In this document: positions 1-64,000 of the stretch, in pieces
Layout of the letters: the number at the start of each line of letters is the position of its first letter
Position numbering within the stretch: position 1 is the first letter of the stretch
From: a virus
Taxonomy: Duplodnaviria; Caudoviricetes
Strand: one strand, 5' to 3'
Virus record (IMG/VR): IMGVR_UViG_3300042870_001240
Length of the DNA: 64,000 nt
The notes under the pieces: model-generated
What the model saw: the letters and a program-made list of their open reading frames with translations, nothing else
Databases searched by the model: none
Told to the model about the DNA's origin: nothing
Program-made: the position numbers and the translations under genes

Positions 1-132
1 GAATTATACAAAGAAAATGAGCACGGAGAAGAATTGGTTAAGGATATTGAAAAAGTATTAAAACATTCAGACCCAACACCAAGAGCTAAAGAATATTTAA
101 AGAGATGTTTAACATTAGTAAAAGAAAAATAA
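1..132 (+). CDS. 3' end of a hypothetical protein running off the window (..ELYKENEHGE..LTLVKEK*)
   Basis: Frame 1 is open from base 1 to TAA at 130-132 and is followed by hairpins. Confidence 0.7.
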   Translation, partial: ELYKENEHGEELVKDIEKVLKHSDPTPRAKEYLKRCLTLVKEK

Positions 133-133
133 T

Positions 134-212
134 CCTCGAAAGAGGGCTTTTTGGACCGTTATCGTTATGATAACAAAATTAAGGGGGAAGTTCGCTACTA
201 CCCCTTTTTTTA
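134..212 (+). terminator. Tandem hairpins/intrinsic terminators
   Basis: CCTC-GAAA-GAGG + T5; GTTATC-N5-GATAAC; AAGGGG...TTCG...CCCCTT + T-tract. Confidence 0.65.
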
Positions 213-271
213 TGCGGACACTAATAATAGGAATAAATTGATAAATGTATATATTTATTAATAAAAAAGTT

Positions 272-550
272 ATGAAAAAATTCTTTAATCAATTGTTTTG
301 TGATAACAATTCAATCAACGAAAAATCTGTAGTTGGGGTTATGGCATTTATTATGATGTCTCTATTCGCTTGTGCGGATATCGTTACAGGTTTTTTAGGT
401 AAACCATTAGTTATTAACGAGTTTATCTTTAACTCATTCCTTATCTTAGTGTTAGGTTCATTTGCTATCGGTTCTGTTGACAAATTTGTCCACAAGAAAC
501 ATGGTAGTGATGATTCTGAAACACCAAGTAACGAAGAAGTTGTAAACTAA
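272..550 (+). CDS. Small two-TM membrane protein (holin-like)
   Basis: Two hydrophobic segments and a charged tail; likely start ATG 272 downstream of TATTTAT. The holin call is inference. Confidence 0.6.
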   Translation: MKKFFNQLFCDNNSINEKSVVGVMAFIMMSLFACADIVTGFLGKPLVINEFIFNSFLILVLGSFAIGSVDKFVHKKHGSDDSETPSNEEVVN

Positions 551-553
551 TTT

Positions 554-579
554 AAACCCCTCAAATGAGGGGTTTTTTT
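554..579. terminator. Bidirectional terminator between convergent genes
   Basis: AAACCCCTC-AAAT-GAGGGGTTTTTTT. Confidence 0.8.
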
Positions 580-1138
580 ATTGTAAGAATTTAATAATCT
601 TCTCTTTAATGCCATATTGTTTAATCCCCTCACTACTACTAGGTGTATGGACAAAATTCTCCAGTCCCCACTTTAAATTACCTGATATATCACCATACCT
701 CGCCGACATATCTAAATCATCAATCGCAACCCAATGAGTAACTTCAGGATGTTCGTATAACCACACACCAATTTCGTGAGCTCTTGTTTCTTCCAAATCA
801 GTATTCGGATGAAAATATTTTAAATCGGGGGATAAACTATTTGTTGTCAAACCTATTGGTTTTTTAATAATTCCTTGTGAAAGGTAATATTCACCAATTT
901 CCTCTAATGTTGCGTGATGTCTCCAATCAGATGAAACAACAATCTCCGCACCTGTCTTTTCTAAAATGTCGTTTAAAACTTTAATCGCCTTTTTATTAAA
1001 ATTATCAAAACGGAATTCCACCGGCACGTTTTTGACAATCGGATTAGGATTCGAATAAGCTTTCGTTTTTTTAAATCGACTACCCCATTCTGAATACAAA
1101 CAGATGACACCATCGTTATCTAAAAATATTACTTTCAT
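578..1138 (-). CDS. HAD-superfamily protein (HAD_SAK_2 / RNA-repair-associated type)
   Basis: Motifs FLDNDGV, VVSSDWR, WVAIDD; start placed at MKVIFLD. Confidence 0.8.
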   Translation of the reverse strand: MKVIFLDNDGVICLYSEWGSRFKKTKAYSNPNPIVKNVPVEFRFDNFNKKAIKVLNDILEKTGAEIVVSSDWRHHATLEEIGEYYLSQGIIKKPIGLTTNSLSPDLKYFHPNTDLEETRAHEIGVWLYEHPEVTHWVAIDDLDMSARYGDISGNLKWGLENFVHTPSSSEGIKQYGIKEKIIKFLQ

Positions 1139-1139
1139 A

Positions 1140-1637
1140 TTATTTAATTTCAAATGCGTTTAATATAACACGTTTTAGTTTTTTAGCATCTTCTTTATTA
1201 CCAATCACAACACCATCTTTAATAGTGAACGCGTGTCCTTTAACCAATATGAAAAATGTGCCGGCAGGGTTCTGTTTTGTAAACGTGCCAACGGTCATGC
1301 TTCTCATAACAAATCCTTCTTTTGTTTTAACCTTATATCTCAATGAGTAGTTATTAAGACCGTCTTTTTTTTCACCCAATCGTTTAACCTTTTTATAGTT
1401 TACTTGTATCTTATTTACTACAAGACCCATCATACTATTGACAGTATGAAATGTCCCTTGTCTATCGACACGATTAAACTTCTCTTTAACGAACTTATGT
1501 GCTTTGTCATATTGTAGGTCAAAGCAAGATGCGAATGCTCTAACAACACAATCATTAATTTCCCCTTTGGCAATTATAGAATCACTATAACCGATTATTC
1601 CTTCAGATGTCATACAATATGGTAACTCGTTCTTCAT
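1140..1637 (-). CDS. Hypothetical protein, possible papain-like Cys-His fold
   Basis: NDCVVRA motif and a later GHAFTIKDG; TATCTTTG promoter at 1642-1649. Confidence 0.55.
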   Translation of the reverse strand: MKNELPYCMTSEGIIGYSDSIIAKGEINDCVVRAFASCFDLQYDKAHKFVKEKFNRVDRQGTFHTVNSMMGLVVNKIQVNYKKVKRLGEKKDGLNNYSLRYKVKTKEGFVMRSMTVGTFTKQNPAGTFFILVKGHAFTIKDGVVIGNKEDAKKLKRVILNAFEIK

Positions 1638-1718
1638 ACCTCAAAGATACAAAAAAAATCGATATAAACAAAAAACCCCTAAAAATAATTCAGGGGTTTT
1701 TTGACAATGTGGATTAGG

Positions 1719-3590
1719 TTACTTATTATTCACCTCTTCAAATTCGACATCGGAACCATTAAATTCCACATCACCTGTTTGGTCATTAACCTGGTCATAC
1801 AGGTCCTGTGAAATCTTTTGGAATTTTAGATTCACCTCATCAACTAATGATTTGGATAATTCTACGTCCTTTTTACTGTGAGCCTCTTTTAATTTTTCAA
1901 GAGTTGACGTTATCTCAGACTTTTGTTCTTCGGATATTTTACCTTCCAAATCAGTTAACGATTTTTCAACGTTAAAAATTGTGCTGTCTGCGATATTAAT
2001 TGCGTCAGCATCTTCTTTTGCTTTTTTATCAGACTCAGCATTAATTTCGGCCTCCTTTTTCATTTTTTCAATCTCCTCTTTAGATAATCCTGAAGAAGAT
2101 TCAATTCTAATTGATTGTTGTTTGTTTGTTGCTTTATCCATTGCCGAAACATTTATAATACCGTTAGTATCAATATCAAAAGTAACTTCAACTTGAGGAA
2201 CACCTCTCATCGCAGGTGGTAAGCCATCTAAATGGAATCTACCAATAGTTCGGTTATCTCTAACCATACTCCTTTCTCCCTGCAAAACGTGAATTTCAAC
2301 TGACGGTTGATTATCAACTGCCGTTGAGAATACCTGTGACTTCTTAGTTGGAATCGTGGTATTTGATTCAATTAGTTTTGTGAATACTCCACCCATTGTT
2401 TCAATACCCAAAGATAATGGTGTTACGTCTAATAACAATACATCTTTTACGTCTCCCGCTAATACACCACCTTGGATTGCCGCACCAAGAGCGACCACCT
2501 CATCAGGGTTAACTCCTTTTGAAGGTTCTTTACCAAAGAACTTTTTAACCGCATCTTGTATTGCCGGGATTCTTGTTGTTCCACCAACAAGGATAACCTC
2601 ATCAATATCAGAAACCTTAAGTTTTGCATTTTTCAATGCCGTTTTACAAGGTTCAATGGTTCTTTTAATTAAGTCGGCAGAAAGTTGTTCAAACTTTGCT
2701 CTCGTTAATGTTTTTACCAAGTGTTTTGGTCCAGTTGCATCGGCACTTAAATAAGGTAAGTTGATTTCTGTCTGAGGAGATGATGATAATTCAACCTTTG
2801 CTTTTTCAGCACCTTCTCTTAACCTTTGTAATGCCATAGCGTCTTTTGAGATATCTAAACCACCATTATCGTTCTTGAATTCCTCAACCAAGAAATCAAT
2901 AATGACTCTGTCAAAGTCATCACCACCTAAATGAGTATCCCCATCGGTAGATAATACCTCAAACACCCCATTACCAAGGTCTAATATAGATACGTCATGT
3001 GTACCACCTCCACAGTCAAATACAACGATTTTCATGTCTTTTGACATCTTATCAAGACCATACGCCAACGCCGCGGCGGTAGGTTCATTGATTATACGTC
3101 TAACAATTAATCCAGCAATTTCACCAGCTTCTTTAGTCGCTTGACGTTGTGCGTCGTTAAAATACGCAGGTACGGTAATAACCGCCTCAGTAACTTCAGT
3201 CCCCAAATAATCTTCAGCGGTTTGTTTCATCTTTTGAAGAATCATTGCCGAAATTTCTTGTGGTGAATACAATCTATCTTCTATAGATACTCTTGGTGTG
3301 TTCCCGTCACCTTTAACTAATTTATACGGAACTCTACCAACCTCACCTTTACTTTCGTCAAATGTTAAACCCATAAATCGTTTGATTGAGTAAACCGTTT
3401 TTTCAGGGTTTGTTACCGACTGTCTTTTTGCAGGGTCTCCGATTTTTCTTTCACCACCATTAATGAATCCAACAATTGAAGGGGTGGTTCTTTTTCCTTC
3501 ACTGTTTGTAATAACGACAGGTTCTCGTCCTTCCATGACCGTTACGCACGAATTTGTAGTTCCTAAATCTACTCCTATTATTTTTCCCAT
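1719..3590 (-). CDS. dnaK: Hsp70 chaperone DnaK
   Basis: [50 protein letters not shown]; full length, 623 aa. Confidence 0.98.
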
Positions 3591-3678
3591 GTGTTTTGAT
3601 TTTTTATAATTATAATTTAATTTTATTATGGAATCAAGTCCATACTATTACATTAAATTACGTGCCAAATTAATTAAC

Positions 3679-3740
3679 CTGACACAATGACCTACTTTAC
3701 TGACAAAATGTCATAATTAATTGAATTAGACTGACAAAAT
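3679..3740. promoter_or_regulatory. Three CTGACA-box sites upstream of dnaK, including the palindrome TGACA-AAA-TGTCA (3701-3713)
   Basis: ctgacacaatga 3679, ctgacaaaatgtca 3700, ctgacaaaat 3731. Confidence 0.6.
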
Positions 3741-3743
3741 AGG

Positions 3744-4781
3744 TTAATCAGGGGATAACGAATATAGTTTGATGAATCTTCTTTTCAGTTGTTTACCAGC
3801 ATTGTTGATTCTTGCTTGAAATCCTTTCATTAAACCCAAAATATGACTAGATTTTTCAATCCTCTTATTTGGTTGTAATTTCTGATATTTTAACTGTTTG
3901 TAGTAATCGGTTATAAACCAAATATAAAGATTTTTCATTATAGACACAATACTGTCGGGTTTTTGGTTTTCAATTTTTTCAATTAAGGTATCGAACATAA
4001 CATCAGCGTTAAATTTTTCCATAACTTCCGCTGCCATATAATATCGGTGTTTTTTAAATTCTTCAAAGGGCATTCTCAATCTAACCCCATACATTTCTTG
4101 CACCATTGCTCTCATTTCATAAGGTTCGGAAAAATATACCATTTGAAGAAATTCACTCCAAACTTCGAATATATCTCTTGGGATATTGTAGTTTTTACCA
4201 CCTGAATGACTTAACGCACTATTAATATTCCCTAACCCACTTAAAGACCTTTTATAAAATTCTAACATATGATTACACTCATGTGAAATACTATCGATTA
4301 AATCAGACATTAAATCATCAATATACTCTTCCGTAAAATCTTTTCTAATATAAACATCCAAATCAAATTTAGCATTTAATGTGTCGTCAAGTTCTGATAA
4401 TATGTGTTTTGGTAAATCTTTACTTGGTCTCTTTATAAAAGAATATTTCCCAACTTTAGACTCTATCTGTTCCGCACCTCCACCAGTACTAAATTTATAG
4501 GGCATCTGACTATTACTTTTGACATAGAGATTTAAGTCAATTCTAATCTCCTCAATTGGAAATTCAAGGTAACTCTCGAGGTCTTGTTTCCACACTCTCG
4601 ATAAATCTTTAAGTCCAATCACCAACTTTTGTTTACCAGGTTGCTTATGTTTTGTAAAGTCAATTACAATAGGTCTTGTTTTTTCATAAATTAAGTTAGC
4701 ATAATCCACGGAAGCTCTGGAAACCCCCATGTCTTCATTAATAAGTTTGGTATATTGGGATTCGTTTACAATAATTTTCAT
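3744..4781 (-). CDS. Leader-family (MKIIVNE) protein with HExxH motif; paralog of 20258-21424
   Basis: SHECNH followed by YFSEPYE; TATTTAT upstream. Confidence 0.75.
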   Translation of the reverse strand: MKIIVNESQYTKLINEDMGVSRASVDYANLIYEKTRPIVIDFTKHKQPGKQKLVIGLKDLSRVWKQDLESYLEFPIEEIRIDLNLYVKSNSQMPYKFSTGGGAEQIESKVGKYSFIKRPSKDLPKHILSELDDTLNAKFDLDVYIRKDFTEEYIDDLMSDLIDSISHECNHMLEFYKRSLSGLGNINSALSHSGGKNYNIPRDIFEVWSEFLQMVYFSEPYEMRAMVQEMYGVRLRMPFEEFKKHRYYMAAEVMEKFNADVMFDTLIEKIENQKPDSIVSIMKNLYIWFITDYYKQLKYQKLQPNKRIEKSSHILGLMKGFQARINNAGKQLKRRFIKLYSLSPD

Positions 4782-4851
4782 ATTAATAAATATACTAAAA
4801 AATTATTACAAGTGTTTATTTTTAAAACTTTATCACTATTTATTTAAAAGT

Positions 4852-4910
4852 ATGAAAACAAATAAAAATAATAAATCATAACGGAATCCTCCTTCGGGAG
4901 AATTTTTTTT
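4852..4910 (+). promoter_or_regulatory. Candidate attenuator: uORF MKTNKNNKS* (4852-4881), CTCC-TTCG-GGAG hairpin and T8 tract
   Basis: TATTTAT directly upstream of the uORF ATG; 3 Asn codons; terminator-like hairpin before the AsnRS-like gene. Confidence 0.5.
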
Positions 4911-4949
4911 GCCCATACGTAAACAATAAAAATAAATAAAAAAAAACAG

Positions 4950-5774
4950 ATGAAAAACACAAAAATTTACAACGAACTAGTTCAGAAATTAAGAACATTC
5001 TTTTTGGATAAAGAATTTATTGAGGTTCCAACTCAATCAAGATTATCAATTTTGGCCGCGTGTGAGAATCCACATTCTGTTAAAACATTTGAGTATGGTG
5101 GCGAAATTTGGCCCCTCCCTCAAACAGGTCAAATGTGGTTAGAACATGAGTTACTTAAAAACCCTGAATGGCCAGGAGTGTTTTGTATATCAACTTCTTA
5201 CCGAGAAGAGAAAAATCCAATTCCGGGTCGACACGAAACGATTTTTCCGATGTTCGAATTTGAATCTAAAGGAACAATGATTGATTTAAAAAATTTAGAA
5301 ACAGAGTTGTTAAATTACTTAGGATTTGACGAACCTAAGTCGGTTACTTACGAAGGTATGTGTTCAAGATATGGCACACAAATTTTAGAAGACGAACACG
5401 AGAGTAAAATGTGGAAAGAAATTGGTGAAGTAGTTTCATTAGAACATTTCCCATTAAGAACTAACCCATTTTGGAATATGAAACACGGGACTGATTCAAT
5501 TTTTAATAAGATTGACGTTATATTATTTGGTCAAGAAACCATTGGTAGCGCAGAGAGAAGTTGTGATGTTGATAAAATGAGGGAGATGTTTTATACGATT
5601 GAAAATGGTGGGTATTCTGCAAAGTTGTTTGAATTATTTGGTAAAGAAAGGGTTGAAAAAGAACTTGAGGAATTTCTTTCTTACGACTTTTTTCCTAGAT
5701 TTGGAGCCGGAATTGGTCTTACAAGATTATCAAGAGCATGGGAGTTAAATTCCGTCAATTTGGAAATTATTTAA
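4950..5774 (+). CDS. Class II aaRS (Asp/Asn/Lys) catalytic-domain-only paralog, probably AsnRS-like asparagine synthetase
   Basis: FIEVPT, YREEKNP..RH..FPMFEFE, GAGIGLTRL; no N-terminal OB anticodon domain. Confidence 0.8.
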   Translation: MKNTKIYNELVQKLRTFFLDKEFIEVPTQSRLSILAACENPHSVKTFEYGGEIWPLPQTGQMWLEHELLKNPEWPGVFCISTSYREEKNPIPGRHETIFPMFEFESKGTMIDLKNLETELLNYLGFDEPKSVTYEGMCSRYGTQILEDEHESKMWKEIGEVVSLEHFPLRTNPFWNMKHGTDSIFNKIDVILFGQETIGSAERSCDVDKMREMFYTIENGGYSAKLFELFGKERVEKELEEFLSYDFFPRFGAGIGLTRLSRAWELNSVNLEII

Positions 5775-5796
5775 ATTATTTATATCTTTATACTTT

Positions 5797-5979
5797 ATGG
5801 CAAAAAAAACAAATATAAAAGAAGTCGAACACAGGAAGTGGGAACGAGTTTATGAGGACGAAGATAGTATTTCCATATGGAGGTACGATAGTAAAAAAAG
5901 TTTGATAAATCCTTATGAGGTTGAAATCAAATATAAAAACGAAAAAAGGTCCTCGAGTAAACGAAAAAGCGAGGATTAA
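5797..5979 (+). CDS. Hypothetical protein
   Basis: 60-aa ORF filling the gap between genes. Confidence 0.6.
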   Translation: MAKKTNIKEVEHRKWERVYEDEDSISIWRYDSKKSLINPYEVEIKYKNEKRSSSKRKSED

Positions 5980-6004
5980 TAAATCTCTCTTTATATTTAT
6001 TGTT

Positions 6005-6430
6005 ATGAAATTAATTGGGTTACTTAAAGAAGAAACAAGTAAAAGTCGAATGATGAGACTCCTTAAAGATATGGGGTTTTCTAAGGAGGACGCTGAAGAT
6101 GAATTAGATGAAATAACCCATTATGTTAAAACCTTACCCGAAAAAATTAAATTATACAGAATTTTGGCGGTTGATAGTGAGGATAAAATTAATACTAAAG
6201 AGCTTGGGTGTCACTATTCTACAAGTAGAAAAGATTTGATTAATTCTCATACCTACGTCACAGGTTCAGGTGAAGAACATTATATCGTTACGGTAGTATC
6301 TCCTAAAAGTTTTATAGATGTTAATGAAACAATTGCAAACATAATTTTATATCCAAACGAACAAGAGATTACTTTAAAAAATAAAGGTAGAGGTGTTGAG
6401 GTGGTTTCAGTTAAAAAAATTAAACCTTAA
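6005..6430 (+). CDS. Putative ADP-ribosyltransferase-fold protein with LLKEE leader
   Basis: LYR...YSTS...EQEITL matches the R-STS-ExE pattern; start ATG 6005 after TATTTAT. Confidence 0.6.
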   Translation: MKLIGLLKEETSKSRMMRLLKDMGFSKEDAEDELDEITHYVKTLPEKIKLYRILAVDSEDKINTKELGCHYSTSRKDLINSHTYVTGSGEEHYIVTVVSPKSFIDVNETIANIILYPNEQEITLKNKGRGVEVVSVKKIKP

Positions 6431-7107
6431 GAGTCCTTTTCTTTAGATGCGTATTTAACACCCATTATGGTTCCTATAATACTAAACGCATTTGTTAACA
6501 AAATACCAAACATATTTGACCATGTTGACCCAATGATTTGAGTATCTTTATTCATAAATAAAGAAATCATATACATAATTGTGGTAATTACACCAACAGA
6601 CATTATAACGCCTAAAGCGACCTTAACGATTGTTCCAATCAACTCGGTTTGACTTTTCTTTTGTAATAAATCTAAATCATTCATGGCGGCGTGTTTGGCG
6701 TTTTCTGCCTCAAGACGAGCCGATTCGGATTTACTCATAGCTATATGTAACTCTTCACTTATTCTTTGATTATCTTCTTTCCATGCGATTAATTCTCCGT
6801 TCTGAATTTCAATCTGTGTTTTGGTTTCCTCAACACTGGTTAAAGTTTCTTGTAACTCAACCATCATTCTTTGATTTTCTAAATTTAAATCGGATAACTC
6901 TTTATTTTGAGATTGGATTTGTTTTGTCATTTCCAATCTTCTTCGTCTAACTTCCTTGTCTTTAGAAACACAATAATCAATATACTCTTTAAATTCCTTA
7001 TCATCAGAGGTATCAATTACTTTGGCAATATTACCCTCAAGGGTAATATTTTTTGACTTATTTAAATCAATTAATTGTTGTTTACTATTTTTATCAAATA
7101 CTATCAT
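6427..7107 (-). CDS. Coiled-coil protein with two C-terminal TM helices, third gene of the kinase operon
   Basis: Long heptad region, then two hydrophobic segments; overlaps the stop of the receiver gene. Confidence 0.75.
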   Translation of the reverse strand: MIVFDKNSKQQLIDLNKSKNITLEGNIAKVIDTSDDKEFKEYIDYCVSKDKEVRRRRLEMTKQIQSQNKELSDLNLENQRMMVELQETLTSVEETKTQIEIQNGELIAWKEDNQRISEELHIAMSKSESARLEAENAKHAAMNDLDLLQKKSQTELIGTIVKVALGVIMSVGVITTIMYMISLFMNKDTQIIGSTWSNMFGILLTNAFSIIGTIMGVKYASKEKDS

Positions 7108-7535
7108 TTATATACTTTAAATGGTGCGGTTCTGTTCTTGTAACTTTCGTAATCTTGTCTAAATTCCTCCAATCTTGGTTCTATATCATCAGATTTGATA
7201 ATCCAAAACTGAGCCCCAGCCTGAATGGCTTTAGCTTGTTCTTCAGGTTCATTACTTGAAGATATAATACCGATAACTACGTTATTACCGTATTCAAAGT
7301 TAACCTTACGGATAAGTTCAATACCGTCAAAGGACGAACCGATTATATTTAAATCCACAAACACGCATTCAGGTTTACCGTTTGGGTTCTTTTGCCAATC
7401 GGAAAATAATTTAGCCGCCTCGTCAGAGCTATTTAAACTTTTTAACGACAAAGTAATGTCTAATAAGGAACAACTGTCCTCAAAAACCAAATGGAATAAG
7501 TCCTCGTCATCCACTAACAAAATTGAATCAATCAT
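7104..7535 (-). CDS. Stand-alone response regulator receiver protein (CheY-like)
   Basis: LLVDDE, FVDLN (phospho-acceptor Asp), IISSS, IIK. Confidence 0.9.
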   Translation of the reverse strand: MIDSILLVDDEDLFHLVFEDSCSLLDITLSLKSLNSSDEAAKLFSDWQKNPNGKPECVFVDLNIIGSSFDGIELIRKVNFEYGNNVVIGIISSSNEPEEQAKAIQAGAQFWIIKSDDIEPRLEEFRQDYESYKNRTAPFKVYK

Positions 7536-7548
7536 ATTTTTTCTTTTT

Positions 7549-9480
7549 TTATTTTATTTTTATTTTCATTTTAGTACCAATTTCATTCTTCTCACAAGTA
7601 ATCTTAAACTTATGTTCTTCCAAGATTGCGACACAAATATTTAACCCTAATCCAGTCCCAGATTCTTTTTGTCCTTCTTTTCTTGTATAAGGTTTGGATA
7701 AATAATTAAAATCGTCTTGAGTAATACCTCTACCGTTATCTTGTATGTAAATTGAATCCTCATCACCATATACCTTAACAAACTTTGTTTCGGAGTCGTT
7801 ATATTTTAAACCATTCCTAATTAGATTATCAACTGCGGTACAGAACAACGGTTCATTAAGTTCAATGGTTGGTAAATTATCGTCTAATATCACCTGACTT
7901 ATATAAGCCGTTGATGATAAATAATCTGCAAGAATATTTTTTACATTACATTCGGTCTTGTTTAATACCACATCTTTCTTAACTAGATTGGTAAACTCAT
8001 AAACCCCTTTATAAACTTTTTGTGAGTGTTTAAGACCTTCCTTAATCATTTTAAGTGGTGCCTCAATTTTAAGGTTAGTAATATCTTCTTGGGATAATCT
8101 CCTTTCTAATGAATTAACCCCTCTTGGTATATAAGTATTAATCCCTGAGTGCATATCATGTCTTAATATTTTAGCCGCGTGTTCTAAGTAGGTATTTTTC
8201 TTTTCAATTTCCTTCTTTTGTTCATAAGAAGTAGTAATGTCTGTAGCGATTTTCATAACACGATAAATCTTACCATCAGTACCAATAATAGGATTGTAAG
8301 TCGCCTGTAGATATACTAAAGACCCGTCTTTTTTGACTCTAACAATTTCACCTGAAAATAACTCACCATTATTTAATTTTTCCCAAAAAAGAGAATAGTC
8401 ATCGCTTTTCGAATATTCATCGTCAATAAAAATTCTGTGGTGTTTTCCGACAACCTCATCTTGTGACGAATATCCCATAGTACCTAAAAACAAGTCATTC
8501 GCAAAAATAATGTTACCTTCTAAATCAAATTCAATAACGGCATTAGATTTGTTTATCGCATTCATTCTATTCCGAATCTCCATCTCTTTTTTCTTAAGTT
8601 CCGTAACGTCTTGTCTAATTGATGAAAACCCGTCTAACTTACCATTCTTATCGAATTTTGCTTTGATGAATGTGTCAACGTAATATAATTCTCCTGATTT
8701 TCCTTTATTGGTAACAACGTCATTCCATATTTCACCATTCATTACCGTCTTATACATCTTACCCCAATAACCGTCAGGTTGTAATCCCGAATTAACAATA
8801 ATATGGTCCTTGCCTTTTACTTCGTCTAAAGACCATCCAGAAACTTCCTCAAATTTTTTATTAACGTAGGTTATTTTACCGTATTTATCAGCAACCGAAA
8901 CAATTGCGGCACTATTTAAAAAATTTTCAGTTTCTTTATTTATTCTCAATAAATCATTTCCTTCTTTAACTGAATAAGTAAAACTATAAAGAGATGATAA
9001 TAGTTGTGCAAAATCAACCTCAGAACTATCCCACTCTCTAAGTGTTAGTGACTCAATACAAATTACCCCAATGGTTTCCCCTTTATAAATAATAGGAACA
9101 TCTAACATAGATTTTACCCCAAGAGGTTTTAAATACGTTTCGGTAAAACAAGAAGTCGCTTGGTGTATTTCGGCATCATTTGCAATGATAATTGGGTTTT
9201 CTAATAACGCTAAGAAATAGGATTGGAAATCTTTTTTATAAAGTGTTATGTCTTGATACCAACTGTTTTCAGATTTAATATGTAATTGTTCACATATAAT
9301 TTCAGACTTATCTTCATTGTATAACCATATTGAACACCTATCGGCATTTATTGATTCCGTAACTTCTTTAGTTAATACTTTAGCACCTTCAGTTGTATTA
9401 CCTTCATAAAATAAAGGATTGTGTGATTGGGAGATAAGTACCTTATTTAATTTTTTAGTATAGTCAAGATGTTTTATCAT
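7549..9480 (-). CDS. Soluble GAF-PAS-PAS sensor histidine kinase
   Basis: GAF (ADRCSIW..LDVPI), two PAS domains (ITYVNKKF; IIFANDLF), H-box RHDM, N-box NLIRNGLKY, DNGRG, GTGLGL. Confidence 0.92.
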   Translation of the reverse strand: MIKHLDYTKKLNKVLISQSHNPLFYEGNTTEGAKVLTKEVTESINADRCSIWLYNEDKSEIICEQLHIKSENSWYQDITLYKKDFQSYFLALLENPIIIANDAEIHQATSCFTETYLKPLGVKSMLDVPIIYKGETIGVICIESLTLREWDSSEVDFAQLLSSLYSFTYSVKEGNDLLRINKETENFLNSAAIVSVADKYGKITYVNKKFEEVSGWSLDEVKGKDHIIVNSGLQPDGYWGKMYKTVMNGEIWNDVVTNKGKSGELYYVDTFIKAKFDKNGKLDGFSSIRQDVTELKKKEMEIRNRMNAINKSNAVIEFDLEGNIIFANDLFLGTMGYSSQDEVVGKHHRIFIDDEYSKSDDYSLFWEKLNNGELFSGEIVRVKKDGSLVYLQATYNPIIGTDGKIYRVMKIATDITTSYEQKKEIEKKNTYLEHAAKILRHDMHSGINTYIPRGVNSLERRLSQEDITNLKIEAPLKMIKEGLKHSQKVYKGVYEFTNLVKKDVVLNKTECNVKNILADYLSSTAYISQVILDDNLPTIELNEPLFCTAVDNLIRNGLKYNDSETKFVKVYGDEDSIYIQDNGRGITQDDFNYLSKPYTRKEGQKESGTGLGLNICVAILEEHKFKITCEKNEIGTKMKIKIK

Positions 9481-9544
9481 AATAATAAATATACGTTAAT
9501 ACTTTACTTTTCATTATTATAAAATATTTATAATAAAAAACATT

Positions 9545-10363
9545 ATGACTAAATTAGGTTCAAAGGGAGATGTTGTTAAACAAATCCAACAAAAATTAGG
9601 AATTACCGCTGATGGTAATTTTGGTCCTGGTACAGAAAAATCGGTTAAAGAATGGCAAACCAAAAATGGTTTAACCCCCGATGGTGTCGTAGGACCCTCA
9701 ACTTTAGAAAAAATGGGGATTACTTCTGTCATTAAAGAAGATGTAATCATTCCGTCAGGAGGTCCATTAAGTCTTGAAAAATTAAAGGGTCATATTCCTG
9801 ATTCAGTAATCGCTCAAATCCCCGAGACGGCAATTAAATTTAACATTACAAACAATTTAAGGTTGGCTCATTTCTTGGCACAATGTAGTCATGAATCAGG
9901 GGGGTTTAAAGTGTTCCAAGAGAATTTAAACTATTCTGTTGATGGTCTTAAAAAGATATTCCCAAAATATTTCCCCGGTAATCTTTCAGAATCTTACGCA
10001 AAACAACCTGAAAAAATCGCTTCAAAAGTTTATGGTGGAAGAATGGGTAATGGTGATGAATCAACTAAAGAAGGATATAAGTTTCGTGGCCGCGGTTTTA
10101 TCCAATTAACCGGAAAATCAAATTACACTAACTTTACTAAGTTTATTGGTGAAGATTGTGTGGCAAATCCTGATTTAGTTTCGACAAAATATCCGTTGGC
10201 ATCTGCGGCTTTTTTCTTTAATAATAATAATCTTTGGTCTATTTGTGATAAAGGAGCTTCAGACGATGTTGTAACACAAGTAACAAAAAGAGTTAATGGA
10301 GGTACTATAGGTTTACCTGACAGAATCAAACATTTTAAAGAGTTCTATTCTTTATTATCATAA
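9545..10363 (+). CDS. Endolysin: peptidoglycan-binding domain plus GH19 lysozyme
   Basis: ADGNFGPGT/PDGVVGP PG-binding repeats; HESGGF, RGRGFIQLTG, TKRVNGG. Confidence 0.92.
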   Translation: MTKLGSKGDVVKQIQQKLGITADGNFGPGTEKSVKEWQTKNGLTPDGVVGPSTLEKMGITSVIKEDVIIPSGGPLSLEKLKGHIPDSVIAQIPETAIKFNITNNLRLAHFLAQCSHESGGFKVFQENLNYSVDGLKKIFPKYFPGNLSESYAKQPEKIASKVYGGRMGNGDESTKEGYKFRGRGFIQLTGKSNYTNFTKFIGEDCVANPDLVSTKYPLASAAFFFNNNNLWSICDKGASDDVVTQVTKRVNGGTIGLPDRIKHFKEFYSLLS

Positions 10364-10392
10364 AAAAACCCCCTACTAAGGGGGTTTTTAAT

Positions 10393-11091
10393 TTATAGGA
10401 AAACCAATTCATTAGTTTTTGAGTCCCATTCAATAGATAATGGTTTGTTATAGTAATAATAAGACTCATTAAGAACAGATGCGTTAATGTGGTGAGTATC
10501 ACCATCAAATACATATCCATACCCTGAGTGAATATGCCCACAAACATGAATTTTAGGTTTTACAACTTTAATTCTGTCGGCAAGTAATTCACACCCCAAA
10601 TTTTGAGTTTGGCCAATTACTTTATCAACATACCCCCAAGCAGGTCCATGAGTGATTAAGATATCTGTGTTCATTGGAATTAAATCCCATTTTGATTTAA
10701 GTTCTTCACCATTTCGAGGAAGATTAAACGCCCAATTATGAAACTCAGGTTGCCAAGGACTACCGTAAATTTTAACCATGTCGTCATAATTTTCGCCCAC
10801 CATTAATAACCCATCTTGTAAGTAATCAAACGATTTATACGAATCAATTATTTGCGTAGTTTGCTCAACATTGTCTTGGAATCCCCAATCATGGTTTCCC
10901 GCAATGAACACTTTAGTGTCGTAGTTATCCAAACCGTCAAACCATTTACAGAAGTCTTCGATTTCGTGTTTATAACCCATACTTGACATGTCTCCAGCAT
11001 GAATCAATATGTCTCCACCAGTCAAATGTTTTGTGATTTGATGATGTTTTGAGTGTGTATCAGATATAAAGGTAATTTTTAATTTTCCCAT
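10393..11091 (-). CDS. Calcineurin-like metallophosphoesterase
   Basis: SDTH, HAGD, AGNHD, THGP, GHIH. Confidence 0.9.
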   Translation of the reverse strand: MGKLKITFISDTHSKHHQITKHLTGGDILIHAGDMSSMGYKHEIEDFCKWFDGLDNYDTKVFIAGNHDWGFQDNVEQTTQIIDSYKSFDYLQDGLLMVGENYDDMVKIYGSPWQPEFHNWAFNLPRNGEELKSKWDLIPMNTDILITHGPAWGYVDKVIGQTQNLGCELLADRIKVVKPKIHVCGHIHSGYGYVFDGDTHHINASVLNESYYYYNKPLSIEWDSKTNELVFL

Positions 11092-11232
11092 TGTAGTTTG
11101 TTTTTATTGTACAAAATATACAATCGTTAGTATTATTACGAACCATACGATTAACAATAATAAGTCAATATTTTCTTTTAATTTTTTCATCTTATAAATA
11201 TAGTATTTTTTTTTGATTAATAAAAAAGTTCA

Positions 11233-11868
11233 TCAATCCCACCACCCTTTTATTCCACTTCCATCAAACCATTCATCCCAAAGGTTATCGTTTTTAACGT
11301 CTTTTTCACTTTGAGCATCGTATAGTTTACGATATTCTTCATGATTTTGACCTTTTAGTAATTTAAAAAGTTCTTCCCATTCTTGCCCTTCGATTTCGTA
11401 AGACCTGTTGTATACTTTACGATTATGTTCTTTTTCTTCAGGGGTATCATTATCAACTAAACGACTACATCTTGGGTTGTCTTCAACATCTTCAAATTCC
11501 CAAGGATGATGAACAACTTCACCTAACTCAGACTCTGCCATTTCGATGTACTTATCCTCATTGTAGTTTCGGATTAATTCAATTGCTCTACGCATGGCAA
11601 TAATTTTTTTCATTCTTGGCCCGTCAACCTCATTTCCATATTTTTCTAAATTGTCGGACATATGTACCAATGAAGTTTCCACAAACTGTAACATTGAATG
11701 GTTGTCCCACCAATAATGGTTAAACAATGGTTTTCTAAACCTCCAAACATTCTTAACAAAACGTCCAATGTCTCTTCTGAAAAAATCATATGTTTTATAC
11801 CACCAAGTATTATGTCGTATTAATCTTTTAAGACTATTCCCAAAAGTATCCACAAATTCTATATTCAT
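11233..11868 (-). CDS. Hypothetical protein
   Basis: 211-aa ORF, co-oriented with its neighbours. Confidence 0.75.
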   Translation of the reverse strand: MNIEFVDTFGNSLKRLIRHNTWWYKTYDFFRRDIGRFVKNVWRFRKPLFNHYWWDNHSMLQFVETSLVHMSDNLEKYGNEVDGPRMKKIIAMRRAIELIRNYNEDKYIEMAESELGEVVHHPWEFEDVEDNPRCSRLVDNDTPEEKEHNRKVYNRSYEIEGQEWEELFKLLKGQNHEEYRKLYDAQSEKDVKNDNLWDEWFDGSGIKGWWD

Positions 11869-11872
11869 AACT

Positions 11873-12106
11873 TTAAATTTTATGTATTAATTTAGCAAAA
11901 TTATCAACTATTTCAAAATCCACTTCCGGATTATTATTAACTCTAGCTTCAAAATTATCAAACATTTCTGATAATAATGAGAAATTCTCCACATCTTCTG
12001 GGTGTAGTGGTAGTGAGTTTTGATTCTTCTTTACAATGTTTTCTCCCAGAATTTCATCATAAATTACTATCCAACCTAATTTTGTTTTTTTAATTATTCC
12101 TTTCAT
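11873..12106 (-). CDS. Hypothetical protein
   Basis: ORF track, tight gene packing. Confidence 0.65.
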   Translation of the reverse strand: MKGIIKKTKLGWIVIYDEILGENIVKKNQNSLPLHPEDVENFSLLSEMFDNFEARVNNNPEVDFEIVDNFAKLIHKI

Positions 12107-12152
12107 CTCCTAATCATTGAATATTTTATTAAAAAATTTATTTATAATCCAC

Positions 12153-12404
12153 TTACTTAGTTCCCACACAATTATTACTACTAGTACTTTCATAGTTTTT
12201 TCTCAATTCAAACGTTTTGATTTTAACTAATTTACCAAAATTATCGTTTAATTTTTCCTTTCTCTCATCAGGTATTTCATTTTTCCATTTCCTAATGAAT
12301 TGTCTAAATAATTTTTCGGAAGTGCTGATTTGAGATTCTGTTAAACAAGATTCTAACACTTCTATAACCCAAGCGTATTCGTTTTGAACATTAGTGAATT
12401 CCAT
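12153..12404 (-). CDS. Hypothetical protein
   Basis: ORF track, tight gene packing. Confidence 0.65.
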   Translation of the reverse strand: MEFTNVQNEYAWVIEVLESCLTESQISTSEKLFRQFIRKWKNEIPDERKEKLNDNFGKLVKIKTFELRKNYESTSSNNCVGTK

Positions 12405-12407
12405 AGT

Positions 12408-12626
12408 TTATTTTTTAAATTGTTGATTAATCTTATTAAGACTTGAAAATAATTGGTTAATATCCAAGTTATTAGGTAATTGTCCTCCGTCTTTTGGAAG
12501 GAGGTTCTTCATATTTGATATAGAGTCAAACATTTTTTTACCGAATTTCTTCCACCAAATATACAACATAATTGTGATAGTTAATAGAACTACGACTAAT
12601 AAAGTTAAGATAATATTTAAAAACAT
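12408..12626 (-). CDS. Small single-TM protein
   Basis: N-terminal hydrophobic helix. Confidence 0.65.
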   Translation of the reverse strand: MFLNIILTLLVVVLLTITIMLYIWWKKFGKKMFDSISNMKNLLPKDGGQLPNNLDINQLFSSLNKINQQFKK

Positions 12627-12670
12627 AATTTTGAGATTTTGATTAATTATAGGATAAAAATCCTAACACA

Positions 12671-12973
12671 TCAATCGGTTATAATTAAATCCAAGAATTT
12701 TTTTATAGTACGTCTTACAATTTTTTCATCGTAATCAGGAAAATCTTCAGATATAAAGTTATATATCTTACTGACTAAGTATTTTTTGTTTTTTTCAACA
12801 ATATGTGCTTTATCGTCAATTAAAACATAGTGCATACCTTTATAAAATTCGTTGTCAATTACCGACACAGGACAATGTCTTCTAAGATACGTTAAAATTT
12901 TTGGGTCGGTATCATCTAGATACTTATCAAGAATATCTTTTTTCTCTTGCTCGGTTATAATTAATCTTCCCAT
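12671..12973 (-). CDS. Leader-family protein (MGRLIITEQEK)
   Basis: IITE leader; TATTTAT just upstream of ATG 12973. Confidence 0.7.
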   Translation of the reverse strand: MGRLIITEQEKKDILDKYLDDTDPKILTYLRRHCPVSVIDNEFYKGMHYVLIDDKAHIVEKNKKYLVSKIYNFISEDFPDYDEKIVRRTIKKFLDLIITD

Positions 12974-13003
12974 ACTCATAAATACACTTATACTTATAAA
13001 GAT

Positions 13004-13276
13004 ATGAGAAATTGTTTAACAGTCCTACTAAATATTGTCTTTCAAAAAGATTTAGAACTACTTTACGGTAAGGGAACTTTAGTTGAGGTTAACGAATTCA
13101 AGTATTGTACCACAACAAAAAACTATATTGTCGATTGTACCTTGAAATTAACCGATATTGTTCTATTTGAGGAAAGTAATGCTGGTGGATTACAATTTTT
13201 AGTCGAGGAGTCTTTAAAATACACAGGATTAGAAAAAAACTCAGTAACACTAATAACTTCATACGATTTAAGATAA
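13004..13276 (+). CDS. Hypothetical protein
   Basis: ORF track. Confidence 0.65.
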   Translation: MRNCLTVLLNIVFQKDLELLYGKGTLVEVNEFKYCTTTKNYIVDCTLKLTDIVLFEESNAGGLQFLVEESLKYTGLEKNSVTLITSYDLR

Positions 13277-13339
13277 ATGTGGAAATAATATTTGATTATT
13301 GTTTTGTTTGTTCTTATGTTTATATAAAATTATACAAAA

Positions 13340-13765
13340 ATGAAAAAAATTGAAAACGGTAACACCGTAACAGTTAATTACACAGGTAGATTAGAAGATG
13401 GGTCTGTATTTGACACTTCACTAGTTGAGGGTCGTGAACCATTAACCGCAGTTTTAGGTGAAGGTAAATTAATCAAAGGTTTTGAGATGGGTTTACTTGA
13501 GATGTCTGAAGGCGAAAAGAAAACAGTTGAAATTGAGTCTGTGGATGCTTATGGTCAATACCGAGAGGAATTGATTACCGAAATCCCAAAAACTCAAGTT
13601 CCTGAAGGAGTTCAAGTCGGAGAAACATTACAAGGAATGAGTCCTCAAGGTCCTGTAATCATCAAAATACTTGAGGTTGGTGATGAATTGGTTAAGATTG
13701 ACGCTAATCATCCGTTAGCAGGTAAGAAATTGATTTTTGATTTAGAAGTTGTTAGTGTCTCTTAA
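13340..13765 (+). CDS. FKBP-type peptidyl-prolyl isomerase (SlyD/FkpB-like)
   Basis: VNYTGRLEDGSVFDTS, LIKGFE, DANHPLAGKKLIF. Confidence 0.93.
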   Translation: MKKIENGNTVTVNYTGRLEDGSVFDTSLVEGREPLTAVLGEGKLIKGFEMGLLEMSEGEKKTVEIESVDAYGQYREELITEIPKTQVPEGVQVGETLQGMSPQGPVIIKILEVGDELVKIDANHPLAGKKLIFDLEVVSVS

Positions 13766-13778
13766 TTGAGATACTAAC

Positions 13779-14264
13779 TTATTCTATGATAAATGGGTCA
13801 CCATCACTAATTTCAGGGTCATTGTACTCTATTCTCTCAATATCGCTATCACCATAATCCCTAATATCTCCTTCATGGTCATAATCCCAAAAGTCTTCAG
13901 TAATACGTTTAGATGAGTCATCTTTTAACGATGGTATTGTTACGTAGTGAACCGTATAAGTTTTATACACTGTTTGAGTTTCAATTGTTTCGGCATCAAT
14001 CCTAAATGTTACTGCTCTCTCAATGGAGTTTGAATAATCCCCGTTATTAATGTTACTGTAATTTTCCACACAATAATTTAAGTATTGTATACTATACTCA
14101 TCATCACGTTTAGGTATAGAAAAATATCTGAAAACAACAGTTACACTATCGGGCTCAACACCACTAACACGGTAATTCCTTAATTCCTTTTGTAATTTTA
14201 CAAGGGAATTTTGTGCGACAATGTACTTGACAATCAACATTTCTTTTTTGGTTAACTTATCCAT
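13779..14264 (-). CDS. Hypothetical protein
   Basis: ORF with TATTTAT upstream. Confidence 0.7.
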   Translation of the reverse strand: MDKLTKKEMLIVKYIVAQNSLVKLQKELRNYRVSGVEPDSVTVVFRYFSIPKRDDEYSIQYLNYCVENYSNINNGDYSNSIERAVTFRIDAETIETQTVYKTYTVHYVTIPSLKDDSSKRITEDFWDYDHEGDIRDYGDSDIERIEYNDPEISDGDPFIIE

Positions 14265-14338
14265 ATCTGATAAATATGATATAATTTGATTAATTAAAGT
14301 ATTTCAACTAACTTTATATAAACAATTAAAAAAAAATT

Positions 14339-14671
14339 ATGAACGAAAAAATGAAAACCGTTGTTGACAACGTTAAAAAAGTGTTAAAAAGTATTACTAT
14401 CTATTCCATTATTGGTCTATCTTGTATCGCATCCTTCTTTATTGGGTATTACTACAATAAGATGAATAACAAACCGCAAGAGGTAAAAACAGAGGTAATT
14501 AAAGTTAAACAACGTGATGTTAATTTAGCTATCGACCAAAACAACAACTTAATCATCATTGACATTAAGTCAGGAGATTATACTATTTATGAAGACTCGA
14601 TAGGTAACACAATCTTCTCATTGTATGCAAAAAATGTGTGGGGACAACACACTCAAGTAACTAATCCTTAA
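14339..14671 (+). CDS. Membrane-anchored hypothetical protein
   Basis: N-terminal TM segment; upstream of the SLT gene. Confidence 0.7.
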   Translation: MNEKMKTVVDNVKKVLKSITIYSIIGLSCIASFFIGYYYNKMNNKPQEVKTEVIKVKQRDVNLAIDQNNNLIIIDIKSGDYTIYEDSIGNTIFSLYAKNVWGQHTQVTNP

Positions 14672-14682
14672 AAACTAAATCC

Positions 14683-15237
14683 ATGAGTATACAAAAAACA
14701 TTATTAGTTGTCTTATTTTCAATCGCTGTCATAGTTTTACTATGTTCTAACGAATTAAAAAAAGATATTATATATAAGTCTTTTGATAGGATAGATTTTG
14801 GTCATAGTAGTGACATCAACAAACCATCATCAATATTGATGTATGAAAACTTGGAGAAGTATTCTAAAGAATACAAGATTCCAAAACACATTATTTATAA
14901 TATCGCATTTTTAGAAACACGATACGAGGGGCCGTTTGATTGGGGTTACAATCCCGAAAGAACATCCCCCGTTGGTGCGGTTGGTCCAATGCAAGTTATG
15001 CCTTCGACCGCTGATTATATTTGTCATAAAAAAGTATCAGTTAAAAAATTAAAGACGGACATTAGATTTAACATTGAGACGAGTGTCAAATTATTACAAA
15101 TACTATATAAAAAATATGGGAATTGGGAAATAGTTTGTGGTTGTTATAATACGGGTCGACCGATGATTAATGATTACGCACGTTTTTGTGATAAAAATAA
15201 AAACTATCAAAAAAATTGGAAATACCTTAAGTACTAA
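14683..15237 (+). CDS. Lytic transglycosylase (SLT domain) with N-terminal hydrophobic anchor
   Basis: LETRY (catalytic Glu), GAVGPMQVMPST, YNTG. Confidence 0.85.
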   Translation: MSIQKTLLVVLFSIAVIVLLCSNELKKDIIYKSFDRIDFGHSSDINKPSSILMYENLEKYSKEYKIPKHIIYNIAFLETRYEGPFDWGYNPERTSPVGAVGPMQVMPSTADYICHKKVSVKKLKTDIRFNIETSVKLLQILYKKYGNWEIVCGCYNTGRPMINDYARFCDKNKNYQKNWKYLKY

Positions 15238-15623
15238 TCATACATTTTCTTTTCAATTCTAGGGTATTTCTTTTCAAACTTCTTCATCACTTGTCCTGAT
15301 ATTGCATTAGCCTCATCTTCATTTTGACCACCAATATCTGGACCTCGTCTTCTATTTAAAACTTTCATCTGATATTCATGGGTCCATTCGTGAGCAAGTG
15401 TTCGTAAAATATCTCGGTTAATTCGACCTTTAGTTAAAACTCGTAATTCACCATCATGAGTTCTTGACCCTGTTGTCATTTCACCAATCCTGTCACCCAA
15501 AAAAACTATTGTTACGTCTTTTTTTAGGGGATATTCTTTTTGGAGAAATTTAATAAAGTTATTATAGAACTTATATTCGTCCTTTTCAATCCCTGAATTT
15601 CTGTGTATAACGGTAACTTTCAT
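15234..15623 (-). CDS. HExxH metallopeptidase-like protein
   Basis: LAHEWTHEYQ...EDEANA; start after TATTTAT. Confidence 0.7.
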   Translation of the reverse strand: MKVTVIHRNSGIEKDEYKFYNNFIKFLQKEYPLKKDVTIVFLGDRIGEMTTGSRTHDGELRVLTKGRINRDILRTLAHEWTHEYQMKVLNRRRGPDIGGQNEDEANAISGQVMKKFEKKYPRIEKKMYD

Positions 15624-15672
15624 ATTATTATAAATATAGTAGACTAAGGTATAATTACACAAAATTTACTCA

Positions 15673-16206
15673 TTAGTTGTTTTTTAAATATTCTGTAAAC
15701 GTTTGACAAACTTTATCTTTATCAGAGATTAATAACTCATCAACATTTAAATTAGTAATACATTCAATTATTTCAGGAACTGAACTCCATAGGATAGACC
15801 CTTCATCAGGTTGTGAATATTTCTCATCCACCAAATACTGAACAACCGTATTATCCTCGGTAGTTATAAATCCATGAGCAAATCCTTTTGGGACATATAA
15901 TTCATATCCCGAATTTACTTCGTATATAAAACATTTACCGTAGTCTTCAGAATCTTTACGTAAATCAACAACAAAATCAATAATGTTACCCGTAATAACT
16001 TTAACTAACTTAGTTTGAGCATATTCCCCCGATTGATAGTGTAATCCTCTAAGAGTATATTTCTTAGGGTTTACACTAATATTACTTTGTAACCATTCCT
16101 TAATTAAATAAAGGTGATTCCCATCTTTAAATTTAAGAGGTAAGGGGGCAAATGTCCCCCTATTATCTTTGAATACGGGGTCGTATATTAATAAACTTTT
16201 TTCCAT
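15673..16206 (-). CDS. rmlC: dTDP-4-dehydrorhamnose 3,5-epimerase
   Basis: DNRGTF, LRGLHYQ, YVPKGFAHGF. Confidence 0.9.
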   Translation of the reverse strand: MEKSLLIYDPVFKDNRGTFAPLPLKFKDGNHLYLIKEWLQSNISVNPKKYTLRGLHYQSGEYAQTKLVKVITGNIIDFVVDLRKDSEDYGKCFIYEVNSGYELYVPKGFAHGFITTEDNTVVQYLVDEKYSQPDEGSILWSSVPEIIECITNLNVDELLISDKDKVCQTFTEYLKNN

Positions 16207-16207
16207 T

Positions 16208-17329
16208 TTAATTTGATAACGGTGCTTTTATACTTGGATGTGATTCATAGTTTTCTAGTATCACATCTCCAACTGAACTACAGAATATACCATCCCTAAC
16301 GTGTACCGTTGGTAACTTCATAGGTTCTCTACTAATTTGTTCTTTCGCCTGTTCAATATGATTTGAATATAAGTGAACGTCACCTAGATTACCAATCAAT
16401 TCATCAGGAACCATATTCATCTCATCGGCAATCATCATCAATAATAAACCGTATGATGCAATATTGAACGGTAGTCCAAGTAGTGTATCTACTGAACGTT
16501 GATTCCACATTAGAGAGATTGCTCGTTTAGGGTACCCATTATCATCTAACCATTTAGAGTATGAATAATCTCTATCCAGACTATCATTATGACCAAATAA
16601 ATCACATCTTCCTTTATGACTCAACTCTCTTGTATAAACTTGAAAACCATAATGACAAGGTGGAAGCACCATTTTATCTATCTCACCTACATTCCAAGCA
16701 TTAACCATTAATCGTCTTGAGTCTGGATTTGTTTTAAGGTCGTTGATTAGGTTTTGAATTTGGTCAATTGAATTATTTTGGTACGTTACTTTAACATCAT
16801 ATTTACTATAATCACCACCATCATGAATTAAGTCCATAACTTTAACTTTGTCAGAACTTTTTACATTTTCTAAATCATAATTTACTACATTCTTTCTTCC
16901 CCACTTTCTCCACTGCTTACCATAAATTGGACCTAATTCACCCCACTTCTCAGCAAACTCATCATCTGTTTTGATTTTGTTGATGAATTCTTCTATTGTT
17001 AAAAGTATAGGTCTAACTCCATACTCCCCAATTTTACTGCCTTCTTTAAGAATATAGTACTTATACGCATCACCATCCCAAATATGACAATTGTTATCAA
17101 CAAGGAATTTAATGTGTGTATCACCTCGTAAGAACCAAAGAAGTTCTGTTACAATTGATTTCCAAGCCATCTTTTTAGTTGTGAGTAAAGGAAACCCATC
17201 ACTCATTTTATGACGTATTTGTCTACCAAACACTGATAGTGTTCCCGTGCCTGTTCTGTCTTGTTTAGTCACTCCATTATCTAAGATGTCTTGAAGTAGG
17301 TCTGTGTATTGTTTATCTAATTTATTCAT
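16208..17329 (-). CDS. thyA: Thymidylate synthase with three insertions
   Basis: DRTGTGT, ELLWFLRG, LPPCH, QRSVD..LGLPFN, GDVHLYSNH. Confidence 0.97.
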   Translation of the reverse strand: MNKLDKQYTDLLQDILDNGVTKQDRTGTGTLSVFGRQIRHKMSDGFPLLTTKKMAWKSIVTELLWFLRGDTHIKFLVDNNCHIWDGDAYKYYILKEGSKIGEYGVRPILLTIEEFINKIKTDDEFAEKWGELGPIYGKQWRKWGRKNVVNYDLENVKSSDKVKVMDLIHDGGDYSKYDVKVTYQNNSIDQIQNLINDLKTNPDSRRLMVNAWNVGEIDKMVLPPCHYGFQVYTRELSHKGRCDLFGHNDSLDRDYSYSKWLDDNGYPKRAISLMWNQRSVDTLLGLPFNIASYGLLLMMIADEMNMVPDELIGNLGDVHLYSNHIEQAKEQISREPMKLPTVHVRDGIFCSSVGDVILENYESHPSIKAPLSN

Positions 17330-18005
17330 AACTTTCTATTGTTTTATTGTTGTATGTTATTGTGATTAGTTTGGTTGGTATGTTTAAGTCACTTAGTAAA
17401 TGATGTCTTTCTACATCATCTGGTCTTTGGTCTATACCGCCAGTATAAATTGGGTTATTAAAAGCGTATGTATATAAATCTTGTCTAATTTCTTTATTGA
17501 TTTTATCTGCCAATAATAATCTTTCTTCCAAACTCAACTCTCTTTCCTCAATCTTTAATCCCCACTTTTCAGAGAACTCTGGATTGGTTTTACATTTGTT
17601 GATGAATTCTTCTTGTGTTATTCCGTTATAATGACCAGGTGGTGAAATGTGTGTTTCACCATTTTCAGTTTTAATAACTTTAGTTTGTGTATAGTTCTTA
17701 TAAGCCTCATCAATTATTGATGTTGAATATTCCACGTCTTCATAAGCACCGTCAGGTCCAATTTGAAAATCATCACTTACGTATGGTTCATTTTCCAATC
17801 CGTCCATTAAAGTTACATCCCAATCATTATCAATATCCTGAGCATGTTTTAACTCTGCATCATAAAACGATTGAATATCAAATTCAATTGGTCCATACTC
17901 TCCATCAGAACAATCAAATACAATTTTATCACCTACAAACTTTATGTATGCGTTTCTCGACCACTTAGAGTCACCTTGATATATTACTGTTTCTTTGTTG
18001 TTCAT
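17322..18005 (-). CDS. Hypothetical protein whose C-terminus resembles ThyA insertion segments
   Basis: EEFINKCKT..EFSEKWG and ERELS match the adjacent ThyA. Confidence 0.7.
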   Translation of the reverse strand: MNNKETVIYQGDSKWSRNAYIKFVGDKIVFDCSDGEYGPIEFDIQSFYDAELKHAQDIDNDWDVTLMDGLENEPYVSDDFQIGPDGAYEDVEYSTSIIDEAYKNYTQTKVIKTENGETHISPPGHYNGITQEEFINKCKTNPEFSEKWGLKIEERELSLEERLLLADKINKEIRQDLYTYAFNNPIYTGGIDQRPDDVERHHLLSDLNIPTKLITITYNNKTIESYE

Positions 18006-18009
18006 CTTA

Positions 18010-18459
18010 TTATAATTTTGTCATCCATAAATAATATTCTGTAGTATTGGATGACCCCATTGAGATATCAACAAATCGAGCACCAAGAATACTTCCCAAA
18101 ATAACATTATTATCGTTTATATTACCACTTAAATTACCAAACGGAGTATTATTTATTGTTAAATTATAAACCGACCCCGTGCAATAAAAACTATATGTGG
18201 ACGCATAAGAATTATAATGATAATTTGTGTTATTGTCAAAAGTTAAAGTGTCGTTTAATGGTAAAATTGTTCCGTATTGTCCGACTCTATATTGAGTGAT
18301 TACCCATGTCTGACCTACAACGGTTTGAGGTGTTGTTATCGGTCCTGTATAAGGAGGAACAACGATTGGTTGATTGTTATTATTGTTTGGGGTTAATTCT
18401 TCTTTCTGACAAGAAAAAAGAAACACAGTTAAAATTACGAATAGAATACTTTTTTTCAT
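18010..18459 (-). CDS. Lipoprotein
   Basis: Lipobox LFS-C followed by QKEE, resembling a Bacteroidota lipoprotein export signal. Confidence 0.75.
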   Translation of the reverse strand: MKKSILFVILTVFLFSCQKEELTPNNNNNQPIVVPPYTGPITTPQTVVGQTWVITQYRVGQYGTILPLNDTLTFDNNTNYHYNSYASTYSFYCTGSVYNLTINNTPFGNLSGNINDNNVILGSILGARFVDISMGSSNTTEYYLWMTKL

Positions 18460-18530
18460 GGAATATTAGTTTTCACAAAAATAGTAAAAATATATCGAAA
18501 TATAAATAAAATATTATCTAAATAACTGGA

Positions 18531-19106
18531 TTATACTTTTTTATCCGCCGGTATGGAATCCGTCAATGATACCGTAAGACCTTTTCCGTATTCGTCTTGT
18601 CTTGATGGTTTTGTTGTGACAACATAATTAGGGTAAGTAAGAACTGCTTGGTCTTTAAGTTTAACTTCAATTCCTTTTCTATCCAAGATTCCTTTAACGA
18701 ACCTTTCACCTGATAAACCTAATTTACCTATAGTAGGGATACCTTTATTACTTACAAAGAAAACCCAATTACCTTCTTCCTTTGTAATTAATTTGGCAAT
18801 ACTATTACCAACTTTCGCCACGTCATTACTTTCCCATTCTTTACTACTTTCATTATAAACATAACCTAATTCAGATTCTTTAGGTAATTTCATGTTAGTT
18901 TTTACCGCCTTATTATTATTTTTTTGTCCCCAAACATTGAAAGTATCCCCATTAGACACAAAATATAATTTATTCGCCATTGTGTTTTCGGAATAACCAT
19001 CCTTTCTTGAGAACACATAGTCATATGTTGGTTCTGATTGTTCTCTAATAACTCTTTTTACAATATTTGCTAAATCGGTTTCGGTTAATCTTATTATTTT
19101 TGTCAT
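18531..19106 (-). CDS. Leader-family protein (MTKIIRLTETDL)
   Basis: RLTE.DL..IVKRVI.EQ leader. Confidence 0.75.
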   Translation of the reverse strand: MTKIIRLTETDLANIVKRVIREQSEPTYDYVFSRKDGYSENTMANKLYFVSNGDTFNVWGQKNNNKAVKTNMKLPKESELGYVYNESSKEWESNDVAKVGNSIAKLITKEEGNWVFFVSNKGIPTIGKLGLSGERFVKGILDRKGIEVKLKDQAVLTYPNYVVTTKPSRQDEYGKGLTVSLTDSIPADKKV

Positions 19107-19189
19107 TCCCTATAATTTTATTTCAATAAATAGTTTGTTTTTAAGAAAAAAAGTTTTAGTTTTGTATTGTATCATTAAAACATATAAAA

Positions 19190-19588
19190 ATGAAAAAAAT
19201 ATTTCTAATTATCTCTATGAGTTTGTTATCAGTAACATTATTCTCACAAGTATTTCACAATCAAACTAGTAATAATCTACGATACGCTGGCGGATTAACC
19301 CCCCAAGTTTTTGAGATGTTAGATACTCAAGAAAGACAGATGTTGTTTGATTGTATTTCCGAGTGTGGTGTTAATAAAGATTCTGTTATTTGGATTCAAA
19401 AAAATGTTTACGACAATCTTGATAATCCTGATTATTACCACACAAAAATTGTTATAAAAAGAACTTCAAGTAGAATTTCAATTTCTAAAGTTTACGATGG
19501 TCTCAACACTCTTGAAAAACCTCAATTTATGGTGTTTATTGACCGATATAACGGTGAAACTGAAATCCTACTACAAATGTATTATTAA
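19190..19588 (+). CDS. Secreted hypothetical protein
   Basis: Signal peptide MKKIFLII..TLFS-Q. Confidence 0.7.
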   Translation: MKKIFLIISMSLLSVTLFSQVFHNQTSNNLRYAGGLTPQVFEMLDTQERQMLFDCISECGVNKDSVIWIQKNVYDNLDNPDYYHTKIVIKRTSSRISISKVYDGLNTLEKPQFMVFIDRYNGETEILLQMYY

Positions 19589-19631
19589 AGAATTTGTATA
19601 ATAAAAAAACCCCTTAATTGGGGTTTTTTTA

Positions 19632-19916
19632 TTATTTTGTTTCTTGTTTTTTACAAAAAGGTTTACCATTTAAATTGAAAATAACATAATTGTCTTCAGT
19701 CGAACCACTTGTTAGTCCTAATTTACCAGAATTAAACCCTGAACAATCTCGTAAACTTTTTAATTTAGTTTCCGACATTTTTGTTACCGTTGTCGTAGTT
19801 GTTACCACGGGGCTTGTTGTTGCGGATGGTGGTGTTGCGGCAACTTGTTCATTAAGATATCTTTTTTCTAATATAAGATTAGCCTCTCGTATTTGTTTTG
19901 TTTTTCTATTAATCAT
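19632..19916 (-). CDS. Leader-family protein (..IREANLILEKRYLNEQ) with Thr-rich linker
   Basis: Leader similar to those of 34587 and 37467. Confidence 0.7.
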   Translation of the reverse strand: MINRKTKQIREANLILEKRYLNEQVAATPPSATTSPVVTTTTTVTKMSETKLKSLRDCSGFNSGKLGLTSGSTEDNYVIFNLNGKPFCKKQETK

Positions 19917-19940
19917 GTTGCAAATCTTTAGTAATAAATA

Positions 19941-20195
19941 TTACTGTTTTCTTCTTTTATAAACATAAGTAATAGTATCACCAATTTTATATATGTCATT
20001 TCTTCGTGTTTGTAAAACTTCACCACAATCGGTGTGATAAATATAAAACGGATTAACCTCAATTGTCGACCTTTCCATACGAACCTCAAGACTATCTATT
20101 ACACATTTCTTTACAATATCATTAGGTTCTATTTTATTATTGTTAACACAACCAATTATCGATAACAATACAGAGAATAAAATTAGTTTTTTCAT
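19941..20195 (-). CDS. Small lipoprotein
   Basis: Hydrophobic leader ending IIG-C. Confidence 0.65.
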   Translation of the reverse strand: MKKLILFSVLLSIIGCVNNNKIEPNDIVKKCVIDSLEVRMERSTIEVNPFYIYHTDCGEVLQTRRNDIYKIGDTITYVYKRRKQ

Positions 20196-20257
20196 GTTTT
20201 TTTGTAGTAATCTTAGTGGATTTATGATTATAAATCAACTATTTTATATTTATAACT

Positions 20258-21424
20258 ATGAAAGGAATAATTAAAAATATACTGAACGAAGCTCTTGGTG
20301 TACCTGAAGGTATTTTAGAATCTGCCGAAAGACTATATAAAATGTGTTTTAGTAGGATTAGTAAGATTACTGACCCTATTTTAAATGGTTCTGATGAAGA
20401 AGACTATAAATTCATTATTAGGTCTAAATTTAAAATTTCGGATTATACTTTTACTAAAATTAATTTAACCATAAACTTTGTTGAAACCGACCAAGTTGAT
20501 ACCGTTGAGCTTTATTCCATGGGGATTAATCATCAGTCTCAATTTAATGACCGTTTATTAAAACTAATCACGATTATGTCTCCAAACGAAGTTAGTATTT
20601 CAATTCAATTTGCTCTAACAGATACCGCAAAAATTTCAGACGTTATTGAGTTATGTAAACGTTCTAAAGATATTATGACAGCATCATTATCTCACGAATT
20701 AAAACACGCATACGACCATTATAAAAAACCTACACAATCTATAACACAAATTTCTAAGTATCAGGGACTCCAAAAAACAGGGTTTCAAATAAAACCAATT
20801 AGTGTTTTTTTATATTATCTTTACTTTGTCCACGGTGTTGAAAATTTAGTTAGACCTACCGAACTTTCATCATTAATGAAATCTAATAAAATCGGTAAAA
20901 AGGATTTTTACGATTTTTTAACCAATAGTAAAATGTATACTATGATGAAAAACATTAATAATTTTACTTATGAAGGACTAAAGTCGGAGTTAAAAGATTA
21001 TATACCTCAAATAGACGAAATACTTGACAGAGTTAATGAAAAAACATTTAACACTGATGAAGAAAAAATTGATGAAATTTTAAGACTTGTTTATGTTAAC
21101 CTTATTAATAATACTCTTAACACCACTAAATCAATAATGGTAAATAACTTTACTGAGTCTATGTTAGGATTTGCGGGGGAAAAAGACGAACTTTTTAGAA
21201 AAATTGTTAAATCTGTTTTAAAATTTGAAGATAATGAAAAAAAGTTCTACCTTTTCGAGGAAAAGAAATTCAAACATATATCAGGAATTATGATGAAAAA
21301 ATTATCCAAACTTTATTCGATGGCAAAAGATGAAAAATCTTCAATTAAAAATTGGGATTTACACCATAAAATTAATCGAACAAATGAGAATATACAATCG
21401 GAATATAAATTTAAGAGAAAATAG
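20258..21424 (+). CDS. HExxH protein with ILNE leader; paralog of 3744-4781
   Basis: SHELKH followed by YF..VE; TATTTAT at 20247. Confidence 0.75.
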   Translation: MKGIIKNILNEALGVPEGILESAERLYKMCFSRISKITDPILNGSDEEDYKFIIRSKFKISDYTFTKINLTINFVETDQVDTVELYSMGINHQSQFNDRLLKLITIMSPNEVSISIQFALTDTAKISDVIELCKRSKDIMTASLSHELKHAYDHYKKPTQSITQISKYQGLQKTGFQIKPISVFLYYLYFVHGVENLVRPTELSSLMKSNKIGKKDFYDFLTNSKMYTMMKNINNFTYEGLKSELKDYIPQIDEILDRVNEKTFNTDEEKIDEILRLVYVNLINNTLNTTKSIMVNNFTESMLGFAGEKDELFRKIVKSVLKFEDNEKKFYLFEEKKFKHISGIMMKKLSKLYSMAKDEKSSIKNWDLHHKINRTNENIQSEYKFKRK

Positions 21425-21495
21425 AGATAAGTTTAAACTCACTTATCATATTTTAGATTAATCGTATTTTATGAATACATTTATATTTATTAGTT

Positions 21496-22284
21496 ATGGA
21501 ACCAAATAGACTACTTTTATTATCAAAAAAATTACACCCATCGTTAAGAACCAAGACTCCATCGGTCATCAGCCAATTAATTTTAAAGGACATTCATTAC
21601 GAACCAATTAGAAATCTTTTAACAGGTAAAGAAATAATCATTTTATCGTTTTTAATTAATGGTCTGAATAGAACTGAGGACATTAATAGTTTGTATGAAC
21701 AAATTGTAAGCGGTATGTTTGTTTTTTCAATCCTTGAGGTTGATGATGTGGAACCTGAATACAATTGTGAAAATTGTGGGGGAGATGGGGATGTCATGTG
21801 TAATAACTGTGATGGTACTGGTGATGTTGATTGTTCAGATTGTGATGGGGACGGAGAAATTTATTCAAGCGATGATGATGGTGGAGGTACCTGTAATACG
21901 TGTCAAGGAGGTGGTAATGTCGTGTGTGACGAATGTAATGGTTCTGGTCGTGAGACTTGTTCAGAATGTTATGGTTCAGGTGCCACTTCCAAATACGGTT
22001 ATGTGACAATAACTCAAGATTTCTATGTAAGTTATGACCCTAAAATATATTCTTTATTAGAAACAAAAGATGAAGAAAGTGAAATGGATTCTGAGATTGA
22101 CCATAAAATTACAAAATCGTCAAGAACATTTATTTTTGATAGATTAGAGGGTGATACCGATAAGTTACCTAGCGAAGCATCAAATGAAGATAGAATTTTT
22201 GTTGGAATAGATAAAGGTGATGTTGAGTTTGGAAAGGGGTCGGATAAATTAATTGATTATAATAGTTTAGAACAATACATATAA
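21496..22284 (+). CDS. Protein with six DnaJ-type CxxCxGxG zinc-finger repeats and no J-domain
   Basis: CENCGGDG, CNNCDGTG, CSDCDGDG, CNTCQGGG, CDECNGSG, CSECYGSG; no HPD motif. Confidence 0.8.
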   Translation: MEPNRLLLLSKKLHPSLRTKTPSVISQLILKDIHYEPIRNLLTGKEIIILSFLINGLNRTEDINSLYEQIVSGMFVFSILEVDDVEPEYNCENCGGDGDVMCNNCDGTGDVDCSDCDGDGEIYSSDDDGGGTCNTCQGGGNVVCDECNGSGRETCSECYGSGATSKYGYVTITQDFYVSYDPKIYSLLETKDEESEMDSEIDHKITKSSRTFIFDRLEGDTDKLPSEASNEDRIFVGIDKGDVEFGKGSDKLIDYNSLEQYI

Positions 22285-22311
22285 GACCAATAATTTCACT
22301 ATATTTGTCAA

Positions 22312-22659
22312 ATGGAACCCATTAAAGACAACGGAGTTAAATTATTGAAAAAGTTCACCTTAAAAAAAGAATACCCATTTGACAATGGGTATGTAAAAGG
22401 TTTTTATGTAATCACCTCAATAAAAAAAACACCATGTCGATGGTTTGGTTTTGAGTTCTTCGTTAAGATAGATGTGATTAATTGTGAATACTTTACATCA
22501 GGAAATTATTGGCACAAACCTGACCCTAAAACATTTAAGAAAAATAAAATTAGGGTTAATCGAATGTTAAAACCGACCATTGGTCAATACCTCGGAACTC
22601 AATTTAAATTTTTTAGTGAAGACTACAGGGTAACTGTATTATCCGTTAAATGGAAATAA
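22312..22659 (+). CDS. Hypothetical protein
   Basis: TATATTTG promoter at 22300-22307. Confidence 0.7.
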   Translation: MEPIKDNGVKLLKKFTLKKEYPFDNGYVKGFYVITSIKKTPCRWFGFEFFVKIDVINCEYFTSGNYWHKPDPKTFKKNKIRVNRMLKPTIGQYLGTQFKFFSEDYRVTVLSVKWK

Positions 22660-23160
22660 TTATTTTTTTTCTTTAATGTCGATATAGTCGTTAACCTCAA
22701 GAGTACATAAAGTTTTTGGGATTGATACTAAACTAACATCATAGGTGTAAAATAGTTGATATTCTTCAGGTAATGCTTGATATAGAGTCTTAAATAAATT
22801 TTTAAGTTGTCTTCCATGGTTATACCCCTTTTCGAAGTGTTCATCCTGACCACTTTTATTACCCCACGAATAGTCAGAACCAAGATACGAGAATAATGAC
22901 GAGGTTTTAGGTAACACCATTTCAGGTCGTTCAGCATAAAAAGGTCTGATTGGTTCATTATAGTATTTTGAAACAAGATTCCAATCAACATATAAATCAA
23001 TGTAAAGATGAGCATCGTATTTTTGCCAATCAGGAAATAATTCCCACCAAAGTATAAACGGATATTTTTTTGCGGCGGATTTTACGACAAGGTCAATTCC
23101 TCGTCTTTGTTTTTCTGTTAAGTTTTTATCTCTTGATGTTAAAAATTTATTGTCACTCAT
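22660..23160 (-). CDS. Hypothetical protein
   Basis: TATTTAT upstream. Confidence 0.7.
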   Translation of the reverse strand: MSDNKFLTSRDKNLTEKQRRGIDLVVKSAAKKYPFILWWELFPDWQKYDAHLYIDLYVDWNLVSKYYNEPIRPFYAERPEMVLPKTSSLFSYLGSDYSWGNKSGQDEHFEKGYNHGRQLKNLFKTLYQALPEEYQLFYTYDVSLVSIPKTLCTLEVNDYIDIKEKK

Positions 23161-23250
23161 ATATTAATAAATATACGTAAACATAGAGTTGGTTTCAATC
23201 CATAAGATAAATTGTTAGTAAAAAAATCCCTCTTTGTTAGAGGGGGTTAA

Positions 23251-23436
23251 TTAACTTAACATTGCACGAATCGTATTCATTATTTGAATTTGTTTCGTTT
23301 GGAGTTGTTTGATTCTTGAGGTTTGGCTATCGTTCATTTCAATGTTCTCACCTTTAATTTCAGAAACTTGGTTTCCAAGTTTAGTGTGTTCATTTAATAA
23401 TTTTCCGTATTGGTCTGCTTTCTGTTGGTTGTTCAT
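23251..23436 (-). CDS. Small coiled-coil protein
   Basis: ORF followed by a terminator hairpin at about 23222-23247. Confidence 0.65.
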   Translation of the reverse strand: MNNQQKADQYGKLLNEHTKLGNQVSEIKGENIEMNDSQTSRIKQLQTKQIQIMNTIRAMLS

Positions 23437-23601
23437 AGTCTAATAATAACATAGTTTATTTAATATTAAATACCATAATTAATAATTTATATAACTCCAC
23501 CGAAAAACCCACAAATCTTTAGTTTGTGGGATGTAAAGTGGTTTTAGTTAGTTGACTTTTAAAACATTATAGTCCATAATTTAATTATGGAACTACCTAA
23601 T

Positions 23602-24045
23602 TTAGTATGAAACAAATCCATTTGCAATGTTATTGAATAAACTAAGTGCGTTTTTTTCATTTCCAATAAATTTTTCACGTTTCTGTACCGATTTAGGTGT
23701 GTAAAGAACACTGTAAAATAACACTCCTTGAGATTTATAAATCTCAAATTCTCCATATTCTAACTTTTTACCGTCCTTATAAAACTCCCAAGATAAAGGT
23801 TTTTTAATATCAAAACCACCTAAGTTTGTAATTCGAGCGTTAGGTGGAAGTTTAACAACAACTGATGATGAAATCGAATTGGGTTGTTTCCATATACCAT
23901 TTTTTCCTTTTGGATTCATATAGGATAAAAACATATCCAATGATTTTATTTCTTCAGGTGTTAATTTAGTATCAGATTGTTCCTCGATAACTCTTTTAAT
24001 GATGCGGGTTAAATCGTTTTCAGTTAGTCTTACTACTTTTTTCAT
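23602..24045 (-). CDS. Leader-family protein (MKKVVRLTENDL) located inside the IS remnant
   Basis: RLTE.DL leader; TATTTAT upstream. Confidence 0.75.
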   Translation of the reverse strand: MKKVVRLTENDLTRIIKRVIEEQSDTKLTPEEIKSLDMFLSYMNPKGKNGIWKQPNSISSSVVVKLPPNARITNLGGFDIKKPLSWEFYKDGKKLEYGEFEIYKSQGVLFYSVLYTPKSVQKREKFIGNEKNALSLFNNIANGFVSY

Positions 24046-24106
24046 AATTATATTTTTAATATAAATATCTATCAAAAAAAAAAACGATTTTTCTGAAAAA
24101 ATATTT

Positions 24107-24262
24107 TTAACCTTGATTTAAAATATATTCTCTAATTGTTTCTGGTGATGCTTCACCAATTGAACAAACAAAATAACCATCAGACCAAAAAGTTTTTTCT
24201 AACCAAAATTCTTGACTTAAAACATCCTTAAACAAGGAATAAACATATTGTCTGGTTATGGA
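24107..24262 (-). pseudogene. tnpA: 5'-truncated IS200/IS605 Y1 transposase
   Basis: Translates as ..TRQYVYSLFKDVLSQEFWLEKTFWSDGYFVCSIGEASPETIREYILNQG*, with the catalytic Y-x3-Q; HUH part missing. Confidence 0.88.
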
Positions 24263-24265
24263 ATA

Positions 24266-24360
24266 GAATCGGACATTAAACAAAAACAGGAGGAGGCGTT
24301 GCCATTAGGTAAGTCTGTGATTTCTGAAGCCCAACCATCTTTAGTGGTTGGGTAGTTCAC
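24266..24360 (+). ncRNA. tnpB 3' end / omegaRNA-like scaffold remnant at the IS right end
   Basis: ..AAACAAAAACAGGAGGAGGCGTTGCCATTAGGTAAGTCTGTGATTTCTGAAGCCC..GTTCAC resembles tnpB tails that overlap the reRNA. Expression is unknown. Confidence 0.5.
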
Positions 24361-25031
24361 GGTAACATGGAATAATAATCATTTTCAAATTGAGGGACTA
24401 ATAATACTTTACCTGAAGATTTTATACCCAATCTGTCGGCCCATTCATACAATTCTTTATTTGGTCTATCACCCATTCCAGATATATGATAAGTTGACAT
24501 CCCCCATCTATAAATCATGGTAGGTTTTCTATTGGCGTCAAATATCTTTGCGTTATTCTTGAAGGTTATGTCAAAGTCTTCACCCCAACTTTTATCAGGG
24601 AATGTGATTCTATTTAAATATGATTTGGTATACACATTACCATTATTAACCATCCCACTAATTTTAACATACTTATTATTTTCAAAGTAATAGTGGTTAT
24701 TACTACGATATATTTCATAACCAGGTCGAGATTTAATATCGTCCTCTGTTAATTTTAATGCGTTTGGAGCCAATAAGTCATCATCGTCTAATCTATAAAT
24801 GTAATCAAAATTACACTGACTAAATCCCCATCTTAACTTTTCAGAGATTGATGAGAACCTTTCAGAACAATTATAAATTTTAATTTGTGGGTGGTTAAAT
24901 ACATATTCGACATCAGGATAGTCATTAATAATTACCATTTCGGATGTCGGGTTGTTTTGTAATAAAAAAGACTGTATTGATTCCTCCAATAGAGGTTGTC
25001 TCTGATAGGTGAGAGTTAGTACTGAAATCAT
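24357..25031 (-). CDS. Glycosyltransferase family 2
   Basis: ISVLTLTYQR..L..SI.S, MVIIND, RLDDDD; the stop codon is supplied by the IS right end. Confidence 0.85.
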   Translation of the reverse strand: MISVLTLTYQRQPLLEESIQSFLLQNNPTSEMVIINDYPDVEYVFNHPQIKIYNCSERFSSISEKLRWGFSQCNFDYIYRLDDDDLLAPNALKLTEDDIKSRPGYEIYRSNNHYYFENNKYVKISGMVNNGNVYTKSYLNRITFPDKSWGEDFDITFKNNAKIFDANRKPTMIYRWGMSTYHISGMGDRPNKELYEWADRLGIKSSGKVLLVPQFENDYYSMLP

Positions 25032-25071
25032 AAGGAAAAGATAAATTATTGATGAGTTATGTAAACCATGA

Positions 25072-25401
25072 TTACAAATCAATAATTACTAATTGTTTAA
25101 ACTGAAAATCCCATTTAGAACCATATTCTTCAACCTCAAGACCAAACATTGAATCAACATTTCTTCTAATTGGTTTTGATATTTCCTTTAATTGATGGGT
25201 TTTATATAACCCCACCGAATTGTTCAATACAATATTAATAATCGTACGACTAATCGTCCTATCATCATCATTGTCAAAATCCCCTGACGCCAAAAAAACC
25301 TTTGTTTCGGTAAAGTAAACTTTCTCCACCTCAGGATAGTTCTTGAGTATATAGGACTCTATAGTTTCGGTTAATTTATTTTCTGTTATTATATATTTCA
25401 T
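25072..25401 (-). CDS. MKYIITE leader-family protein
   Basis: Leader motif; 5' DNA shared with 25414-25752. Confidence 0.75.
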   Translation of the reverse strand: MKYIITENKLTETIESYILKNYPEVEKVYFTETKVFLASGDFDNDDDRTISRTIINIVLNNSVGLYKTHQLKEISKPIRRNVDSMFGLEVEEYGSKWDFQFKQLVIIDL

Positions 25402-25413
25402 TTCTTTTTTAAA

Positions 25414-25752
25414 TTATAGGTCTGTTAAAACCCAAGTTCTTTTACCATATACATTAACCCTAGGTGTTAGGTCGTTTAAATTATAGGTCTCTCCCAACCA
25501 TTGTTTTATAATATCCTCTATTTGTTTAGATTCCAACCCAAAAATGGATTTTAAAAACGACCAAATTTCATCGTTATTTATATAAACATCCCTATTTTTA
25601 TCATCATGATAATAGTAAAATAATATTAGTTTATTTTCATTAATATAAAATGTTTTACCATTTCTAACTATTGGTTTTAAATCACCAAACTTATCGTTAA
25701 ACCATTTCATGATTATCTGATTTATTCTATTTTCTGTTATTATATATTTCAT
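25414..25752 (-). CDS. MKYIITE leader-family protein
   Basis: Leader motif. Confidence 0.75.
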   Translation of the reverse strand: MKYIITENRINQIIMKWFNDKFGDLKPIVRNGKTFYINENKLILFYYYHDDKNRDVYINNDEIWSFLKSIFGLESKQIEDIIKQWLGETYNLNDLTPRVNVYGKRTWVLTDL

Positions 25753-25774
25753 TTCTTTAAATTAGTCAAAAATA

Positions 25775-26401
25775 TTAAGGATAGACTTTTAAGGCAAAAT
25801 CATACCCAAACCCTAAAAGTGTTTTTAGTTCGTATAGTCGTTTAATAACTTTATCTTTATAAGACGGTTCATCCTCACTATACCACCATTTACGTATATC
25901 TTTGTTTGAGAATAAGTCTTCGACATTAATATATACTTCAGCACCATTTTTGGTCATCGGTTCTATATACTTAATTTTTAATCCAGGATAAATGTCAGAA
26001 AAATCGTAAAATGGTTCACCTGTTAATTTATTAGTTTTATTTAATACCTTGGCAAATAATTTAAAATCATCGGTTAAATTTTTTTTATATACGTTAATAG
26101 GTTCGATAGTTTCAGATATTTCTTGTCCACCACACCTTTCTTCCCAATAACCTGTTATGTGATGAAACAAACCATTAAATAAAAATTCGGCAATTTCAGG
26201 ATAAGGTAAATCTTTTAAATCATAACATTCTTGATAATAATAATATAGTTCATCTGAAACACCCTCAAGGAAATGATTAGAGTTCTCGTAATCACAGGGA
26301 TACATACTTTCCATAAGATTGTCGACCACATGTTCAATAGCATCAGAACGTCTCCTTACGGACAATGAATGATATTGTGATTCTGTAATAAAGTATTTCA
26401 T
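25775..26401 (-). CDS. MKYFITE leader-family protein (two modules, internal ISE site)
   Basis: Start moved to MKYFITE. Confidence 0.75.
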   Translation of the reverse strand: MKYFITESQYHSLSVRRRSDAIEHVVDNLMESMYPCDYENSNHFLEGVSDELYYYYQECYDLKDLPYPEIAEFLFNGLFHHITGYWEERCGGQEISETIEPINVYKKNLTDDFKLFAKVLNKTNKLTGEPFYDFSDIYPGLKIKYIEPMTKNGAEVYINVEDLFSNKDIRKWWYSEDEPSYKDKVIKRLYELKTLLGFGYDFALKVYP

Positions 26402-26402
26402 A

Positions 26403-26996
26403 TTAAAATCCGTATCTTTGTTTTCTATCGACAGTGTCAACAATATCAAGATAGAAATCTTCTATCTCTCTATCACCTGATTCAATTTTGTTAATCACCT
26501 CATCTCTACGATACGCGGTATTTTTAACAATAAAATCCACCATCTCATCTTTAGTAATCCCCTCAGGTAATGTGGATTCTTTAGAACAAGCCACTTTTTT
26601 ATCATCAGTATCAACATCATCAATACCAAGTTCAGGTTCGCCCATTTTTCTAGCAAATTCTGTGGAGTATTTTTCCTCAAACCAATCAGAAATAACGTGT
26701 AAAACGTATGATTTCCTTACTCTAAACAAGGTCATAATATCTTTAACCAATTCTTCGTCAACCGACAAATGCCCGTTATAAAATTCACCATCTTCAAAGT
26801 AATAATAAGACCCCATTACCTCAATACCGTTTTTACACCAATCTTGTCTAAGATTACCATAATTACGTGATTTTGGGGTAGATATATATGTCACCCCCTT
26901 CATGTAGTTATCTAAGAACTTAATGATTAATGATTCAATGTTGGGGTTACCTTTAACAACTCTCTGATATTGGTCTTCAGTAATAAGATATTTCAT
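26403..26996 (-). CDS. MKYLITE leader-family protein
   Basis: Leader plus TATTTAT. Confidence 0.75.
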   Translation of the reverse strand: MKYLITEDQYQRVVKGNPNIESLIIKFLDNYMKGVTYISTPKSRNYGNLRQDWCKNGIEVMGSYYYFEDGEFYNGHLSVDEELVKDIMTLFRVRKSYVLHVISDWFEEKYSTEFARKMGEPELGIDDVDTDDKKVACSKESTLPEGITKDEMVDFIVKNTAYRRDEVINKIESGDREIEDFYLDIVDTVDRKQRYGF

Positions 26997-27020
26997 AATA
27001 ATAAATACTTGAAAATAAGT

Positions 27021-27368
27021 TTAAAAATACATTGAAATTAAGTCATTCATCGATAATCCTAATTGACCAACACCAAGTTCAGACATTACTTCGGTCTCGT
27101 CAACAATCCTATTGTTTTTATCCTTAACAAACCATTCTCTATCTTTCCCTCTATCTTGGGTCAGATACATATTGTTCTTTGTTTTAATTGTAAACATGGG
27201 GCCATATTTATTAAGATATCCGTTCAAATTAGTTGGATGTATTACTCCAGATAACTCCATAGGTAATTCCCACTTATTGGTTACAATATTTATCCTGTCG
27301 GTTAAATCAACACCAAGTTTATTTTTAATAAAACTTATTAACTGTGATTCTTTAATTAATATTTTCAT
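27021..27368 (-). CDS. MKILIKE leader-family protein
   Basis: Leader motif. Confidence 0.7.
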   Translation of the reverse strand: MKILIKESQLISFIKNKLGVDLTDRINIVTNKWELPMELSGVIHPTNLNGYLNKYGPMFTIKTKNNMYLTQDRGKDREWFVKDKNNRIVDETEVMSELGVGQLGLSMNDLISMYF

Positions 27369-27369
27369 C

Positions 27370-27675
27370 TTATGCGGTAAATTCTACGGTAACACCAAAT
27401 TTATCTGAGAACCAATCTGAAATGAATTCATCTGCCTCGGAATTCTCGGCACCAAATAAAGACATAAAATTGTCTCTAATGTCGGAGTTAATGAATAATC
27501 TCCCATCACTATAATCATACTCAAAAAAAGGTTCTAAATTTTCAAAGTCATAATCATTACTGGTATTATATATTAAAATATACGTATCATGTCGTGTAAT
27601 ATTACTGGTGATATAACTGTTAAGAAAATTGGTTTTTAACTCGTGTATTCTATTTTCAGTGATGATGTAGTTCAT
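27370..27675 (-). CDS. MNYIITE leader-family protein
   Basis: Leader plus TATTTAT. Confidence 0.75.
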   Translation of the reverse strand: MNYIITENRIHELKTNFLNSYITSNITRHDTYILIYNTSNDYDFENLEPFFEYDYSDGRLFINSDIRDNFMSLFGAENSEADEFISDWFSDKFGVTVEFTA

Positions 27676-27705
27676 ATCATATAAATACCCCGTAATAAAA
27701 TATAG

Positions 27706-28047
27706 TTACTCCCATATCTTAAAAAATTCCTCACGAGAATGAGGGTCCCTTCTTGGGGGGACAATAATATCAACAACATTAATCGTTACATTATCGTTAT
27801 CAGGAAAGGACATACTATATAAACTTCCAATAAGGGACTCATATTTTTTTAGATTAATCATACAACGAGTGTCATAATCGTTGAATTTATCGTTAAGTAA
27901 CACCCTTAAATTCACGATGAACTTAAATTTCCTATCAAAACTTAGTTGGTTAATAACAGGAAATTCTTCGTGGTCAATAACATGTATATCCATTATTTCA
28001 GGATTGGTTTTTTCCAATACTTTTAATAGATGTTGGGGAAATTTCAT
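27706..28047 (-). CDS. Hypothetical protein
   Basis: Likely start MKFPQ, just after the stop of the upstream small ORF. Confidence 0.65.
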   Translation of the reverse strand: MKFPQHLLKVLEKTNPEIMDIHVIDHEEFPVINQLSFDRKFKFIVNLRVLLNDKFNDYDTRCMINLKKYESLIGSLYSMSFPDNDNVTINVVDIIVPPRRDPHSREEFFKIWE

Positions 28048-28051
28048 ACTG

Positions 28052-28195
28052 TTAACTTTTAACATACGGTTTTTTTGCCGAATATTTATTTTGTTTGATA
28101 TTCATTTTTCTCATACCCGAACCAACAACGTGCATCATGGGATTACAAGAAACTAAAATGAATGAAATAAGGGTTAGTAATATGAATTTTTTCAT
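28052..28195 (-). CDS. Small lipoprotein (47 aa; not in the ORF track)
   Basis: MKKFILLTLISFILVS-CNP...; TATCTTTG promoter at 28200-28207. Confidence 0.65.
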   Translation of the reverse strand: MKKFILLTLISFILVSCNPMMHVVGSGMRKMNIKQNKYSAKKPYVKS

Positions 28196-28277
28196 AGAAC
28201 AAAGATAGGAAAAGTTTTTGAAACAAAAAACCCCACTCTTTTAAAATGGGGTTTTTAAGTAATTTTATGTTGTTTTA

Positions 28278-29336
28278 TTACATGTCTTTAGGAACGTAAA
28301 ATGACCCACCATTATCTTCAAAAGAGTGACCATTTGTTTTTAATAAGTTGTTTGGTGTGCCTTTTAAATTTATAAAAGCCAAACGTTTAAAGTCTTTTAA
28401 ATCAATATCTCTAAAATCAGCTCTTTCACAATCTAGTAATGCCATATAAGTAGTGTCTGATGGTAAATTTGATAATAAGTCAGAAACCTCATCCTTATCA
28501 CCGTTTTTTAAATATACCAGACCATTTTCCGCCCTACTATGGGAATTATCACTGTAAAATTCGGCATCTGCTGAACGAACTTGTTCATTAACCGATTTCA
28601 TTTTTTTAGTAACGTAAAATGACCCACTATCATGTTCAAAAGAGTGACCATTTGTTTTTATTAAGTTGTTTGGTGTGCTGTCTAAATTTATAAAAACCAA
28701 ATCATTAAAGTTGTCTAAATCAATATCGCTAAAATCGGCATATTCACAATCTATTAATGCGAGAAATTGAGTATCTGATGGTAAATTTGATAATAACTCA
28801 GAAACCTCATCCTTATCACCGTTTTTTAAATATCCTTTATACTTCCCGCTTAAGGAACTATCACCACGATATTCTCTACGAGCTTCAGTATAATCTTCGT
28901 CTTCTTGTTCATTAACCGATTTCTTTCTTTTAAATACAGGAAACTTTCCACCGTGTTCCTGAGAATATCCTTTAAACCATCTTCTTCCGTGTTCAGTATC
29001 AGGGAAAGTTCTTTGACCTTTTTTATATGGGTATTTTTCATAAAAAGCATCGAAATCGTCTTCATCCCATTCTTCAACGTCCATATCCGTATCATCTTCA
29101 ATATCTGATACATTATCATTTTTATCATAATAATATGATTGGGACGGTCTTACTTTATAGAAGAAATCATCGTCATAATTCTCTTCTTCTTGTTCATTAA
29201 CCAATGGTTTAACATTACCATGTTTAGCCCCCATCAACCTACGGAAATTTTCGGTCATAACTTTCATTCCACCTGAGTGTTGTTTAAGGATATTATTTTT
29301 TTCTTCCTTAGAAATGTTATTTAATAAATGTTTCAT
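28278..29336 (-). CDS. Modular protein with three VNEQ junctions and a tandem duplicated ~80-aa domain
   Basis: YLKNGDKDEVS.LLSNLPSDT...TPNNL.KTNGHSFE..GSFYV occurs twice. Confidence 0.8.
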   Translation of the reverse strand: MKHLLNNISKEEKNNILKQHSGGMKVMTENFRRLMGAKHGNVKPLVNEQEEENYDDDFFYKVRPSQSYYYDKNDNVSDIEDDTDMDVEEWDEDDFDAFYEKYPYKKGQRTFPDTEHGRRWFKGYSQEHGGKFPVFKRKKSVNEQEDEDYTEARREYRGDSSLSGKYKGYLKNGDKDEVSELLSNLPSDTQFLALIDCEYADFSDIDLDNFNDLVFINLDSTPNNLIKTNGHSFEHDSGSFYVTKKMKSVNEQVRSADAEFYSDNSHSRAENGLVYLKNGDKDEVSDLLSNLPSDTTYMALLDCERADFRDIDLKDFKRLAFINLKGTPNNLLKTNGHSFEDNGGSFYVPKDM

Positions 29337-29382
29337 ATTTTATTTTTAATTATAAATATACTCAATTAAATAAAAAATCACA

Positions 29383-29700
29383 TTATCTAATAATGTTGTT
29401 AATGAATAGTTTTACGTTAGGTACCCATTCTGAAACCCTATATTGAATCTCGGCTCTAATATTATCAAAATCTTCTCGTCCTGTGTTAGTATAAATGTCA
29501 ATATAAACAACAATCCCAACATGAGGAACAACTCTATCAATAACAATTTTATCTATGGAATCAACTTCATCCAACTCATCCATTTCACCTAATCCCCATT
29601 CTTGAGATTCCTCACGTATATTATCCAATTCGGAGTCAATCACATTTTGAATATGAGCCTGTAATTTATCAATTTGATTTTCCGTAATTATTATTTTCAT
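29383..29700 (-). CDS. MKIIITE leader-family protein
   Basis: Leader motif. Confidence 0.75.
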   Translation of the reverse strand: MKIIITENQIDKLQAHIQNVIDSELDNIREESQEWGLGEMDELDEVDSIDKIVIDRVVPHVGIVVYIDIYTNTGREDFDNIRAEIQYRVSEWVPNVKLFINNIIR

Positions 29701-30281
29701 TTTTTGTAATGAGTCATGGTTGGTTTATTACCTGTTCCTACTTTTGGGTCTTTCTTTTCCGCCCTTCTTTTTTGTTGAGTCATCGCTTTTTTCTCATCCT
29801 TGTCATATGATGAAGCAACCTTTGGTGTTTCAGATGAAACCTTTTTTGATGGACGACATTTTGGATACGCTTTACCGTCAGCATCTTTTCTTCCACAAGG
29901 TGGATGTTTACCATCGACTTTTTTACTTACATCAACCCATTTTTCTTTAAACCATCGTTTTAAATCCTCATTAAATGATTCTTTTTTTGGTTCAATCCCT
30001 TTTTTTTTCATATTAATAGCAATCGCCGCTTGTTGCGCAGGACTTGATGCCTCGTTTCTTTCTTCTGATTCATTGGTCGGTTTCTTTTTCCAACGACCTC
30101 CTTTAGATTTATATCTTTTAGCCGCAGCACCATTACAATAAGCGCTTGGACAAACTTTATATCTTGACCTTGCCCAAGCCAAACATTGTGACCAAAGTTT
30201 TGGGTTGGTTGGTTTATTTTCACCTTCGATTAGGAGTCCTTCCAATAATTTATATTGTTCTTCGGTAATTAAAATTTTCAT
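29697..30281 (-). CDS. MKILITE leader-family protein with basic Cys-containing modules
   Basis: PSAY.NG..A..YK..GG.W and EDLKRWFKEKWV..PCGR..YPKCRP modules. Confidence 0.75.
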   Translation of the reverse strand: MKILITEEQYKLLEGLLIEGENKPTNPKLWSQCLAWARSRYKVCPSAYCNGAAAKRYKSKGGRWKKKPTNESEERNEASSPAQQAAIAINMKKKGIEPKKESFNEDLKRWFKEKWVDVSKKVDGKHPPCGRKDADGKAYPKCRPSKKVSSETPKVASSYDKDEKKAMTQQKRRAEKKDPKVGTGNKPTMTHYKK

Positions 30282-30282
30282 A

Positions 30283-30675
30283 TTAGTCGTTTTCTTTTGT
30301 TACTGTTTTTATAGGTGTCTTCACAGGATAAGTATTATTGAACCATTCTTTTAATAGAGGTTCAAAAAGGTCACCAAACAATGATTTAATGGTCATAAAT
30401 CTACCTGACCCCATGTATTCGGTATATCTTAAAATAGGTAACTCAAGACCGTGTCCCCAATCACCTCTTTCATACTGAACTTGGAATATCCAATCATCAT
30501 TCTCCCAATCCATTTCTAAATCTTCATAATAGTTATCGACATTCGCATCAACATATCTATGTTTTTCAGAATCATAATAGTCATAACTCTTTTCGGCACT
30601 ATCCAATTTAGAATAGTCTTCCATTATAGATTTGAAGGAATTGAATAATTGTTTTTTTGTTAATTTATATTCCAT
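30283..30675 (-). CDS. Hypothetical protein (leader-like MEYKLTK)
   Basis: ORF track. Confidence 0.7.
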   Translation of the reverse strand: MEYKLTKKQLFNSFKSIMEDYSKLDSAEKSYDYYDSEKHRYVDANVDNYYEDLEMDWENDDWIFQVQYERGDWGHGLELPILRYTEYMGSGRFMTIKSLFGDLFEPLLKEWFNNTYPVKTPIKTVTKEND

Positions 30676-30680
30676 ATTTC

Positions 30681-31019
30681 TTAAAGGTTACTGTCATTAT
30701 CGTCACATCCTGAGTCATTGTCCATAATTACAACCAAAGGTTCAATAGGAAAAAAACTATCAATTAATTTTTCAATTTTATCCTTTATCCCGTTTTTTCC
30801 ATCAACAGAATAACCATTATACGAGATTAAAACATAATGAGAGACATAATGAGATTGTTCGTTATCTGGTGAGGGTATGACAAGAATATCACAAATTTTA
30901 TCACCATAGTGGTCTATAATAAGTTTCTCAACCATTGGGCAATATTTGTCAGAAACAACATTTCCCTTTGGGAACTTTGTCGCTTCTAATAATTGAGATT
31001 TAGTTACAATATATTTCAT
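30681..31019 (-). CDS. MKYIVTK leader-like protein
   Basis: ORF track. Confidence 0.7.
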   Translation of the reverse strand: MKYIVTKSQLLEATKFPKGNVVSDKYCPMVEKLIIDHYGDKICDILVIPSPDNEQSHYVSHYVLISYNGYSVDGKNGIKDKIEKLIDSFFPIEPLVVIMDNDSGCDDNDSNL

Positions 31020-32119
31020 ATATAATCAGTGAAATAGTCGTTTATATTTTTTTTAGTTGTCCCCCAATCAGGATAATCAGGGACTCTAAAACTTAACCAA
31101 TCATAATCACCATGGTTATCCATTAAAGTGGCAATAACCCCAACATAACTACCAAAATATTCCATAAAACTTTCGTTATAAGTACCACCCTTATTGTCGG
31201 ATAAGAAATCGTAAACAACTTGCGGGAAATCATTGATTTTAATATATTCGTGATAAATTTTCTTCCCATCGTATCTTTCTTTTGTATCTGTCTCCCAAGA
31301 CCCTGTAACAAAATAAGTAGATAACTCTGACCACACATCATTATAGATTTCCGTTTCGTAAGCACTGTTATAAGCATTATTGTGGATGGAATATAATTCA
31401 CTCTTTAAATCAGATAAATCACCTTTTAACATTTCTTTCATAGCACTTTCATCCTTGATTAACCTCATCACATTCTCTTTGGTTATTTGGAATGTTCCCT
31501 CAGTTCCTTGTTCTGTAGAAAAGGTATGAAATAACTCGTCATCATAATCCTCCAAAGAAAATTCCTGACCTCCAATGTGTTCAATAATATATTTGGACAA
31601 ATGTCCAAGGTTATTTTCATTTAACTCATCAATAACATCACTATATACATCGTCCGTAGTCTCCCAATATGGTTCCCATGAATCCTCACCCAAAACAGAT
31701 TTGGCATAATCATGAGGAGAAGTATCTCTACCACCACTTTCAAAAAGGTCGGCAAGTTCTGTTCTGTCTTTAACATACAGATAATAACCGCCATTCATAA
31801 CATAAACATCATTTATTAAATTATTAGTAATGTAATTTAAAGTTTCCTGAGGGTTTTTCTCTAATTTATACGATAACAATTCGTTTTTAAAATTGTCAGG
31901 AACACTATCGTAATCCAACTTATCTACTTTACCTAAACTATCTAAGTACGGTAACGCGTCACCAAATTCATCATGAGGAATATTATCCAATAATAATTCA
32001 TCGATAAAATCGTGTTTAGTGGCAAACCTTAGAAAAGTGATAATATCATTAAATAATGGTTTAATACTACTTTCATAGTCACCGTCATTAAAATCTGTAA
32101 TTAATTGTTCTGAATTCAT
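31016..32119 (-). CDS. Acidic hypothetical protein
   Basis: 367 aa; TATTTAT upstream. Confidence 0.8.
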   Translation of the reverse strand: MNSEQLITDFNDGDYESSIKPLFNDIITFLRFATKHDFIDELLLDNIPHDEFGDALPYLDSLGKVDKLDYDSVPDNFKNELLSYKLEKNPQETLNYITNNLINDVYVMNGGYYLYVKDRTELADLFESGGRDTSPHDYAKSVLGEDSWEPYWETTDDVYSDVIDELNENNLGHLSKYIIEHIGGQEFSLEDYDDELFHTFSTEQGTEGTFQITKENVMRLIKDESAMKEMLKGDLSDLKSELYSIHNNAYNSAYETEIYNDVWSELSTYFVTGSWETDTKERYDGKKIYHEYIKINDFPQVVYDFLSDNKGGTYNESFMEYFGSYVGVIATLMDNHGDYDWLSFRVPDYPDWGTTKKNINDYFTDYI

Positions 32120-32190
32120 ATAAGATAAATATATGAAGAAACTAAATCATCCTATTTGGTGGTTTAATTTATTATTCTTATATTTGTTTT

Positions 32191-32439
32191 ATGATAAAAG
32201 AAATTAAAAAATTTATAGGTGTTGCAAAATTAGACGAATTTGGAGGAAATTATATTTGGGGAATAGATAAAGACGGTGGTCATCAATTAATATCTGAAGT
32301 GAGAGGTTGGGGTGCCATCCAAAATATATTTAAAAACAAAGATGACTCCATTAACTTTGAAGATGCCGAACAATTCCAATATGAGTTAGGTAAATTTATT
32401 GTTGACGCTATAAATGAAAAATTAAACAAAGAAGATTAA
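32191..32439 (+). CDS. Hypothetical protein
   Basis: TATATTTG promoter upstream. Confidence 0.7.
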   Translation: MIKEIKKFIGVAKLDEFGGNYIWGIDKDGGHQLISEVRGWGAIQNIFKNKDDSINFEDAEQFQYELGKFIVDAINEKLNKED

Positions 32440-32440
32440 T

Positions 32441-32641
32441 ATGAGATTAAAAGTAAAACCGGAACCTAATTTTTTTGATAAAAAAACAATAATTGAATTC
32501 GCTTGGATTCCTATAAGGGTAGAAAATAATATTATTTGGCTAGAAAAGTATGAACGCACTTATAGATACACAAAAGACAGCGTTTGGGAATATTATTATT
32601 GGGAAGAGATTGATAAAAAATTAATAAACAAAAAAGACTAA
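32441..32641 (+). CDS. Hypothetical protein
   Basis: ORF track. Confidence 0.6.
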   Translation: MRLKVKPEPNFFDKKTIIEFAWIPIRVENNIIWLEKYERTYRYTKDSVWEYYYWEEIDKKLINKKD

Positions 32642-32644
32642 TTA

Positions 32645-33265
32645 TTACCAAGCTTTACACGACCAATATCCTGGCGTTGTCTTATCTTTCTTCTCGGAAC
32701 ATTTATGTCTTGCTCTAAATGATTTTCTATGTGAAGGGATATCACGTTTAATTTCCATATTTGGGTCACCAAAATTAACCTTAACAACATTACCCTTGGA
32801 GTTCTTTACATATACAGACCTTTTCTTTGGTCCATCAGGAGTATAGAAAGGTTTATTCAATGTAACCTTACGTCCCTTGTATTCTGATTCTTGAATGGGT
32901 AGAATTTCAACGGAACCATATTGGTCCTCATATATTTTCTTACCTTTAATGTTTGGTAAATAAGATTCTGACTGAACATCGGAATCATCACCTTTAATCT
33001 CATTCATTAAGAAATCAAAAACTTGGTCCATATTGTTCTTAGCTTCAGAAATATGGTCTTGAGCCCAATCATGTCCGTTATTTAATATCTCCTCAATTTG
33101 ATTTTCATCAAAGTCCAATAGATATTCACATTGTCTCTTCATCTGTTGTAGATTTGAAAAGAACATATAACGATTATTACCTTCTTCGGTCATTTCGTTT
33201 TCTTCAACAACTCGTTTAACAATACGGGTTAAATCAGATTCGGTTAGTCTTACTATTTTTTTCAC
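32645..33265 (-). CDS. Leader-family protein (GTG start, KKIVRLTESDL) with a C-terminal RKSFRARH.C..YWSC module
   Basis: Leader plus a module I recognise from T4-like phage hypothetical proteins. Confidence 0.75.
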   Translation of the reverse strand: MKKIVRLTESDLTRIVKRVVEENEMTEEGNNRYMFFSNLQQMKRQCEYLLDFDENQIEEILNNGHDWAQDHISEAKNNMDQVFDFLMNEIKGDDSDVQSESYLPNIKGKKIYEDQYGSVEILPIQESEYKGRKVTLNKPFYTPDGPKKRSVYVKNSKGNVVKVNFGDPNMEIKRDIPSHRKSFRARHKCSEKKDKTTPGYWSCKAW

Positions 33266-33340
33266 GGTATATATTTGTTTATATATAAATATCAAACAAA
33301 TAAAAAAAGGGAGTTAAGATATTAACCCAAAAAAAGAGAA

Positions 33341-33862
33341 CTATTCCTCCTCATCTTTATGGACATATTTAACGGAGACGGGAGCAATAAAACTCATATC
33401 AAAGTTCTCCAACTTTAATATCTGTTCATCAATGTCCTCACGAGTATGTAACGGAGCAAAATAAGGTCTTTCTCTGAACGGAACATTTTCACGTTCTTCC
33501 CATGCTTTAAGTTCATTCTCATATTCGGGAATTGAATTCTTAAGGTAGGTATACTCCATCCATATTTGATGGTCCTCAATAGATGGAACAAACATAACAA
33601 CACCATAGTTATCCAACTTAGATAAATCAGGGTTATTTGAATAGACATCAACGATACCTTCCTCACCATAATACTGATAACATAACTCTTGAAGAGCATT
33701 GAAATTATAGATGTCCCACGCTCTCCAATTACGTCCATAAGAACGAACCTTACAGATATAAAAATACCCATCCTTAAAATTGTGAATTATACTTGAAGAT
33801 TTGGATTGAACTTCAAGAAGTTCTTCCATACTAAGGTTTTTTAAAAAGTCGTCTATTTTCAT
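33341..33862 (-). CDS. Hypothetical protein
   Basis: TATCTTTG promoter at 33867-33874. Confidence 0.75.
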   Translation of the reverse strand: MKIDDFLKNLSMEELLEVQSKSSSIIHNFKDGYFYICKVRSYGRNWRAWDIYNFNALQELCYQYYGEEGIVDVYSNNPDLSKLDNYGVVMFVPSIEDHQIWMEYTYLKNSIPEYENELKAWEERENVPFRERPYFAPLHTREDIDEQILKLENFDMSFIAPVSVKYVHKDEEE

Positions 33863-33931
33863 ACCACAAAGATAACAAAAGATTTTGGATTAACAACAAA
33901 AAACCCCTCCGATAAAGGAAGGGTTTAATTA

Positions 33932-34441
33932 TTATAATTGATTTTTAAAATCACTGTATTCGTATGAAATTTTTCTTGGGTCAATTTCTGTCACATTAGC
34001 ACCAATTTTTTCAAATTGTTTTAATACCTTTTTGGCGTCATTTCTTGTTTCAGGTAATGCGGGATAGTCACCATTTAAAAAAAATTCAATATTATTTGAA
34101 TATTTATTAATATCAAATACTTTTGTAGCTCCTGTATCAACATCTTCAGTTGTCATCACAAATTCATTTTGATGATAACCTGCTCTTGGTGATTCAATAT
34201 TTACAATTCTAACTCTGTATGTTTGCTCATCCTGTTTTTTTACGACTATGGAGATTATATCCCTATCTTGATTTAAACCAAACTCTTTTCCATGTGATGC
34301 AAATCTATCGGCAAGTTTTGTATAACCTTTTTTATCAGCAATCTTAGAAGCTTTCTCATAGGTACTTTTATCAAGTTCACTAATGGTTTTCTTAACAATT
34401 CTAATTAAATCAGATTCCGTTAATCTTATAACTTTTTTCAT
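33932..34441 (-). CDS. MKKVIRLTESDL leader-family protein
   Basis: Leader plus TATTTAT. Confidence 0.75.
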   Translation of the reverse strand: MKKVIRLTESDLIRIVKKTISELDKSTYEKASKIADKKGYTKLADRFASHGKEFGLNQDRDIISIVVKKQDEQTYRVRIVNIESPRAGYHQNEFVMTTEDVDTGATKVFDINKYSNNIEFFLNGDYPALPETRNDAKKVLKQFEKIGANVTEIDPRKISYEYSDFKNQL

Positions 34442-34480
34442 AACAATTTTCTTTTATTATAAATATAACAAAACACCAAA

Positions 34481-34576
34481 AAAAGGGGGCGGGGGGGATT
34501 GACAACGACCGAAGGGAGTTCGGACGGTCTGGACTTATATTAAACAAAAAACCCCACCTGTATTAGAGAAGTGGGG
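34481..34576. repeat. ~95-bp structured intergenic repeat, copy 1
   Basis: Near-identical to 37303-37397; G-tract, CCGAA-GGGAG-TTCGG hairpin and CCCCAC..GTGGGG terminator. Confidence 0.85.
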
Positions 34577-34586
34577 TAGTATTATA

Positions 34587-35018
34587 TTATTTTTTTAATA
34601 TTACACCATCTTCTGATTTATTACTTGGATTATTATATATTGAATCAGAATTACTCACTATAACCCTACCACCATAAATTGTTGTTCCATCTGGTTTCAA
34701 TTCAAATGGAGATTCTTTTTGTCCTCTAATCCCATTGTTTTGTGAAATTATAACATATCCAGTGTCTGACCCATCATTTTTTGAAACCGTAGTCAGATTC
34801 CCACTTTGAGTTTCTGTGTAAAGTCCGAATGGTAATGTTATAGTATTAACCTCTTTATATCCTAATTTAAGATATTCTTTAACTGTGTTATCATACCAAC
34901 TAACACCATCAGGTGGGGCACCACCACCAGGATTACTATTTTGTTCATTTAATAATCGGCTCTCCAATCTTTGATTGGATTCCTGAATGTGTCTTATCTT
35001 ACTGTAACTTCTGTTCAT
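34587..35018 (-). CDS. MNRSYSKIRHIQESNQRLE.RLLNEQ leader-family protein
   Basis: 26-aa leader almost identical to that of 37467-37892; body unrelated. Confidence 0.75.
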   Translation of the reverse strand: MNRSYSKIRHIQESNQRLESRLLNEQNSNPGGGAPPDGVSWYDNTVKEYLKLGYKEVNTITLPFGLYTETQSGNLTTVSKNDGSDTGYVIISQNNGIRGQKESPFELKPDGTTIYGGRVIVSNSDSIYNNPSNKSEDGVILKK

Positions 35019-35258
35019 ATTTTTTGTTTATTATAAATATGTCTGAAAACAAAAACCCCAACCTGTATAAGAGATGGGGGGATTAAATAATAATCTTACC
35101 TTTGGCAAATCCAAATTCTCTAACTTTCAAATTTGATTTTGTTTTATACTTCTTTTTTAAGAATTTAACAAAATCCACAACCTGTAATCTCAAATCTTTA
35201 GGAAGTGAATTAATCTCAGATATTAATGTTGTATTTGTCATAACACAAATTATAAAAT

Positions 35259-35540
35259 TTATTTTTCGTCAGAGAACTCAATATAAACACTAATTGTATT
35301 TTCAATACCAATTGATTTAATCGTATCCCTAATTAAAGATTTAATATCTTCCCAATACTCACGACCGTTCTTAAGAAATGTATTACTATCAATTATCAAA
35401 AAAACATTATACACAATATTACGTTTTTTGTCTGTATAAAAACTCCGAGGATTCATTTCACTGGTAACCTCAACATCCTCGAACTCAGGATATTTCTCAT
35501 CCAAGACATATTTAACAATTTTTTTAATGTAATCTTCCAT
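35259..35540 (-). CDS. Hypothetical protein
   Basis: TATTTAT upstream. Confidence 0.7.
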   Translation of the reverse strand: MEDYIKKIVKYVLDEKYPEFEDVEVTSEMNPRSFYTDKKRNIVYNVFLIIDSNTFLKNGREYWEDIKSLIRDTIKSIGIENTISVYIEFSDEK

Positions 35541-35566
35541 AGTAATAAATATTATGTATTAGTATT

Positions 35567-36106
35567 TTAGATGGTAACATCATCTTTATGAGCAAGAACC
35601 TCTTCCACCCCCTCAATATCCTCTAAATAAGCACAACTAGTTGTATTTACCTTACAATTAAGAACCTCTTCAACCTTCAGTTGGCTATACGCCCATCCTA
35701 CGACAGTTGTGGTTACCTTACAGTTGAGGACCTCTTCCACCTGGCAATCTCCATTAAAATAGCCACACCGCGTTGTATTTACCTTACAGTTGAGGACCTC
35801 TTCCACCACTAGAGCGCGTGCTCGATTTATTACCAGCGTTGTATTTACCTTACAGTTGAGGACCTCTTCCACCCATTCGGACATAATCTTATCAAAATCA
35901 GGAGATTCCAAAGAAAAGAGAACAAAAAAACTCTTAAAGAAATCATATCTCCACCATAACTTACCCTCATTTTCATATTCAAAATACCAATACTTATTAT
36001 CTCTATCGATAAAGTATACACTGTCCTTATAAGAAATTATCTCGACCTTGGATAACTCCTTATAAAGTTTTTTGAATATAATATCTTTTAATCTATCTGA
36101 AACCAT
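35567..36106 (-). CDS. Repeat-array protein A: conserved N-terminal domain plus VEEVLNCKVNTT + 10 variable aa units
   Basis: Start MVSDRL after a TATATTTG promoter; paralog of 41453, 41993 and 52900. Confidence 0.85.
   Translation of the reverse strand: MVSDRLKDIIFKKLYKELSKVEIISYKDSVYFIDRDNKYWYFEYENEGKLWWRYDFFKSFFVLFSLESPDFDKIMSEWVEEVLNCKVNTTLVINRARALVVEEVLNCKVNTTRCGYFNGDCQVEEVLNCKVTTTVVGWAYSQLKVEEVLNCKVNTTSCAYLEDIEGVEEVLAHKDDVTI
35594..35873 (-). repeat. In-frame array A: 36-nt repeats with 30-nt unique spacers
   Basis: Repeats at 35838-35873, 35772-35807 (identical), 35706-35741, 35640-35675 and a partial ending at 35609; period exactly 66. Confidence 0.95.
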
Positions 36107-36154
36107 ATTACAAATATAATAATAATAAATGAAATAAAAAATAAAGAACACATC

Positions 36155-36463
36155 TTAACATTCATCGTTATTAAAATCCCAATATTCCATTATCCTTATT
36201 CTGAAGTTTTTCTTAACATATTCAATTAGATATTCTTCCATCTTTGAATATCCATCATCTTCCTCATTTTCAAAATAATGATATAGATAAGTCTTAGCCG
36301 TTGTTAAACATACATAATCATAATACTCTTGAAAATTATCGAAATTACAGATGAACTCATCCACCCCCTCATCAACAATGTCCCATATTAAATCAAAATC
36401 TTCCTCAACCCTCCTGAGAACATATATCAACATATTCTGTTGTTCAGTTATAATGTATTTCAT
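36155..36463 (-). CDS. MKYIITE leader-family protein
   Basis: Leader motif. Confidence 0.75.
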   Translation of the reverse strand: MKYIITEQQNMLIYVLRRVEEDFDLIWDIVDEGVDEFICNFDNFQEYYDYVCLTTAKTYLYHYFENEEDDGYSKMEEYLIEYVKKNFRIRIMEYWDFNNDEC

Positions 36464-36549
36464 ATGTTATGTATTAGTTTATACATAAATATACACATAA
36501 ATAAAAAACCCCACCTATAACAGATGGGGGGTTATATATAAGATATTTT

Positions 36550-37170
36550 TTATAAAAACTCCATCAAAATCTTCGCATCCTCAGACACAAGACGTTTTGT
36601 GTTGTTCTGAAGCAAATCAAATGATTCAAATGAAAACGGACTATCACCAACCCTTGTCATAAATTCAGATTCAACATGAGGCTTAAATTTACCCATCTTC
36701 TCAATCTTACCATATCCAGGATACTCAGAATTATTTGTCCCAATAAGATAATTGTTATCACCACCCTTCTCAATAATCATAACACTATCCTGACAAAATA
36801 ACTCACCAAGCTTGGTCATATTCGAAATAAAATTAGAATCGTCTTTAATATTAACAACAAAGAAACTTTCCTCATTAACCTCAATGGCGTTTTGCTCAGC
36901 AAAATTTTCAATATACGTTCCCTTAACTTTTGTAACACCATAACCAAGATACAATAAAGCAGATTTTAAATGACGATTCCTATTCTTGTTTATCCGAATA
37001 TTAACATATCCCTTGTCATCATCACCACCCAAACAATTTGTTAGACTTTTTCTATATGATGTTATAATCGAACATTCATGCTTTATCAAATGATTATACA
37101 CACGATTAATAGATGATTCATTTAATAATAAAGAAAATCGACTCATTAGGTCTCTCATTTGTTGACTCAT
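36550..37170 (-). CDS. Conserved phage protein (DUF3293-like) with LLNE leader
   Basis: ESSINRV..H....IITSYR..N..L...L...GYG..V.G.Y.E..E.SFFV..QDSV pattern. Confidence 0.65.
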   Translation of the reverse strand: MSQQMRDLMSRFSLLLNESSINRVYNHLIKHECSIITSYRKSLTNCLGGDDDKGYVNIRINKNRNRHLKSALLYLGYGVTKVKGTYIENFAEQNAIEVNEESFFVVNIKDDSNFISNMTKLGELFCQDSVMIIEKGGDNNYLIGTNNSEYPGYGKIEKMGKFKPHVESEFMTRVGDSPFSFESFDLLQNNTKRLVSEDAKILMEFL

Positions 37171-37216
37171 AGAATAAAAATATATTAATAAATACAAAGT
37201 TAATCAATATTTCAGA

Positions 37217-37275
37217 TTTTTCCCAAAAATTTTTTTTTATATATAGGGAACAATTTAGAACAGGGGGTCATGTTC
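37217..37275. repeat. ~60-bp imperfect repeat also present at 39224-39282
   Basis: tttttccc/agaaattt...atatag.gaaca.tt.aaaca.ggggtc.tgtt in both places. Confidence 0.65.
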
Positions 37276-37302
37276 TTAAAATGATAGGTGGTGCACTTAA
37301 AT

Positions 37303-37397
37303 AAAAGGGGGCGGGGGGATTGACCACGACCGAAGGGAGTTCGGACGGTCTGGACTTATATTAAATAAAAACCCCCACCTGTATTAGAAAGTGGGGG
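37303..37397. repeat. ~95-bp structured intergenic repeat, copy 2
   Basis: 40-nt core identical to copy 1. Confidence 0.85.
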
Positions 37398-37466
37398 TTA
37401 TTTAAAAAAGTGGGGGTCGTGTTTATAGGAAATAAAAAACCCCTCTGTTGGGAGGGGTAATATTAT

Positions 37467-37892
37467 TTACAGTTTATAATACTTACTAGCCGATTCGTTA
37501 TCAGGGTCAATTGGAATAGGTAATTCTTTACCTATTGTTTTATCGGGATAAGAAATTTTTACTTTTGATACGAAATTTTTATAAGCCTCCGCAAAGTCAC
37601 CACCACCGACACTAACAAGTACTCTACCTGAACCATCTCTTAAATCTATATATCTATCTTTTCCTGGCCCCAACATGTAAACACAAGATTTAAAACCAGG
37701 GGTTTCAACACCAGTACCATATGTTCCTGTCATATTATTACACAATGGTTTATTATATGTCGGTTTTAAAGTTGTATTATTAGGAGTGGCTCCCGTTGTA
37801 GTTTGGGTTGTAACTTGTTCATTTAACAATCGGTTCTCCAATCTTTGATTGGATTCCTGAATGTGTCTTATCTTACTGTAACTTTTGTTCAT
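37467..37892 (-). CDS. MNKSYSKIRHIQESNQRLE.RLLNEQ leader-family protein
   Basis: Leader plus TATTTAT. Confidence 0.75.
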   Translation of the reverse strand: MNKSYSKIRHIQESNQRLENRLLNEQVTTQTTTGATPNNTTLKPTYNKPLCNNMTGTYGTGVETPGFKSCVYMLGPGKDRYIDLRDGSGRVLVSVGGGDFAEAYKNFVSKVKISYPDKTIGKELPIPIDPDNESASKYYKL

Positions 37893-38084
37893 GGTATTTT
37901 AGTTTATATATAAATATCACATATAACAAAAAACCCCACCTAAAAATATTTCGATTAAAAGTTGACAGTATAAAAAATAATTCGTAATATTTTGTTGTTG
38001 TTGGTTAACATAAAACCATCTCGTCAAACCCAACGGTTAGACCAATGTGGTCGAGGGTAATTATAAACAATTAAAACTTAAAAA

Positions 38085-39188
38085 ATGAAAAAGTTTAGAG
38101 TACGAATGACTAATGTTTCGACAAGATTAGTTGATGGTGAAACACAAAAATGGCTGACATGTGAGGTGTCACTATCTTCCCTAATAGAAGCAAAAAGAAA
38201 ACTAGGGAAAGAATTATTTTCCGTAAATGTTAGAGGATGTTTATCTAACAGTAAACCAACAAGTCAAGAAAGGAAAAAACCTGTATTCAGAGGTATAATG
38301 AATACAATGGACAAGATAAGAAAAAACCCTGAAAAAGCTTATCTGCAAACTATGGGAAATAATGGTTGTACGATAATGTGTGGTTCTATTGAAAGAATAT
38401 CTGGTGATATCTATGAAATCACATTAACCCATGATTACCATGGAATTGGTAACGGTCAACAAACGATTTATATAACCGAGTGGATTGATACAAATTATCC
38501 AATAAGTAGTGATGTAACCATACTATGTAAAATGGCCATTGGACTTTCAGAGGATGACTGTAACGACATATGTAAGGCAAATAACACAAGTAACAAAATC
38601 GATAAGAAAGATATCAAATCCATAGAGTGGAAAAGAATAAGTATGGAACTTAAAACATTGGGTATAACTTTCAATTATAAAAAAGAAAAAGAAGGTCAAT
38701 ACCATATCGACATCTGTGCTGAAAATTACTATAATATGATTGGGGCATATTTCACAAACAAACCTTGGGTAAACGGCCAAGAAGTGGTCGATAAAATTAA
38801 ACCTAACATCATATCAGGAAAAGAGATGATTGAAATGGATAGGGTAAAGAAAATAATTGATGATTGGTTTGAAACCAATGATAATGAGGTTAAAAAACAT
38901 AGTAATAAAATGGATACTACAAGAATGGGTTATTTAAAGAACATTATGATTTCATTATACACGGATGTTAAGATACAAGCAAGAGTAAAACCATTTATAA
39001 AAAAATACGGAGATGTTAAATTTTTTGAACTAATCTTTAAAGTTGTTATAAACACCATAGAAGAAAACGAAACAACTAAAGTATCGTCAAATTATTTTAA
39101 TAAAAAAACATACGAATTATTAAGTAAATCTATTGAAGTAGAAATTTTAGAATCAGAAATTTTAAAATCAGAAACGGTCTTAGTTTAA
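38085..39188 (+). CDS. AIPR-like (ParB/Srx-fold) protein
   Basis: LFSVNVRG, NNGCTI, IGNGQQT, NNTSNKI..KD motifs in AIPR order. Confidence 0.7.
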   Translation: MKKFRVRMTNVSTRLVDGETQKWLTCEVSLSSLIEAKRKLGKELFSVNVRGCLSNSKPTSQERKKPVFRGIMNTMDKIRKNPEKAYLQTMGNNGCTIMCGSIERISGDIYEITLTHDYHGIGNGQQTIYITEWIDTNYPISSDVTILCKMAIGLSEDDCNDICKANNTSNKIDKKDIKSIEWKRISMELKTLGITFNYKKEKEGQYHIDICAENYYNMIGAYFTNKPWVNGQEVVDKIKPNIISGKEMIEMDRVKKIIDDWFETNDNEVKKHSNKMDTTRMGYLKNIMISLYTDVKIQARVKPFIKKYGDVKFFELIFKVVINTIEENETTKVSSNYFNKKTYELLSKSIEVEILESEILKSETVLV

Positions 39189-39391
39189 TTGTAATAAATT
39201 TCCCCCTAACTAATATAGGGGAATTTTTCCAGAAATTTTATTTTACATATAGAGAACATTTTAAAACAAGGGGTCGTGTTTCTATATACATGGGGGAATT
39301 TTTCCAAAAATTTCTATAAACATTTTTTCATACAAATATTTCATTTAAGGGATTATCCCCCCTTTTGACACCCCAAAAACCACTATATGGA

Positions 39392-39416
39392 GGGGGGATA
39401 CGGGGGAGGGAGGGGG
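39392..39416 (+). other. G-quadruplex-forming motif
   Basis: GGGGGG-ATAC-GGGGG-A-GGG-A-GGGGG. Confidence 0.7.
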
Positions 39417-39603
39417 TACCTACCCCATATAGGGGGGTATAGAGGGGACCTCCCCCCATAAACGAGACGGGACACTATAGGGTCCTCCCCTGTCTGTAAT
39501 CTAATGTATGTGGGTGATGTAATTTTGATGACATATACAAGTAATGTTATTAACATGACATAATGACATTGTTAATAAGATTTGTTAATGGGGGAATAAT
39601 ATA

Positions 39604-39635
39604 TTTGTGTATGTTGGGGATTGTATGTATCTTTG
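39604..39635 (+). promoter_or_regulatory. Bacteroidota sigma70-type promoter
   Basis: TTTG (39604-39607)-N20-TATCTTTG (39628-39635). Confidence 0.75.
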
Positions 39636-39640
39636 TATTG

Positions 39641-39775
39641 TCAGTGGTTAAGTCCGAGACGGGTTCGACAAGGGGGTTGTCGCAGAGGGTGTACTCCAAC
39701 CTGCTTATATGTTTACTTAAAACCAAACCATAAGGCAGGCTGGAGTATACTCGGTCCCCATCTTCTGAATGGTCA
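39641..39775. ncRNA. Candidate structured RNA between convergent promoters
   Basis: CGACAA-GGGGG-TTGTCG (39666-39682) and a ~21-bp stem pairing 39687-39708 with 39730-39752. Confidence 0.55.
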
Positions 39776-39780
39776 CAACA

Positions 39781-39812
39781 CAAAGATACAAAAAAGATTT
39801 GATAGATACAAA
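39781..39812 (-). promoter_or_regulatory. Bacteroidota sigma70-type promoter facing the 39604 promoter
   Basis: On the minus strand, TTTG (39812-39809)-N20-TATCTTTG (39788-39781). Confidence 0.75.
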
Positions 39813-39847
39813 TTGTTTATTTAGAATATTATCCCTATCTTCGTATA

Positions 39848-40285
39848 ATGTTTATACAACTTATATCACATATAGAGAATCGGATTAAGTATAACAACTA
39901 CTCATCCGTGATTAATTTAACCAACAAGGAACGTAGGGACCTTGCCAAGTTCTGTCTTGAATATTGTATTGAAGTTATCGGTCAACCTAAGAAGAAAGGA
40001 ATCCCCAAGTTCAATATCGTTAAGACCAAGAAACCTTATTATGGGGAATATGTTAGCGAACATGAAAAGATATGCGTATTTTATAATCAATGTAAAACCA
40101 TTGGCACCTTCATCAGCACATTCATTCATGAATATACCCACCATACCCAAAACCTTAATAAGTATGATAAGGTATTATCCAAAGTTGGGTATGATAATCA
40201 CCCCAAAGAGATTGAAGCAAACAACATGGCAAAGTTATATAAACAACCATGCCTTGAAGCATTCCGTAAATCAATCCAATATTAA
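39848..40285 (+). CDS. HExxH metallopeptidase-like protein
   Basis: FIHEYTHHTQ...HPKEIEAN. Confidence 0.7.
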   Translation: MFIQLISHIENRIKYNNYSSVINLTNKERRDLAKFCLEYCIEVIGQPKKKGIPKFNIVKTKKPYYGEYVSEHEKICVFYNQCKTIGTFISTFIHEYTHHTQNLNKYDKVLSKVGYDNHPKEIEANNMAKLYKQPCLEAFRKSIQY

Positions 40286-40593
40286 ATTATCCCCCTAACA
40301 TGTTCCCGTATCACCTGTAACGAATGTTCCCTAATATACATCTGTAAATCATTATGGTCATCACTAGATAATGGATACTCCTTATGGATATACTCTATCA
40401 CATCCCCCATGTCAGTCTCCGTTAATAACAATACAGATTGGGGTTGAAGTCTACTCATCCCACTTTTTCCAACATACTTACACGTCCCCTCAAATAAACC
40501 ATGACCATATGTCACAATATAACACCCATCACTCTCCGTGATGACCGTTGAAAACTTTTTTAGTACACTTTCGTACATCTCTTTTCTACCCAT
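40282..40593 (-). CDS. Hypothetical protein
   Basis: ORF track. Confidence 0.6.
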   Translation of the reverse strand: MGRKEMYESVLKKFSTVITESDGCYIVTYGHGLFEGTCKYVGKSGMSRLQPQSVLLLTETDMGDVIEYIHKEYPLSSDDHNDLQMYIREHSLQVIREHVRGII

Positions 40594-40662
40594 AATTGTT
40601 GATAACTTTTTTTATAAATCCCTCCTGACACTATGACAGAGGGGAATTGTTGATAACTTTTT
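40594..40662. repeat. Two AATTGTTGATAACTTTT repeats (DnaA-box-like) flanking a TGACA box
   Basis: At 40594 and 40645; TTATCAACA is one mismatch from TTATCCACA. Confidence 0.6.
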
Positions 40663-40907
40663 ATTAAATAAATATGTTAAAATATTTGGAATTGTCATTT
40701 TGTCAGTCACGCTTGACAATGGGGATAATCCCCCTCACCACCTTTTTTATATATTTTTTCCCACCTTTTCCCACCGATAATGGTCATAATAATATTGTAA
40801 TGTCACTTTTTTCCCTCTGTAGGGGTCTACAAGACCAATAAATTCACTATAGGTAAATCCCAGCTAATTATGTTCTTAAGAGTACACTAAGCGGTGAAAC
40901 ACGTAGT

Positions 40908-40980
40908 GTGTTAGAAACTAACACCCGATTACCATGAGATGTGTTAGAAACTAACACTTGATTTTCATGAGATGTGTTAG
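40908..40980. repeat. Iteron-like 33-bp tandem repeat with the palindrome GTGTTAG-AAA-CTAACAC
   Basis: Units start at 40908, 40941 and 40974 (partial). Confidence 0.85.
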
Positions 40981-41132
40981 GATAATATCTTCAACGACCA
41001 CTTTAGTGGGACATTATACTCCCCACCATAATGACATACCATAACAAATTATAGGTAAGTTCTTTTAATAGTTAAAGAGAAACATCATTTATGATGAACA
41101 TGGTAACTACCATATAACTAACTCTATGGGAA

Positions 41133-41183
41133 TATAAGGTTATAACCTTATAATCACCCATTATAAGGTCCTGACCTTATAAT
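41133..41183. promoter_or_regulatory. Two tandem palindromes TATAAGGT-N4-ACCTTATA
   Basis: 41133-41152 (perfect 20-bp palindrome) and 41162-41181. Confidence 0.8.
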
Positions 41184-41452
41184 TTGATTATCTCATCTAT
41201 ACAATATTTTTCCACCATAACAATTTACCAATATGTCACCATAACAATGGGGAAATTATATGTAATGACGTATACCTTACTGTTGCACCCTCATATTTAA
41301 TATGTATCTACATATAATGGGGACCTGATATAAATGGGGGAATATGATTATGAAGGAATACCGTAGTGAATGAAATGAACGGGAGGGATGAGTGAGTAAT
41401 TATATTCTCTCATTTATTGTATAACTAAAATATTATTATTATCTTTGTGATT

Positions 41453-41989
41453 ATGGTTAGTGGTAGATTAAAGGATTTGATATTTAAGAAACTGTATAAA
41501 GATTTATCTCATGTAGAAATTATTGAGTATAAGGGTGAGATATGGTTTATTGATAGAAAGGAAAAGTTTTGGTATTTTATATATACTAAGTCTAATGGTC
41601 AGATGTGGTGGAGATATTCTTTCTTTACTCCTTTCTTTCTTCTTTTCTCTTTACCCTCTGATGAATTTACTCACATTCTTTCTTCTTGGGTGGAAGAGGT
41701 CTTAAATTGTAAGGTGACCACAACACTCAAGGTGGCTAATGTTAGGGAAGTTATGGTGGAAGAGGTCTTAAATTGTAAGGTGACTGAAACAGAAACCGTT
41801 ATTAATGGCTACCCCCTATCGGTGGAAGAGGTCCTAAATTGTAGGGTGACTACAACAATGGTGTCTATTGCTTCTTTACCAAAATCGGTGGAAGATGTCC
41901 TAAATTGTAGGGTGACTACAACAATGATAGACAGAGGTATTCCACGTCATGAGGTGGAAGAGGTTTTAAATAATAATATAAATAAATAA
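41453..41989 (+). CDS. Repeat-array protein B
   Basis: Same N-terminal domain as protein A; TATCTTTG promoter at 41440-41447. Confidence 0.85.
   Translation: MVSGRLKDLIFKKLYKDLSHVEIIEYKGEIWFIDRKEKFWYFIYTKSNGQMWWRYSFFTPFFLLFSLPSDEFTHILSSWVEEVLNCKVTTTLKVANVREVMVEEVLNCKVTETETVINGYPLSVEEVLNCRVTTTMVSIASLPKSVEDVLNCRVTTTMIDRGIPRHEVEEVLNNNINK
41689..41974 (+). repeat. In-frame array B: 36-nt repeats with 30-nt spacers
   Basis: Repeats start at 41689, 41755, 41821, 41887 and 41953 (partial); period 66. Confidence 0.95.
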
Positions 41990-41992
41990 GAT

Positions 41993-42688
41993 ATGGTTAG
42001 TGATAGATTAAAGGATTTGATATTTAAGAAACTGTATAAAGATTTATCTCGTGTAGAGATTATTCATTATAAAACTTATATATGGTTTATCGATAGAGAG
42101 GATAAGTGTTGGTATTTCAGGTATGATAAATCTGACGGCACACTCTTATGGAGATATTATTTCTTCATGGATTTTTTTACCCTCTTTACGATGAGTTCCA
42201 TCGAATTTGTTCCCATCATATCTTCTTGGGTGGAACAGGTTATAAATAATAAGGTAACTATAACTCGCAACAAGATGACTTCATTTCCAGACGATATTGA
42301 AGATGCCTTAAATTGTAAAATGGTGGAAGAGGTAATAAATCATAAGGTTTCATTCGACTTAGGATATTCCATTTCTACCCTTTGTGAGGTGGAAGATGTC
42401 CTAAATCATAAGGTAACTAAACCAGATGGTGTCATTGCACTATATAATCCGATTGAAGAGCATCATAAGGTGGGATTAACTTTAGGACCTTCCCTTCCCC
42501 AATATGAAATGGTGGATGAGGTCCTAAATCATAAGGTAACTAAAACAGATGGAGCGATTGCATGGAGCGGTCCGATAGAAGAGGCTCTAAATAATAAGGT
42601 AAATACGACCGAAGATGAAATAGATAACAACATACGTGACCACCTCCTCAACCTTCAGCTGGCTATACGCCCATCCTACGACAGGTGA
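41993..42688 (+). CDS. Repeat-array protein C (degenerate units)
   Basis: Repeat starts at 42229, 42295, 42322, 42388, 42451, 42511, 42574; the tail is an inverted copy of an array A unit. Confidence 0.85.
   Translation: MVSDRLKDLIFKKLYKDLSRVEIIHYKTYIWFIDREDKCWYFRYDKSDGTLLWRYYFFMDFFTLFTMSSIEFVPIISSWVEQVINNKVTITRNKMTSFPDDIEDALNCKMVEEVINHKVSFDLGYSISTLCEVEDVLNHKVTKPDGVIALYNPIEEHHKVGLTLGPSLPQYEMVDEVLNHKVTKTDGAIAWSGPIEEALNNKVNTTEDEIDNNIRDHLLNLQLAIRPSYDR
42642..42687 (+). repeat. 43/46-nt copy of 35664-35709, antisense to its host gene
   Basis: acctc[c/t]tcaaccttcag[c/t]tggctatacgcccatcctacgacag[g/t]tg. Confidence 0.95.
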
Positions 42689-42693
42689 AGATT

Positions 42694-43437
42694 TTAAACC
42701 ATATTAACTTTATTTTGCCATAACCCAAAAAAATCAGAATTTTTTATTACAATAGACCAACGCTCTATTTCTGATTTTCGATTTGACATATCTATTTCTT
42801 TTCTTGATGATGATGGTAGTTTAATTATGGTAGATAATTCGGAACTTGATAATTTAACATTTGGTGTTAAAAATATTTGTCTCCACATATAAAGGTCACT
42901 CCAAATATTTTTTGGTGCAGGTCTCCATCCAAACTTTAATTTTCTGTATAAATCCATTGTATGGGATGCTCCTGTTAAACTAATTTCATTTTGTTTAGGT
43001 TTTAAGTGATAATCAACCCATTTTTTATCTTTTAAATTAACCCTTGAAACCGTTAAGATATTATTTGGATATACTAAAACAGGTAATGGATGTGTAAAAT
43101 CACTATCAACTAACATATCTCTCATTACCTCAACATGTTTAGATAGTAAAAGGTCATCATCCCCAAGATAAGTAACTATGTCTGATTTTGATTCTGAAAC
43201 TATTCTATGTCTTGCAACTTCATTTCGACTTATTCTTTTTGGCTCATCCTCAAATCTAACTCTATTATCAGTTTTAATTATATCACTAATAACATCTCTT
43301 GTGTCATCAGTAACACCATCACCAATGATTACAATATCCAAATTATCAACCGTTTGGTTTTGAGCACTCTCAACTGAATATTTAAGTGTTGTGGGGTGAT
43401 TATGTGTCGGTATAACCACCATTACAGAATTTGACAT
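42694..43437 (-). CDS. Glycosyltransferase family 2
   Basis: VVIPTHNH..L..SV.SA..Q, IIGDG, YLGDDD. Confidence 0.85.
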   Translation of the reverse strand: MSNSVMVVIPTHNHPTTLKYSVESAQNQTVDNLDIVIIGDGVTDDTRDVISDIIKTDNRVRFEDEPKRISRNEVARHRIVSESKSDIVTYLGDDDLLLSKHVEVMRDMLVDSDFTHPLPVLVYPNNILTVSRVNLKDKKWVDYHLKPKQNEISLTGASHTMDLYRKLKFGWRPAPKNIWSDLYMWRQIFLTPNVKLSSSELSTIIKLPSSSRKEIDMSNRKSEIERWSIVIKNSDFFGLWQNKVNMV

Positions 43438-44001
43438 TTATGTAAATTGACTTGGAAATAATTTAGATAAGTCAATCGGTATTTCCGTTGTATTCCAAGG
43501 TAATAATAACTTATCAGGTGCTTTATGGTTATAAACCGTTGTCGGGTGATTTATTAAAAACGCCTCCGATTCTCCAATATTAATAATACAATGCCACACA
43601 CCTGTAGGTATTTTTAATGATTGATTGCTCTGTCCACCCAAATAAACTTTTTGAATCTTTTCAAAAGTTTTTGATTCAGGTCTAACATCATATAATACCA
43701 CCAACGCTTCACCACTAATTAAAGTATAACGGTCATCCTTATATTCGTGGAGTCCCCAACCTTTAACTTGATTCGCCCGAATACTAAACATATAACAATA
43801 TACAATTGGTTTTTCCCAAAAAATATCATGACCATTTGTTCCAGAACAAATTTCAAATAACCTACCACGATTGTCAACATGAATTGTTGGTTTTAATATT
43901 ATAACATCTTGAATATTTGAAATGATTGGTGTTGAATCATTGCTGGTCGTTTGTTCCTCTTTAATTGCCCTTTTTAAAGATGGATGTATATTGTTTTCCA
44001 T
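43438..44001 (-). CDS. RmlC-like cupin (dTDP-sugar epimerase family)
   Basis: DNRGRLFE, VKGWGLH, IPTGVWH. Confidence 0.8.
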   Translation of the reverse strand: MENNIHPSLKRAIKEEQTTSNDSTPIISNIQDVIILKPTIHVDNRGRLFEICSGTNGHDIFWEKPIVYCYMFSIRANQVKGWGLHEYKDDRYTLISGEALVVLYDVRPESKTFEKIQKVYLGGQSNQSLKIPTGVWHCIINIGESEAFLINHPTTVYNHKAPDKLLLPWNTTEIPIDLSKLFPSQFT

Positions 44002-44005
44002 ATTT

Positions 44006-45598
44006 TTAGTTAAGATAATTTAAATCTTCATCCTCTTCTAACCCATTGTAGGCGTAAGTTTGGAAGTTAGCGTTTGTATCAACCCAAGCCATTGACCTGA
44101 ATGTAACACCATCATTAATCCTAAGTTTCTCTATCTCTAATTGTTTTAACTTATGATGTAATTCTTTTTTTATAAGTTGGATTTCTTTATCTTTGGAGTA
44201 TGCTAAATTTTCTGATTCATCGGTATCATTAATTAAATCATATAATTCATACTGAGTCTCGTAACTATTTAATGCGTCAAAATAATAAGTATACTTCCAT
44301 CCTTTAGTACGAATGGTTCTTAATCTATTACAAGTTTTAACTGATGACGATAAATTGTTTGACCCTGATTTAGTATCATCAAATGTGAATAGGATTTCAT
44401 TTTGTGCTGGTTCGTTATTCTCGATAATTGGTAGTAAGTTTACACCTCTACAATCAGATGGAACAGGAAGATTAACAAAATTAGATAACGTTGGTAATAT
44501 ATCAATTAACGTAGCAAGTTCGTGGGATGATTTATGTTTCAATGTTGTTGGAAATACAACAGGGTTTGATATGACCATTGGTATTCTAATTGCTTCCTCA
44601 TAAGCAACGAACGCTTTTTGTCTCATTCCACCATGTGACATTCCCATTTCTCCATGGTCTGCCAATCTAATAACGATGGCATCATTTGCCAAGTTAATAC
44701 CATCTTCTTTATTATATAGAACATCAATTACTTTACCTATCTCACCATCAATCTTTTTAAGTAGGAACGCATAAAAGTTTAAGTAATCTAACTTCATATC
44801 ATCATTCTTTAATACCCCTAATAGACCATCTGCGGCAATATTTGTTTGGAATTGGGCAATAGGTTTTGCGTTTTCTATTAAATTTTCATTCACAGTTGTT
44901 GGTAGATTTGGAATGTCTCTTCCTGTATAGTCAGGCTCATTATATCCATACTGTATTGAGTTTGGATATCCTAACACATCATGCGGATTAACTAAACTTA
45001 ACACTATACAATATGGTTGCATGTCACCATTTTTTCTTCTAACTTTAACTTGTTCAAGATATTCCATGGTCTGTTCGATATACATGGCATCATGATTGGC
45101 AAATCCTCCACCAAAATTTTCGGGTTTCGCGTCTTCGCCAGCGTCAGGACCAACCCATCCTTTAAATCCAAATAGTGCTATGTCTTTTGCTAATGGGTCA
45201 CCACCATCGGTGCCCTTACTAAGATGCCATTTTCCTCTGTATTGAACATCATAACCAATACCATCCAATATTCTTCCTATATTTGGTGTTTGGTTATTTA
45301 ATTGTGGTTCTACAGGTGAAAAAACACCTCCTGATGTTAATGTTTGTGTTACTTGATGTTGAGCAGGATAAGTTCCTGTGAACAATGTTGAGCGGCTAGG
45401 AGAACACATACAACTGTTACAAAAAGCTCTTTCAAAACTAAATCCATTTTCTTTTAAAAAGGTTAGTGTTGGTAGATTTTCTTTTTCCCAATTGTCAGGA
45501 AAATGTTGTGTGGCTCTTTCTTGGTCGGTGATGATAAATATAATATCTGGTTGAGTAGGTAACTCAGATAAATTTTGTTTAAAGTTATTTTGTTTCAT
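44006..45598 (-). CDS. Cys-type (formylglycine-dependent) sulfatase
   Basis: IFIITDQ, CSPSRSTLFTG, GKWH, DHGEM, YEE.IRIP; no signal peptide. Confidence 0.92.
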   Translation of the reverse strand: MKQNNFKQNLSELPTQPDIIFIITDQERATQHFPDNWEKENLPTLTFLKENGFSFERAFCNSCMCSPSRSTLFTGTYPAQHQVTQTLTSGGVFSPVEPQLNNQTPNIGRILDGIGYDVQYRGKWHLSKGTDGGDPLAKDIALFGFKGWVGPDAGEDAKPENFGGGFANHDAMYIEQTMEYLEQVKVRRKNGDMQPYCIVLSLVNPHDVLGYPNSIQYGYNEPDYTGRDIPNLPTTVNENLIENAKPIAQFQTNIAADGLLGVLKNDDMKLDYLNFYAFLLKKIDGEIGKVIDVLYNKEDGINLANDAIVIRLADHGEMGMSHGGMRQKAFVAYEEAIRIPMVISNPVVFPTTLKHKSSHELATLIDILPTLSNFVNLPVPSDCRGVNLLPIIENNEPAQNEILFTFDDTKSGSNNLSSSVKTCNRLRTIRTKGWKYTYYFDALNSYETQYELYDLINDTDESENLAYSKDKEIQLIKKELHHKLKQLEIEKLRINDGVTFRSMAWVDTNANFQTYAYNGLEEDEDLNYLN

Positions 45599-45674
45599 TT
45601 TTCTTTTTTAAAAAAAATAATCCAACATAAACTATTATAAAGTATTTAATAATTTTTATTATATATTTATTTAT

Positions 45675-45986
45675 ATGTCAAAAGAACACCAATTAGATAA
45701 TATTGAAGAACAACTTGAGAAATTTCTTAATAAGATGATTCCTATTAAATACCCTGAGGTTAATACTATTATTGTTATAGGTAAAAAGTTTTGGTCTGAC
45801 GGTAATTTTAGATATGACATTAATGTTAATCCCACCTTTGATGGTGTTAAGAAATTAAACAAGAATCCTGAGTTTGAACATGAACTATTAGAATATATCG
45901 AGAATATCTCTCAGTTCGGGACTAAAATGTTCAATACCACTAACACTAAACATTATGTCAATGATGTTAAATTGTTTTGGGATTAA
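45675..45986 (+). CDS. Hypothetical protein
   Basis: TATTTAT upstream. Confidence 0.7.
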   Translation: MSKEHQLDNIEEQLEKFLNKMIPIKYPEVNTIIVIGKKFWSDGNFRYDINVNPTFDGVKKLNKNPEFEHELLEYIENISQFGTKMFNTTNTKHYVNDVKLFWD

Positions 45987-46258
45987 TTACCCCGTGCTGA
46001 TTTAAGAATAACCTCTAACATCTGAATTTTCTCCCTGTCGGCCTTGGTCTTTTTTACCTTACCCTTAAGATAGTTAATTGCGTCCATAATCTCATCCCTC
46101 TTATTATTAACGGGTTTTGGTTTAACAATCACCTTATTCTCTTTTACCTTAACTACCTCGGTGGTTTCATTACCGAATAGGGTATCCATCGCCTTAGTGA
46201 TACGAGTTCTGTCATCCACAAATAACCATAAGAAAATATGTATAAGTAATTTATCCAT
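45983..46258 (-). CDS. Hypothetical protein
   Basis: TATCTTTA promoter-like site upstream. Confidence 0.65.
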   Translation of the reverse strand: MDKLLIHIFLWLFVDDRTRITKAMDTLFGNETTEVVKVKENKVIVKPKPVNNKRDEIMDAINYLKGKVKKTKADREKIQMLEVILKSARGN

Positions 46259-46282
46259 AAAATAAAGATACGGATTTTTTCT

Positions 46283-46609
46283 TTAAATCCCCTCTCTTTC
46301 TTTATACATCTTAATAATCCTGTCTCTATAATGATTTTCCAATTCATTGTGTATTTCATCATACCAAAACTCATCTTCAGGTAATGTGCTCACAAATCTC
46401 CAGTGAAATGAATCCATCATCATGGATATTGTTGTATATGTAAGTTCTAAAAAAGTTTTTGATAGAAGTTTTCTTCTTTTTATTATATCATACGCATTAT
46501 TAAAAGATTCAATAAATTCCTTTTCTATCTCATCCGCAGGAACTCTTCTTCTTATCCTTGGAGATAATTCTTCCCTTAATATTCTTCTTATGGATTCTTT
46601 TAGGTTCAT
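46283..46609 (-). CDS. MNLKESIRRILREE leader-family protein
   Basis: First 42 nt identical to those of 46611-47180. Confidence 0.75.
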   Translation of the reverse strand: MNLKESIRRILREELSPRIRRRVPADEIEKEFIESFNNAYDIIKRRKLLSKTFLELTYTTISMMMDSFHWRFVSTLPEDEFWYDEIHNELENHYRDRIIKMYKEREGI

Positions 46610-46610
46610 A

Positions 46611-47180
46611 TTATTCTTGAGTTAAATATTCGTCCATAATGTCAATAACCTCATCGGTTACATTTGGTATGTCAGATATCTCATAATCATAATTCCATAG
46701 GAAATTGTCTTCCATATCGTATATTCCATTTTCAGGTGAGTAATAAACTATGTTTAAATTAAAGTTATTAATATCATTTGATATTTCCACAAAATAATCT
46801 AATGCTTTTTCTTTACTACCATCAAAGTCATATCCTAATGTTTGTGTTACAGTACCCCAATCCCAAACACCTTCATCTAATCTTGATAAAATAAATATTT
46901 CACCTTCGGTTTCCATTCCTGTAATACCTTTCTTATTCTTCTTTGGTTTTCTTTGTATGATAACCGCGTGTTTCTTTTGATGGTAATCTTCCCATTCTCC
47001 CCTATCATCATTAATACACCACTGACATCTATGAGCATATTTTTGTAGTGCTCTGTGACTTAATGGGACGATAACAATAATGTTATTGTCTTTATATAAT
47101 TCAACTCTCTCTTCTCTTGGGACTCGAACCTCAGTTAGTTCTTCCCTTAATATTCTTCTTATGGATTCTTTTAGGTTCAT
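46611..47180 (-). CDS. MNLKESIRRILREE leader-family protein
   Basis: Leader; body contains Y....WCI. Confidence 0.75.
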   Translation of the reverse strand: MNLKESIRRILREELTEVRVPREERVELYKDNNIIVIVPLSHRALQKYAHRCQWCINDDRGEWEDYHQKKHAVIIQRKPKKNKKGITGMETEGEIFILSRLDEGVWDWGTVTQTLGYDFDGSKEKALDYFVEISNDINNFNLNIVYYSPENGIYDMEDNFLWNYDYEISDIPNVTDEVIDIMDEYLTQE

Positions 47181-48427
47181 ATCATACTTTGTTTAATCTT
47201 ATCCCCCACTTGTTGGAAGAATTCAAATAGTGACTCTTCAAGTTCATCATCAAACTCTTCATAATCATCACCGTTGTGTAAATCAAATGAATGGACGTTT
47301 AAATCTTCATCGGTATACATTGTTGCATAATATTTTTCACCGTCAATAAAGAATTCACCTGTGTGTTTAAATTCCACAGGGTCATCATCCCATTCCTCAG
47401 TTTCATCATAAATGAATTTAACATCATACCCATCAACAGTGTCATCAAATTCGTAACCTGAGTCAATACTAGCAATATCAGACACCTCGTCATCTTCAAT
47501 ATCCTGAGATTTGTTATCAAGGTATTTTCTTTCCGCACCACTTAAAGAATCAATACCATAAGTATTAATTTTATCTAAGATACGATTGGTTAATTCATCA
47601 TTCTCATTGATGATACTTATCATTGTCTTCATACCTTTTTGCGTATATCCCGCCCAATATTTTTCTGTAAGTTCACCTTCTTTTATTTCTTCTTGTTTAC
47701 CCATATGACTAAATACTTTTCTTATATCTTTGGGTAAATCGTTAATTGGTATTAGTTTTGCGTTGATTGTTTTTAATTTGTGTCTTACCGCCTTTTGTGC
47801 TCTGTGGTGTCCGTCTATAATTGATATGAATTCACCATCATTATCAACAAATATTAATATTGGGTATTGTAAGTCGGCACTATCTATTTTTATAATTTCT
47901 TCTTCATCACCATCCCAACTTAATAGGTGTGGTTTTAATTCTTCTACTGAAAATCTTTCTACAGGAATATCTTCGGTCGCGTTTAGTAAATCCATAAGGG
48001 TTACTTTGTCACCCTCATCATTTTGCCAAGATGTATCGTGTAATCCTTCTTTCATTCCTTTGGTTTTTCTTTTTGATGCTTCTTTTTTGGATTCAATATA
48101 TTCAAATGCGGTTCTTAATCTTTTCTTTACTTCAGGGTCTTTCGCTCTTTCTAACGCAACTCTTAATCTCTGATGTATAAGATTAATTATTTGTGATTGT
48201 CTAGCGTGAGACTTGGACTTAAAACTTTCTTTATTTAAAGTATCAACAATATCTTGTTTTGTTTTAAACTTTACCGACACAGTATCACTTGGATTTTCAT
48301 CTGTATATAATCTTCTATCGGAACCTTCAGGTTTTTTACCTGTCCCAACCTTTGGGTCACTTTCATTAATTACTCTTTTAACTAATGAAATAAGTTCTGA
48401 TTCTGTTAGTGTTATTATTTTTTTCAT
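47177..48427 (-). CDS. Modular leader-family protein (MKKIITLTE) with a ParB/Srx-like module
   Basis: YPILI...IIDGHHR; modules separated by (M/I/L)xE sites. Confidence 0.75.
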   Translation of the reverse strand: MKKIITLTESELISLVKRVINESDPKVGTGKKPEGSDRRLYTDENPSDTVSVKFKTKQDIVDTLNKESFKSKSHARQSQIINLIHQRLRVALERAKDPEVKKRLRTAFEYIESKKEASKRKTKGMKEGLHDTSWQNDEGDKVTLMDLLNATEDIPVERFSVEELKPHLLSWDGDEEEIIKIDSADLQYPILIFVDNDGEFISIIDGHHRAQKAVRHKLKTINAKLIPINDLPKDIRKVFSHMGKQEEIKEGELTEKYWAGYTQKGMKTMISIINENDELTNRILDKINTYGIDSLSGAERKYLDNKSQDIEDDEVSDIASIDSGYEFDDTVDGYDVKFIYDETEEWDDDPVEFKHTGEFFIDGEKYYATMYTDEDLNVHSFDLHNGDDYEEFDDELEESLFEFFQQVGDKIKQSMI

Positions 48428-48428
48428 A

Positions 48429-48983
48429 TTACCTAATTATGTAAGCCTTCATTTTTATTGGATTAAAGTTATTTAACTCAAATGCTGCATATGTTCTATG
48501 ATTTCCACCAACTATATCTTCAATCTTTCCTTCACTATTATATTTCAATATTATTGGCTCATTAATTCCTTTACCTAAGTTTGGCGAATTTTCCATTGTT
48601 TTCAGTAATCTTTCTCTTGAATCAGGAAAGTTTGGGTTTTCTCCTGACATTTTATTTTTTAAAAATCTTTGTAATGGTTCCACTAAATTATCCCATTTTA
48701 TTTCTATAACTCTTGGTTTATCTTTTTTTTCAAAATCACCATATCTTTCAAAAAATTTTTTACCATCTCCATTATGAAAATAATTTATTATTTCATCTTT
48801 TGACATCCCCTGAATATCTTTGTAATCTAAATCACCGGTTTCTCTAAACATATCATTAATCACATAATCAGGGAAGTTAGTAAAGACATTATTCTTTAAA
48901 AACCTTTTATAACCTTTGAATCTATCTTCATTGATTACACCCATCATTGATTGTATTCTATTTATCTGTTCTGATAGGTTCAT
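48429..48983 (-). CDS. MNL.E.I.RI..MM leader protein with a ParB/Srx-like motif
   Basis: EPIIL...IVGGNHR. Confidence 0.7.
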   Translation of the reverse strand: MNLSEQINRIQSMMGVINEDRFKGYKRFLKNNVFTNFPDYVINDMFRETGDLDYKDIQGMSKDEIINYFHNGDGKKFFERYGDFEKKDKPRVIEIKWDNLVEPLQRFLKNKMSGENPNFPDSRERLLKTMENSPNLGKGINEPIILKYNSEGKIEDIVGGNHRTYAAFELNNFNPIKMKAYIIR

Positions 48984-48985
48984 AC

Positions 48986-49390
48986 TTATCTGTTATATGG
49001 TCTAAACCTTGCTGGGTTTGCTTTTATTGCCGACTTTGGGAATCTTAATCCAACCCCCTGTTGTCTTGCGTTTTTTAATGTTCTCGCATATTCAGTTAAT
49101 TCCTCATTTCCCATATCATCAATAGCCTTTACAAATTTATGACATTTTTCAGACACACCACCCTTTTCGTGGTCGGTTATTGATATCTTTACTTTGTTGT
49201 AATTTATTTCAATATCGGGATGATGGTTTTGTTGTTCAGCAATTTTTGCAACTTTATTAACGAAGTCAATTGATTCATTAAAATCTTTAAATTTAAAAGT
49301 TCTTTCTAATTTTTGTTTTGAATCTCCCCAACCTTTGGATTCATTAACCGTTTCCCTTAATGCTTTTCTTATGTGTTCTTGTAGGTTCAT
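48986..49390 (-). CDS. Leader-fused pterin-4a-carbinolamine dehydratase (PCD)
   Basis: LERTFKFKDF.E..DFV.KVA.IAE..NHHPDI....KV. Confidence 0.85.
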   Translation of the reverse strand: MNLQEHIRKALRETVNESKGWGDSKQKLERTFKFKDFNESIDFVNKVAKIAEQQNHHPDIEINYNKVKISITDHEKGGVSEKCHKFVKAIDDMGNEELTEYARTLKNARQQGVGLRFPKSAIKANPARFRPYNR

Positions 49391-49392
49391 AA

Positions 49393-50166
49393 CTATTTTA
49401 TTTCAGGAAGTTTAGTGTCTTTAATAAATTTACTATGTGATGCTTTATATGATTTTTGTGTCTCATCGTTAGAATCTTTAGTATATTGCCAGTTCCAATA
49501 TAAACTATCGTTTGGTTTGAATCCGTAGAATTCGTGCACTTCTTTTTGTGTTTTAGTAACATTCTCACCATTCCAATTCTGTCCAACACAAATGAACCCT
49601 GTTTCAATATCTTTGATAATGTTAGACTCTCCTAACGTTGTGTGTCTGTTTTCCAACCAATTTAATCTTTCAATTAAATTTTGGTAATACATATTTGTCT
49701 GTCCCCATCTTATTGAACTAAAGAATATTACCGCATCAGATTCAAATAACTCTTTTGATATCTTCCATAATTCATCTGATGGTTCATTGATATTAACCCA
49801 ACATCTGTGGTTTCCTGATGGGTTCTTTTTTTTGTCTTTAAGGATTGCTTTTAATAACCCACAACTGTTCCCATCCTTTCTTGATACATTACCCTCACAA
49901 GGTAATATCTTAAGTTCTGGAACGTCAATTAAAACTGATTTATCTCCCAATTCATCATTGAGATACATGGCTATCATCTTGGACTTTGGTATGTCTATAT
50001 TGTCCTCATCAAAGTTATATCTGTTGGAACAACTTAATAGTAATACTTTCTTTTTTTTCTTAAGAATATCTAATGTTTGTTTGATTGACTTCCATGCGTC
50101 CGACTGAACCATTTCCTCGGAAATCATCATCTCTCTTATCCTTTGTATATTTTCTTGTAGGTTCAT
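49393..50166 (-). CDS. Leader-fused flavodoxin-like / NADPH-dependent FMN reductase-family protein
   Basis: LLSCSNR, ILPCEG, DELWKI..EL..SDAVIFFSSIRWG...L.ERL. Confidence 0.75.
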   Translation of the reverse strand: MNLQENIQRIREMMISEEMVQSDAWKSIKQTLDILKKKKKVLLLSCSNRYNFDEDNIDIPKSKMIAMYLNDELGDKSVLIDVPELKILPCEGNVSRKDGNSCGLLKAILKDKKKNPSGNHRCWVNINEPSDELWKISKELFESDAVIFFSSIRWGQTNMYYQNLIERLNWLENRHTTLGESNIIKDIETGFICVGQNWNGENVTKTQKEVHEFYGFKPNDSLYWNWQYTKDSNDETQKSYKASHSKFIKDTKLPEIK

Positions 50167-50168
50167 AA

Positions 50169-50534
50169 TTAACTGGTTATTTGTTGTATACTTTTAGGTT
50201 TTCTACCAAATCTATATTCACAATATTCTCTCAGTAATTCAAACCAAGTTGATTGGTATTCAAATTCGTCAAAAGGTAATAATTTTTCAAGTGGTTCATA
50301 TACTAAATCAAAATCGTAGTATAATGTATCTGTTCTCCAATGATATTTAAAAATAATTTTTGCGTTTTTTTTATCAGTAAATACCAATGTGGAACCCATA
50401 TGTTCATCTACATGTTGATTAGGATATTCTTTTTCTAAAACTTTATCAATAACTTTTAATTTTCTAATATCGTCAATTTCTTCAGTTAAACCCATCATTG
50501 ATTGTATCCTTTGTATGTTTTCATTTAGATTCAT
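50169..50534 (-). CDS. MNLNENIQRIQSMM leader-family protein
   Basis: Leader plus TATTTAT. Confidence 0.75.
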   Translation of the reverse strand: MNLNENIQRIQSMMGLTEEIDDIRKLKVIDKVLEKEYPNQHVDEHMGSTLVFTDKKNAKIIFKYHWRTDTLYYDFDLVYEPLEKLLPFDEFEYQSTWFELLREYCEYRFGRKPKSIQQITS

Positions 50535-50582
50535 AATAATAAATACTCCATATTTATGATTAATTCTCTATATTTATCTAAT

Positions 50583-51020
50583 ATGAAATATCTTATTACC
50601 GAAAATAAAATGAATAGTGTTATGGAAAAGTTCCTTAACGATGAGTTTGAAGGGTTCTCTGATATCCATTACACTTGGGCCAACTTTAATTGTGGTATGG
50701 GAGAATGTTGTGATATGTATGCCATTGGATTTGTTTTACCTAAAGCTAATTATGATGAATATATATTTAAACTTGTTGATAGTGAGAACTATAGACCCTT
50801 CGGTAAATATGAAGACTATCCTGATGAATTACCTGAACCTTGTTATGAACATCCCGATATTAATGACCCCAAGTTTGATACAATCCTTATCAGTGATGAA
50901 ATGTATGAAAGGATGGAAAACTACTTCAGTTTTTTTGAAGATTGGGAGAATGAACTATTACGTGTTCTGAATCATATGTTCTTTATGAATGCAAAAAGAA
51001 TTAAATTACCATATTTATAA
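50583..51020 (+). CDS. MKYLITE leader-family protein
   Basis: Leader plus TATTTAT. Confidence 0.75.
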   Translation: MKYLITENKMNSVMEKFLNDEFEGFSDIHYTWANFNCGMGECCDMYAIGFVLPKANYDEYIFKLVDSENYRPFGKYEDYPDELPEPCYEHPDINDPKFDTILISDEMYERMENYFSFFEDWENELLRVLNHMFFMNAKRIKLPYL

Positions 51021-51022
51021 TT

Positions 51023-51889
51023 ATGAAATACATTATTACCGAATCACATTTCAAACACTATGTTAGTGTCATCACCGAACAAGAAGATGATGATGATGAT
51101 GAATACGATAAACTCGAATCGTATTCTGATGAAGATTTTATTGAGGTGTTTTTTAATTATTTCAGACCTTGGATAAAATCCAATCACGGTGATGAGATTA
51201 GTCAATATCCATTATCACTTCTGTTAAAGAAATACTACCAAGAGTTTTGTAAATATTCAGGTGTTGATATTGATGATGATGATGAATTTCGTTATTACAG
51301 TGATTTAATAAAAATCGGTAAAGCTCTTATTAAAAAAGAACAACATAAATTACCAACATTACGTCCTGTATCTAAGTTCACCGAAAAACATTCAAAACAA
51401 ATTCAGTCTCTTTTAAAGCTTCTTAAAATGCCGGAATGGTTAACCGTTTCATTTGAGGAATATTCTCCATATAAAGTTTATATGACGTTTAATATTGATT
51501 TCCCTTCTATGATGAAAATTGGTGGTGGTGAACAAAACATTTCCACATATTTTTATGAGTTTACAGAACAGTTAGAGAATTATATGGGGATTAAGGTGGG
51601 TTCTCCATCTCATGGTGACCTTGATATCAATAACACCATATCATTAAACGGTGTTGATGAGTTTAATAAACCTAAATTTCAGAAGGAACTTAAAACCCAA
51701 ATCAAATCTTTACTTACGGGTCATAAAGATATTCACACCATTAAACTTAAGTTTACAGATAAAGGAATATCACTAGATATAGGTTTTGCAAGAAACGTTA
51801 TGTTCTCCGAGAAACAACTGTATAAAAAAGCAATTATAGATTTGTTATCTACCAAGTATAGTGAAGATAAAATTAGAATTTTTTTCTAA
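51023..51889 (+). CDS. MKYIITE leader-family protein
   Basis: Leader plus TATTTAT at 51012; second ITEQ site. Confidence 0.75.
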   Translation: MKYIITESHFKHYVSVITEQEDDDDDEYDKLESYSDEDFIEVFFNYFRPWIKSNHGDEISQYPLSLLLKKYYQEFCKYSGVDIDDDDEFRYYSDLIKIGKALIKKEQHKLPTLRPVSKFTEKHSKQIQSLLKLLKMPEWLTVSFEEYSPYKVYMTFNIDFPSMMKIGGGEQNISTYFYEFTEQLENYMGIKVGSPSHGDLDINNTISLNGVDEFNKPKFQKELKTQIKSLLTGHKDIHTIKLKFTDKGISLDIGFARNVMFSEKQLYKKAIIDLLSTKYSEDKIRIFF

Positions 51890-51920
51890 TTATAACGATG
51901 TTGGAAAAAGAGACTAATAG

Positions 51921-51955
51921 AAATGAGGGTGTAAATGAGGGTGTAAATGAGGGTG
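51921..51955. repeat. Intergenic 12-bp tandem repeat AAATGAGGGTGT x3
   Basis: Units at 51921, 51933 and 51945. Confidence 0.9.
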
Positions 51956-52030
51956 ATAGACCACTTCAAACCGTTATTCGTTCCATTTAATGTAATTTTT
52001 AATCACTTATTCGTTCTTAAAAATGTAAAA

Positions 52031-52531
52031 TTAAAACGTTTCTATTAAATTTAAAACAATTCTTAGAATATCATCTATTGTTTTTTCAGTTAAATCTTCA
52101 TATCTAACAGGAAATTCTCCGAGAAGACTTTCGTTTTCATGTCCACCCCATCTATCAACTACAACATAGTTAATACCCAGATAAACTATTTCTTGGTATT
52201 CCGTATTCATTTCTCTGTAAGGAATTGGTTCTTCATCAAAATCGTATAAACTACTACCTCCTATACGTTTAAGACAATCTTTGATGGTTTTAATCTTTAA
52301 ACTATTCTGTATTTGATAATCACCTAATAACTTAATCAAATTATCATATCCATCAACAAGTTTTGACGTAGTTTCAATTCCGTTTCGGTCAAGAACTTTT
52401 ATTATGTCTTCTTTGAAACCCTCGTTGATTGTTTCTTCTTGTAAATTTATGAAATTATCATCACTTAATTTATCGGCAGTAACTAAACCCATTATCTTTT
52501 GTATTCTATGTATGTCTTCTTGTAGGTTCAT
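52031..52531 (-). CDS. MNLQEDIHRIQKIM leader-family protein
   Basis: Leader motif. Confidence 0.75.
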   Translation of the reverse strand: MNLQEDIHRIQKIMGLVTADKLSDDNFINLQEETINEGFKEDIIKVLDRNGIETTSKLVDGYDNLIKLLGDYQIQNSLKIKTIKDCLKRIGGSSLYDFDEEPIPYREMNTEYQEIVYLGINYVVVDRWGGHENESLLGEFPVRYEDLTEKTIDDILRIVLNLIETF

Positions 52532-52584
52532 ATTATTGAATATATAATAATAAATATTATAATAATCATTATATTTATTATCAT

Positions 52585-52893
52585 ATGGAATATAATATTA
52601 CACCAGAACAATTAGACCGATTAATTAAACCTTATTTTGATAAAGAATTTAAACACGCTAAGTGGAGTGAATATTATTTTTCAGATGGTGGAGGACTATG
52701 GTATGGGTTTATAAATCAGGATAACGTTATGTTAGTTGGTCACCCATCTAATGACAATGATTTTTACTTTACAAATGGTCAATATTTTCATGATATGTGG
52801 TACTTATTTAGTGTTAGACATCAAGAATTTAATGAGTCTATGGGTAGATACATTAAAAAGAAATATGGTTGTAAATTTGAAAGAATTATGTAA
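52585..52893 (+). CDS. MEYNITPE leader-like protein
   Basis: TATTTAT upstream. Confidence 0.7.
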   Translation: MEYNITPEQLDRLIKPYFDKEFKHAKWSEYYFSDGGGLWYGFINQDNVMLVGHPSNDNDFYFTNGQYFHDMWYLFSVRHQEFNESMGRYIKKKYGCKFERIM

Positions 52894-52899
52894 GTGTTG

Positions 52900-53580
52900 T
52901 TATTTTATTGATTCTATTAAAACCCCATTTTGAATGATGTCTTTTGGGAAAAAATCACGCTTTGACAATTCGGTATATTTCACCCCATTTTGAATGGTAT
53001 CTTCAACAAAGGAGTCGTTCAAAAAATTATAGATATTGGCGTGTTTCACCCCAATTTGAATGGTATTTTCAACGACAACGTTTGTAATGAACTCTACTCC
53101 TGTGGTGTTCTTCACACCATTTTGAATGGTATTTTCAACCTCTCTATCAAAATCTTCCGACCAATTATACTCATTAGGAATTTCATTTGTCCACGTATTT
53201 TTAATACCATCTTCAATAACTCTCCCAACAATAGGAATATTACCACCAATAACCCCTTCGGTTTCTTTTATACCGTTTTCAATAATACTAATAACCCCTT
53301 CTTCAAAAACAAACTTATTACCACTAATCGATAGTGGTTTATTCAAAATATTCTTAGTAAACCAATCAGTAATATATTCACTATTCTCAGTCACATTCAA
53401 TGACACAAAATTAAAAACATTATTAAATAATGAGTAATTATACCATAAGACATTCTCTTTAGTATATTCAAAAACCCATCTTTTTTCTTCGGTAAAAATA
53501 AACCACATTGACCCATTGTGATTGTAAATGTCAACACCTTTTAATTCTTTGTTTATTAATTGATTTATTGCTCGTTTCAT
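52900..53580 (-). CDS. Repeat-array protein D: divergent paralog with VENTIQNGVKxT + 10 aa units
   Basis: N-terminal domain aligns with proteins A-C; units start at 53139, 53073 and 53007 (period 66). Confidence 0.8.
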   Translation of the reverse strand: MKRAINQLINKELKGVDIYNHNGSMWFIFTEEKRWVFEYTKENVLWYNYSLFNNVFNFVSLNVTENSEYITDWFTKNILNKPLSISGNKFVFEEGVISIIENGIKETEGVIGGNIPIVGRVIEDGIKNTWTNEIPNEYNWSEDFDREVENTIQNGVKNTTGVEFITNVVVENTIQIGVKHANIYNFLNDSFVEDTIQNGVKYTELSKRDFFPKDIIQNGVLIESIK

Positions 53581-53581
53581 T

Positions 53582-54292
53582 TTAGATTTTTCCTATTTTA
53601 ATCACATTATTTTCTATAATCAAATACTCATCAGTTGTTCCTAAACAATCAATGAGGATTAAATTATCATCATTTAATACCGTCACTTCTTTAACCTGAG
53701 TGTGCCCAACAACACAAACAATTCCATCTACCATATCCTTCACCAAAGACTGTGGTCTAACCCATATAGGAGGTTGTGTAACATCGTTTCCACCAAAACT
53801 TAAGTTACCACCCATTGTGAATCTAAACTTCGTTATATCGGTTTTAAATAGGTCATTCACAGACCCCTGTAAATTATTATTATCTATACCACAATTCTTA
53901 CACCATGTTTTAGTTAAACCAGCATGACTGAAAAAATACTTATCATCTTGATAACACATCTGTAACAATCCTTCATCAACAACAGGTTGTAAGACACGAT
54001 TAATATTTTTGGCATAACCAAATTGGTATGAAGAGTAATGTTCATTAACACCTTTCAAATAATGGAAATCATGATTACCAACCAAAAGTATTACCTTATC
54101 AGGATTGGCCTTTTTGAACTCAACTATCTCTTTGAAGTTCTTAATCTGTCTGTTTGCACTGTATCCACCATTTTTATCATCAAAATAATCCCCAATAAAA
54201 ACCCATTTTGTAACTTGTGGATTTTTAATTATTTCTTTCCACTTACTTCTTCCGTGTGTATCACCAATGACCCCTATTATTTCTTTTTTCAT
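53582..54292 (-). CDS. Calcineurin-like metallophosphoesterase
   Basis: GDTHG, GDYFD, GNHD, SHAG, GHT; TATATTTG promoter. Confidence 0.9.
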   Translation of the reverse strand: MKKEIIGVIGDTHGRSKWKEIIKNPQVTKWVFIGDYFDDKNGGYSANRQIKNFKEIVEFKKANPDKVILLVGNHDFHYLKGVNEHYSSYQFGYAKNINRVLQPVVDEGLLQMCYQDDKYFFSHAGLTKTWCKNCGIDNNNLQGSVNDLFKTDITKFRFTMGGNLSFGGNDVTQPPIWVRPQSLVKDMVDGIVCVVGHTQVKEVTVLNDDNLILIDCLGTTDEYLIIENNVIKIGKI

Positions 54293-54341
54293 ATGACAAA
54301 TATAATATTTTTTTTTTAAAAAAAACAATATTTATTATCAT

Positions 54342-54620
54342 ATGGTCTACGAAGTAAAAAAAGGTCAAATCGATAAACTCATGAACAAGATTGAGTCCTA
54401 CGTTAATAAAGTTAATCCTGATAAACGCATTTGTTATGTTCGTTTGGAATACAATGAAATTCATGACAATATTCACTGTAATATCTTTTGGGATAGAATG
54501 ACGGCCGTTAGGATGCTTTCGAGTCAAATGCGAGATTCTAACTTAAGTATTAAAGATTTAATTAATTCATTAATAGGGTTTAACGTTGATTTATATGTTC
54601 ACTACGACAATTGTAGATAA
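54342..54620 (+). CDS. Hypothetical protein
   Basis: TATTTAT upstream. Confidence 0.7.
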   Translation: MVYEVKKGQIDKLMNKIESYVNKVNPDKRICYVRLEYNEIHDNIHCNIFWDRMTAVRMLSSQMRDSNLSIKDLINSLIGFNVDLYVHYDNCR

Positions 54621-54628
54621 TTAAAATT

Positions 54629-54967
54629 ATGAAATACATAATTACAGAAAATAAGTTAGATAATGTTGTTGATAAATTTATAACCAATAAATTTAATAAA
54701 TTATCAACATTTAAAAGTAAAATATTTCCTGTTGGATTATTTTATATTGACAATCATGGTAATATTATTGCTGAAGTAATTTTTCCTCCTCACGGAAGAG
54801 GTGTAATAATTGATTGGGAATTATGGAAAGAAGTGTCAGATTTTTTTGGGTTTGAGACAATTAAGGAACAACAAGAATCAATGTCTAAATGGGCCGACCA
54901 ATACTTTGGTTTTAAAGACTCATTAATTGATTATAGAGATTTTGTTGAAACAATTGAAGATTTATAA
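54629..54967 (+). CDS. MKYIITE leader-family protein
   Basis: Leader motif. Confidence 0.75.
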   Translation: MKYIITENKLDNVVDKFITNKFNKLSTFKSKIFPVGLFYIDNHGNIIAEVIFPPHGRGVIIDWELWKEVSDFFGFETIKEQQESMSKWADQYFGFKDSLIDYRDFVETIEDL

Positions 54968-54974
54968 ACCGAAT

Positions 54975-55340
54975 CTATTTATATTTTTCTTTTAGGATAA
55001 CATATTCCATTGTCTCCGAATTAATCTCATCAACAAGTTTTTCATATTTTTCTCTTTGAGTTTCTGTTAAAGTTTCAGACATTTCATAACCACCATCTAT
55101 CTTTGTATAAACGGTTTTTGTTTGTTTTAACTTCGTAATTATTTTAATGTGTCTTTGACTTAGATACTTGAGGTTCATATCGATACACCATCTTATATCA
55201 TCCATATTACTTTCTGAAATAGATTCTTCAATACCATTCCATTTAATAATTTTGTTATTGATAAAGTCTACCGTTAATCCGTATTGTCTCCCTTTAACTT
55301 TATCATCTTCAAACCATTCAATTTCATTCATACTACCCAT
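54975..55340 (-). CDS. Hypothetical protein
   Basis: ORF track. Confidence 0.65.
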   Translation of the reverse strand: MGSMNEIEWFEDDKVKGRQYGLTVDFINNKIIKWNGIEESISESNMDDIRWCIDMNLKYLSQRHIKIITKLKQTKTVYTKIDGGYEMSETLTETQREKYEKLVDEINSETMEYVILKEKYK

Positions 55341-55461
55341 ATAATTGTTATTACCTTAATTATAGGTGTTTACTCATGTTTTATCAACAAATATTTTTTA
55401 AAGTCTCATGTAAAAATTGTATATCCACCCATAATTAAAAAAAAACAATATATTTATCATT

Positions 55462-55800
55462 ATGGAATATATTATCACAGAGTCTAAAATTCATGACGTA
55501 TTAAATGAACTTATTGAAAAGAGGTTTAAAGGAATGGTTTTTAGAAAAATGCTATCTGGCTCTTTGCTTGGATTTCTACCTGAAAATATTGGGTCTGATG
55601 ATTGGTTGGAAGATTTTACTTTGGAATATGAAGACGAACAAGTTACCAATTCAAATAGAAAAGTTTTATGGGTATATACTGACGACTACGATTATTTTTT
55701 AAGTATGGTACCAGTATCGGAAAAAGAAGTCAATGATTCAATTAAAAAATGGTTTTGGTCAAAAACAAAATTAAAAGCAGATTTAGTATACGTTCAATAA
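55462..55800 (+). CDS. MEYIITE leader-family protein
   Basis: Leader plus TATTTAT at 55451. Confidence 0.75.
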   Translation: MEYIITESKIHDVLNELIEKRFKGMVFRKMLSGSLLGFLPENIGSDDWLEDFTLEYEDEQVTNSNRKVLWVYTDDYDYFLSMVPVSEKEVNDSIKKWFWSKTKLKADLVYVQ

Positions 55801-55801
55801 T

Positions 55802-56098
55802 ATGAAATACATTATAAGTGAAAGTCGGTATAATAAAATGGTTTCTGATTACTTGGACGGTATCAAGTACACTGAATATATTGATGATAGAGAAATATTT
55901 TTAGGAACTCCTAATAGCGAATCGGGAGAATATTTGTATGAGAAAGATTCGGGAGAATTACTTATTAATCCTGACATTGTAGACATGTTAACTAAAATTT
56001 TTAGTATGGACGACTTTAAGGCGTATGATGCAATTGAAAATTGGTTCAATGAAAAATATAATGTTCATATTGAAAGTTCTCGTCCTTGGGATTGGTAA
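55802..56098 (+). CDS. MKYIISE leader-family protein
   Basis: Leader motif. Confidence 0.75.
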   Translation: MKYIISESRYNKMVSDYLDGIKYTEYIDDREIFLGTPNSESGEYLYEKDSGELLINPDIVDMLTKIFSMDDFKAYDAIENWFNEKYNVHIESSRPWDW

Positions 56099-56101
56099 TT
56101 A

Positions 56102-56809
56102 TTATTGACCCTTATTTTCACACTTAGGAACGTATGTCCTGTATAGGTCGGTGGAAATACCTAAGTAATCATATATTGTATTCCAAATAGTATCCAATAT
56201 TCTTTCATATTTTCCAATAACCTCTTGAGTTCTTGGAAATAAATTACTTCCATATCCACCAATAAAATAAACATTAATCTTATAATGAAGATAAGGTTTT
56301 TGTAAGTCTAAGACTTCTCTATCTTTTGGAGGAGTAACTTTAATATCACAAATAATATCATTATACTCACTTAGAATAGTTTTCTTCATTAACTTTGTTA
56401 TAAGGTCTGTATAATCTTTTTCAACTTCTTCTTTAATAACATTATATTGTGACTCGGTAATAACAAAAACACTATTAACATTCTCATCAAGTTTTTTCTT
56501 TTCTTCATACCACCATTTAGTGTTATTATAACTATCAATGGTTGAGTTCCCACAACTAATACCACCTTTCAAATAATCCCCAAACATTGTCTTAACAAAG
56601 TTTTTCGCATCTTTACCTATATCATAAAGAAAGTCAGAGTCTTTTTCACTAAACGGTTTTTTCATTAAAATTGCTATATGAGCCACTTTACCATATTTGG
56701 TAGGATATACATCGACTTTAATTCCGTGAAAATCCTCAGGTGTTTTAATATTTTTAAAGTGAGATTCAACCATTTTTTCAATGGTCTTTTCTAATTTACT
56801 ACTCTCCAT
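56102..56809 (-). CDS. Two-module protein with an internal VFVITESQY leader-like junction
   Basis: Start after TATTTAT. Confidence 0.7.
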   Translation of the reverse strand: MESSKLEKTIEKMVESHFKNIKTPEDFHGIKVDVYPTKYGKVAHIAILMKKPFSEKDSDFLYDIGKDAKNFVKTMFGDYLKGGISCGNSTIDSYNNTKWWYEEKKKLDENVNSVFVITESQYNVIKEEVEKDYTDLITKLMKKTILSEYNDIICDIKVTPPKDREVLDLQKPYLHYKINVYFIGGYGSNLFPRTQEVIGKYERILDTIWNTIYDYLGISTDLYRTYVPKCENKGQ

Positions 56810-56843
56810 AATAATAAATACTCTTATCTTTGTATTTATCATT

Positions 56844-57182
56844 ATGAAATATTTTATTACAGAATCTAAATTAGAAAATACTATTTATACCTACATTAAT
56901 AATTTATTTGGGGATTTACATTTTACCGCTTACGAAGATGACGATGGTAATGAAATGGATTCTGCGTTAGATTTTTATTTTGGTGACTATGAGGACGATG
57001 AACACGCATTTTATTGGTATGATAGTAATTTTTTTGTTAGTTATTGTTTAAAATGTCCTATTGTGCAATTTGACGAAGACTTATTAAACAAATTAAACAG
57101 TTTGTTTGGTGATAAGTGGGAACACATATTTAAAAAATGGTTATGGGAAAAATATCATATGAAGGTTAAAACTATTGAATAA
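56844..57182 (+). CDS. MKYFITE leader-family protein
   Basis: Leader plus TATTTAT. Confidence 0.75.
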   Translation: MKYFITESKLENTIYTYINNLFGDLHFTAYEDDDGNEMDSALDFYFGDYEDDEHAFYWYDSNFFVSYCLKCPIVQFDEDLLNKLNSLFGDKWEHIFKKWLWEKYHMKVKTIE

Positions 57183-58379
57183 CTAATATTCTTCATCTTG
57201 AACCTCAACCTCTGTTGCGGTTCTATTATATTTCTCATTGAACCAATCCATAATAACGTATTCATCAATCAATGGAAAAAAACTTTCTATCGTATGAACA
57301 AGATTTGAGGAAACTGTTAATCTGTTATATGTTTTATCCGAATTAGTCCATTCATGAAGATTTGTTTCGTATGAAAGGGGGGTTGTTTCCCCGTCTGTTA
57401 AAGACATTTCATCAAAAGTATAATTATGAACGCGCCACCCTTCAGACATCTTATTCAACATTTCTAATGCGGGTTTTAACATTCTTTCAAACTTAGTAAC
57501 AGTTTTGTGTTTTGGTTCGTCAGACTCATTTAACCTCTCATTGATTGTGTCGTTATGAACCAACTTAACACTACCTCGTCCTGTCAATGTTTGTACTTGG
57601 TACTGGAGTTCCCATATTAAATTATCAATATTTTGGTACCTAATAGATTCGACATGGAAATTTAAAAATAAAACGATGATTCCCTTGTCAATTTTATAAT
57701 CAACGACTTTAACCTCATTGGTTGATGACAATTCATCACACGCTTCGAAATTAACAATCTCTTCAGCATCGGCTCCTCGTTCTTCTTGGTCGTCACATTT
57801 TTCTTTAAGGATTGATAATGAACTATCAATTAGTTTTTGGAATTTGTTCTGTCTATCGTCTTCTTTCAAGATTCTGAATCGTAATAAAGGTTTACCGTTA
57901 ATCGTTACATCACCCTTTTCATTTTTACCAATGGTTTTAACAACAACTTTTTTATTCTTAAACTTACCACCCATGATTGTATCACCAACCTTGATGTCAA
58001 GTTTAATCATTTCCGTAATACCTTCTTTATAATCAATTGTTTGATTAGTAGTAATGAAAACCTCATCACCTAAGAACTTAGATAAGTCATCACCTAAAGC
58101 GTCAAACAAATCGTCATTATCGGACTCAAACGAATTCCAACCGTCTTTCATATATACATCCAAATAAATTGTATATTCTTTATTATCGTATTGAATTTCT
58201 TGGACTTTTAGTTTTGCAATATCATTAAGAGATTTGTGATAATTGAAGTGGTCGTCCTTTTCATATTCGTCCATATCGTCCCAAGTATCATTAATATAAT
58301 TCATTCTTACTTTGAACGAACTATCAATCATAGATTGAACTACTTTTTCTTGTTGATTTTCAGTTATAACATATTTCAT
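57183..58379 (-). CDS. MKYVITE modular leader-family protein
   Basis: Modules separated by ITE, LKE and LNE sites. Confidence 0.75.
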   Translation of the reverse strand: MKYVITENQQEKVVQSMIDSSFKVRMNYINDTWDDMDEYEKDDHFNYHKSLNDIAKLKVQEIQYDNKEYTIYLDVYMKDGWNSFESDNDDLFDALGDDLSKFLGDEVFITTNQTIDYKEGITEMIKLDIKVGDTIMGGKFKNKKVVVKTIGKNEKGDVTINGKPLLRFRILKEDDRQNKFQKLIDSSLSILKEKCDDQEERGADAEEIVNFEACDELSSTNEVKVVDYKIDKGIIVLFLNFHVESIRYQNIDNLIWELQYQVQTLTGRGSVKLVHNDTINERLNESDEPKHKTVTKFERMLKPALEMLNKMSEGWRVHNYTFDEMSLTDGETTPLSYETNLHEWTNSDKTYNRLTVSSNLVHTIESFFPLIDEYVIMDWFNEKYNRTATEVEVQDEEY

Positions 58380-58726
58380 TAGTAAACATATTCATCATTA
58401 TCAAAGGTCTCAACCTCTGTTATATGGTCTAAACCATCAAAATTTTCTTTAAACCATCTAACCAAATGTTCTTGTATTTCGTCAATTCCATCCATTGAGA
58501 ACAAATTATAAATCCCTTCATATAGTTTTTCCTCCATCATAACTTCGGTCTCTTGTGACGTTCTATTAAAGAAAATAATTACGATAGAGTTTTCCGCTTT
58601 ATCCACAAAATCAATTCTACCAGAACCCCCATGATTACTAACAGTTTCATCCAAACTCATAATGTTTTTAGTTAAGTAGTTATCAATCATTTTATATCTT
58701 TGGGATTCAGTTATAAGGTATTTCAT
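58379..58726 (-). CDS. MKYLITE leader-family protein
   Basis: Leader motif. Confidence 0.75.
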   Translation of the reverse strand: MKYLITESQRYKMIDNYLTKNIMSLDETVSNHGGSGRIDFVDKAENSIVIIFFNRTSQETEVMMEEKLYEGIYNLFSMDGIDEIQEHLVRWFKENFDGLDHITEVETFDNDEYVY

Positions 58727-58727
58727 A

Positions 58728-59330
58728 TTATAAATCAGATTTTACCATATTATAGAAAAACTCACTAACCTCTGATGGTTTTGTAATTCTTCCTTGTCTT
58801 ATCACGTTTCTAAATTGTAATATCATTCCCTTTAATTGATTAATTGAAACATTTTTATACATACCTTTGAATGTTGCATCTTCCTGTGGAATAAACCCTA
58901 AATTAACAAACTCTCTAACTTTTTTTCTCGCGAATTCATCCGCAACAAGTTCTGTTTTCTTCATAAATTCGGCAGCCTCTTCAATACTAGTATCTCCAAC
59001 ATAAACCGAATACATTGTTTCTTCACCATATTTCTTAAATTGGTATTGATGGGCAATCTCATGAAATAATATAAATAAAAATATCCCTAAAGAATTATTA
59101 AAAACACCTGGTGTTATTACAACTCTATCAGATAATGCTAACGCTTCACCCATTCTAATATTTTGAACCATAATTTTCTTACAGTCAGAATTTAGTATGA
59201 ATTGTTTTATCTTACCAATAAAATCATCATTAATATTGTATTTTTCTTTGACTTTATCTAAAAACTCATCAAGACCTGACGTTTGTTCTAAGACTAAGTT
59301 ATACTGAGTTTCGTTTAAAATATATTTCAT
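58728..59330 (-). CDS. MKYILNE leader protein with HExxH motif
   Basis: LFHEIAHQYQ...ELVADEFA; TATTTAT upstream. Confidence 0.75.
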   Translation of the reverse strand: MKYILNETQYNLVLEQTSGLDEFLDKVKEKYNINDDFIGKIKQFILNSDCKKIMVQNIRMGEALALSDRVVITPGVFNNSLGIFLFILFHEIAHQYQFKKYGEETMYSVYVGDTSIEEAAEFMKKTELVADEFARKKVREFVNLGFIPQEDATFKGMYKNVSINQLKGMILQFRNVIRQGRITKPSEVSEFFYNMVKSDL

Positions 59331-59367
59331 AACGATAAATACTTGATTTTGGGATTACGGATTAGTT

Positions 59368-60093
59368 TTATGGAAAATAAATGCTGGTAATTATAAACCA
59401 ATTACCATTAAAATCCTCAACAAGACAAGTTGAGTTTTCACAAAAGTCCCCCGAATTCATATAATCTTTTTCTAATTTTGGTTGGTGTATATGTCCACAT
59501 ACCGCAACATCACAACCTTTTTCTTTTGTTAACCCTTTAGCATTCTCCTCAAAGTCAGACACAAAATTAATTGCCCCTTTAACACTTTGTTTAATATCGT
59601 TTGCTAATGAATGATACGGTAAATTAAATGTTTTTCTTATCTTATTATACCATGTGTTTAGATTTATAACAAAATCATATGACCATCCCCCAAGAACAGC
59701 TAACCATCTAACTTTCATAATAACAAAGTCTAAAACATCTCCATGGAAACAATAGTAACTTCGACCATCAACACCAATATGAGTATACTTTCTAACAATT
59801 TCAATGTTATTTAATGTGAATGGTATAAATGGTTTCAGAAAATCATCATGATTACCTCTAATATAAATTACTTTGGTTCCTTTCTCAGACCTTTTCATAA
59901 ACTTTCTAAATATTTTTGTGCAATCAGATTTCCATTTACCATTGTTTTTTAACGCCCAACCATCAATTATATCCCCATTTAATATTAATGTTTCCGATTC
60001 ATTTTCACTTAAGAATTTCAAAATTTTATCTGTTTGAGATTGTTTTGCACCTAAGTGTAAATCACTCATAATAATTGTTTTCCACTTTTTCAT
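59368..60093 (-). CDS. LpxH-like (UDP-2,3-diacylglucosamine hydrolase family) metallophosphoesterase
   Basis: SDLHLG, GDIIDGW, GNHD, HGD, GHIH. Confidence 0.85.
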   Translation of the reverse strand: MKKWKTIIMSDLHLGAKQSQTDKILKFLSENESETLILNGDIIDGWALKNNGKWKSDCTKIFRKFMKRSEKGTKVIYIRGNHDDFLKPFIPFTLNNIEIVRKYTHIGVDGRSYYCFHGDVLDFVIMKVRWLAVLGGWSYDFVINLNTWYNKIRKTFNLPYHSLANDIKQSVKGAINFVSDFEENAKGLTKEKGCDVAVCGHIHQPKLEKDYMNSGDFCENSTCLVEDFNGNWFIITSIYFP

Positions 60094-60812
60094 TTCCAGT
60101 AATCTTTATCGTTTTGAAAAAACTTTTTATTTTTGTTGTTAAAGAATGAACCAATCATTAGTTTTAACATATACCATAAACCTTTAGATTTAAACCTTCT
60201 TGGTGTTGTAAAAATTGTTATGTCCGCAATCTCGAACTTATTTGGTCTTATTTCTTTGGATAATAGGTAATCCTCGGCAACTTTCGCATCTTCATCAAAC
60301 CCTCCAATCTCATCAAATCGTTCTTTTCTAACTAACATGAACCCACCTAAACAGAAAGGAGTGATTGGTTTAAATACTCGTTGTATAACGTCAAAAAACC
60401 TGAATACATAGTTGTATCCATTCTCACTTGAACGTATTTTACAGGTTACTAAATCCTGTTGATTAGTAATAATTAAGTTTACGGTTGTGAATAACAAATC
60501 AGGATTCAAAATAAACATATCAGCATCCATGAATAAAATGTAAGGGGTTTTAACTAATCTTGCACCGTTGTTTCTTGCTTTGGACGGTAATCCTCCTTCT
60601 GTCAAATATAAGTCGAACTTGTCTCTACCACGTTCATGTTCTACCCTATTAATTAATGAAGGTGTGGTGATATCATCATCAGAAGAATCACATACGATTA
60701 CTTTAACACCATTAATTGTTTTCTGATAGTTTAATAAATCTAAAGTTTTAGATATAATATCTTTTTCGTTTTTACACGGAATAACAATCGTTAAAAATTT
60801 AGATAACTCCAT
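60090..60812 (-). CDS. Glycosyltransferase family 2
   Basis: IVIPCKNE, ARNNG, FMDAD, GGFDE..AED. Confidence 0.9.
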   Translation of the reverse strand: MELSKFLTIVIPCKNEKDIISKTLDLLNYQKTINGVKVIVCDSSDDDITTPSLINRVEHERGRDKFDLYLTEGGLPSKARNNGARLVKTPYILFMDADMFILNPDLLFTTVNLIITNQQDLVTCKIRSSENGYNYVFRFFDVIQRVFKPITPFCLGGFMLVRKERFDEIGGFDEDAKVAEDYLLSKEIRPNKFEIADITIFTTPRRFKSKGLWYMLKLMIGSFFNNKNKKFFQNDKDYWK

Positions 60813-60838
60813 AAAACAATAATTTTAATGTTTTTAAC

Positions 60839-62014
60839 TTACTTAACCAATTTTTCTCCACAAGCATTAAAGGTGACTAATGTTTTAATTTCGTTTTTAG
60901 CATTAGGGGTTGATGAATCATACCTAAATGTTTGTTTTTGTCCGTTGGTTACCACAATATTACCAACTCCTTCGTGGCACCCACCTTTCCAATCTCTATT
61001 ATTGAATGGGTTAAGACATTTTGCCTTTAAAGTAAATGAAGGTTTTTGTAAACCATTTAATTTACCAATACTTTGTGTTAATATCTGAGAAGCTATTTCA
61101 GGAGTAATAACAAACGTGTTAAATCTTTTTCCACTAACTGATTTAGGTTCATTATCATAAGCCGCAATACCTGGATTGCTACCCGATTTAGGATAGTCAT
61201 TATTTAAACTTGCATATTCTTTACCATCATTTCTCATTAATTTGATGTCATTTAGATATATTTCGTAAATCGCACTATTACAATTATGACTTTTACTTAA
61301 ATCAGTATAGTTCACTTGAATAACCATATTATCTAAACATTTTTTCATTTCTGTTAACTCTTTCAACACTATTTTAACATTAACAAATTGTTCTTTATTA
61401 TATGAATCAAGTATTGTTTTATATACAGTATTTTTCCCATTCACCCAATTAAAAATTGGTTTACCATCAGTACCATTACCAGGTTTAAATGATGAGCCAG
61501 CACAAATATAACCTTGTTTATCGTCTGAAGGTATTAATGATTTAGGACAGAATGGTTGACCAATCCAAGCGGTTTTTCCAACCACAGGGTCCTCAACTTT
61601 AAATGTTGGAATTTCCACTAATAATTTACTATTAACAAACGGTTGTAATTGGTTTTTAATATATATTTGAATTACATTATTTCTATTTGTTGCCAAGAAT
61701 AAAGGTTCAACACGTACGGAAGGTTTTTTTTCATTATCTGTATTAGGTATTTGTGATTCTCCCGAAGATATTTGAACGCTTACTATAAACGATTTCCCTG
61801 ACGATGAAGTTAAATAATCTTTTATTCTTTGTATTTCAGGTGCCAAATCTTTTAAAAGATATGGTTCACTATAAGTCCCTCCCGCAAAATTAACATTTTT
61901 GTCTATGTTTAATGTTGAGACAGGCTCAGGATTTACGTCCTCAGTTAATAGATTATATTGTCTCAATATATCCCTTTTTTCAATTTCAGAAATTAATAAT
62001 CTTTTTATATTCAT
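60839..62014 (-). CDS. Leader-family protein (MNIKRLLISE..ILRQY), possibly with a degenerate OmpA-like segment
   Basis: Start after TATTTAT; ISSGES..LATNR resembles OmpA C-domain motifs only weakly. Confidence 0.65.
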   Translation of the reverse strand: MNIKRLLISEIEKRDILRQYNLLTEDVNPEPVSTLNIDKNVNFAGGTYSEPYLLKDLAPEIQRIKDYLTSSSGKSFIVSVQISSGESQIPNTDNEKKPSVRVEPLFLATNRNNVIQIYIKNQLQPFVNSKLLVEIPTFKVEDPVVGKTAWIGQPFCPKSLIPSDDKQGYICAGSSFKPGNGTDGKPIFNWVNGKNTVYKTILDSYNKEQFVNVKIVLKELTEMKKCLDNMVIQVNYTDLSKSHNCNSAIYEIYLNDIKLMRNDGKEYASLNNDYPKSGSNPGIAAYDNEPKSVSGKRFNTFVITPEIASQILTQSIGKLNGLQKPSFTLKAKCLNPFNNRDWKGGCHEGVGNIVVTNGQKQTFRYDSSTPNAKNEIKTLVTFNACGEKLVK

Positions 62015-62078
62015 CACCCAATAAATACTTGGCCAATCCAAAATAATGATGTATATTTGTGTAAAGAATTAAAAAACT

Positions 62079-62408
62079 ATGAAAAAATCAACATTATTAT
62101 TATTAGGAGTTATTTCAATTTTAACCTCATGTTCAGTAACTAAAAAAATTAAAACAGAACCTGTAATGTTAAATCAAGAAAAGGTTCAAGTTAACATAAC
62201 TGTTATTTTACCTGGTCAAGTGGACACTACCCCAATTAACGTTGGTGACACTAACTTGTATAACACATACTTTTTGACTTACAAGAATGGTCAAACTCAA
62301 ACATTACAGTATGGGTATCGATACAATTTTTACGGAGTAATCAAGTCAAGTAAAGTATCTACTGTTGATACATTACAATATAAAGTTCTTTGGAAAGACT
62401 TAAATTAA
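62079..62408 (+). CDS. Lipoprotein
   Basis: Lipobox LTS-C; TATATTTG promoter at 62052. Confidence 0.75.
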   Translation: MKKSTLLLLGVISILTSCSVTKKIKTEPVMLNQEKVQVNITVILPGQVDTTPINVGDTNLYNTYFLTYKNGQTQTLQYGYRYNFYGVIKSSKVSTVDTLQYKVLWKDLN

Positions 62409-62431
62409 AAAGGAGGTTTAACCTCCTTTTT

Positions 62432-62650
62432 TTATTTCTCGTCATCATCTTCTTCCACCTCTTCTTGGCACTTTTCGTTAACATAATTTCGTATTTCTTT
62501 CAAATATTTTAAATATTGTAATCTAAGTTCGTGGAACTTCTCGTCTTTAATTTCATAGAAACTACTATAGTGTTCAAAACAATAGTCAATACCTTCGTTG
62601 TTCATTCTATATCGAACTGCGTTCCATTCATCTTGTTCTTCGTATGTCAT
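62432..62650 (-). CDS. Hypothetical protein
   Basis: ORF track. Confidence 0.65.
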   Translation of the reverse strand: MTYEEQDEWNAVRYRMNNEGIDYCFEHYSSFYEIKDEKFHELRLQYLKYLKEIRNYVNEKCQEEVEEDDDEK

Positions 62651-62825
62651 CTTCTTTAGTTTTTAATTCGTTAATCTCTGTTTCTACTCGTTTAATTTCG
62701 TCTGTTAAATCTACTCTGTAATCAAGTGATTCATTATATTTTTTAATAAAAGTTAAGTGTCGGTTTAATCCTTCAAGTTTACCTGAAATACGGATTAATT
62801 CACAGTCTTCGTTAGTATATCTCAT
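62628..62825 (-). CDS. Small coiled-coil protein
   Basis: ORF track, overlapping its neighbours. Confidence 0.6.
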   Translation of the reverse strand: MRYTNEDCELIRISGKLEGLNRHLTFIKKYNESLDYRVDLTDEIKRVETEINELKTKEDDIRRTR

Positions 62826-63364
62826 CTTATTCTAAATTGTATGGTTATTCTATAGTAACCACCCCAATGATTTTCAACCAATACTGTTCTAAACTCCAAT
62901 TCAGTATCTTGAATGAATCCGTCCTCAACCATAACTCCTTCACTACATGATGTTATATTCTCAATGACTCTGTCAAATAGACCTGTCTCTAAATAATATT
63001 CGTAAAACTCGGTAGCAAATTTATTATAAACTCTAACATCTATTTGTTTTTGTTGTGTTCTTGTCGCAACTTTGAAAAATGGTTCAGAATAAAGTGTCCA
63101 TTTAGTTAAGTCTTTTTTCTTGTATTTTTTTGCTTCTCTCACTCTACCTGTTTCAGGGTGAACAATGTCATACTTACACATACTAGAAGATTCGTCCAAT
63201 ATGAACAATTCAGGAAGAAACCTACAGTCTCTCATTTTTTGAATAAAACTTCTACCTTTACCACTCCATTTGAATTTGGGTGATTTGGGTTTAACTATCC
63301 AACCATCTTTGATTAATGATTGTTCAAACAATCTTCCACTTTGAACTCTGTTCTGTATACTCAT
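62822..63364 (-). CDS. Possible PD-(D/E)xK nuclease-fold protein
   Basis: G..FE, YDIV......EAK spacing. Confidence 0.5.
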   Translation of the reverse strand: MSIQNRVQSGRLFEQSLIKDGWIVKPKSPKFKWSGKGRSFIQKMRDCRFLPELFILDESSSMCKYDIVHPETGRVREAKKYKKKDLTKWTLYSEPFFKVATRTQQKQIDVRVYNKFATEFYEYYLETGLFDRVIENITSCSEGVMVEDGFIQDTELEFRTVLVENHWGGYYRITIQFRIR

Positions 63365-63365
63365 C

Positions 63366-63533
63366 TTAACACCATCTTATTATTCCGTAAGCGATAAATA
63401 GACCTAATGATATACCATTCAAGGTCATTAATATTACTTTTTGTTTAATATCATCTTTAGTTAAATAAGGTATTGTCCATGTAAGTAGAAGAAAAATCCA
63501 CCCGAGTAAAAAGATAACTTGTAATTTGTCCAT
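63366..63533 (-). CDS. Small two-TM protein (55 aa; not in the ORF track)
   Basis: MDKLQVIFLLGWIFLLLTWTIPY...GISLGLFIAYGIIRWC*. Confidence 0.6.
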   Translation of the reverse strand: MDKLQVIFLLGWIFLLLTWTIPYLTKDDIKQKVILMTLNGISLGLFIAYGIIRWC

Positions 63534-63605
63534 AATAATTAATTTAAAAGAAAGATAGGAAAAAAACGTTTAATAACAAACTAATCTTTCAATATATTTA
63601 TAGTT

Positions 63606-64000
63606 ATGTCAGGAAAGAAATCCATAGAAGATATTATAAAATCGTTAACCAAATTACTTGATTCAATGGTTATTAAAGGTCGAGTTAAGTTTAGAGTTGA
63701 CATTGACCCTTACACAAGTGAGTATTATAATAGACAGGATGAAGAATATACTATCCATTACCCTATCACTTATACATTTACTAATGACCATGCAAAGTAC
63801 TGGGAGGATTCTCCACAGTTTTCTCAAGAATATAATGACCTAATTAATTCAATTGATTTTGATAACCTTTCCGATAAATTGGAAGAGATTCCTAAGTATT
63901 TTTTATTCGGTGAGTCTAGTGAGATAACAATTAGATGGGAACATTATAATACAGACACATATAAACCGTTGTTGGATGCTTTAGGTCTTGAACAAATCCC
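63606..64000 (+). CDS. 5' part of a hypothetical protein running off the window
   Basis: TATTTAT, then ATG 63606; frame open to the window end (MSGKKSIEDIIKS..). Confidence 0.7.
   Translation, partial: MSGKKSIEDIIKSLTKLLDSMVIKGRVKFRVDIDPYTSEYYNRQDEEYTIHYPITYTFTNDHAKYWEDSPQFSQEYNDLINSIDFDNLSDKLEEIPKYFLFGESSEITIRWEHYNTDTYKPLLDALGLEQI

Follow-up and report, generated by a model that had tools for sequence, protein, structure and literature searches.

A large lake-water phage carries a three-gene cassette that we read, with about even confidence, as a functional two-component pathway of the phage's own, with a non-transcriptional output and signal-gated control of lysis. This reading draws on sequence comparison across related phages. 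In some of these, the sensor domains of the kinase are fused directly onto the coiled-coil/two-helix module of the membrane protein, an observation that is new here.

The cassette lies on the minus strand of the window (the whole stretch of DNA that was analysed, 64,000 nucleotides), and the coordinates of its three genes match the open reading frames exactly. The features are as follows:

7549–9480, minus strand: soluble sensor histidine kinase, 643 aa, GAF-PAS1-PAS2-DHp (His441)-HATPase_c (Pfam, HK853 alignment, motif invariance, dN/dS)
8980–9381, minus strand: GAF domain, aa 34–167 (Pfam GAF at aa 34–164, E 1e-15)
8611–8916, minus strand: PAS1, aa 189 to about 290, Aer/MmoS/NifL-like (Pfam; solved-structure matches)
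8224–8541, minus strand: PAS2, aa 314–419 (Pfam PAS_9, E 8e-20; Pfam bounds aa 314–416)
8143–8163, minus strand: H box RHDMHSG, including His441, the predicted phospho-acceptor (HK853 alignment; invariant in 41 kinase cores)
7555–7845, minus strand: HATPase_c, aa 546–642, with the N, G1 and G2 boxes (Pfam, E 4.9e-14)
7104–7535, minus strand: stand-alone receiver, 143 aa, predicted phospho-acceptor Asp61 (Pfam Response_reg, alignment A2, dN/dS)
6427–7107, minus strand: coiled-coil/two-TM membrane protein, 226 aa, putative output (alignment A1, AF2 model, family set, dN/dS)
7000–7107, minus strand: N-domain of the membrane protein, aa 1–36 (alignment A1)
6643–6999, minus strand: signalling coiled coil, aa 37–155 (alignment A1, AF2)
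6451–6642, minus strand: TM1 (aa 156–184), periplasmic loop (185–195) and TM2 (196–219) (hydrophobic helices, alignment A1)
9481–9544, between the divergent genes: 64-bp control region with a TATTTAT box in each direction (sequence, motif positions)
9545–10363, plus strand: endolysin, PG_binding_1 + GH19 (Pfam, PHROG)
245–550, plus strand: small 2-TM protein, 101 aa, charged tail, candidate holin (two hydrophobic helices, neighbourhoods in relatives)

Thirteen nucleotides separate the kinase stop from the receiver start, the receiver stop overlaps the membrane-protein start by 4 bp, and the kinase and endolysin start head-to-head across a gap of 64 bp. Within that gap, one TATTTAT box (9485–9491, minus strand) ends 4 nt ahead of the kinase ATG and the other (9525–9531, plus strand) ends 13 nt ahead of the endolysin ATG. 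Across the window, 31 of 74 TATTTAT copies end 0–20 nt before an ATG (counting only ATGs of ORFs of at least 60 aa), as compared to about 2% expected by position. The first-pass annotation had described a complete two-component module and a coiled-coil two-TM protein, in one operon behind TATTTAT and head-to-head with a GH19 endolysin; all of its ORFs, domains and boxes were located, and the description stands. The endolysin combines Pfam PG_binding_1 and Glyco_hydro_19 domains and matches the PHROG endolysin family (E 1.5e-63); a hydrophobicity scan of the protein found no signal or membrane segment. A terminator-like hairpin lies past the endolysin, at 10369–10384.

No hydrophobic segment was detected along the kinase, which is therefore predicted to be soluble. 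The initial description of a soluble GAF-PAS-PAS kinase with intact H, N, G1 and G2 boxes thus holds for this phage, but solubility does not extend to most relatives, whose kinases bear an additional N-terminal two-helix membrane anchor. Residues 423–635 align to the DHp and catalytic core of Thermotoga HK853 (phmmer, 3dge, E 7e-9), such that His441 of LRHDMHSG falls on His260, the phospho-accepting residue of SHELRTPL. Pfam HisKA had no match in the kinase at E < 0.01, and we therefore class its DHp, by sequence, as a divergent subtype. The H box, N box (DNLIRNGLKYN, 551–561), G1 box (DNGRG, 581–585) and G2 box (GTGLGLNI, 608–615) are invariant or nearly so across 41 distinct relatives; the protein has both the DHp H-box histidine and the ATP-binding boxes expected of a HisKA-type kinase.

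The closest solved structures to PAS1 are 3ewk, 8dik and 2gj3 (E 8e-23 to 3e-8); PAS2 is closest to 3ewk, with MmoS, Aer and NifL matches at E 5e-15 to 2e-7. By these best PDB matches both domains are sequence kin of the Aer/NifL/MmoS class, although the NCBIfam NifL model gave only a partial match, well under its cut-off. MmoS (3ewk), Aer (8dik) and NifL (2gj3) are FAD-binding redox sensors. What is presumably the position of the RHPD-type motif of Aer reads NSGLQP in PAS1, however, and the ligand may therefore differ. In the proposed pathway, the kinase would most likely respond to redox, energy or a small metabolite.

Pfam Response_reg matched residues 5–115 of the 143-aa receiver above its cut-off (E 4.7e-8), and no further domain was found in Pfam or NCBIfam, as expected of the receiver without an output domain described from the first. 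Residues D9, D10, D61, S92–94 and K114 are invariant in 24 receivers (alignment A2; mean column identity 91%), giving a CheY-like, REC-only protein with the acidic pocket, phospho-Asp, Ser/Thr and Lys of phospho-chemistry. In two complete relatives (G406 and G410), the cassette receiver is the sole REC and the cassette kinases are the sole HATPase_c proteins. Because the receiver is a REC domain only, its output would have to go via protein binding. Some single-domain response regulators work through contact with a partner protein, for example CheY-FliM, DivK-DivL and Spo0F. The phage receiver resembles them in architecture and residues, but its likely target differs from a motor switch, pseudokinase or phosphotransferase; it would be a new N-terminal domain, carried on a coiled coil with a hairpin of two membrane helices or, at a cellular-looking homologous locus (L091), on a second kinase.

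The membrane protein had no Pfam match. In an AlphaFold2 model (pLDDT 85.9), a continuous helix (37–184) leads into TM1, in keeping with the coiled-coil two-TM protein first proposed; the protein ends in a charged tail, KYASKEKDS, and alignment A1 shows no variation at any position of TM2 or the periplasmic loop. Its family comprises 262 representatives, with atlas clusters 96–100% viral. The genes for receiver and membrane protein abut or overlap at every locus, and the N-domain was found only beside the 143-aa receiver. Two proteins (P0248, P0267) have the N-domain joined to a different kinase core, of HisKA type, and here too the 143-aa receiver (73% identical) lies immediately before. Predicting the complex of the receiver with residues 1–110 of the membrane protein, a check named in the first-pass annotation, gave an ipSAE of 0.53 (runs 0.53, 0.63, 0.52) against 0.01 for the best of three controls. 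The runs agreed in contacts and partner pLDDT was at least 84. The score fell in the band graded 'weak support'. In calibration, 58 of 80 solved complexes scored at or above the tool's mark, as did 2 of 110 mismatches; among those that passed, only 7 of the 80 solved complexes, but both mismatches, scored no higher than 0.60.

Fused architectures in other phages point to the function of the membrane module. There, GAF, PAS1-type or PAS2-type domains of the kinase are joined straight onto the coiled-coil/two-helix module. One ORF (P0139) combines a GAF domain (56% identity to the kinase GAF) with membrane-protein residues 60–226 (57% identity). Two others (P0161, P0181) are PAS-CC-TM proteins, and PAS1 is 65% identical to the P0161 PAS; three more (P0174, L084, L085) are PAS-PAS-CC-TM proteins, to whose PAS domains PAS2 is about 48–53% identical. 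In IMG/VR, 162 stretches carry sensor-CC-TM fusions. The receiver was absent from all 80 fusion loci (80/80), and three genomes of the fusion type, each with a completeness of 91% or more, have neither REC nor HATPase_c. Because sensors are fused to the module in genomes that have no kinase or receiver, we infer that the membrane module is the output of the pathway. The suggestion that the membrane protein is the receiver's target gains comparative support from these fusions, from the abutting genes, from the restriction of the N-domain to the receiver's side and from the sole REC of the two complete relatives.

The proposed order of events is as follows: the cytoplasmic kinase would read a host-cell cue via its GAF and two flavin-sensor-type PAS domains, autophosphorylate on His441 and pass the phosphate to Asp61 of the receiver. 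The phosphorylated receiver would then dock on the small N-terminal domain of the membrane protein, and the signal would run down the long continuous helix to the conserved two-helix hairpin. Finally, the hairpin would join the lysis genes in acting at the inner membrane, either as a holin under regulation or as an antiholin-like regulator of a holin, and would thereby set the time at which the GH19 endolysin gets to the cell wall.

The link to lysis comes from gene neighbourhoods. With fusions clustered at 95% identity (n = 47) and 27 cassette clusters, an endolysin was located within 2.5 kb in 33 of the 47 fusion clusters (70%) and in 48% of the cassette clusters; some lysis-panel gene was near 39 of the 47. 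The first-pass annotation had the phage sensing host physiology to time lysis, a proposal that turned on conserved linkage to lysis genes; linkage is conserved, in the proposal's favour, but not universal (48–63% of cassette clusters, 70–83% of fusion clusters). These frequencies far exceed the few percent that we would roughly guess for an arbitrary gene of a 120–300 kb genome. Among close relatives, a large share of the linkage may reflect shared synteny and not separate events. At some loci the endolysin is upstream and divergent; in at least 20 cassette loci it begins about 10–20 nt downstream of the membrane gene, which thereby occupies the classical holin position.

An alternative, which we consider rather unlikely though it deserves weight, is a real phage signalling pathway to the membrane protein that does not serve lysis; the module might act in superinfection exclusion, in control of membrane potential or ion flux to adjust the energy of the host over the long course of a jumbo-phage infection, or in localising a phage complex, and its nearness to the endolysin would be inherited gene order. 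No Pfam or PHROG holin or antiholin matched the whole protein or its C-terminal 97 aa (only phrog_1544, of unknown function, at E 0.002), and a TM2 and loop without any variation are atypical of holins and point to a channel or a particular partner. Two TM helices, a charged tail and, in at least 20 relatives, a place directly upstream of the endolysin would suit a holin, but 226 aa with a 155-aa cytoplasmic part is unlike ordinary holins, and other candidates co-occur: Phage_holin_4_1 and homologues of the small 2-TM protein, itself without a family match, accompany the fusions, the latter within 2.5 kb in 45 of 80 loci and beside the cassette in L051. In the window, the small candidate holin is about 6 kb from the cassette. 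No lysis gene lies nearby in 37–52% of cassette clusters (10–14 of 27 have no endolysin homologue within 2.5–5 kb) and in 17–30% of fusion clusters; at least one fusion (L093) sits amid replication genes, and three distant contigs (L080–L082) showed no homologue of GH19 within 6 kb. Against mere inheritance of gene order, the neighbours comprise two unrelated endolysin families (the fusions adjoin non-homologous GH24 lysozymes) as well as holin and spanin-like genes. The order of these genes takes several forms, they share the strand of the module, and the distance is often only tens of bases. The linkage frequency and the repeated slot immediately upstream of the endolysin also count against this alternative.

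That the kinase and receiver chiefly cross-talk with host two-component proteins, as takeover or phosphate sink, with the membrane protein a mere anchor or scaffold, seems improbable. The cellular-looking locus has a close counterpart (kinase core 60% and receiver 73% identical) that feeds a second kinase and adjoins an AraC-type regulator, and compatible host partners could therefore exist. Yet a search of 401 sampled genomes from the phylum to which a Saprospira-labelled MAG (G001) belongs turned up no receiver of this type (E ≤ 1e-25), whereas that query did recover it in G004 and G005. Fusion-type phages, moreover, drop kinase and receiver but keep sensor and membrane module, so that the module rather than host cross-talk is the constant, and the N-domain and receiver always co-occur. 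The earlier idea of interference with host phosphorelays found no support in this analysis.

The gene order kinase-receiver-membrane protein is kept in all of the approximately 74 related IMG/VR lake-phage loci whose contigs extend sufficiently, as well as around P0162 and in divergent contigs with GC contents of 42, 48 and 66%. No frameshifted or truncated copies were seen in the relatives' loci. Median dN/dS was lowest for the receiver (0.06), followed by the kinase (0.09) and the membrane protein (0.19), with synonymous sites saturated (dS about 1.4); all three genes are under purifying selection. Lake metatranscriptome contigs cover portions of all three, and one spans the receiver together with the point where the membrane gene adjoins it, though RNA libraries can contain carried-over DNA. 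A second kinase, bearing either a signal peptide or a membrane anchor, is present in some relatives. We give hardly any credence to the cassette being a bacterial passenger unused by the phage, as its bacterial-type domains and cellular-looking homologue might suggest, given such selection across phages, its occurrence in contigs from 30 to 66% GC, the active reshuffling of sensor domains around a receiver that stays 81–97% identical among relatives, and the phage's own TATTTAT box upstream.

Known systems offer partial parallels to signal-gated lysis. In LytSR with LrgAB/CidAB, of staphylococci and Bacillus, a two-component system is linked to membrane proteins of holin/antiholin-like type that govern cell lysis, with sensing tied to the energetic state of the cell; LytS is a kinase that crosses the membrane several times, and LytR is a LytTR DNA-binding regulator of transcription. 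The cassette would likewise couple a two-component system to a membrane protein controlling lysis, but it is phage-encoded, contains neither a LytS-type membrane sensor nor a LytTR regulator, pairs a soluble GAF-PAS-PAS kinase with a receiver that has no LytTR or other output, and would couple protein to protein; its membrane protein has no sequence relation to LrgA or CidA. XhlA, of the PBSX lysis cassette of Bacillus subtilis (Pfam PF10779), lies beside holin and endolysin and also has a coiled coil and C-terminal membrane anchor, but with one TM and no known signalling input; the membrane protein has no sequence match to it. In T4 lysis inhibition, the antiholins RI and RIII act on the holin T (PMC11413866), and lysis inhibition is also described in ICP1 and N4 (PMC7182436, bioRxiv 10.1101/2025.11.12.688109). 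As proposed for the cassette, a signal relayed to a membrane lysis protein, not a fixed clock, sets the timing in T4; there, RI senses superinfection in the periplasm without a phosphorelay, whereas here the sensors would be cytoplasmic GAF/PAS domains acting through a His-Asp relay or direct fusion. No homology was found between the T4 lysis-inhibition proteins and the cassette.

This phage probably times the burst of its host by the host's internal state. More broadly, and only tentatively, a class of freshwater phages, probably of Bacteroidota, would gate lysis on internal redox or energy state via a previously undescribed module of coiled coil and invariant two-helix hairpin with interchangeable wirings. 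These may be one-component, with GAF or PAS domains fused to the module, or two-component, running from kinase to receiver to N-terminal adaptor domain; the second kinase of some relatives may be an extra input. If true, this would be the first phage lysis clock under His-Asp phosphorelay control.

The first-pass annotation had described a GAF-PAS-PAS histidine kinase, a receiver without an output domain and a coiled-coil protein with two transmembrane (TM) helices, lying head-to-head with an endolysin gene, and this arrangement was confirmed. The genes of the window that bear on its interpretation are as follows:

245-550, plus strand: small 2-TM protein of 101 aa with an acidic/charged tail; no family match
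1719-3590, minus strand: full-length Hsp70/DnaK
4950-5774, plus strand: class-II aminoacyl-tRNA-synthetase-like (AsnA-type) gene, matching phrog_29758 (E 5e-100)
6427-7107, minus strand: membrane protein, 226 aa; its start and the receiver stop share 4 bp
7104-7535, minus strand: receiver, 143 aa; its start lies 13 nt past the kinase stop
7549-9480, minus strand: kinase, open reading frame of 643 aa
9545-10363, plus strand: endolysin (PG_binding_1 and GH19 domains), 64 bp from the kinase start
14683-15237, plus strand: SLT lytic transglycosylase protein of 184 aa (Pfam E 2e-13) with an N-terminal membrane/signal-anchor helix

The window is AT-rich (about 30% GC), with small, tightly packed genes, and carries phage-type genes including thymidylate synthase, Hsp70 (matching phrog_22485), the endolysin and several PHROG-only families. 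The best GenBank matches of the Hsp70 and the endolysin are uncultured phages of 480-735 kb. Megablast against GenBank phages returned no cultured relative, the sole match being that of the endolysin (74%) to a 635-kb uncultured phage; tblastn with the kinase matched generic PAS domains only. DNA near-identical to the window was present in about 18 lake-water metagenome runs. The AsnA-type gene and Hsp70/DnaK flank the cassette, and this synteny is kept in many relatives. A second muralytic gene, that of the SLT protein, lies about 4 kb away from the GH19 endolysin.

The kinase has GAF, two PAS and HATPase_c domains by Pfam and no hydrophobic segment. It did not reach the Pfam HisKA threshold; its C-terminal 229 aa align full-length with Thermotoga HK853, placing His441 (in LRHDMHSG) on the phospho-accepting histidine. 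The H, N, G1 and G2 boxes, earlier called intact, are invariant or nearly so across 41 distinct relatives, some from contigs of 42-66% GC. The receiver is indeed a REC domain alone; D9, D10, D61, S92-94 and K114 are invariant among 24 relatives, with a mean column identity of 91%. The cassette supplies the only REC and the only HATPase_c domain in two CheckV-complete relatives of 304 and 169 kb, counts that describe those genomes rather than the window's own.

Scanning IMG/VR with the kinase yielded 114 relatives; 79 loci, on contigs of up to 304 kb, were retained. Thousands of kinase relatives were found in the protein database; the best 120, all from metagenomes, share 71% identity or more. 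The order kinase, receiver, membrane protein was kept in all of the approximately 74 loci that reach far enough, the last two genes abutting or overlapping. Identity to the window is highest for the receiver (81-97%), followed by the kinase (66-91%) and the membrane protein (51-83%). Median pairwise dN/dS was 0.09 for the kinase, 0.06 for the receiver, 0.19 for the membrane protein and 0.15 for the endolysin; although dS is saturated (about 1.4-1.7) and the values are thus rough, all four genes are clearly under purifying selection.

The membrane protein matched no family. Two C-terminal hydrophobic helices and an AlphaFold2 model (pLDDT 85.9) bear out the coiled-coil, two-TM description: an N-terminal domain (residues 1-36, the N-domain) is followed by an unbroken helix (37-184) running into TM1, a short loop and TM2, these last elements forming a hairpin. 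Relatives scarcely differ in the first 70 residues, the periplasmic loop and TM2 (WSNMFGILLTNAFSIIGTIMGVKY); the middle of the coiled coil is variable, with deletions. Foldseek against viral structures returned one uncharacterised homologue, the rest being long-helix noise, and an atlas search returned unnamed viral clusters only (96-100% viral). Nine matches among species-representative genomes all lie on contigs of metagenome-assembled genomes (MAGs) whose labels span nine different phyla or classes, a spread that points to mis-binned phage DNA. The receiver type was not found, at E<=1e-25, in 401 sampled genomes of the phylum of G001, a MAG labelled Saprospira; the same query does detect the receiver in two cassette-bearing MAGs. 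By these searches the membrane-protein family looks viral.

A profile search with the membrane protein found 262 relatives among 1.84 billion representative proteins, in three architectures: full-length proteins like that of the window, fusions of a sensor to the coiled coil and hairpin, and the N-domain and coiled coil joined to a HisKA core. In the second architecture, the fusion P0139 joins the kinase GAF domain (56% identity across 218 aligned positions) to the part of the membrane protein that starts at residue 60 (57% identity), and so is, literally, both ends of the cassette in one protein. Another fusion, P0161, carries PAS1 (65% identity), and P0174, L084 and L085 carry two PAS2-type domains each. 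Such fusions are common, with 162 stretches in IMG/VR. The receiver was absent from all 80 of the fusion loci. Neither a REC nor a HATPase_c domain occurs in three genomes of the fusion type, which are at least 91% complete and of which two have terminal repeats. In the third architecture (P0248, P0267, P0273 and P0274) the hairpin is replaced by the HisKA kinase core, and in both contexts with enough DNA a 143-aa receiver (73% identical) directly precedes the gene, with stop and start overlapping. One of these, L091:179-3855, encodes in order a kinase with a membrane anchor (60% identity in the core, H box unchanged), the receiver (73% identical), the N-domain joined to a HisKA core, and an AraC-type protein. 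Its neighbours (AraC-type, YceI, DUF6799 and AP_endonuc_2) make the locus look cellular; it may be a bacterial ancestor or counterpart of the cassette, in which the receiver would control a second kinase. Two other homologous loci have as neighbours PrkA/SpoVR/DUF444 (L081) and genes of no assigned family only (L082); either may be phage or cellular.

Taken together, the three architectures say that the output of the sensors would be the coiled-coil/hairpin module; that the N-domain, which accompanies the receiver, is likely its docking site; and that the cassette would wire up, as a two-component system, a device made by other phages as a single protein. The earlier proposal that the TM protein is the receiver's target thus gains from the fusions and from the co-occurrence of N-domain and receiver. 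Structure-based complex prediction for the receiver with residues 1-110 of the membrane protein scored 0.53 (runs 0.53, 0.63 and 0.52; best control 0.01), with contacts concordant between runs and partner pLDDT of at least 84; in calibration 58 of 80 solved complexes passed the mark, as did 2 of 110 mismatches, and scores of 0.60 or less came from only 7 of the 80 solved complexes plus both passing mismatches. The tool grades the predicted complex as weak support, a small gain over an already favourable prior. On the comparative evidence, a functional phage two-component pathway with the adjoining membrane protein as its output is quite probable.

The literature searched contained nothing relevant on phage-encoded two-component systems or PAS domains with holins, no phage kinase-receiver pair tied to lysis, and no PAS- or GAF-fused lysis membrane protein. 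The sole mention in a review of jumbo phages is a divergent REC unrelated to kinases (PMC7824862). The nearest known systems show partial functional likeness to the cassette without shared membership: LytSR-LrgAB/CidAB acts by transcriptional control and has other domains; T4-type lysis inhibition uses a periplasmic antiholin without a phosphorelay, whereas the cassette encodes the genes of a His-Asp relay; and single-domain receivers of the CheY/DivK type resemble the cassette receiver only. We would class the cassette as a two-component system whose output, a new membrane module, is non-transcriptional and which has a one-component twin.

The sensor end is modular. In the majority of relatives the kinase has an added N-terminal two-helix membrane anchor, followed by GAF-PAS-PAS (707 aa), PAS-PAS (about 532-541 aa) or a single PAS (423 aa); soluble kinases of the window type recur among relatives. 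An open reading frame upstream of the window kinase (9517-9750, minus strand) was considered as an anchor remnant and rejected, since nothing in its sequence resembles the anchor and it overlaps the endolysin gene. Several relatives have two added genes in the same operon, in the gap between kinase and receiver (L010:9908-11922, L068:9065-11010, L002:2423-3814): a second kinase (440-478 aa) whose N-terminus resembles a signal peptide or anchor, and a secreted coiled-coil protein of about 200 aa. These look like an extra input to the same receiver, possibly for envelope sensing. A homing-endonuclease-like gene with NUMOD3 motifs lies just upstream of the receiver in two relatives (L072:3773-4240, L073:11266-11733). 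With sensors and added genes so varied and the receiver/membrane-protein pair constant, the inputs are freely exchanged. Separately, a relative of 42% GC (L080:1980-5560) has two tandem kinases of the cassette-kinase family upstream of the receiver and membrane protein.

The best solved relatives of both PAS domains are MmoS (3ewk), Aer (8dik) and NifL (2gj3), which are FAD-binding redox sensors; the GAF domain matched only the GAF of PtsP, and marginally. A redox or energy cue is a reasonable guess. The motif TATTTAT, behind which the operon had been placed, stops 4 nt short of the kinase ATG and 13 nt short of that of the endolysin. Its raw count is not elevated (74 versus 61 ± 8), and what is telling is solely its placement relative to start codons: 31 of the 74 copies lie 0-20 nt upstream of an ORF start (>=60 aa), against about 2% expected by position, with spacings of 4-6 nt or 13-19 nt before many start codons (e.g. 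4786, 9485, 20247, 51012). The motif is thus a genuine upstream element common to the kinase operon and the endolysin, which upholds the earlier placement, and is presumably a phage-specific promoter or translation-start element. A scan for sigma-70 promoters and terminators inside the operon did no better than shuffles. In two lake metatranscriptome libraries, contigs matched parts of all three genes as well as the endolysin; one takes in the receiver and the boundary between receiver and membrane-protein genes, and another is an exact kinase match. Coverage has gaps within the kinase (8224-8651), and such contigs carry no information on strand, level or absence and may include DNA carry-over.

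For phages the timing of lysis is a central life-history trait, usually seen as a clock set by holin concentration, T4-type lysis inhibition excepted. In the window, as in many relatives, the endolysin and kinase genes point away from each other. At least 20 other loci have the membrane-protein gene in the classical slot of a holin, with the endolysin following about 10-20 nt downstream in the same orientation; further loci lack an endolysin within 8 kb. Once the loci were dereplicated at 95% identity, the endolysin was within 2.5 kb in 13 and within 5 kb in 17 of 27 cassette clusters, and within 2.5 kb in 33 of 47 fusion clusters, 39 of which had some member of the lysis panel; the panel is homology-based and gives a lower bound, and the clusters share ancestry and are not independent events. 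By our rough estimate, a random gene would lie this near in a few percent of cases (120-300-kb genome, one to three muralytic genes). Neighbours of the fusions include non-homologous GH24 lysozymes, in several gene orders. The expected linkage to lysis genes held in those clusters but is not universal, and the fusion of L093 lies clearly among replication genes.

In the locus L085 the gene order is small 2-TM protein, fusion (PAS-PAS type, 1947-3104), GH19 endolysin, Phage_holin_4_1, two spanin-like genes. In 45 of the 80 fusion loci a homologue of the small 2-TM protein directly adjoins either the fusion gene or the endolysin, and one lies beside the cassette in L051; the window copy (245-550) is a candidate class-II-type holin. 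A holin-derived origin of the hairpin gained no support from BLASTP against this protein (E 0.17, not significant). Since recognised holin candidates co-occur with it, the module may regulate a holin instead of being the only one. The single best reading is that lysis timing is under the control of the membrane output, a reading we hold tentatively, with the balance near level.

The family would define a new putative receiver-binding adaptor domain, recurring on a kinase in a cellular-looking locus. It is a naturally modular sensor-to-membrane switch, in which one output is driven by a GAF/PAS fusion or by a kinase and receiver; because the drivers are interchangeable, the question is tractable by module swaps. 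If a sensor pathway does lead to a membrane lysis component, large environmental phages would actively read host physiology before burst, with bearing on burst size, on estimates of viral mortality in lakes, and on how jumbo phages handle long infections.

Follow-up and report, generated by a model that had tools for sequence, protein, structure and literature searches.

A cargo-bearing, non-autonomous IS605/IS606-like element with a putative omegaRNA module is polymorphic in a lake phage

The closest described relatives of the element reported here are IS605 and IS606 of Helicobacter pylori. They have divergent tnpA and tnpB genes, subterminal hairpins and a right end reading ...TTGGGTA(A/G)TTCAC, and they are inserted 3′ of an AT-rich pentamer without target duplication. 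The junctions of Helicobacter-type elements come after TTTAA or similar motifs, and IS606 has been reported to use TTTAT. RNA-guided homing by TnpB has been demonstrated where the element carries its own nuclease gene and is restored on the sister chromosome. In such elements the right end overlaps the 3′ end of tnpB, the flanking DNA supplies the guide, the target motif serves as the transposon-adjacent motif (TAM), and an empty allele recreates the target (PMC10055086; PMC13565253). Spread of an IS605 through a plasmid population has been described as dependent on TnpB, and transposon non-restorative homing between co-infecting phages or plasmids is a theoretical possibility (PMC13565253). 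Non-autonomous IS200/IS605 derivatives include the palindrome-associated transposable elements (PATEs), which have ends and an omegaRNA, receive TnpA and TnpB in trans, and have no protein-coding gene; gene-free elements that encode omegaRNAs and need TnpB in trans have been described (PMC10055086). The free-standing homing endonuclease genes of T-even phages (Seg, Mob) and phage morons are small cassettes between conserved genes, with a present/absent polymorphism and possibly a biased inheritance in co-infection.

New here is an omegaRNA-bearing, non-autonomous IS200/IS605 derivative with a cargo gene, which is phage-resident and naturally polymorphic. The divergent arrangement of tnpA and tnpB is found in its full-length relatives, the loops of its hairpins are nearly the same as those of IS605 and IS606, and the right end and the mode of insertion are likewise shared. 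An IS605-type element of H. pylori has 76–77% DNA identity to it over 101 nt of tnpA. On the other hand, the phage lineage has its junctions after TTTAT, resides in lake jumbo phages, and has an extra passenger slot between the left end and tnpA, and the copy described here is without both enzymes. In contrast to PATEs, and to MITE-like elements without coding capacity, it has an intact 147-aa open reading frame (ORF) with a promoter-like site, and a homing event would therefore carry cargo. The overlap of right end and tnpB, the flank as guide, the target motif as TAM and the recreation of the target in the empty allele are as in the nuclease-encoding homing elements. However, this element has no nuclease of its own, the proposed target is a co-infecting sibling genome rather than a sister chromosome, and the system is known here from sequence. 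It resembles the Seg and Mob genes and the morons in being a small polymorphic cassette between conserved genes, whereas, compared with Seg and Mob, recognition would be by an RNA guide, the nuclease would lie outside the cassette, and the boundaries are those of a transposon.

The window, by which we mean the whole stretch of 64,000 nucleotides that was analysed, is AT-rich (31% GC) and gene-dense. Its genes include those for an endolysin-like protein, a homologue of the cyanophage "tRNA ligase", Hsp70, thymidylate synthase, a sulfatase and a PAS/GAF histidine kinase. Related IMG/VR contigs of 37–61 kb are rated only 10–21% complete, which fits a jumbo phage, and the runs that contain the stretch are lake-water metagenomes. 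The features of the locus are collected in Table 1.

Table 1. Positions of the features of the element and its surroundings, counted from the first letter of the window
Feature	Position	Strand	Basis or remark
61-aa gene downstream of the insertion, same transcription direction	23251–23436	−	syntenic in L002, L003
TTTAT target / transposon-adjacent motif	23486–23490	+	directly 5′ of the left end
Whole element, non-autonomous, 870 nt	23491–24360	+	exactly absent from L002, L003, L321, L323, L324
Left end, 58 nt	23491–23548	+	96–98% conserved compared with full-length copies
Left hairpin	23508–23530		loop TCTTTAG, compensated stem
Cargo gene, 147 aa, intact	23602–24045	−	leader common to phage paralogues; body a rare ORFan
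Cargo promoter region	24046–24106	−	conserved compared with full-length copies
−10 element, sigma-70-like	24052–24047	−
TATTTATA box	24067–24060	−	in the cargo promoter region
−35 element, sigma-70-like	24075–24070	−
tnpA 3′ remnant, about the last 40 codons and stop	24107–24226	−	Pfam Y1_Tnp; tblastn; 91% DNA identity to L121
Deletion junction, 8-nt overlap of two homologies	24219–24226		comparison with L121
Last 44 tnpB codons and stop	24221–24355	+	tblastn, 93% identity to TnpB residues 355–398
Putative omegaRNA-type scaffold, three stem-loops	24249–24353	+	RNAalifold, covariance model
Stem-loops of the scaffold	24249–24275, 24287–24326, 24329–24353	+
Right hairpin	24330–24352		loop TCTTTAG, compensated stem
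Right-end cleavage motif TTCAC	24356–24360	+	complement is the TGA stop of GT2
Flank, putative omegaRNA guide	24361–24380	+	same 20 nt after TTTAT in L321, L323, L324
Family-2 glycosyltransferase (GT2), maximal ORF	24357–25082	−	Pfam Glycos_transf_2, E 1.1e-10

The element is located at the end of the GT2 gene. This glycosyltransferase has no match among GenBank phages, and 118 viral relatives were found with tblastn, aligning from about residue 17 of the maximal ORF. In the two closest of them (L002 and L003) the homology runs uninterrupted from the gene into the region left of 23490. Scanning of metagenome contigs for TTTAT followed by the right flank gave 11 empty sites, three of which are in JGI metagenome contigs (L321, L323 and L324) from the same phage as the window. 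The flanks in these three contigs are 97.7–99.6% identical to the window over 0.3–4.8 kb, with position 23490 joined directly to 24361 and the element missing. The empty site is also found in about ten more distant relatives. An earlier note on this DNA had delimited an insertion at 23491–24360, placed 3′ of TTTAT and free of a target duplication, and had proposed a search for empty alleles in related phages; the empty alleles give exactly these boundaries and the predicted joints, and comparison with the occupied allele reveals no duplication. Since the contigs of the same phage have the empty site, the element is polymorphic within one phage species. The occupied allele is present in at least 15 lake-water runs, and no copy of the occupied junction was found in IMG/VR. 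No empty-allele joint was found in the contigs of one DNA run, contigs being apt to drop minor variants.

The insertion leaves the glycosyltransferase unchanged, as the same note had claimed. In L002 and L003 the gene ends in ATG TTA CCA TAA, followed by ATTAT; in the window it ends in ATG TTA CCG TGA (24357–24368, minus strand), followed by the element, so that the stop codon is now within the element and the same protein is encoded. Read on the opposite strand, TTTAT in the target becomes ATAAA and TTCAC at the element end becomes GTGAA, with the stop codons in the same register, and the base ahead of the stop changes from A to G in a third codon position. Because both motifs give a stop in this way, the insertion is silent, and it calls for no special explanation. 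The same silent swap, AAA TAA to AAG TGA, is found in another copy (L082). Landing on stop codons was also considered as a selected feature. The TGA of the element ends a long ORF at 6 of 39 viral right-end junctions, compared with 1 and 6 in the control frames, which is no enrichment. As the count is not above that of one control frame, the landing is regarded as a by-product of the motifs, with no demonstrated adaptation.

The two hairpins of the element are subterminal, on the same strand, and have the same loop. Both ends are homologous to those of full-length copies (L121, L103, L110 and L131) that are 92–98% identical to the corresponding pieces of the window, and, at a greater distance, to those of an IS605-type element of H. 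pylori, in agreement with the earlier reading of an IS605-derived insertion with a left-end hairpin, and the element can be identified from these pieces as a non-autonomous derivative of the IS200/IS605 family. The full-length copies have the order left end, small leader gene, tnpA (149 aa), tnpB (398 aa) and right end, and their proteins match the Pfam families Y1_Tnp, HTH_OrfB_IS605, OrfB_IS605 and Cas12f1-like_TNB. In their TnpB, motifs can be recognised at the positions usual for the three acidic residues of RuvC (VDTG, VEDL and DRDLN); the assignment was visual and involved no alignment with any characterised TnpB. These copies are located in related jumbo-phage contigs with 66–73% nucleotide identity to the window phage over the shared genes. 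Two contigs (G004 and G007) with intact tnpA and tnpB and near-identical ends have genes in common with the window at 73% nucleotide identity, and G004 has further partial elements as well.

With the end motifs as queries, DNA searches recovered the same end type from more than 120 genomic loci and from about 100 viral ones. Among bacteria the nearest copy found is about 66% identical, and the only match among GenBank phages is the 101-nt stretch of tnpA, in Helicobacter phages. TTTAT precedes every inspected junction of the lineage, with 32 distinct left junctions collected. Nine of these 32 lie in a TATTTAT box, compared with 10.8% of all TTTAT sites; such insertions would put the element downstream of a phage promoter. 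The insertion site in the window itself reads AATTTAT, not TATTTAT.

These data bear on an account without transposition, in which the segment came from another phage, by illegitimate or homologous recombination, and its likeness to a transposon is incidental. Phage genomes are mosaic, and the leader and promoter of the cargo gene are repeated in this genome, which would suit such an origin. It is nevertheless extremely improbable, as the boundaries match the cleavage sites of the family to the base (TTTAT on the left, TTCAC on the right), the same ends are found at more than 30 different sites, and the exact empty alleles contradict it.

Comparison with the full-length copy L121 defines what the window copy has kept and lost. 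Three parts of the reference are present, namely 1–58 (the left end), 365–603 (the 3′ end of tnpA and, of the passenger gene, the leader part with the promoter region) and 2045–2186 (the tail of tnpB and the right end). About 1441 bp are lost, comprising the 5′ two thirds of tnpA and tnpB codons 1 to about 353, and the same deletion junction is found in L109 and L106. The ORF at 24107–24283 aligns with the C-terminal third of the Pfam profile Y1_Tnp (E 3.5e-8, positions 79–121 of 121), and tblastn aligns the remnant with residues 102–149 of TnpA from a full-length relative, which substantiates the tnpA 3′ remnant noticed earlier. The tnpB tail and right end, on the other hand, measure 142 nt (24219–24360) rather than the about 95 nt first estimated. 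TnpA is thus encoded by the full-length relatives and not by the window copy. Because no more than about residues 110–149 of TnpA remain, the element cannot be autonomous. No other tnpA or tnpB is present in the 64-kb window; the search proposed earlier for these genes with matching ends was answered only in the related phage contigs, where both are intact.

We have good confidence in the explanation of the locus as a whole as a non-autonomous, IS605/IS606-like derivative of lake jumbo phages that is moved by TnpA in trans. The parent element would have consisted of the left end, a leader-tagged passenger gene, tnpA, tnpB and the right end. A single deletion of about 1.44 kb would have removed most of tnpA and tnpB and left both ends, the passenger with its promoter and a terminator-like hairpin, and a tail of 142 nt encoding the whole omegaRNA scaffold. 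The derivative would then move as single-stranded DNA, by TnpA supplied in trans from a full-length copy, and would be pasted 3′ of TTTAT without duplication, by analogy with the known mechanism of IS608 and ISDra2. Here it would have landed, silently, at the stop codon of the glycosyltransferase, and its structurally intact omegaRNA module could act with TnpB from a sibling copy. As a point against this explanation, neither excision products nor transposition intermediates were observed.

Copies of the cargo-bearing element at other sites are consistent with this explanation. In contig L309 the 3′ part of the cargo gene and the left end are 99.4% identical to the window and adjoin a different left flank. 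It counts against the explanation that L309 contains only the 3′ 250 nt of the cargo gene plus the left end, and that its first 78 nt have no counterpart in the window. An 84% identical version of the cargo with the right end is located at a third site (L082), and the right flank in L082 and L108 differs from that in the window. In a further copy (L308) the 142-nt right end is retained and the tnpA remnant is gone. The window's deletion junction in L109 is accompanied by a 476-aa cargo and is at another site. The cargo gene is inside the element and moves with it; the earlier note had allowed that relatives might place it outside, and it is found together with the left end at the other sites. 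As the copies in L309, L082 and L109 occupy different sites, the element must have moved recently. Transposition in trans is very probable, while the source of TnpA is something that we only infer, because the window has neither tnpA nor tnpB.

The cargo gene proved to be intact and to have its own TATTTAT box, as first noticed in the sequence. The N-terminal leader of the protein reads MKKVVRLTE.DL.... The protein belongs to no Pfam family and has only 4 related clusters among 5.8 billion, and the mean pLDDT of its AlphaFold model is 46.5, too poor for a structure search. The sigma-70-like site upstream of the gene agrees with the consensus at 11 of 12 positions, as a consensus match only. 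The left-end hairpin together with a T-run (23508–23540, minus strand) is the only intrinsic-terminator-like site of the region, located immediately after the cargo gene, with the 61-aa gene following downstream. A phage moron is a gene with a promoter and a terminator of its own, set between conserved genes; here the sigma-70-like site, the TATTTAT box and the terminator-like hairpin, as consensus matches only, would be candidates for such signals.

The leader and the upstream TATTTAT box recur on many genes of the window. A box of the TATTTAT type, which contains the transposon target TTTAT, is located 5–25 nt upstream of many leader-tagged genes; boxed gene starts are at 50583, 51023 and 56844 on the plus strand, and at 58726, 36463, 34441, 26996 and 24045 on the minus strand.

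Across the lineage, at least nine different genes occupy the passenger slot that immediately follows the left end, and all are oriented toward that end. Examples are the passengers in L121, L103, L110/L169, L174, L175, L109/L162, L149 and L135/L183. Six passengers have their first 25–30 codons and the promoter in common with the cargo gene of the window, with unrelated bodies; those in L110, L121 and L103 share its leader in this way. In a sister lineage (L141 type) tnpA is located directly behind the left end, and the slot is therefore an acquisition of the present lineage. A homologue of the cargo protein, 40% identical, is found in the same slot of a decayed copy (L307:1700–2600), in which the left-end hairpin is without one arm, the tnpA tail is broken, and there is no right end nearby.

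The omegaRNA-type scaffold at the right end is predicted to have three stem-loops. The third coincides with the right-end hairpin, and by its position would also be the hairpin recognised by TnpA. In an alignment of nine right ends (MAFFT/RNAalifold), which takes in two relatives about 71% identical, the stem-loops comprise 35 pairs, 13 of them with compensatory changes. This alignment replaced an earlier one of 35 sequences, made with MAFFT, that was poor upstream of the hairpin and gave no structure. A covariance model built from the nine sequences matches the window scaffold end to end with 147.9 bits; the L109/L106 derivative and the copies that adjoin an intact tnpB score 150.8–151.8 bits. 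The earlier concern that the scaffold might be too truncated to bind TnpB is thus at odds with the full-length match. Among 50 distinct matches to the model, 95.8% of the cells are paired, compared with 33–44% when the partners are slid, and double changes are found in 30 of the 35 pairs, a result that leans toward structure because the alignment was fitted to the model. The two substitutions that the window has within stems preserve the pairs. Rfam has no match at the right end, and its sole near-threshold match, to Histone3, is a chance one inside the cargo gene and below the gathering score.

The retained right end could serve in homing. It would give rise to an omegaRNA with the flank 24361–24380 as its guide, and TnpB of a sibling copy, in a co-infecting relative or elsewhere in the genome, would cut cargo-free alleles at TTTAT plus the 20-mer. 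Recombinational repair would then copy the element and its cargo into the cut alleles, as transposon non-restorative homing between co-infecting phages. This reading supplements the transposon explanation and does not exclude it; we regard it as possible and rather doubtful. The complete scaffold, with its structure conserved through the substitutions in the window, is in keeping with it, as are the exact TTTAT and 20-nt target in the three empty siblings, which the earlier note had predicted for cargo-free phages. Intact TnpB adjoins right ends 96–98% identical to that of the window in the related phage contigs, and there are precedents in the literature for gene-free omegaRNA elements (PMC10055086) and for TnpB-dependent IS605 spread (PMC13565253). 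However, there is no tnpB in the 64-kb window, and the tnpB promoter region is deleted in the window copy. No suitable promoter for an omegaRNA was found upstream on the plus strand, where promoter-like sites do not exceed chance, and the module runs antisense to the local operon. Moreover, position 9 of the guide is mismatched in the more distant empty alleles, L002 among them, and plain TnpA transposition with drift or selection would be an alternative account of the frequency of the element. Of the RNA-guided homing first proposed, therefore, the target, the scaffold and the TnpB in relatives stand, while a tnpB in the window and a plus-strand promoter are missing.

The comparison with 23300–24600 covered the contigs of one DNA run and of three runs that are RNA or labelled as RNA. 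The RNA-library contigs over this region are only left-end, leader, tnpA and tnpB/right-end pieces of other copies, and none in these runs joins the right end to the flank from 24361 onward; contigs cannot reveal the starts or ends of RNAs. In one marine metatranscriptome (run X18), a contig of 770 nt covers 24219–24355 with 6 differences in 137 nt and continues upstream into the full-length tnpB of a close relative, which documents presence in an RNA library only and is not proof of transcription.

The alternative is that the omegaRNA module has no role, the element being a decaying transposon fragment that hitch-hikes on TnpA. The 142 nt would then owe their survival solely to a recent deletion, or to a requirement of TnpA for somewhat more sequence than the hairpin. 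We give this account a slightly better than even chance. The tnpA remnant seen in the window is missing from L308, and only a few of its codons are left in L082; erosion of this kind is what such decay would produce, and neither a promoter nor a partner nuclease is at hand in the 64-kb window. The two derivatives that retain only the terminal hairpin (L182 and L149) fit this account as well. Together with eight mini-element copies of about 118 nt that retain only part of the scaffold, they count against homing, as mobility does not need the scaffold. On the other hand, the scaffold is whole in every copy of the cargo element while the tnpA remnant erodes in L308 and L082, and it scores like the copies beside intact tnpB.

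The positions of the deletions also bear on the two readings. In four derivative types (window/L109, L100/L095, L114 and L082) the tnpB homology breaks off 8–33 nt before the first stem is reached; the end points are reference positions 2042, 2045, 2064 and 2067, and the stem starts near 2075. They may represent fewer than four independent events, as L082 may have arisen from the window type by a further deletion. This clustering of end points just upstream of the first stem argues for homing and against an inert leftover, as the retention of the full scaffold in a gene-free element of 233 nt (L123) argues for homing, whereas retention of the scaffold may simply reflect young deletions.

A broader proposal is that the IS605-type lineage is a gene-drive vehicle with an exchangeable passenger slot, in which TnpA moves the copies, those without enzymes keep the omegaRNA, sibling TnpB cuts the empty alleles during co-infection, and the passenger sweeps through the phage population. 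The passenger would belong to the leader-tagged protein families of the phage, whose members may be injected or loaded into the capsid. We consider this proposal unlikely. The parts are separated at this locus: within a virus, a guide-RNA module and a cargo gene share one mobile unit from which both enzymes are absent. With occupied and empty alleles of the same phage in nature and enzyme-bearing copies in relatives, the locus lends itself to a natural test of RNA-guided gene spread among phages. Should the guide be active, the system would amount to a naturally occurring RNA-guided gene drive that acts between co-infecting phages and by which accessory genes spread. If the guide is inactive, the locus still documents an IS605 lineage adapted to jumbo phages, with a passenger slot for at least nine genes and a harmless landing on stop codons.

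Several other derivatives have arrangements of their own. The gene-free element of 233 nt (L123:5–237) consists of a left end and the full-length omegaRNA scaffold, with a match to model positions 1–125 at 51 bits. The eight mini-elements of about 118 nt (L091, L092, L099, L101, L102, L105, L111 and L127) have identical scores; each has a left-end-like hairpin, one stem and the right-end hairpin, and they belong to the sister subfamily related to L087. In L100 (5673–6119, minus strand), and likewise in L095, an ORF of 148 aa that encodes a GIY-YIG nuclease domain (Pfam E 1.4e-5) continues in frame into the last tnpB codons, followed by a complete omegaRNA of 145 nt and the right end, so that a homing-endonuclease-type gene occupies the place of tnpB. 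In L182 (591–4998), a left end and a hairpin-only right end are found in the same orientation 4.4 kb apart, with five phage ORFs between them, an arrangement that would be either a large composite element or two unrelated remnants.

Follow-up and report, generated by a model that had tools for sequence, protein, structure and literature searches.

An internally deleted, gene-carrying IS200/IS605 element with a predicted omegaRNA module lies silently at the end of a phage glycosyltransferase gene

The window analysed here is a stretch of 64,000 nucleotides of viral DNA (Duplodnaviria; Caudoviricetes; IMG/VR record IMGVR_UViG_3300042870_001240). At positions 23491-24360 it carries an insert of 870 nt, located directly 3' of the pentanucleotide TTTAT (23486-23490, plus strand) and at the end of a GT2 glycosyltransferase gene (24357-25082, minus strand; Pfam Glycos_transf_2, E 1e-10). 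The left flank ends in AATTTAT and the right flank begins with GGTAACATGG. We recovered the uninterrupted locus from five related contigs, the viral contigs L001 and L002 and the metagenome contigs L203, L204 and L205, which range from 99% to about 72% nucleotide identity to the window. All five read TAATAATTTAT joined directly to GGTAACAT, with zero added bases. Hence, a target duplication is absent and both junctions are unambiguous. An initial annotation, made from the sequence alone, had placed the insert at exactly these bounds, had described it as free of a target duplication and had suggested a search for the empty allele in related phages; the five empty contigs bear it out on each point. 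Three of them (L203-L205) are siblings with 96-99% identity to the window and hold the exact TTTAT and the 35-nt right flank that served as search pattern. The left flank is identical to L203 over 441 nt and the right flank over 272 nt, and therefore the event is recent and took place in the same phage population.

The insertion is silent, as had been claimed. Read on the minus strand, the GT2 gene ends in TTA CCA TAA in the empty allele versus TTA CCG TGA in the window, and both encode L-P-stop. The protein is unchanged because the right end (RE) of the element, which finishes in GTTCAC, swaps A-TAA for G-TGA on the target complement ATAAA; the stop codon TGA (24357-24359) and the last third-position base both come from the RE. 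Such an end offers a route to silent insertions at gene ends of the form A-TAA-A. Among 11 junctions at which a flanking ORF of at least 60 codons runs into an RE, four use the RE-supplied TGA, four stop at +17, two further on and one just before the junction. The RE-supplied frame is recurrent, and we rejected the idea that it is enriched.

Both ends have the anatomy of the IS200/IS605 family. The left end (LE; 23491-23549, plus strand), recognized by its likeness to full-length copies (96.6% identity to the element in L191, 91.7% to that in L210), contains a subterminal hairpin at 23508-23530 that is unique in the window. The RE hairpin lies at 24330-24352, and the element ends in TTCAC. Neither hairpin is expected by chance (0/100 shuffles); they have the loop TCTTTAG in common, and their stems covary over about 50 copies. 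TTTAT stands immediately 5' of the LE in eight of the nine distinct junctions that pass a strict LE-plus-flank pattern, with the ninth offset by one base, and the motif is kept at the empty alleles. It is thus assigned as transposase target motif and as the expected TAM of a cognate TnpB. In IS608, the cleavage site is recognized via pairing with bases 5' of the hairpin foot. Of 51 distinct REs in the present lineage, 45 have a base 5' of the hairpin that can form a Watson-Crick pair with the final base of the element (G-C 32, A-T 7, T-A 6), and the window copy is of the G...C type. Subterminal hairpins at both ends, insertion 3' of a fixed motif without target-site duplication and this pairing between guide and cleavage base, together with the tnpA and tnpB remnants described below, uphold the proposed IS200/IS605 derivation, and the left-end hairpin noted initially is real.

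Between LE and tnpA remnant the element carries an intact ORF of 147 aa (24045-23602, minus strand) with an N-terminal 'RLTE' leader motif (MKKVVRLTENDLTRIIKRVI). A TATTTAT box (24061-24067, minus strand) precedes it at -24. No other 7-mer is as strongly enriched as this phage gene-start motif ahead of the ORFs of the window (35/95 ORFs, 11-fold), so that the earlier description of a leader gene with its own box is accurate. Since the box stands ahead of the gene and the LE hairpin, which on the minus strand is followed by a T-run and is terminator-like, stands behind it, the gene is most likely expressed as a normal phage accessory gene would be. The promoter-plus-leader segment is conserved at 82-91% in L191, L202, L207 and L210, and a dN/dS of 0.48 against L200 indicates moderate constraint on the cargo. 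Searches of Pfam, PHROGs and PADLOC returned no match for the cargo family, the ESM Atlas yielded nothing beyond scores of 0.75, and the AlphaFold2 model has a mean pLDDT of 50.5. RLTE-leader genes form a phage multi-gene family in which three unrelated bodies stand behind one leader. In many proteins the 20-aa leader motif is repeated internally, once or twice more. We set aside a reading of the leader as an Arc/RHH strand-helix, as there is no RHH family match and the 20-aa motif also occurs internally in many proteins; a T4-type capsid-targeting or protease site (L/I-x-E) may be a further candidate reading of the leader. The initial annotation had placed the cargo within the element, which is true here and also in other copies at other sites: homologues with 78-98% identity adjoin the same IS parts elsewhere (L199, L200, L201). 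Judged by sequence comparison, the cargo is a regular passenger of this IS lineage, because the autonomous copies in L191 and L210 hold a different RLTE-leader gene in the same slot.

Of the two transposon genes only parts are left. The tnpA remnant (24107-24217, minus strand), whose presence had been noted initially, comprises the stop and the final ~47 codons of a Y1 HUH transposase gene (Pfam Y1_Tnp, E 3.5e-8, profile positions 79-121 of 121) and is 83% identical to residues 90-136 of L191 TnpA. With tnpA reduced to its C-terminal 47 codons, the window copy is a derivative and not an autonomous member. Three-way alignment with the tnpA and tnpB sides of L191 places an internal deletion junction at 24218-24225, an 8-nt microhomology (AAAACATC). 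About 1.44 kb is missing, namely the 5' part of tnpA, the divergent promoter region and the first ~354 codons of tnpB. Codons 355-398 of tnpB are kept together with the RE (24216-24360, plus strand). This tail had been recognized correctly but estimated at about 95 nt; it spans 145 nt, with 96.5% identity to the full-length element in L191, and its identity to the tails in L191, L100 and L210 ranges from 96.5% to 97.9%. No nuclease ORF was found within 23491-24360, and no source of TnpA or TnpB within the 64-kb window. The gene-carrying insert is an IS200/IS605 element with an internal deletion, and its TnpB type is that of ISDra2.

The retained tail is supported as a complete, structurally conserved module of the predicted omegaRNA type, in agreement with the initial proposal. 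A consensus fold of 11 tails (RNAalifold) contains 33 pairs, 15 of them with compensatory changes, in four helices that all lie within 24216-24360, the last being the RE hairpin. The window tail folds with z = -3.07, and the changes specific to the window leave the pairs unbroken. An Rfam search (E up to 10) over 23000-25000 gave chance-level matches only and no omegaRNA family. In ISDra2 the reRNA is ~150 nt long, including a 16-nt guide (PMC8612924), and the tail is as long as that scaffold. By the ISDra2 positional rule (PMC8612924), the right flank at 24361-24380 (plus strand) would supply a guide of 16-20 nt, which predicts TTTAT-GGTAACATGGAATAATAATC as TnpB target. A guide match preceded by TTTAT is exact in the near-identical, cargo-free siblings L203-L205, as had been predicted, and has one mismatch in L001 and two in L002. 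The tail has the sequence and structure requirements of an omegaRNA: a structured scaffold over the tnpB 3' end and RE, and a TAM-flanked guide target at the empty site. The tnpB nuclease gene is absent except for codons 355-398, and no promoter for a tail RNA is evident beyond a weak 9/12 sigma-70-like match inside the scaffold. Window-specific substitutions number 3/111 in the tnpA remnant versus 3/143 in the tail (Fisher p = 1), hence these counts reveal no extra conservation of the tail over the dead tnpA remnant.

The initial annotation had suggested looking elsewhere for tnpA and tnpB with matching ends, and autonomous copies are indeed present in related phage contigs. The full-length reference elements in L191 (2,242 nt) and L210 (2,218 nt), with ends 92-98% identical to those of the window copy, contain tnpA, tnpB and a third, RLTE-leader ORF in the cargo slot. 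Their TnpA genes are full (136 aa, Y1_Tnp E 2e-33). The full-length tnpB encodes 398 aa with HTH_OrfB_IS605, OrfB_IS605 and Cas12f1-like_TNB domains, and its product matches ISDra2 TnpB structures (E 1e-75). TnpB is intact in L191, L100 and L210, and a TnpB whose tail is 98% identical to that of the window, from a related phage contig, has D, E and D at the expected motifs as judged by eye. L210 is a phage contig, and its contig has an HSP70 region in common with the window. A giant-virus reading, suggested by HSP70 and a GC content of 30%, was set aside in view of an endolysin-like gene with PG_binding_1 and GH19 and of complete relatives with terminal repeats; a search for NCLDV capsid proteins in the relatives gave no match, yet neither did its controls.

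Other copies are reduced to varying degrees. L202 and L207 are decayed copies with eroded LEs, minimal PATE-like copies retain only about 41 nt of RE, and solo tails of 120-145 nt occur in other contexts (L130/L175, L199, L200). We rejected L162 as a second cargo element, as its 'LE' is a single-hairpin mini-element with LE-type and RE-type ends. A complete related phage genome of 257 kb (G007) holds a solo tail and no TnpB. A search of viral contigs did not recover the exact occupied junction. Among the other cargo copies, the LE is intact only in L201 and the RE only in L200. L199 and L200 have lost the LE, so that their solo tails are not movable by TnpA, and with ends distributed in this way some cargo copies may have spread by recombination and not by transposition, a caveat when the window insert is read as a young transposed copy.

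How did the insert arrive? It is very probably a young, non-autonomous cargo copy of an IS200/IS605 element with IS605-like gene order and an ISDra2-like TnpB, mobilized in trans. A deletion via the 8-nt microhomology would have removed about 1.44 kb, most of tnpA and tnpB, and would have spared both transposase-recognized ends, the passenger gene between LE and tnpA and the whole tnpB-tail/RE module. Single-strand 'peel-and-paste' insertion would have placed the derivative 3' of TTTAT in a phage genome like that of L203. As the 64-kb window holds no TnpA or TnpB source, we infer that TnpA acted in trans, presumably from an autonomous copy of the L191 or L210 type. Few window-specific substitutions, equally few in tnpA remnant and tail, support a young age. 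The insert might instead be dead DNA save for its cargo, a 'moron' inherited vertically or by ordinary recombination. The missing transposase and nuclease, ends with no signal of selection beyond young age and the existence of relatives with eroded (L202, L207) or lost (L199, L200) LEs are all compatible with such a relic, but both ends are intact here, the RE obeys the guide/cleavage-base pairing rule, autonomous copies that are nearly identical are in circulation within this phage group and the same cargo-plus-end modules recur at several different sites; we regard it as possible, although doubtful. Polarity could also be reversed, with an ancestral element and five empty alleles left by precise TnpA excision as donor joints. 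Because IS200/IS605 excision is scarless (PMC10055086), an excised site looks like one that was never occupied. This is very improbable: none of the five available relatives, whose nucleotide identity ranges from 99% down to about 72%, is occupied, the empty TTA CCA TAA has its counterpart in a CCG TGA made from the RE end, and the internal deletion, together with the small number of substitutions, speaks for recent arrival.

On top of a trans-mobilized insertion, RNA-guided homing is plausible, and the initial annotation had proposed a homing cassette. Its observation of the insertion is confirmed; its interpretation as a whole is partly supported. In the active form of the model, which we consider unlikely, a TnpB from the same phage, a co-infecting phage or the host would use a plus-strand RNA that begins near 24216-24225 and runs 16-20 nt beyond 24360 to cut TTTAT-GGTAACATGG in cargo-free siblings, and repair with the occupied genome as template would copy the cassette in ('non-restorative homing'). 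The anatomy fits such a model. The scaffold is complete (145 nt against the ~150 nt of the ISDra2 reRNA with its 16-nt guide; PMC8612924), its four helices carry compensatory changes and window-specific changes break no pairs, and the siblings hold the exact TAM and target. The occupied allele would be immune because TTCAC stands in place of the TAM. One related phage contig encodes a matching TnpB with a 98% identical tail, tails of 120-145 nt occur repeatedly on their own (L130/L175, L199, L200), two of them without LE, and there is a presence/absence polymorphism between phages at the insertion site. PATE omegaRNAs acted on in trans have been published (PMC10055086), as has a theoretical proposal of homing into co-infecting phages and plasmids (PMC13565253, section 6.1). 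Against active homing, the cassette encodes no nuclease, tnpB is absent from the window, the tnpB promoter region is deleted, which leaves the weak 9/12 match in the scaffold, and the neighbouring genes are all on the opposite strand. Conservation of the tail does not exceed that of the dead tnpA remnant (Fisher p = 1), a co-conversion tract around the insertion was looked for and none was found, the occupied allele is present in 0/3 sibling contigs and was not found in viral contigs, and the complete G007 has a solo tail without TnpB. Thus module, target and autonomous copies of the proposed homing cassette stood up, whereas a tnpB in the window, a promoter, selection on the tail, a co-conversion tract and occupied siblings did not; the supporting anatomy had been read correctly, and 'homing cassette' is an inference drawn from it.

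Two roles of TnpB-guided 'homing' have been demonstrated, transposon retention in bacteria and spread among plasmids. For co-infecting phages, such spread is a theoretical proposal only (PMC13565253). At the present locus, an occupied allele, siblings from public metagenomes with exact empty alleles, a complete putative guide-RNA module and, in related phage contigs, matching tnpA/tnpB genes come together as a natural test case. The locus belongs to an IS200/IS605 lineage with a regular passenger from a phage multi-gene family, in which three unrelated bodies occupy the same slot; to our knowledge, IS200/IS605 elements are usually described as carrying transposition genes only. A broader reading, which we hold to be rather improbable, is that this IS605 lineage may serve large freshwater phages as a vehicle for accessory genes. 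The LE on one side and the conserved promoter-plus-leader on the other would then frame a cargo slot for interchangeable gene bodies, transposase-less derivatives would keep ends and omegaRNA only, and TnpB acting in trans would cut cargo-free siblings and copy the cargo into them. If true, viruses would here have a natural gene drive, guided by RNA and acting between them during co-infection.

Compared with IS605 and ISDra2, the present lineage has the same subterminal hairpins at both ends and inserts 3' of a pentanucleotide without duplication, although the motif is TTGAT in ISDra2 and TTTAT here. As in ISDra2, the omegaRNA-type region overlaps the tnpB 3' end and RE, and TnpB of the full-length copies matches ISDra2 TnpB structures (E 1e-75); as in IS605, tnpA and tnpB are divergent. 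In contrast to both, the window copy lacks the two enzymes, a third, phage-type gene stands between tnpA and LE, the lineage resides in uncultivated AT-rich large phages and its target lies within the TATTTAT gene-start box of the phage itself. PATEs derive from IS200/IS605 elements, are non-autonomous and often encode an omegaRNA that is used in trans (Meers et al., PMC10055086). Like them, the window element has no transposase, keeps LE, RE and the omegaRNA region and would need TnpA and TnpB from elsewhere. However, PATEs are devoid of protein-coding genes, while here an intact 147-aa ORF, predicted to be expressed, and a tnpA pseudogene fragment lie between intact ends. Arc-containing IS605 elements (bioRxiv 10.64898/2026.09.24.754181) likewise have a third small ORF within the IS bounds, on the tnpA strand and opposite tnpB. 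The third ORF in the present lineage differs in having no RHH/Arc family match, in its variable body (three unrelated ones behind one leader) and in belonging to a multi-copy phage family whose 20-aa motif is also internal elsewhere. Free-standing endonucleases of T-even phages, such as SegF, drive intronless homing (reviewed in PMC13565253). Here, too, co-circulating phages are polymorphic for presence or absence at one site, and the proposed spread would proceed by cutting of the empty allele in co-infection and recombinational repair. Unlike in that system, an RNA would guide the nuclease, whose gene would lie elsewhere, the two alleles would be told apart by the insertion itself, which separates TAM from target, and the present locus shows no co-conversion tract. 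IStrons, which combine a group I intron with an IS605-type element, are also IS200/IS605 derivatives that are harmless to the gene they interrupt. In the present element an intron is absent (Rfam gave none), and harmlessness comes without splicing, from a synonymous base and a TGA stop that the RE supplies at the 3' end of the gene.

We show here that the 870-nt IS200/IS605-derived element at 23491-24360 interrupts the end of a GT2 glycosyltransferase gene without altering its product. Exact insertion had been claimed by the initial annotation, and alignment with empty alleles bore this out: the break lies unambiguously between TTTAT and GGTAAC, with no duplicated bases. BLAST of the region against GT2-bearing loci identified two viral contigs (L001 and L002) whose match to the window stops at 23490 and picks up again at about 24353, the two parts overlapping by 8 nt. 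A scan with the 35-nt right flank of the element recovered three metagenome siblings (L203, L204 and L205), whose flanks are 96-99% identical to those of the window; all three are empty, with AATTAATAATTTAT joined directly to GGTAACATGGAATAATAATC. The empty allele that the annotation had proposed to look for is hence present in both sets of contigs. The insertion is silent, as predicted, since the minus-strand GT2 end TTA CCA TAA of the empty allele reads TTA CCG TGA in the occupied one. An RE (right end)-supplied TGA is also found at three other genes (L210, L164 and L155), in total at 4 of 50 distinct RE junctions, and is recurrent, yet not enriched over other frames.

Scanning viral contigs for the hairpin motif common to both ends yielded more than 118 loci. 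The autonomous copy L191 (2,242 nt) is 96.6% identical to the window in the left end (LE) and 96.5% in the last 145 nt. It encodes a 398-aa TnpB (HTH_OrfB_IS605, OrfB_IS605 and Cas12f1-like_TNB; ISDra2 TnpB structures 8H1J/8BF8 at E 1e-75) and, divergently, a 136-aa TnpA (Y1_Tnp, E 2e-33). Another autonomous copy, L210 (2,218 nt), shares its contig with L155; this contig has the HSP70 region in common with the window (73% nucleotide identity). Its TnpB and TnpA are 93% and 98% identical to those of L191, and its tail is 97.9% identical to the window tail. Compared with both, the window copy is shortened by about 1.44 kb through a deletion from tnpA codon ~90 to tnpB codon ~354 that spans the 8-nt microhomology AAAACATC. 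It comprises the LE (23491-23549), the cargo gene (24045-23602, minus strand) with its TATTTAT box (24061-24067, minus strand), a tnpA remnant (24107-24217) and the tnpB tail plus RE (24216-24360). The tail was correctly recognized from the start, but comparison with L191 gives 145 nt instead of about 95 nt. The expected tnpA and tnpB with matching ends exist in L191 and L210 but not in the 64-kb window, where no further TnpB, TnpA or resolvase was detected. A TTTTT run follows the LE hairpin (23508-23530) on the minus strand, and the site scores intrinsic-terminator-like directly after the cargo; the transposon LE may double as cargo terminator.

The ends follow family rules. TTTAT precedes the LE at 8 of 9 distinct junctions recovered with a strict LE-plus-flank pattern, the ninth being shifted by one base, and the RE terminates in TAGTTCA(C/A/T). 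Hairpin stems covary (ACC/GGT, CAA/TTG, CGA/TCG, TCA/TGA and others), and the base immediately 5' of the RE hairpin complements the last element base in 45 of 51 distinct REs. Such complementarity is predicted by the guide/cleavage-site pairing of IS608 TnpA. The window LE and RE conform to all of these rules and would therefore be expected to serve a cognate TnpA as substrates. Solo ends occur as well: relatives sharing the HSP70 region of the window (L193:9690-9790, also L176, L121, L122 and L132) carry a solo LE after TTTTAT within a duplicated leader (MEKRLSEELNQILY followed by LE). L162 contains a one-hairpin mini-element (481-528) after TTTAT, with an LE-type 5' part GTAACTCCACCGAAAAA and an RE-type 3' end TAGTTCAA, and a solo tail (2922-3071) near an N6/N4 DNA methylase gene (650-1312).

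Part of the value of the finding lies in the cargo slot of this IS605 lineage. The location of the cargo inside the element was confirmed by its close homologues (78-98% identical), which occur only on four short metagenome contigs, where in every case they adjoin parts of the same IS. L201 has the window's LE behind another 5' flank ending in TTTAT, L200 has the same RE against another flank and a terminator-like hairpin in place of the LE, and in L199 the tail is joined straight to the cargo promoter. Diverged homologues (~40%) in L202 and L155 have the same placement relative to LE remnants. All copies are open, with a dN/dS of 0.48 against L200. Both recovered autonomous copies hold a gene in the slot: in L191 the interval from the tnpA stop to the LE contains an ORF of 104 aa with the RLTE leader of the window cargo and an unrelated body, and in L210 it contains a third RLTE-leader ORF (128 aa), its body again unrelated. 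A single conserved promoter-plus-leader thus precedes at least three different, unrelated bodies in the LE-tnpA slot. When 1.8 billion representatives were searched exhaustively without a profile, only 28 cargo relatives emerged, about eleven of them full length; the remainder have a 20-aa motif alone in common, which is also internal in several proteins. In L206 the region upstream of the homologue has no tnpA remnant, and in L207-L209 the homologue lies immediately beyond the RE of an IS607-type element (L207:3440-5361) encoding a resolvase and a 404-aa TnpB. In front of this element stands a truncated RLTE leader (MKKIVRV-stop), giving the impression that the element landed in another leader gene. 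Because the ~20-aa motif (K/R)ΦTE(S/N)DLxRIVKRVI has a second, internal occurrence in proteins of database relatives, it is a repeatable module and not solely an N-terminal signal. Three other RLTE-leader genes of the window are not part of any IS (18531-19106, 32645-33295 and 33932-34441, all minus strand). A second family with a conserved leader and variable bodies, four tandem paralogous ORFs starting with MKY(I/L/F)ITE(N/D/S), lies directly downstream of GT2 (25072-26996, minus strand).

The window has a GC content of about 30% and is densely coding, mostly on the minus strand, for HSP70, a GAF/PAS histidine kinase, a sulfatase, thymidylate synthase, several GT2 glycosyltransferases, metallophosphatases and an endolysin-like protein (PG_binding_1 and GH19). 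The adjoining GT2 gene has more than 100 relatives among IMG/VR contigs, and complete 114-117-kb genomes with terminal repeats are more distant relatives. The completeness ratings of the two closest contigs, 21% (61 kb) and 14% (40 kb), imply a genome near 290 kb; on these grounds we treat the window as part of a large uncultivated phage genome. A search for an NCLDV capsid gave no match, but its controls gave none either, so that this negative carries no weight. Unusual for a phage are the 643-aa GAF-PAS kinase (7549-9480, minus strand), HSP70 (1719-3590, minus strand) and a cysteine-rich protein (21496-22284, plus strand) with weak, sub-threshold DnaJ-type CxxCxGxG repeats. The 373-aa thymidylate synthase (16208-17329, minus strand) has a single Pfam stretch covering profile positions 1-265, hence roughly 100 extra residues within the domain. 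No 7-mer is more enriched than TATTTAT in the 60 nt before ORF starts (35 of 95 ORFs in the window, 11-fold); it peaks at -11 to -13 and -20 to -28, is therefore probably a promoter or gene-start box, and contains the IS target TTTAT.

Most likely, an L203-like genome recently received a non-autonomous IS605 derivative with its cargo, inserted by TnpA acting in trans; selection would have tolerated this because, at the stop of GT2, the RE end replaces A-TAA with G-TGA. The initial annotation had gone further and suggested RNA-guided homing, in which TnpB in trans cuts empty alleles. This is mechanistically possible, though in our view improbable. In its favour, the predicted guide target is present exactly in L203-L205. 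An alignment of eleven sub-lineage tails folds into four helices (24225-24238, 24249-24275, 24287-24326 and the RE hairpin), with 33 consensus pairs; in 15 of these both partners have changed. Covariation is strongest in the long third helix, which TnpA does not need and which falls within the coding part of the tnpB tail. The window tail adopts the same fold (z = -3.07), all four helices being within the retained 145 nt. Solo tails of 120-145 nt recur: L199 and L200 have them, as does a GIY-YIG ORF fusion in L130/L175. In PATE-like minimal copies the shared RE sequence is limited to about 41 nt. In the fusion (L175:5676-6119, minus strand, and L130) the GIY-YIG ORF (Pfam E 1.4e-5) is in frame with the last 46 tnpB codons, followed by an intact RE, and the 5' tail boundary is almost identical to that of the window. 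Against homing, the divergent tnpA/tnpB promoter region is deleted, leaving a weak sigma-70-like site inside the scaffold as sole candidate, and all genes neighbouring the tail are oriented opposite to it. The dead tnpA remnant (3/111) has accumulated window-specific substitutions as sparsely as the tail (3/143), so that tail conservation reflects youth, not selection. Identity of the flanks to L203 extends over 441 nt on one side and 272 nt on the other, a co-conversion tract is not seen around the insertion, and all three siblings are unoccupied. G007, the complete 257-kb genome that hosts the GIY-YIG fusion, contains a solo tail and lacks a full TnpB.

The locus is nevertheless a natural, fully specified system for testing phage-to-phage TnpB homing; RNA-guided homing by a TnpB in trans has conceptual precedents (PMC10055086; PMC13565253, section 6.1). 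With its 16-nt guide, the ISDra2 reRNA measures about 150 nt (PMC8612924), and the 145 nt retained in the window match this length.

Follow-up and report, generated by a model that had tools for sequence, protein, structure and literature searches.

A CRISPR-type array inside a phage gene: likely capture of bacterial DNA into a coding repeat

Introduction

How does a viral gene come to end in what looks like a CRISPR array, and does the likeness reflect the way in which the gene gains sequence or the periodicity of a repetitive protein? The question is raised by a stretch of 64,000 nucleotides from a virus of the Caudoviricetes (Duplodnaviria; IMG/VR record IMGVR_UViG_3300042870_001240), the whole of which is here called the window. 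An earlier note, made from the letters of the window, described an array of repeats and spacers read in frame inside one of its genes and proposed that spacer capture might serve to diversify the encoded protein, with an ordinary 22-aa solenoid repeat as the alternative. Virus-borne CRISPR arrays without cas genes are already known. To our knowledge there is none in which the repeat is coding and the array is translated in frame, fused to paralogous genes and filled with host DNA, and a limited literature search returned no report of an array with a coding repeat, kept in frame and filled with host chromosomal DNA.

The array of gene A

The array lies on the minus strand at 35574-35873 and comprises five 36-nt repeats, the last one degenerate, and four 30-nt spacers, all in frame within an ORF at 35567-36106 (minus strand) and with a period of exactly 66 nt. 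The product of this ORF, gene A, is a 179-aa protein made up of a 78-aa N-domain and the translated array, each unit of which reads VEEVLNCKVNTT followed by 10 variable residues. Translation probably starts at the ATG at 36106 rather than at the upstream GTG at 36151. A TAnnTTTG motif, read from the sequence, lies 4 nt 5' of this ATG (36111-36118, minus strand) and also before the paralogous gene B; it resembles the Bacteroidota -7 promoter element and is presumably a promoter. The conserved coding region of the N-domain (35873-36106, minus strand) stands in place of a CRISPR leader; L18, W40, F57, F61 and W78 are invariant in its alignment (alignment A3), and its last Trp codon gives repeat 1 its first base.

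From the N-domain outwards, repeats 1 (35838-35873) and 2 (35772-35807) are identical, repeat 3 (35706-35741) has two changes and shares its final AACCACAAC with 36-nt CRISPR repeats in two bacteria of the order from which spacer sequence has been traced, repeat 4 (35640-35675) has four changes and begins GGTTG, and the degenerate terminal repeat (35574-35609) is followed by the stop codon (35567-35569). Copies of the 36-nt repeat were recovered at the first two positions without mismatch and at the third with two mismatches, and none was recovered in 100 shuffles. The geometry, exact period and reading frame first noticed in the sequence are confirmed, as is the decay of the repeats away from the N-domain. 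Between them lie the gene-proximal spacer A1 (35808-35837), A2 (35742-35771), for which no source was found, A3 (35676-35705) and the oldest, A4 (35610-35639), which is common to the relatives P0003 and P0004. That these spacers are mutually unrelated and free of in-frame stops holds as described, whereas their GC content, given before as 40-50% against about 30%, is 37-50% by our own count against 31% for the window. An Rfam scan of 35000-43000, run at E≤10, gave no CRISPR repeat family and no other credible RNA over the arrays.

Neither Pfam nor PHROG searches with three paralogs (genes A, B and C) gave a family above threshold, and no relatives of gene A were found among 50,697 phage records by megablast and tblastn; at least 1130 homologs exist, and their lengths step by about 22 aa. 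In the AF2 model the N-domain consists of a helix, four strands and two helices, with pLDDT averages of 64-92 in 10-residue blocks as far as about residue 80, and the repeat part stays below 50 at almost every position from 86 to 179. Fold searches of the model against PDB representatives and AFDB clusters gave no match with Z>5 (best E at least 0.057); the best, at Z 4.7, was to LRR proteins and fell on the low-confidence repeat part.

Paralogs and relatives

A second array mentioned in the earlier note, array B, proved real: in gene B (41453-41989, plus strand) the array at 41689-41989 (plus strand) has four spacers and a degenerate terminal repeat containing the stop. Gene C (41993-42688, plus strand) has an eroded array of uneven period, and spacer A3 recurs inverted in its tail (42654-42683, 29/30 identity), preceded by about 14 nt of inverted repeat (42640-42653). 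In a distant paralog of 22% identity (52900-53580, minus strand), the array at 52971-53139 again has a 66-nt period, with the repeat peptide VE(N/D)TIQ(N/I)GVK, and the motif V-E-x-[VT]-[LI]-[NQ]-x-[KG]-V is kept at the protein level even here.

Jumbo phages hold about 3-12 paralogs each in the gene A family, those without an array being 103-130 aa long. The protein P0003, 88% identical to that of gene A, is without the unit of spacer A1, the array of relative L016 has 14 repeat hits, and across some arrays the same cassettes stand in differing order. Over 100 spacers of this phage population and its relatives are available as DNA and over 375 as peptides. Spacers of the gene A subfamily measure 30 nt, except for a single 33-nt one in P0002. 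In sister subfamilies a stop follows the first repeat, and the remainder of the array is left untranslated (L017:9850-10130, L017:12350-12760, L013:7180-7300 and L003:4817-4920); these arrays are out of frame or rich in stops, with repeats still near-identical and spacers of 29-33 nt. A blastn comparison of array regions with the 50,697 phage records matched no spacer, and its sole real match linked the relative L017 to a gene of a 160-kb Flavobacterium myophage.

Sources of the spacers

Exact sources were found for two of the approximately 13 spacers of the window. Spacer A1 is identical over 30/30 positions (31 with one flanking C) to positions 2210-2239 of a bacterial metagenome contig (L151), where it lies antisense in a DEAD-box helicase gene accompanied by genes for squalene-hopene cyclase, DUF3822, RsmD-like, CoaD-like and NUDIX proteins; the flanks are otherwise unrelated, and among 80 orthologous helicase loci the best match to A1 is 23/30. 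Spacer B4 (41923-41952, plus strand) is identical over 30/30 positions to gcvT, assigned by its GCV_T domains, in a freshwater Chitinophagales MAG (G006:C15:46151-46180; L233:1501-1530). It is a sense copy in the same reading frame (MIDRGIPRH), its flanks are likewise unrelated, and of 401 genomes of the order G006 is the only one with the match. Both matches stop where the spacer does, and both are specific to a lineage. The view of the spacers as captured foreign DNA, advanced in the earlier note, is supported by these two cases. A diverged source is added by a relative: the first spacer of the L017 array matches at 26/30 an open frame present in G006 and in a second genome, G007, which we take, reading it by eye, to be pntA-like. 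The traced sources thus comprise two antisense and one sense copy, and the bacteria that hold them are probably hosts of the phage. The GC content of the spacers, 39.5%, compares with 38.3% for host-like DNA after a stop filter, 37% for the host loci and 31% for the phage.

No PAM was derivable from the traced protospacers. The 3' flank of the A1 protospacer resembles the 5' half of the repeat in register (16/21, empirical p ~1e-4), whereas the B4 protospacer has no repeat-like flank, and such a flank as a general rule was dropped. Exact 23-24-mers of spacers A1 and A2 are absent from IMG/VR, and a set of 185,579 species, each represented by one genome, contains neither spacer. Comparison of 85 family spacers with about 300 kb of related phage DNA found no template-like second copy of any spacer apart from the inverted A3 copy. 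The arrays of L017 and L025 had no exact match in 101 and 401 Chitinophagales genomes, with two candidates scored per genome, and the paralog region 52880-53620, its array included, had no match in five genomes.

Turnover, repeat conservation and the open frame

Turnover of the units is strongly polar. In 182 pairs of arrays that share a unit, 771 unshared units lie upstream and 147 downstream, and 126 pairs differ upstream only as against two that differ downstream only. This comparison, which had been named as a check, suggests that units are gained at the gene-proximal end with duplication of the first repeat.

The repeat is conserved as DNA beyond the constraint of its amino acids. Its first base is the third base of the preceding codon and is G in 86 of 90 family units, extending to the family a constancy pointed out in the window; in the first unit this G is the last base of the invariant Trp codon. 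Where residues are identical, codon identity amounts to 0.765 for the repeat and 0.570 for the N-domain, and repeats persist in the sister arrays where nothing is translated. At the same time, the open frame is under selection in the gene A subfamily, in which 84 of 85 spacers have no stop, against 58% expected (P ~4e-19). The entropy of the variable peptides is close to the maximum, and their composition is what translation of random sequence would give. As one pair of shared spacers only was informative, no dN/dS value is given. Mutual homology of the spacers, lack of foreign matches, lack of polar gain and lack of conservation beyond the protein, the four outcomes named by the earlier note as speaking against its proposal, were all looked for and none was found.

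Adaptation genes and likeness to type VI-B repeats

No match to PF01867 (cas1) was found in five phage records, one of which, of 293,850 bp, is rated 100% complete, and this points to a host adaptation complex acting in trans. The largest ORF of the window has at most 643 aa. Cas1 occurs in 42 of 101 relatives of the gcvT-bearing genome G006; the arrays adjoining cas1 in these relatives have 30-nt spacers, and 36-nt repeats ending in AACCACAAC are present in two out of six that were examined. A Chitinophagales II-C system with repeats of 36 nt lies at L259:8367-9923. No Cas1 was seen in G006 and G007, which are MAGs of unreported completeness. A degenerate pattern of the phage repeat had no exact match in one genome each of 185,579 species, a set to which the true host genome does not belong.

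The array had also been likened to those of type VI-B (Cas13b) systems, and of this the 36+30-nt geometry stands, whereas a specific tie does not. The consensus of the VI-B family is GTTG...TTTTG...GGTA...ACAAC. A covariance model (R1) built from 45 real VI-B repeats found its best match in the window in repeat 4, an array unit in sense orientation, at 17.8 bits, which is not significant (E=0.26); the other units fell below threshold, and array units of five related loci were within noise. Compared without gaps in a fixed register, on the better strand for each repeat type, the phage repeats share 22-26 of 36 positions with the nearest of the 45 (empirical p ≤7e-4). The likeness is real but modest, and in some subfamilies the antisense strand is closer to VI-B than the sense strand. 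The array A repeat folds at -2.2 kcal/mol (z +1.3) and the phage repeats at -2.2 to -5.3 kcal/mol (z +1.3 to -0.4), no better than shuffles, against -10.9 (z -2.5) and -7.0 (z -1.6) for real repeats, and RNAalifold found no consensus structure among the phage repeats. In the untranslated array of L017, the changes between the units at 9857 and 10055 were read by eye as keeping the inner stem paired. VI-B arrays are present in Ferruginibacter, Chitinophagaceae and Taibaiella; no VI-B repeat was found in the 101 relatives of G006, by a search method whose empty answer proves nothing.

Proposed explanation and alternatives

The reading preferred here, with a probability of about 0.6, is that gene A contains a CRISPR-type array into which host DNA is captured by an integrase-type process, at a repeat that doubles as the last 12 codons of the gene. 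The 36-bp repeat makes up those codons (VEEVLNCKVNTT together with the final base of the Trp codon) in a family of small phage proteins, and new units would arise at its gene-proximal copy, where a fragment of about 30 bp from the bacterial host chromosome would be inserted and the 36-bp repeat duplicated, a footprint expected of a Cas1-Cas2-type integrase with a ruler. The integrase may be the adaptation complex of the host, working in trans on a repeat whose ...ACAAC end is common to Bacteroidota II-C and VI-B repeats. Selection in the gene A subfamily lets through only those insertions whose length is divisible by three and which contain no stop, so the array is translated as 22-aa modules, each with an essentially random segment of 10 aa; in the sister subfamilies the ORF ends after the first repeat and leaves the array untranslated. 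Among candidate roles we place highest an RNA that occupies host Cas proteins or programs them, or else a sink into which the host integrates its spacers, then tolerated scars, and lowest a purposeful hypervariable tail. Several observations go against this reading: no integrase is tied to the arrays, and G006 and G007 show no Cas1; the repeat was not found in one genome each of the 185,579 species, unlike known viral mini-arrays, which match host repeats; just two of the roughly 13 spacers of the window have an exact source, and no PAM emerged; the flank of A1 (16/21, p ~1e-4) could point to a homology-dependent copying mechanism, B4 being without such a flank; and a purely DNA- or RNA-level role does not explain the strong selection for translation. 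Rather tentative is the further claim that freshwater jumbo phages deliberately offer a coding repeat to host adaptation and have host DNA written into it in frame, for use as a heritable hypervariable tail, a peptide-display cassette of natural origin, or as a high-copy sink drawing spacer integration off the array of the host itself.

The selection on the frame might instead be taken as a sign of purposeful protein diversification, with spacer capture as the generator of a hypervariable tail in which 10-aa segments alternate with constant 12-aa scaffolds. The near absence of stops, the maximal diversity of the segments and spacer lengths of 30 nt, or 33 nt in the one P0002 unit, agree with this, and the frame is kept open although termination behind repeat 1 would still yield a protein resembling the paralogs that lack an array. 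The arrays of the sister subfamilies, however, are never translated, so an array can exist without translation; the AF2 model has no confidently predicted structure in the repeat part; and since one segment is a helicase gene read antisense and another is gcvT read in sense, the peptide content follows no logic. Of the purpose that the earlier note ascribed to the array, only selection for an open frame has been demonstrated, and diversification as its reason seems unlikely. At the other extreme the units may be neutral scars, left where a terminal motif chances to resemble a host repeat and receives off-target Cas1-Cas2 insertions, the harmless ones surviving without function. E. coli Cas1-Cas2 reportedly creates new arrays by such off-target integration, and the sources traced here (helicase, gcvT and the putative pntA-like gene), copied in either orientation, resemble a random draw from a host chromosome. 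Across divergent phages, nonetheless, synonymous sites are better conserved in the repeat than in the N-domain, many paralogs and at least 1130 proteins have kept the motif, and the avoidance of stops argues that downstream units matter, which makes this account, too, an improbable one.

A type VI-B array proper, whose transcripts host Cas13b would cut to crRNAs acting as guides against host mRNAs or as Racr-like decoys, would account for the geometry, for the identity of 22-26/36 to the nearest real repeat (empirical p 7e-4 or lower), for the sense array unit as the best match of the model in the window, and for the apparent preservation of the inner stem in L017, and such arrays are known in Ferruginibacter, Chitinophagaceae and Taibaiella. 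It is quite unlikely all the same: the score of the model is not significant and other loci lie in its noise, the phage repeats have neither a stable hairpin nor a consensus from RNAalifold, the antisense strand is the better match in some subfamilies, there is no Rfam match and no VI-B repeat was found in the 101 relatives (an empty answer that proves nothing with this method), and of the two spacers with exact sources B4 has the sense orientation. Very improbable, finally, is any account without capture of foreign DNA, be it a tandem-repeat solenoid, a RiPP-like multi-core precursor or a shuffling of cassettes; among the 20 large ORFs of the window scanned with Pfam there is no RiPP-modifying enzyme and no reverse transcriptase. 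The repeat motif kept in the 22%-identical paralog, the recurrence of cassettes in new order between arrays and the weak LRR-type likeness of the low-confidence model (Z 4.7) would suit a solenoid, whereas untranslated arrays, a wobble G fixed regardless of the residue and segments that are of random-sequence composition and unrelated to one another would not. An ordinary 22-aa solenoid was rejected because exact 30-nt matches to bacterial genes contradict it.

Should a host integrase indeed write into the phage genome, it would open a new channel of sequence flow from host to virus and leave a record of host identity, here pointing to freshwater Chitinophagales, and it may amount to a new counter-defence, as a decoy for adaptation or through the programming of host Cas proteins. 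If the translated tail is functional, CRISPR adaptation would for the first time be seen to diversify a protein. The system is testable, as at least 22 lake metagenome runs contain at least 95% of the sampled words of the locus and cas1-bearing relatives of the host have arrays of matching geometry.

Comparison with known systems

The founding of an array by insertion of a spacer beside a repeat-like sequence, which is thereby duplicated, is shared with 'neo-CRISPR' integration. The latter is said to concern bacterial chromosomes under over-expression, whereas the process proposed here would be recurrent, would have a viral genome as its site and a conserved coding motif as its target, and would be filtered by frame. 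Use of host adaptation in trans has a precedent in a plasmid type IV-A system (PMC11656645). The compact arrays of huge phages, which come without cas1 and cas2, at times also without effectors, and some spacers of which target host genes (Al-Shayeb et al. 2020, PMC7162821), resemble the present ones in being short arrays of large phages without an adaptation module, in having some spacers that match the presumed host chromosome, and in that use of host Cas proteins has been proposed. Here, unlike there, every array continues a small paralogous gene at its 3' end, the repeat itself is coding, one subfamily has its whole array translated in frame, a single genome carries several arrays, and no host array with the same repeat was found.

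Viral mini-arrays, solitary repeat units or Racr (PMC10651486), viral crRNA-like RNAs (bioRxiv 10.1101/2024.10.29.618823) and related elements (reviewed in PMC11656645) are likewise virus-borne mimics of repeats that come without cas genes and either make use of host Cas proteins or inhibit them. Their repeats are identical or nearly identical to those of the host and non-coding, with 0-2 spacers directed at related viruses or at promoters of cas or toxin genes, whereas the repeats of the phages considered here show 61-72% likeness to real ones, a single array can have as many as 14 repeat hits (L016) and the traced spacers derive from host housekeeping genes. The VI-B arrays of Flavobacterium columnare, which acquire spacers through II-C Cas1-Cas2 in trans (PMC8092290), share with them the 36-nt repeat, the 30-nt spacer, a leader-distal ...ACAAC end common to array types, adaptation machinery encoded elsewhere and novelty at the leader-proximal end; unlike the F. 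columnare repeats, the phage repeat falls outside the VI-B covariance model and forms no stable hairpin, its 'leader' is coding, and its array is carried by a virus.

A CRISPR-type array within a phage gene

The array in the window (array A, 35574-35873, minus strand) is a real array of the CRISPR type, which lies in frame within a phage gene, holds spacers of bacterial-chromosome origin and turns over its units in a polar manner. Five 36-nt repeats alternate with four mutually unrelated 30-nt spacers, the period being exactly 66 nt. Repeat copies 1 and 2 are identical, copy 3 bears two changes, copy 4 bears four and the last copy is degenerate; the shuffled window contains no match to the 36-nt repeat. 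The array lies entirely within ORF 35567-36106 (gene A), the product of which begins with a 78-aa N-domain and continues in 22-aa units of VEEVLNCKVNTT plus ten variable residues; the earlier note's description of repeat, period, spacers and in-frame position proved correct in all points checked. AF2 models the N-domain confidently to about residue 80 and gives a pLDDT below 50 over nearly all of the repeat part, and searches with this model returned no match among known folds for either. A protein 99% identical to that of gene A, P0002, has a 3-nt insertion within spacer A3 (35676-35705, minus strand; spacers are numbered from the gene-proximal end), reading VVGWAYSRQLK versus VVGWAYSQLK, so that spacers can also alter by in-frame indels after capture.

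The nature of the repeat

Judged from its sequence, the repeat behaves as a DNA-level unit and not solely as a peptide motif. Of 90 units, 86 have G as the first repeat base, which serves as the wobble base of the codon before it; the last variable residue is consequently restricted to amino acids whose codons can end in G. In the first unit, the G closes an invariant Trp codon. When divergent family members are compared at identical residues, their codons agree at a rate of 0.765 in the repeat versus 0.570 in the N-domain. A protein repeat as the full explanation is ruled out by the sister subfamilies, in which the ORF stops in or right after the first unit and near-identical repeats continue beyond it, never translated in frame. 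In the related phage locus L017, one such array (9850-10130) has spacers of 30, 33, 30 and 32 nt and has thus lost the reading frame, and another (12350-12760) keeps the 66-nt period with stops in nearly all spacers, while arrays in two further phage loci (L013:7180-7300 and L003:4817-4920) have 29-nt spacers. These untranslated arrays are the decisive argument for a DNA-level repeat. Two repeats of an untranslated L017 array (9857-9892 and 10055-10090) differ in bases that preserve an inner 4-bp stem (CTTT/AAGG to CTCT/AGAG), possibly a compensatory change in a repeat that does not code for protein.

The earlier note had also compared the array with type VI-B (Cas13b) CRISPR, and the likeness proves genuine but modest. 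VI-B repeats from 45 Bacteroidota genomes with real VI-B arrays, including Segatella buccae, Bergeyella zoohelcum and Flavobacterium columnare, were aligned and made into a covariance model. Compared in fixed register and on the better strand per repeat type, the phage repeats share 22-26 of 36 positions with the nearest real VI-B repeat, which is extreme among the window's own 36-mers, and across the window the model's top match is a sense-oriented array unit. However, this match scores only 17.8 bits (E=0.26), and the other array units and other loci fall within noise. Real VI-B repeats fold better than their shuffles, which the array A repeat does not; no consensus structure was found for the phage repeats, and for some subfamilies it is the antisense strand that comes nearer to VI-B repeats. 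Also against membership, a screen of 101 relatives of G006, a freshwater Chitinophagales MAG, listed no VI-B repeat, although an empty answer from this screen does not show absence. The array is classed as CRISPR-type, outside VI-B.

Spacer origin and unit turnover

Sequence matches indicate that the spacers come from bacterial chromosomes. A 23-mer of spacer A1 (35808-35837, minus strand), scanned against JGI metagenome contigs, matched the phage's own DNA on two contigs and one bacterial contig, L151, which contains the entire 30-nt spacer (31 nt counting one flanking C) between otherwise unrelated flanks. The protospacer sits in a DEAD-box helicase gene neighboured by squalene-hopene cyclase, DUF3822, RsmD-like, CoaD-like and NUDIX genes; as read in gene A, A1 is antisense to the helicase, which is 80% identical to that of G006, and across 80 orthologous loci the best identity at this site is 23/30. 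Searching G006 with the array region showed spacer B4 of gene B (41923-41952, plus strand) to be identical over 30/30 to gcvT, the match being bounded by the spacer edges. B4 is sense to gcvT in the same reading frame, the phage tail and GcvT both reading MIDRGIPRH; of 401 genomes of the order, a single one contains the 30-mer. A third, diverged match (26/30, antisense) joins the first spacer of the L017 array to an open frame in G006 and a second MAG, G007, which from reading it by eye we take to be pntA-like. Spacer GC (39.5%) is consistent with stop-filtered host-like DNA (38.3%) and inconsistent with the phage (31%). With A1 and B4 exact copies of bacterial genes, the proposed capture of foreign DNA is borne out, and the capture mechanism is well supported.

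Directly 3' of the A1 protospacer, L151:2240-2260 matches the repeat's first 21 nt in register at 16 of 21 positions, including a 10-mer (empirical p ~1e-4), while neither its upstream flank nor the B4 protospacer shows such likeness. This single case could be chance, could be the trace of a homology-assisted step, or could reflect an anti-tag-type filter silencing a guide otherwise aimed at host mRNA.

Close relatives of gene A have distal units in common and differ in proximal ones: P0003 is without unit 1, and P0004 and P0006 have two distal units in common and different proximal ones. Over 182 array pairs with at least one common unit, 771 unshared units lie upstream versus 147 downstream, and 126 pairs differ solely upstream versus two solely downstream; although the pairs are not independent, the upstream skew of turnover is extreme, upholding the polarity anticipated earlier. 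Units have also been lost internally and in some cases reordered, as in bacterial CRISPR arrays. At the end of gene C (41993-42688, plus strand), an inverted copy of A3 (29/30; 42654-42683), preceded by ~14 nt of the inverted 5' end of the next repeat (42640-42653), has the last spacer of array C on one side and the degenerate terminal repeat holding the stop codon on the other, and encodes the tail ...DHLLNLQLAIRPSYDR. It is most simply explained by recombination of oppositely oriented, quasi-palindromic arrays.

No Cas1 was found in the five phage records searched, nor in the MAGs G006 and G007; 42 of the 101 relatives of G006 have one. In six of these relatives the CRISPR arrays adjacent to cas1 were examined, and their spacers are 30 nt long throughout. 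In two (L259:8367-9923 in G017 and L261:8397-8773 in G049) the repeats are 36 nt at a 66-nt period and end in AACCACAAC, nine bases that also close repeat 3 of array A; in the other four the repeats measure 46-47 nt and share the GTTGT...ACAAC ends. In F. columnare, II-C Cas1-Cas2 serves the VI-B array in trans, the two repeats having only the leader-distal GTTGT/ACAAC motif in common (PMC8092290). From this precedent and the AACCACAAC repeats beside cas1 we infer, by analogy, that a host Cas1-Cas2 would be the integrase, working in trans on the phage repeat.

The open reading frame

In the VEEVLNCKV-type subfamily, 22 of 23 arrays lie fully inside the ORF. Read in frame, all but one of the 85 spacers are free of stops, whereas each of the other five frames puts a stop in 24 to 50 of them; since 58% of random host-like 30-mers are stop-free (P ~4e-19 for the observed spacers), an open frame is required here. 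At each position the variable peptides are near maximal entropy, and their composition is what random sequence gives on translation. Selection in this subfamily acts to keep the array translated; of the protein diversification suggested earlier, the selected frame holds, and any role of the peptides themselves would be hypothetical.

Gene family and phage context

The window holds two tandem paralogs of gene A (genes B and C, 41453-41989 and 41993-42688, plus strand) and a distant one (52900-53580, minus strand). At least 1130 proteins belong to the family, their lengths rising in ~22-aa steps, and it matches no Pfam or PHROG family; three phage records searched carry 3 to 12 paralogs each, many without an array. 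Relatives of the phage are IMG/VR contigs, the longest of 293,850 bp, and one of these contigs is rated complete, which places the window in a jumbo phage. One neighbouring gene in L017 matches a 160-kb Flavobacterium myophage, and at least 22 lake-water metagenome runs contain 95% or more of the words sampled from the locus. The window also codes for thymidylate synthase, a lysozyme with a peptidoglycan-binding domain and a glycosyltransferase, and carries an unusual cargo of HSP70 (1719-3590), a DnaJ-like zinc-finger protein (21496-22284), a GAF-PAS histidine kinase (7549-9480), an AIPR (abortive-infection-type) protein (38085-39188) and a sulfatase (44006-45598). Similar G/C-clamped hairpins, AAAACCCC(C)ACC ... 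GGTGGGG, recur 3' of genes (35046-35089, 36498-36541, 37362-37405 and 37925-37944) and are probably a common intrinsic terminator. An intergenic, AT-rich 28-nt stretch (40666-40693), with a 33-nt tandem repeat nearby (40907-40980), occurs with 100% identity at two sites ~3 kb apart on one contig of the Chitinophagales genome G065 (C12:87-114 and 3122-3149).

Comparison with known systems

Among the closest precedents are the compact arrays of huge phages, which likewise lack adaptation genes and have some spacers matching the host (PMC7162821); others are viral mini-arrays, solitary repeats (Racr) and viral crRNA-like RNAs (PMC10651486; bioRxiv 10.1101/2024.10.29.618823; PMC11656645). A limited literature search gave no earlier example of a CRISPR-type array that is translated. 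In contrast to both groups, no host array with the phage repeat is known among one genome each of 185,579 species, the repeat is a coding motif that ends a multi-copy gene family, the N-domain stands in for the leader, and one subfamily is translated through the array.
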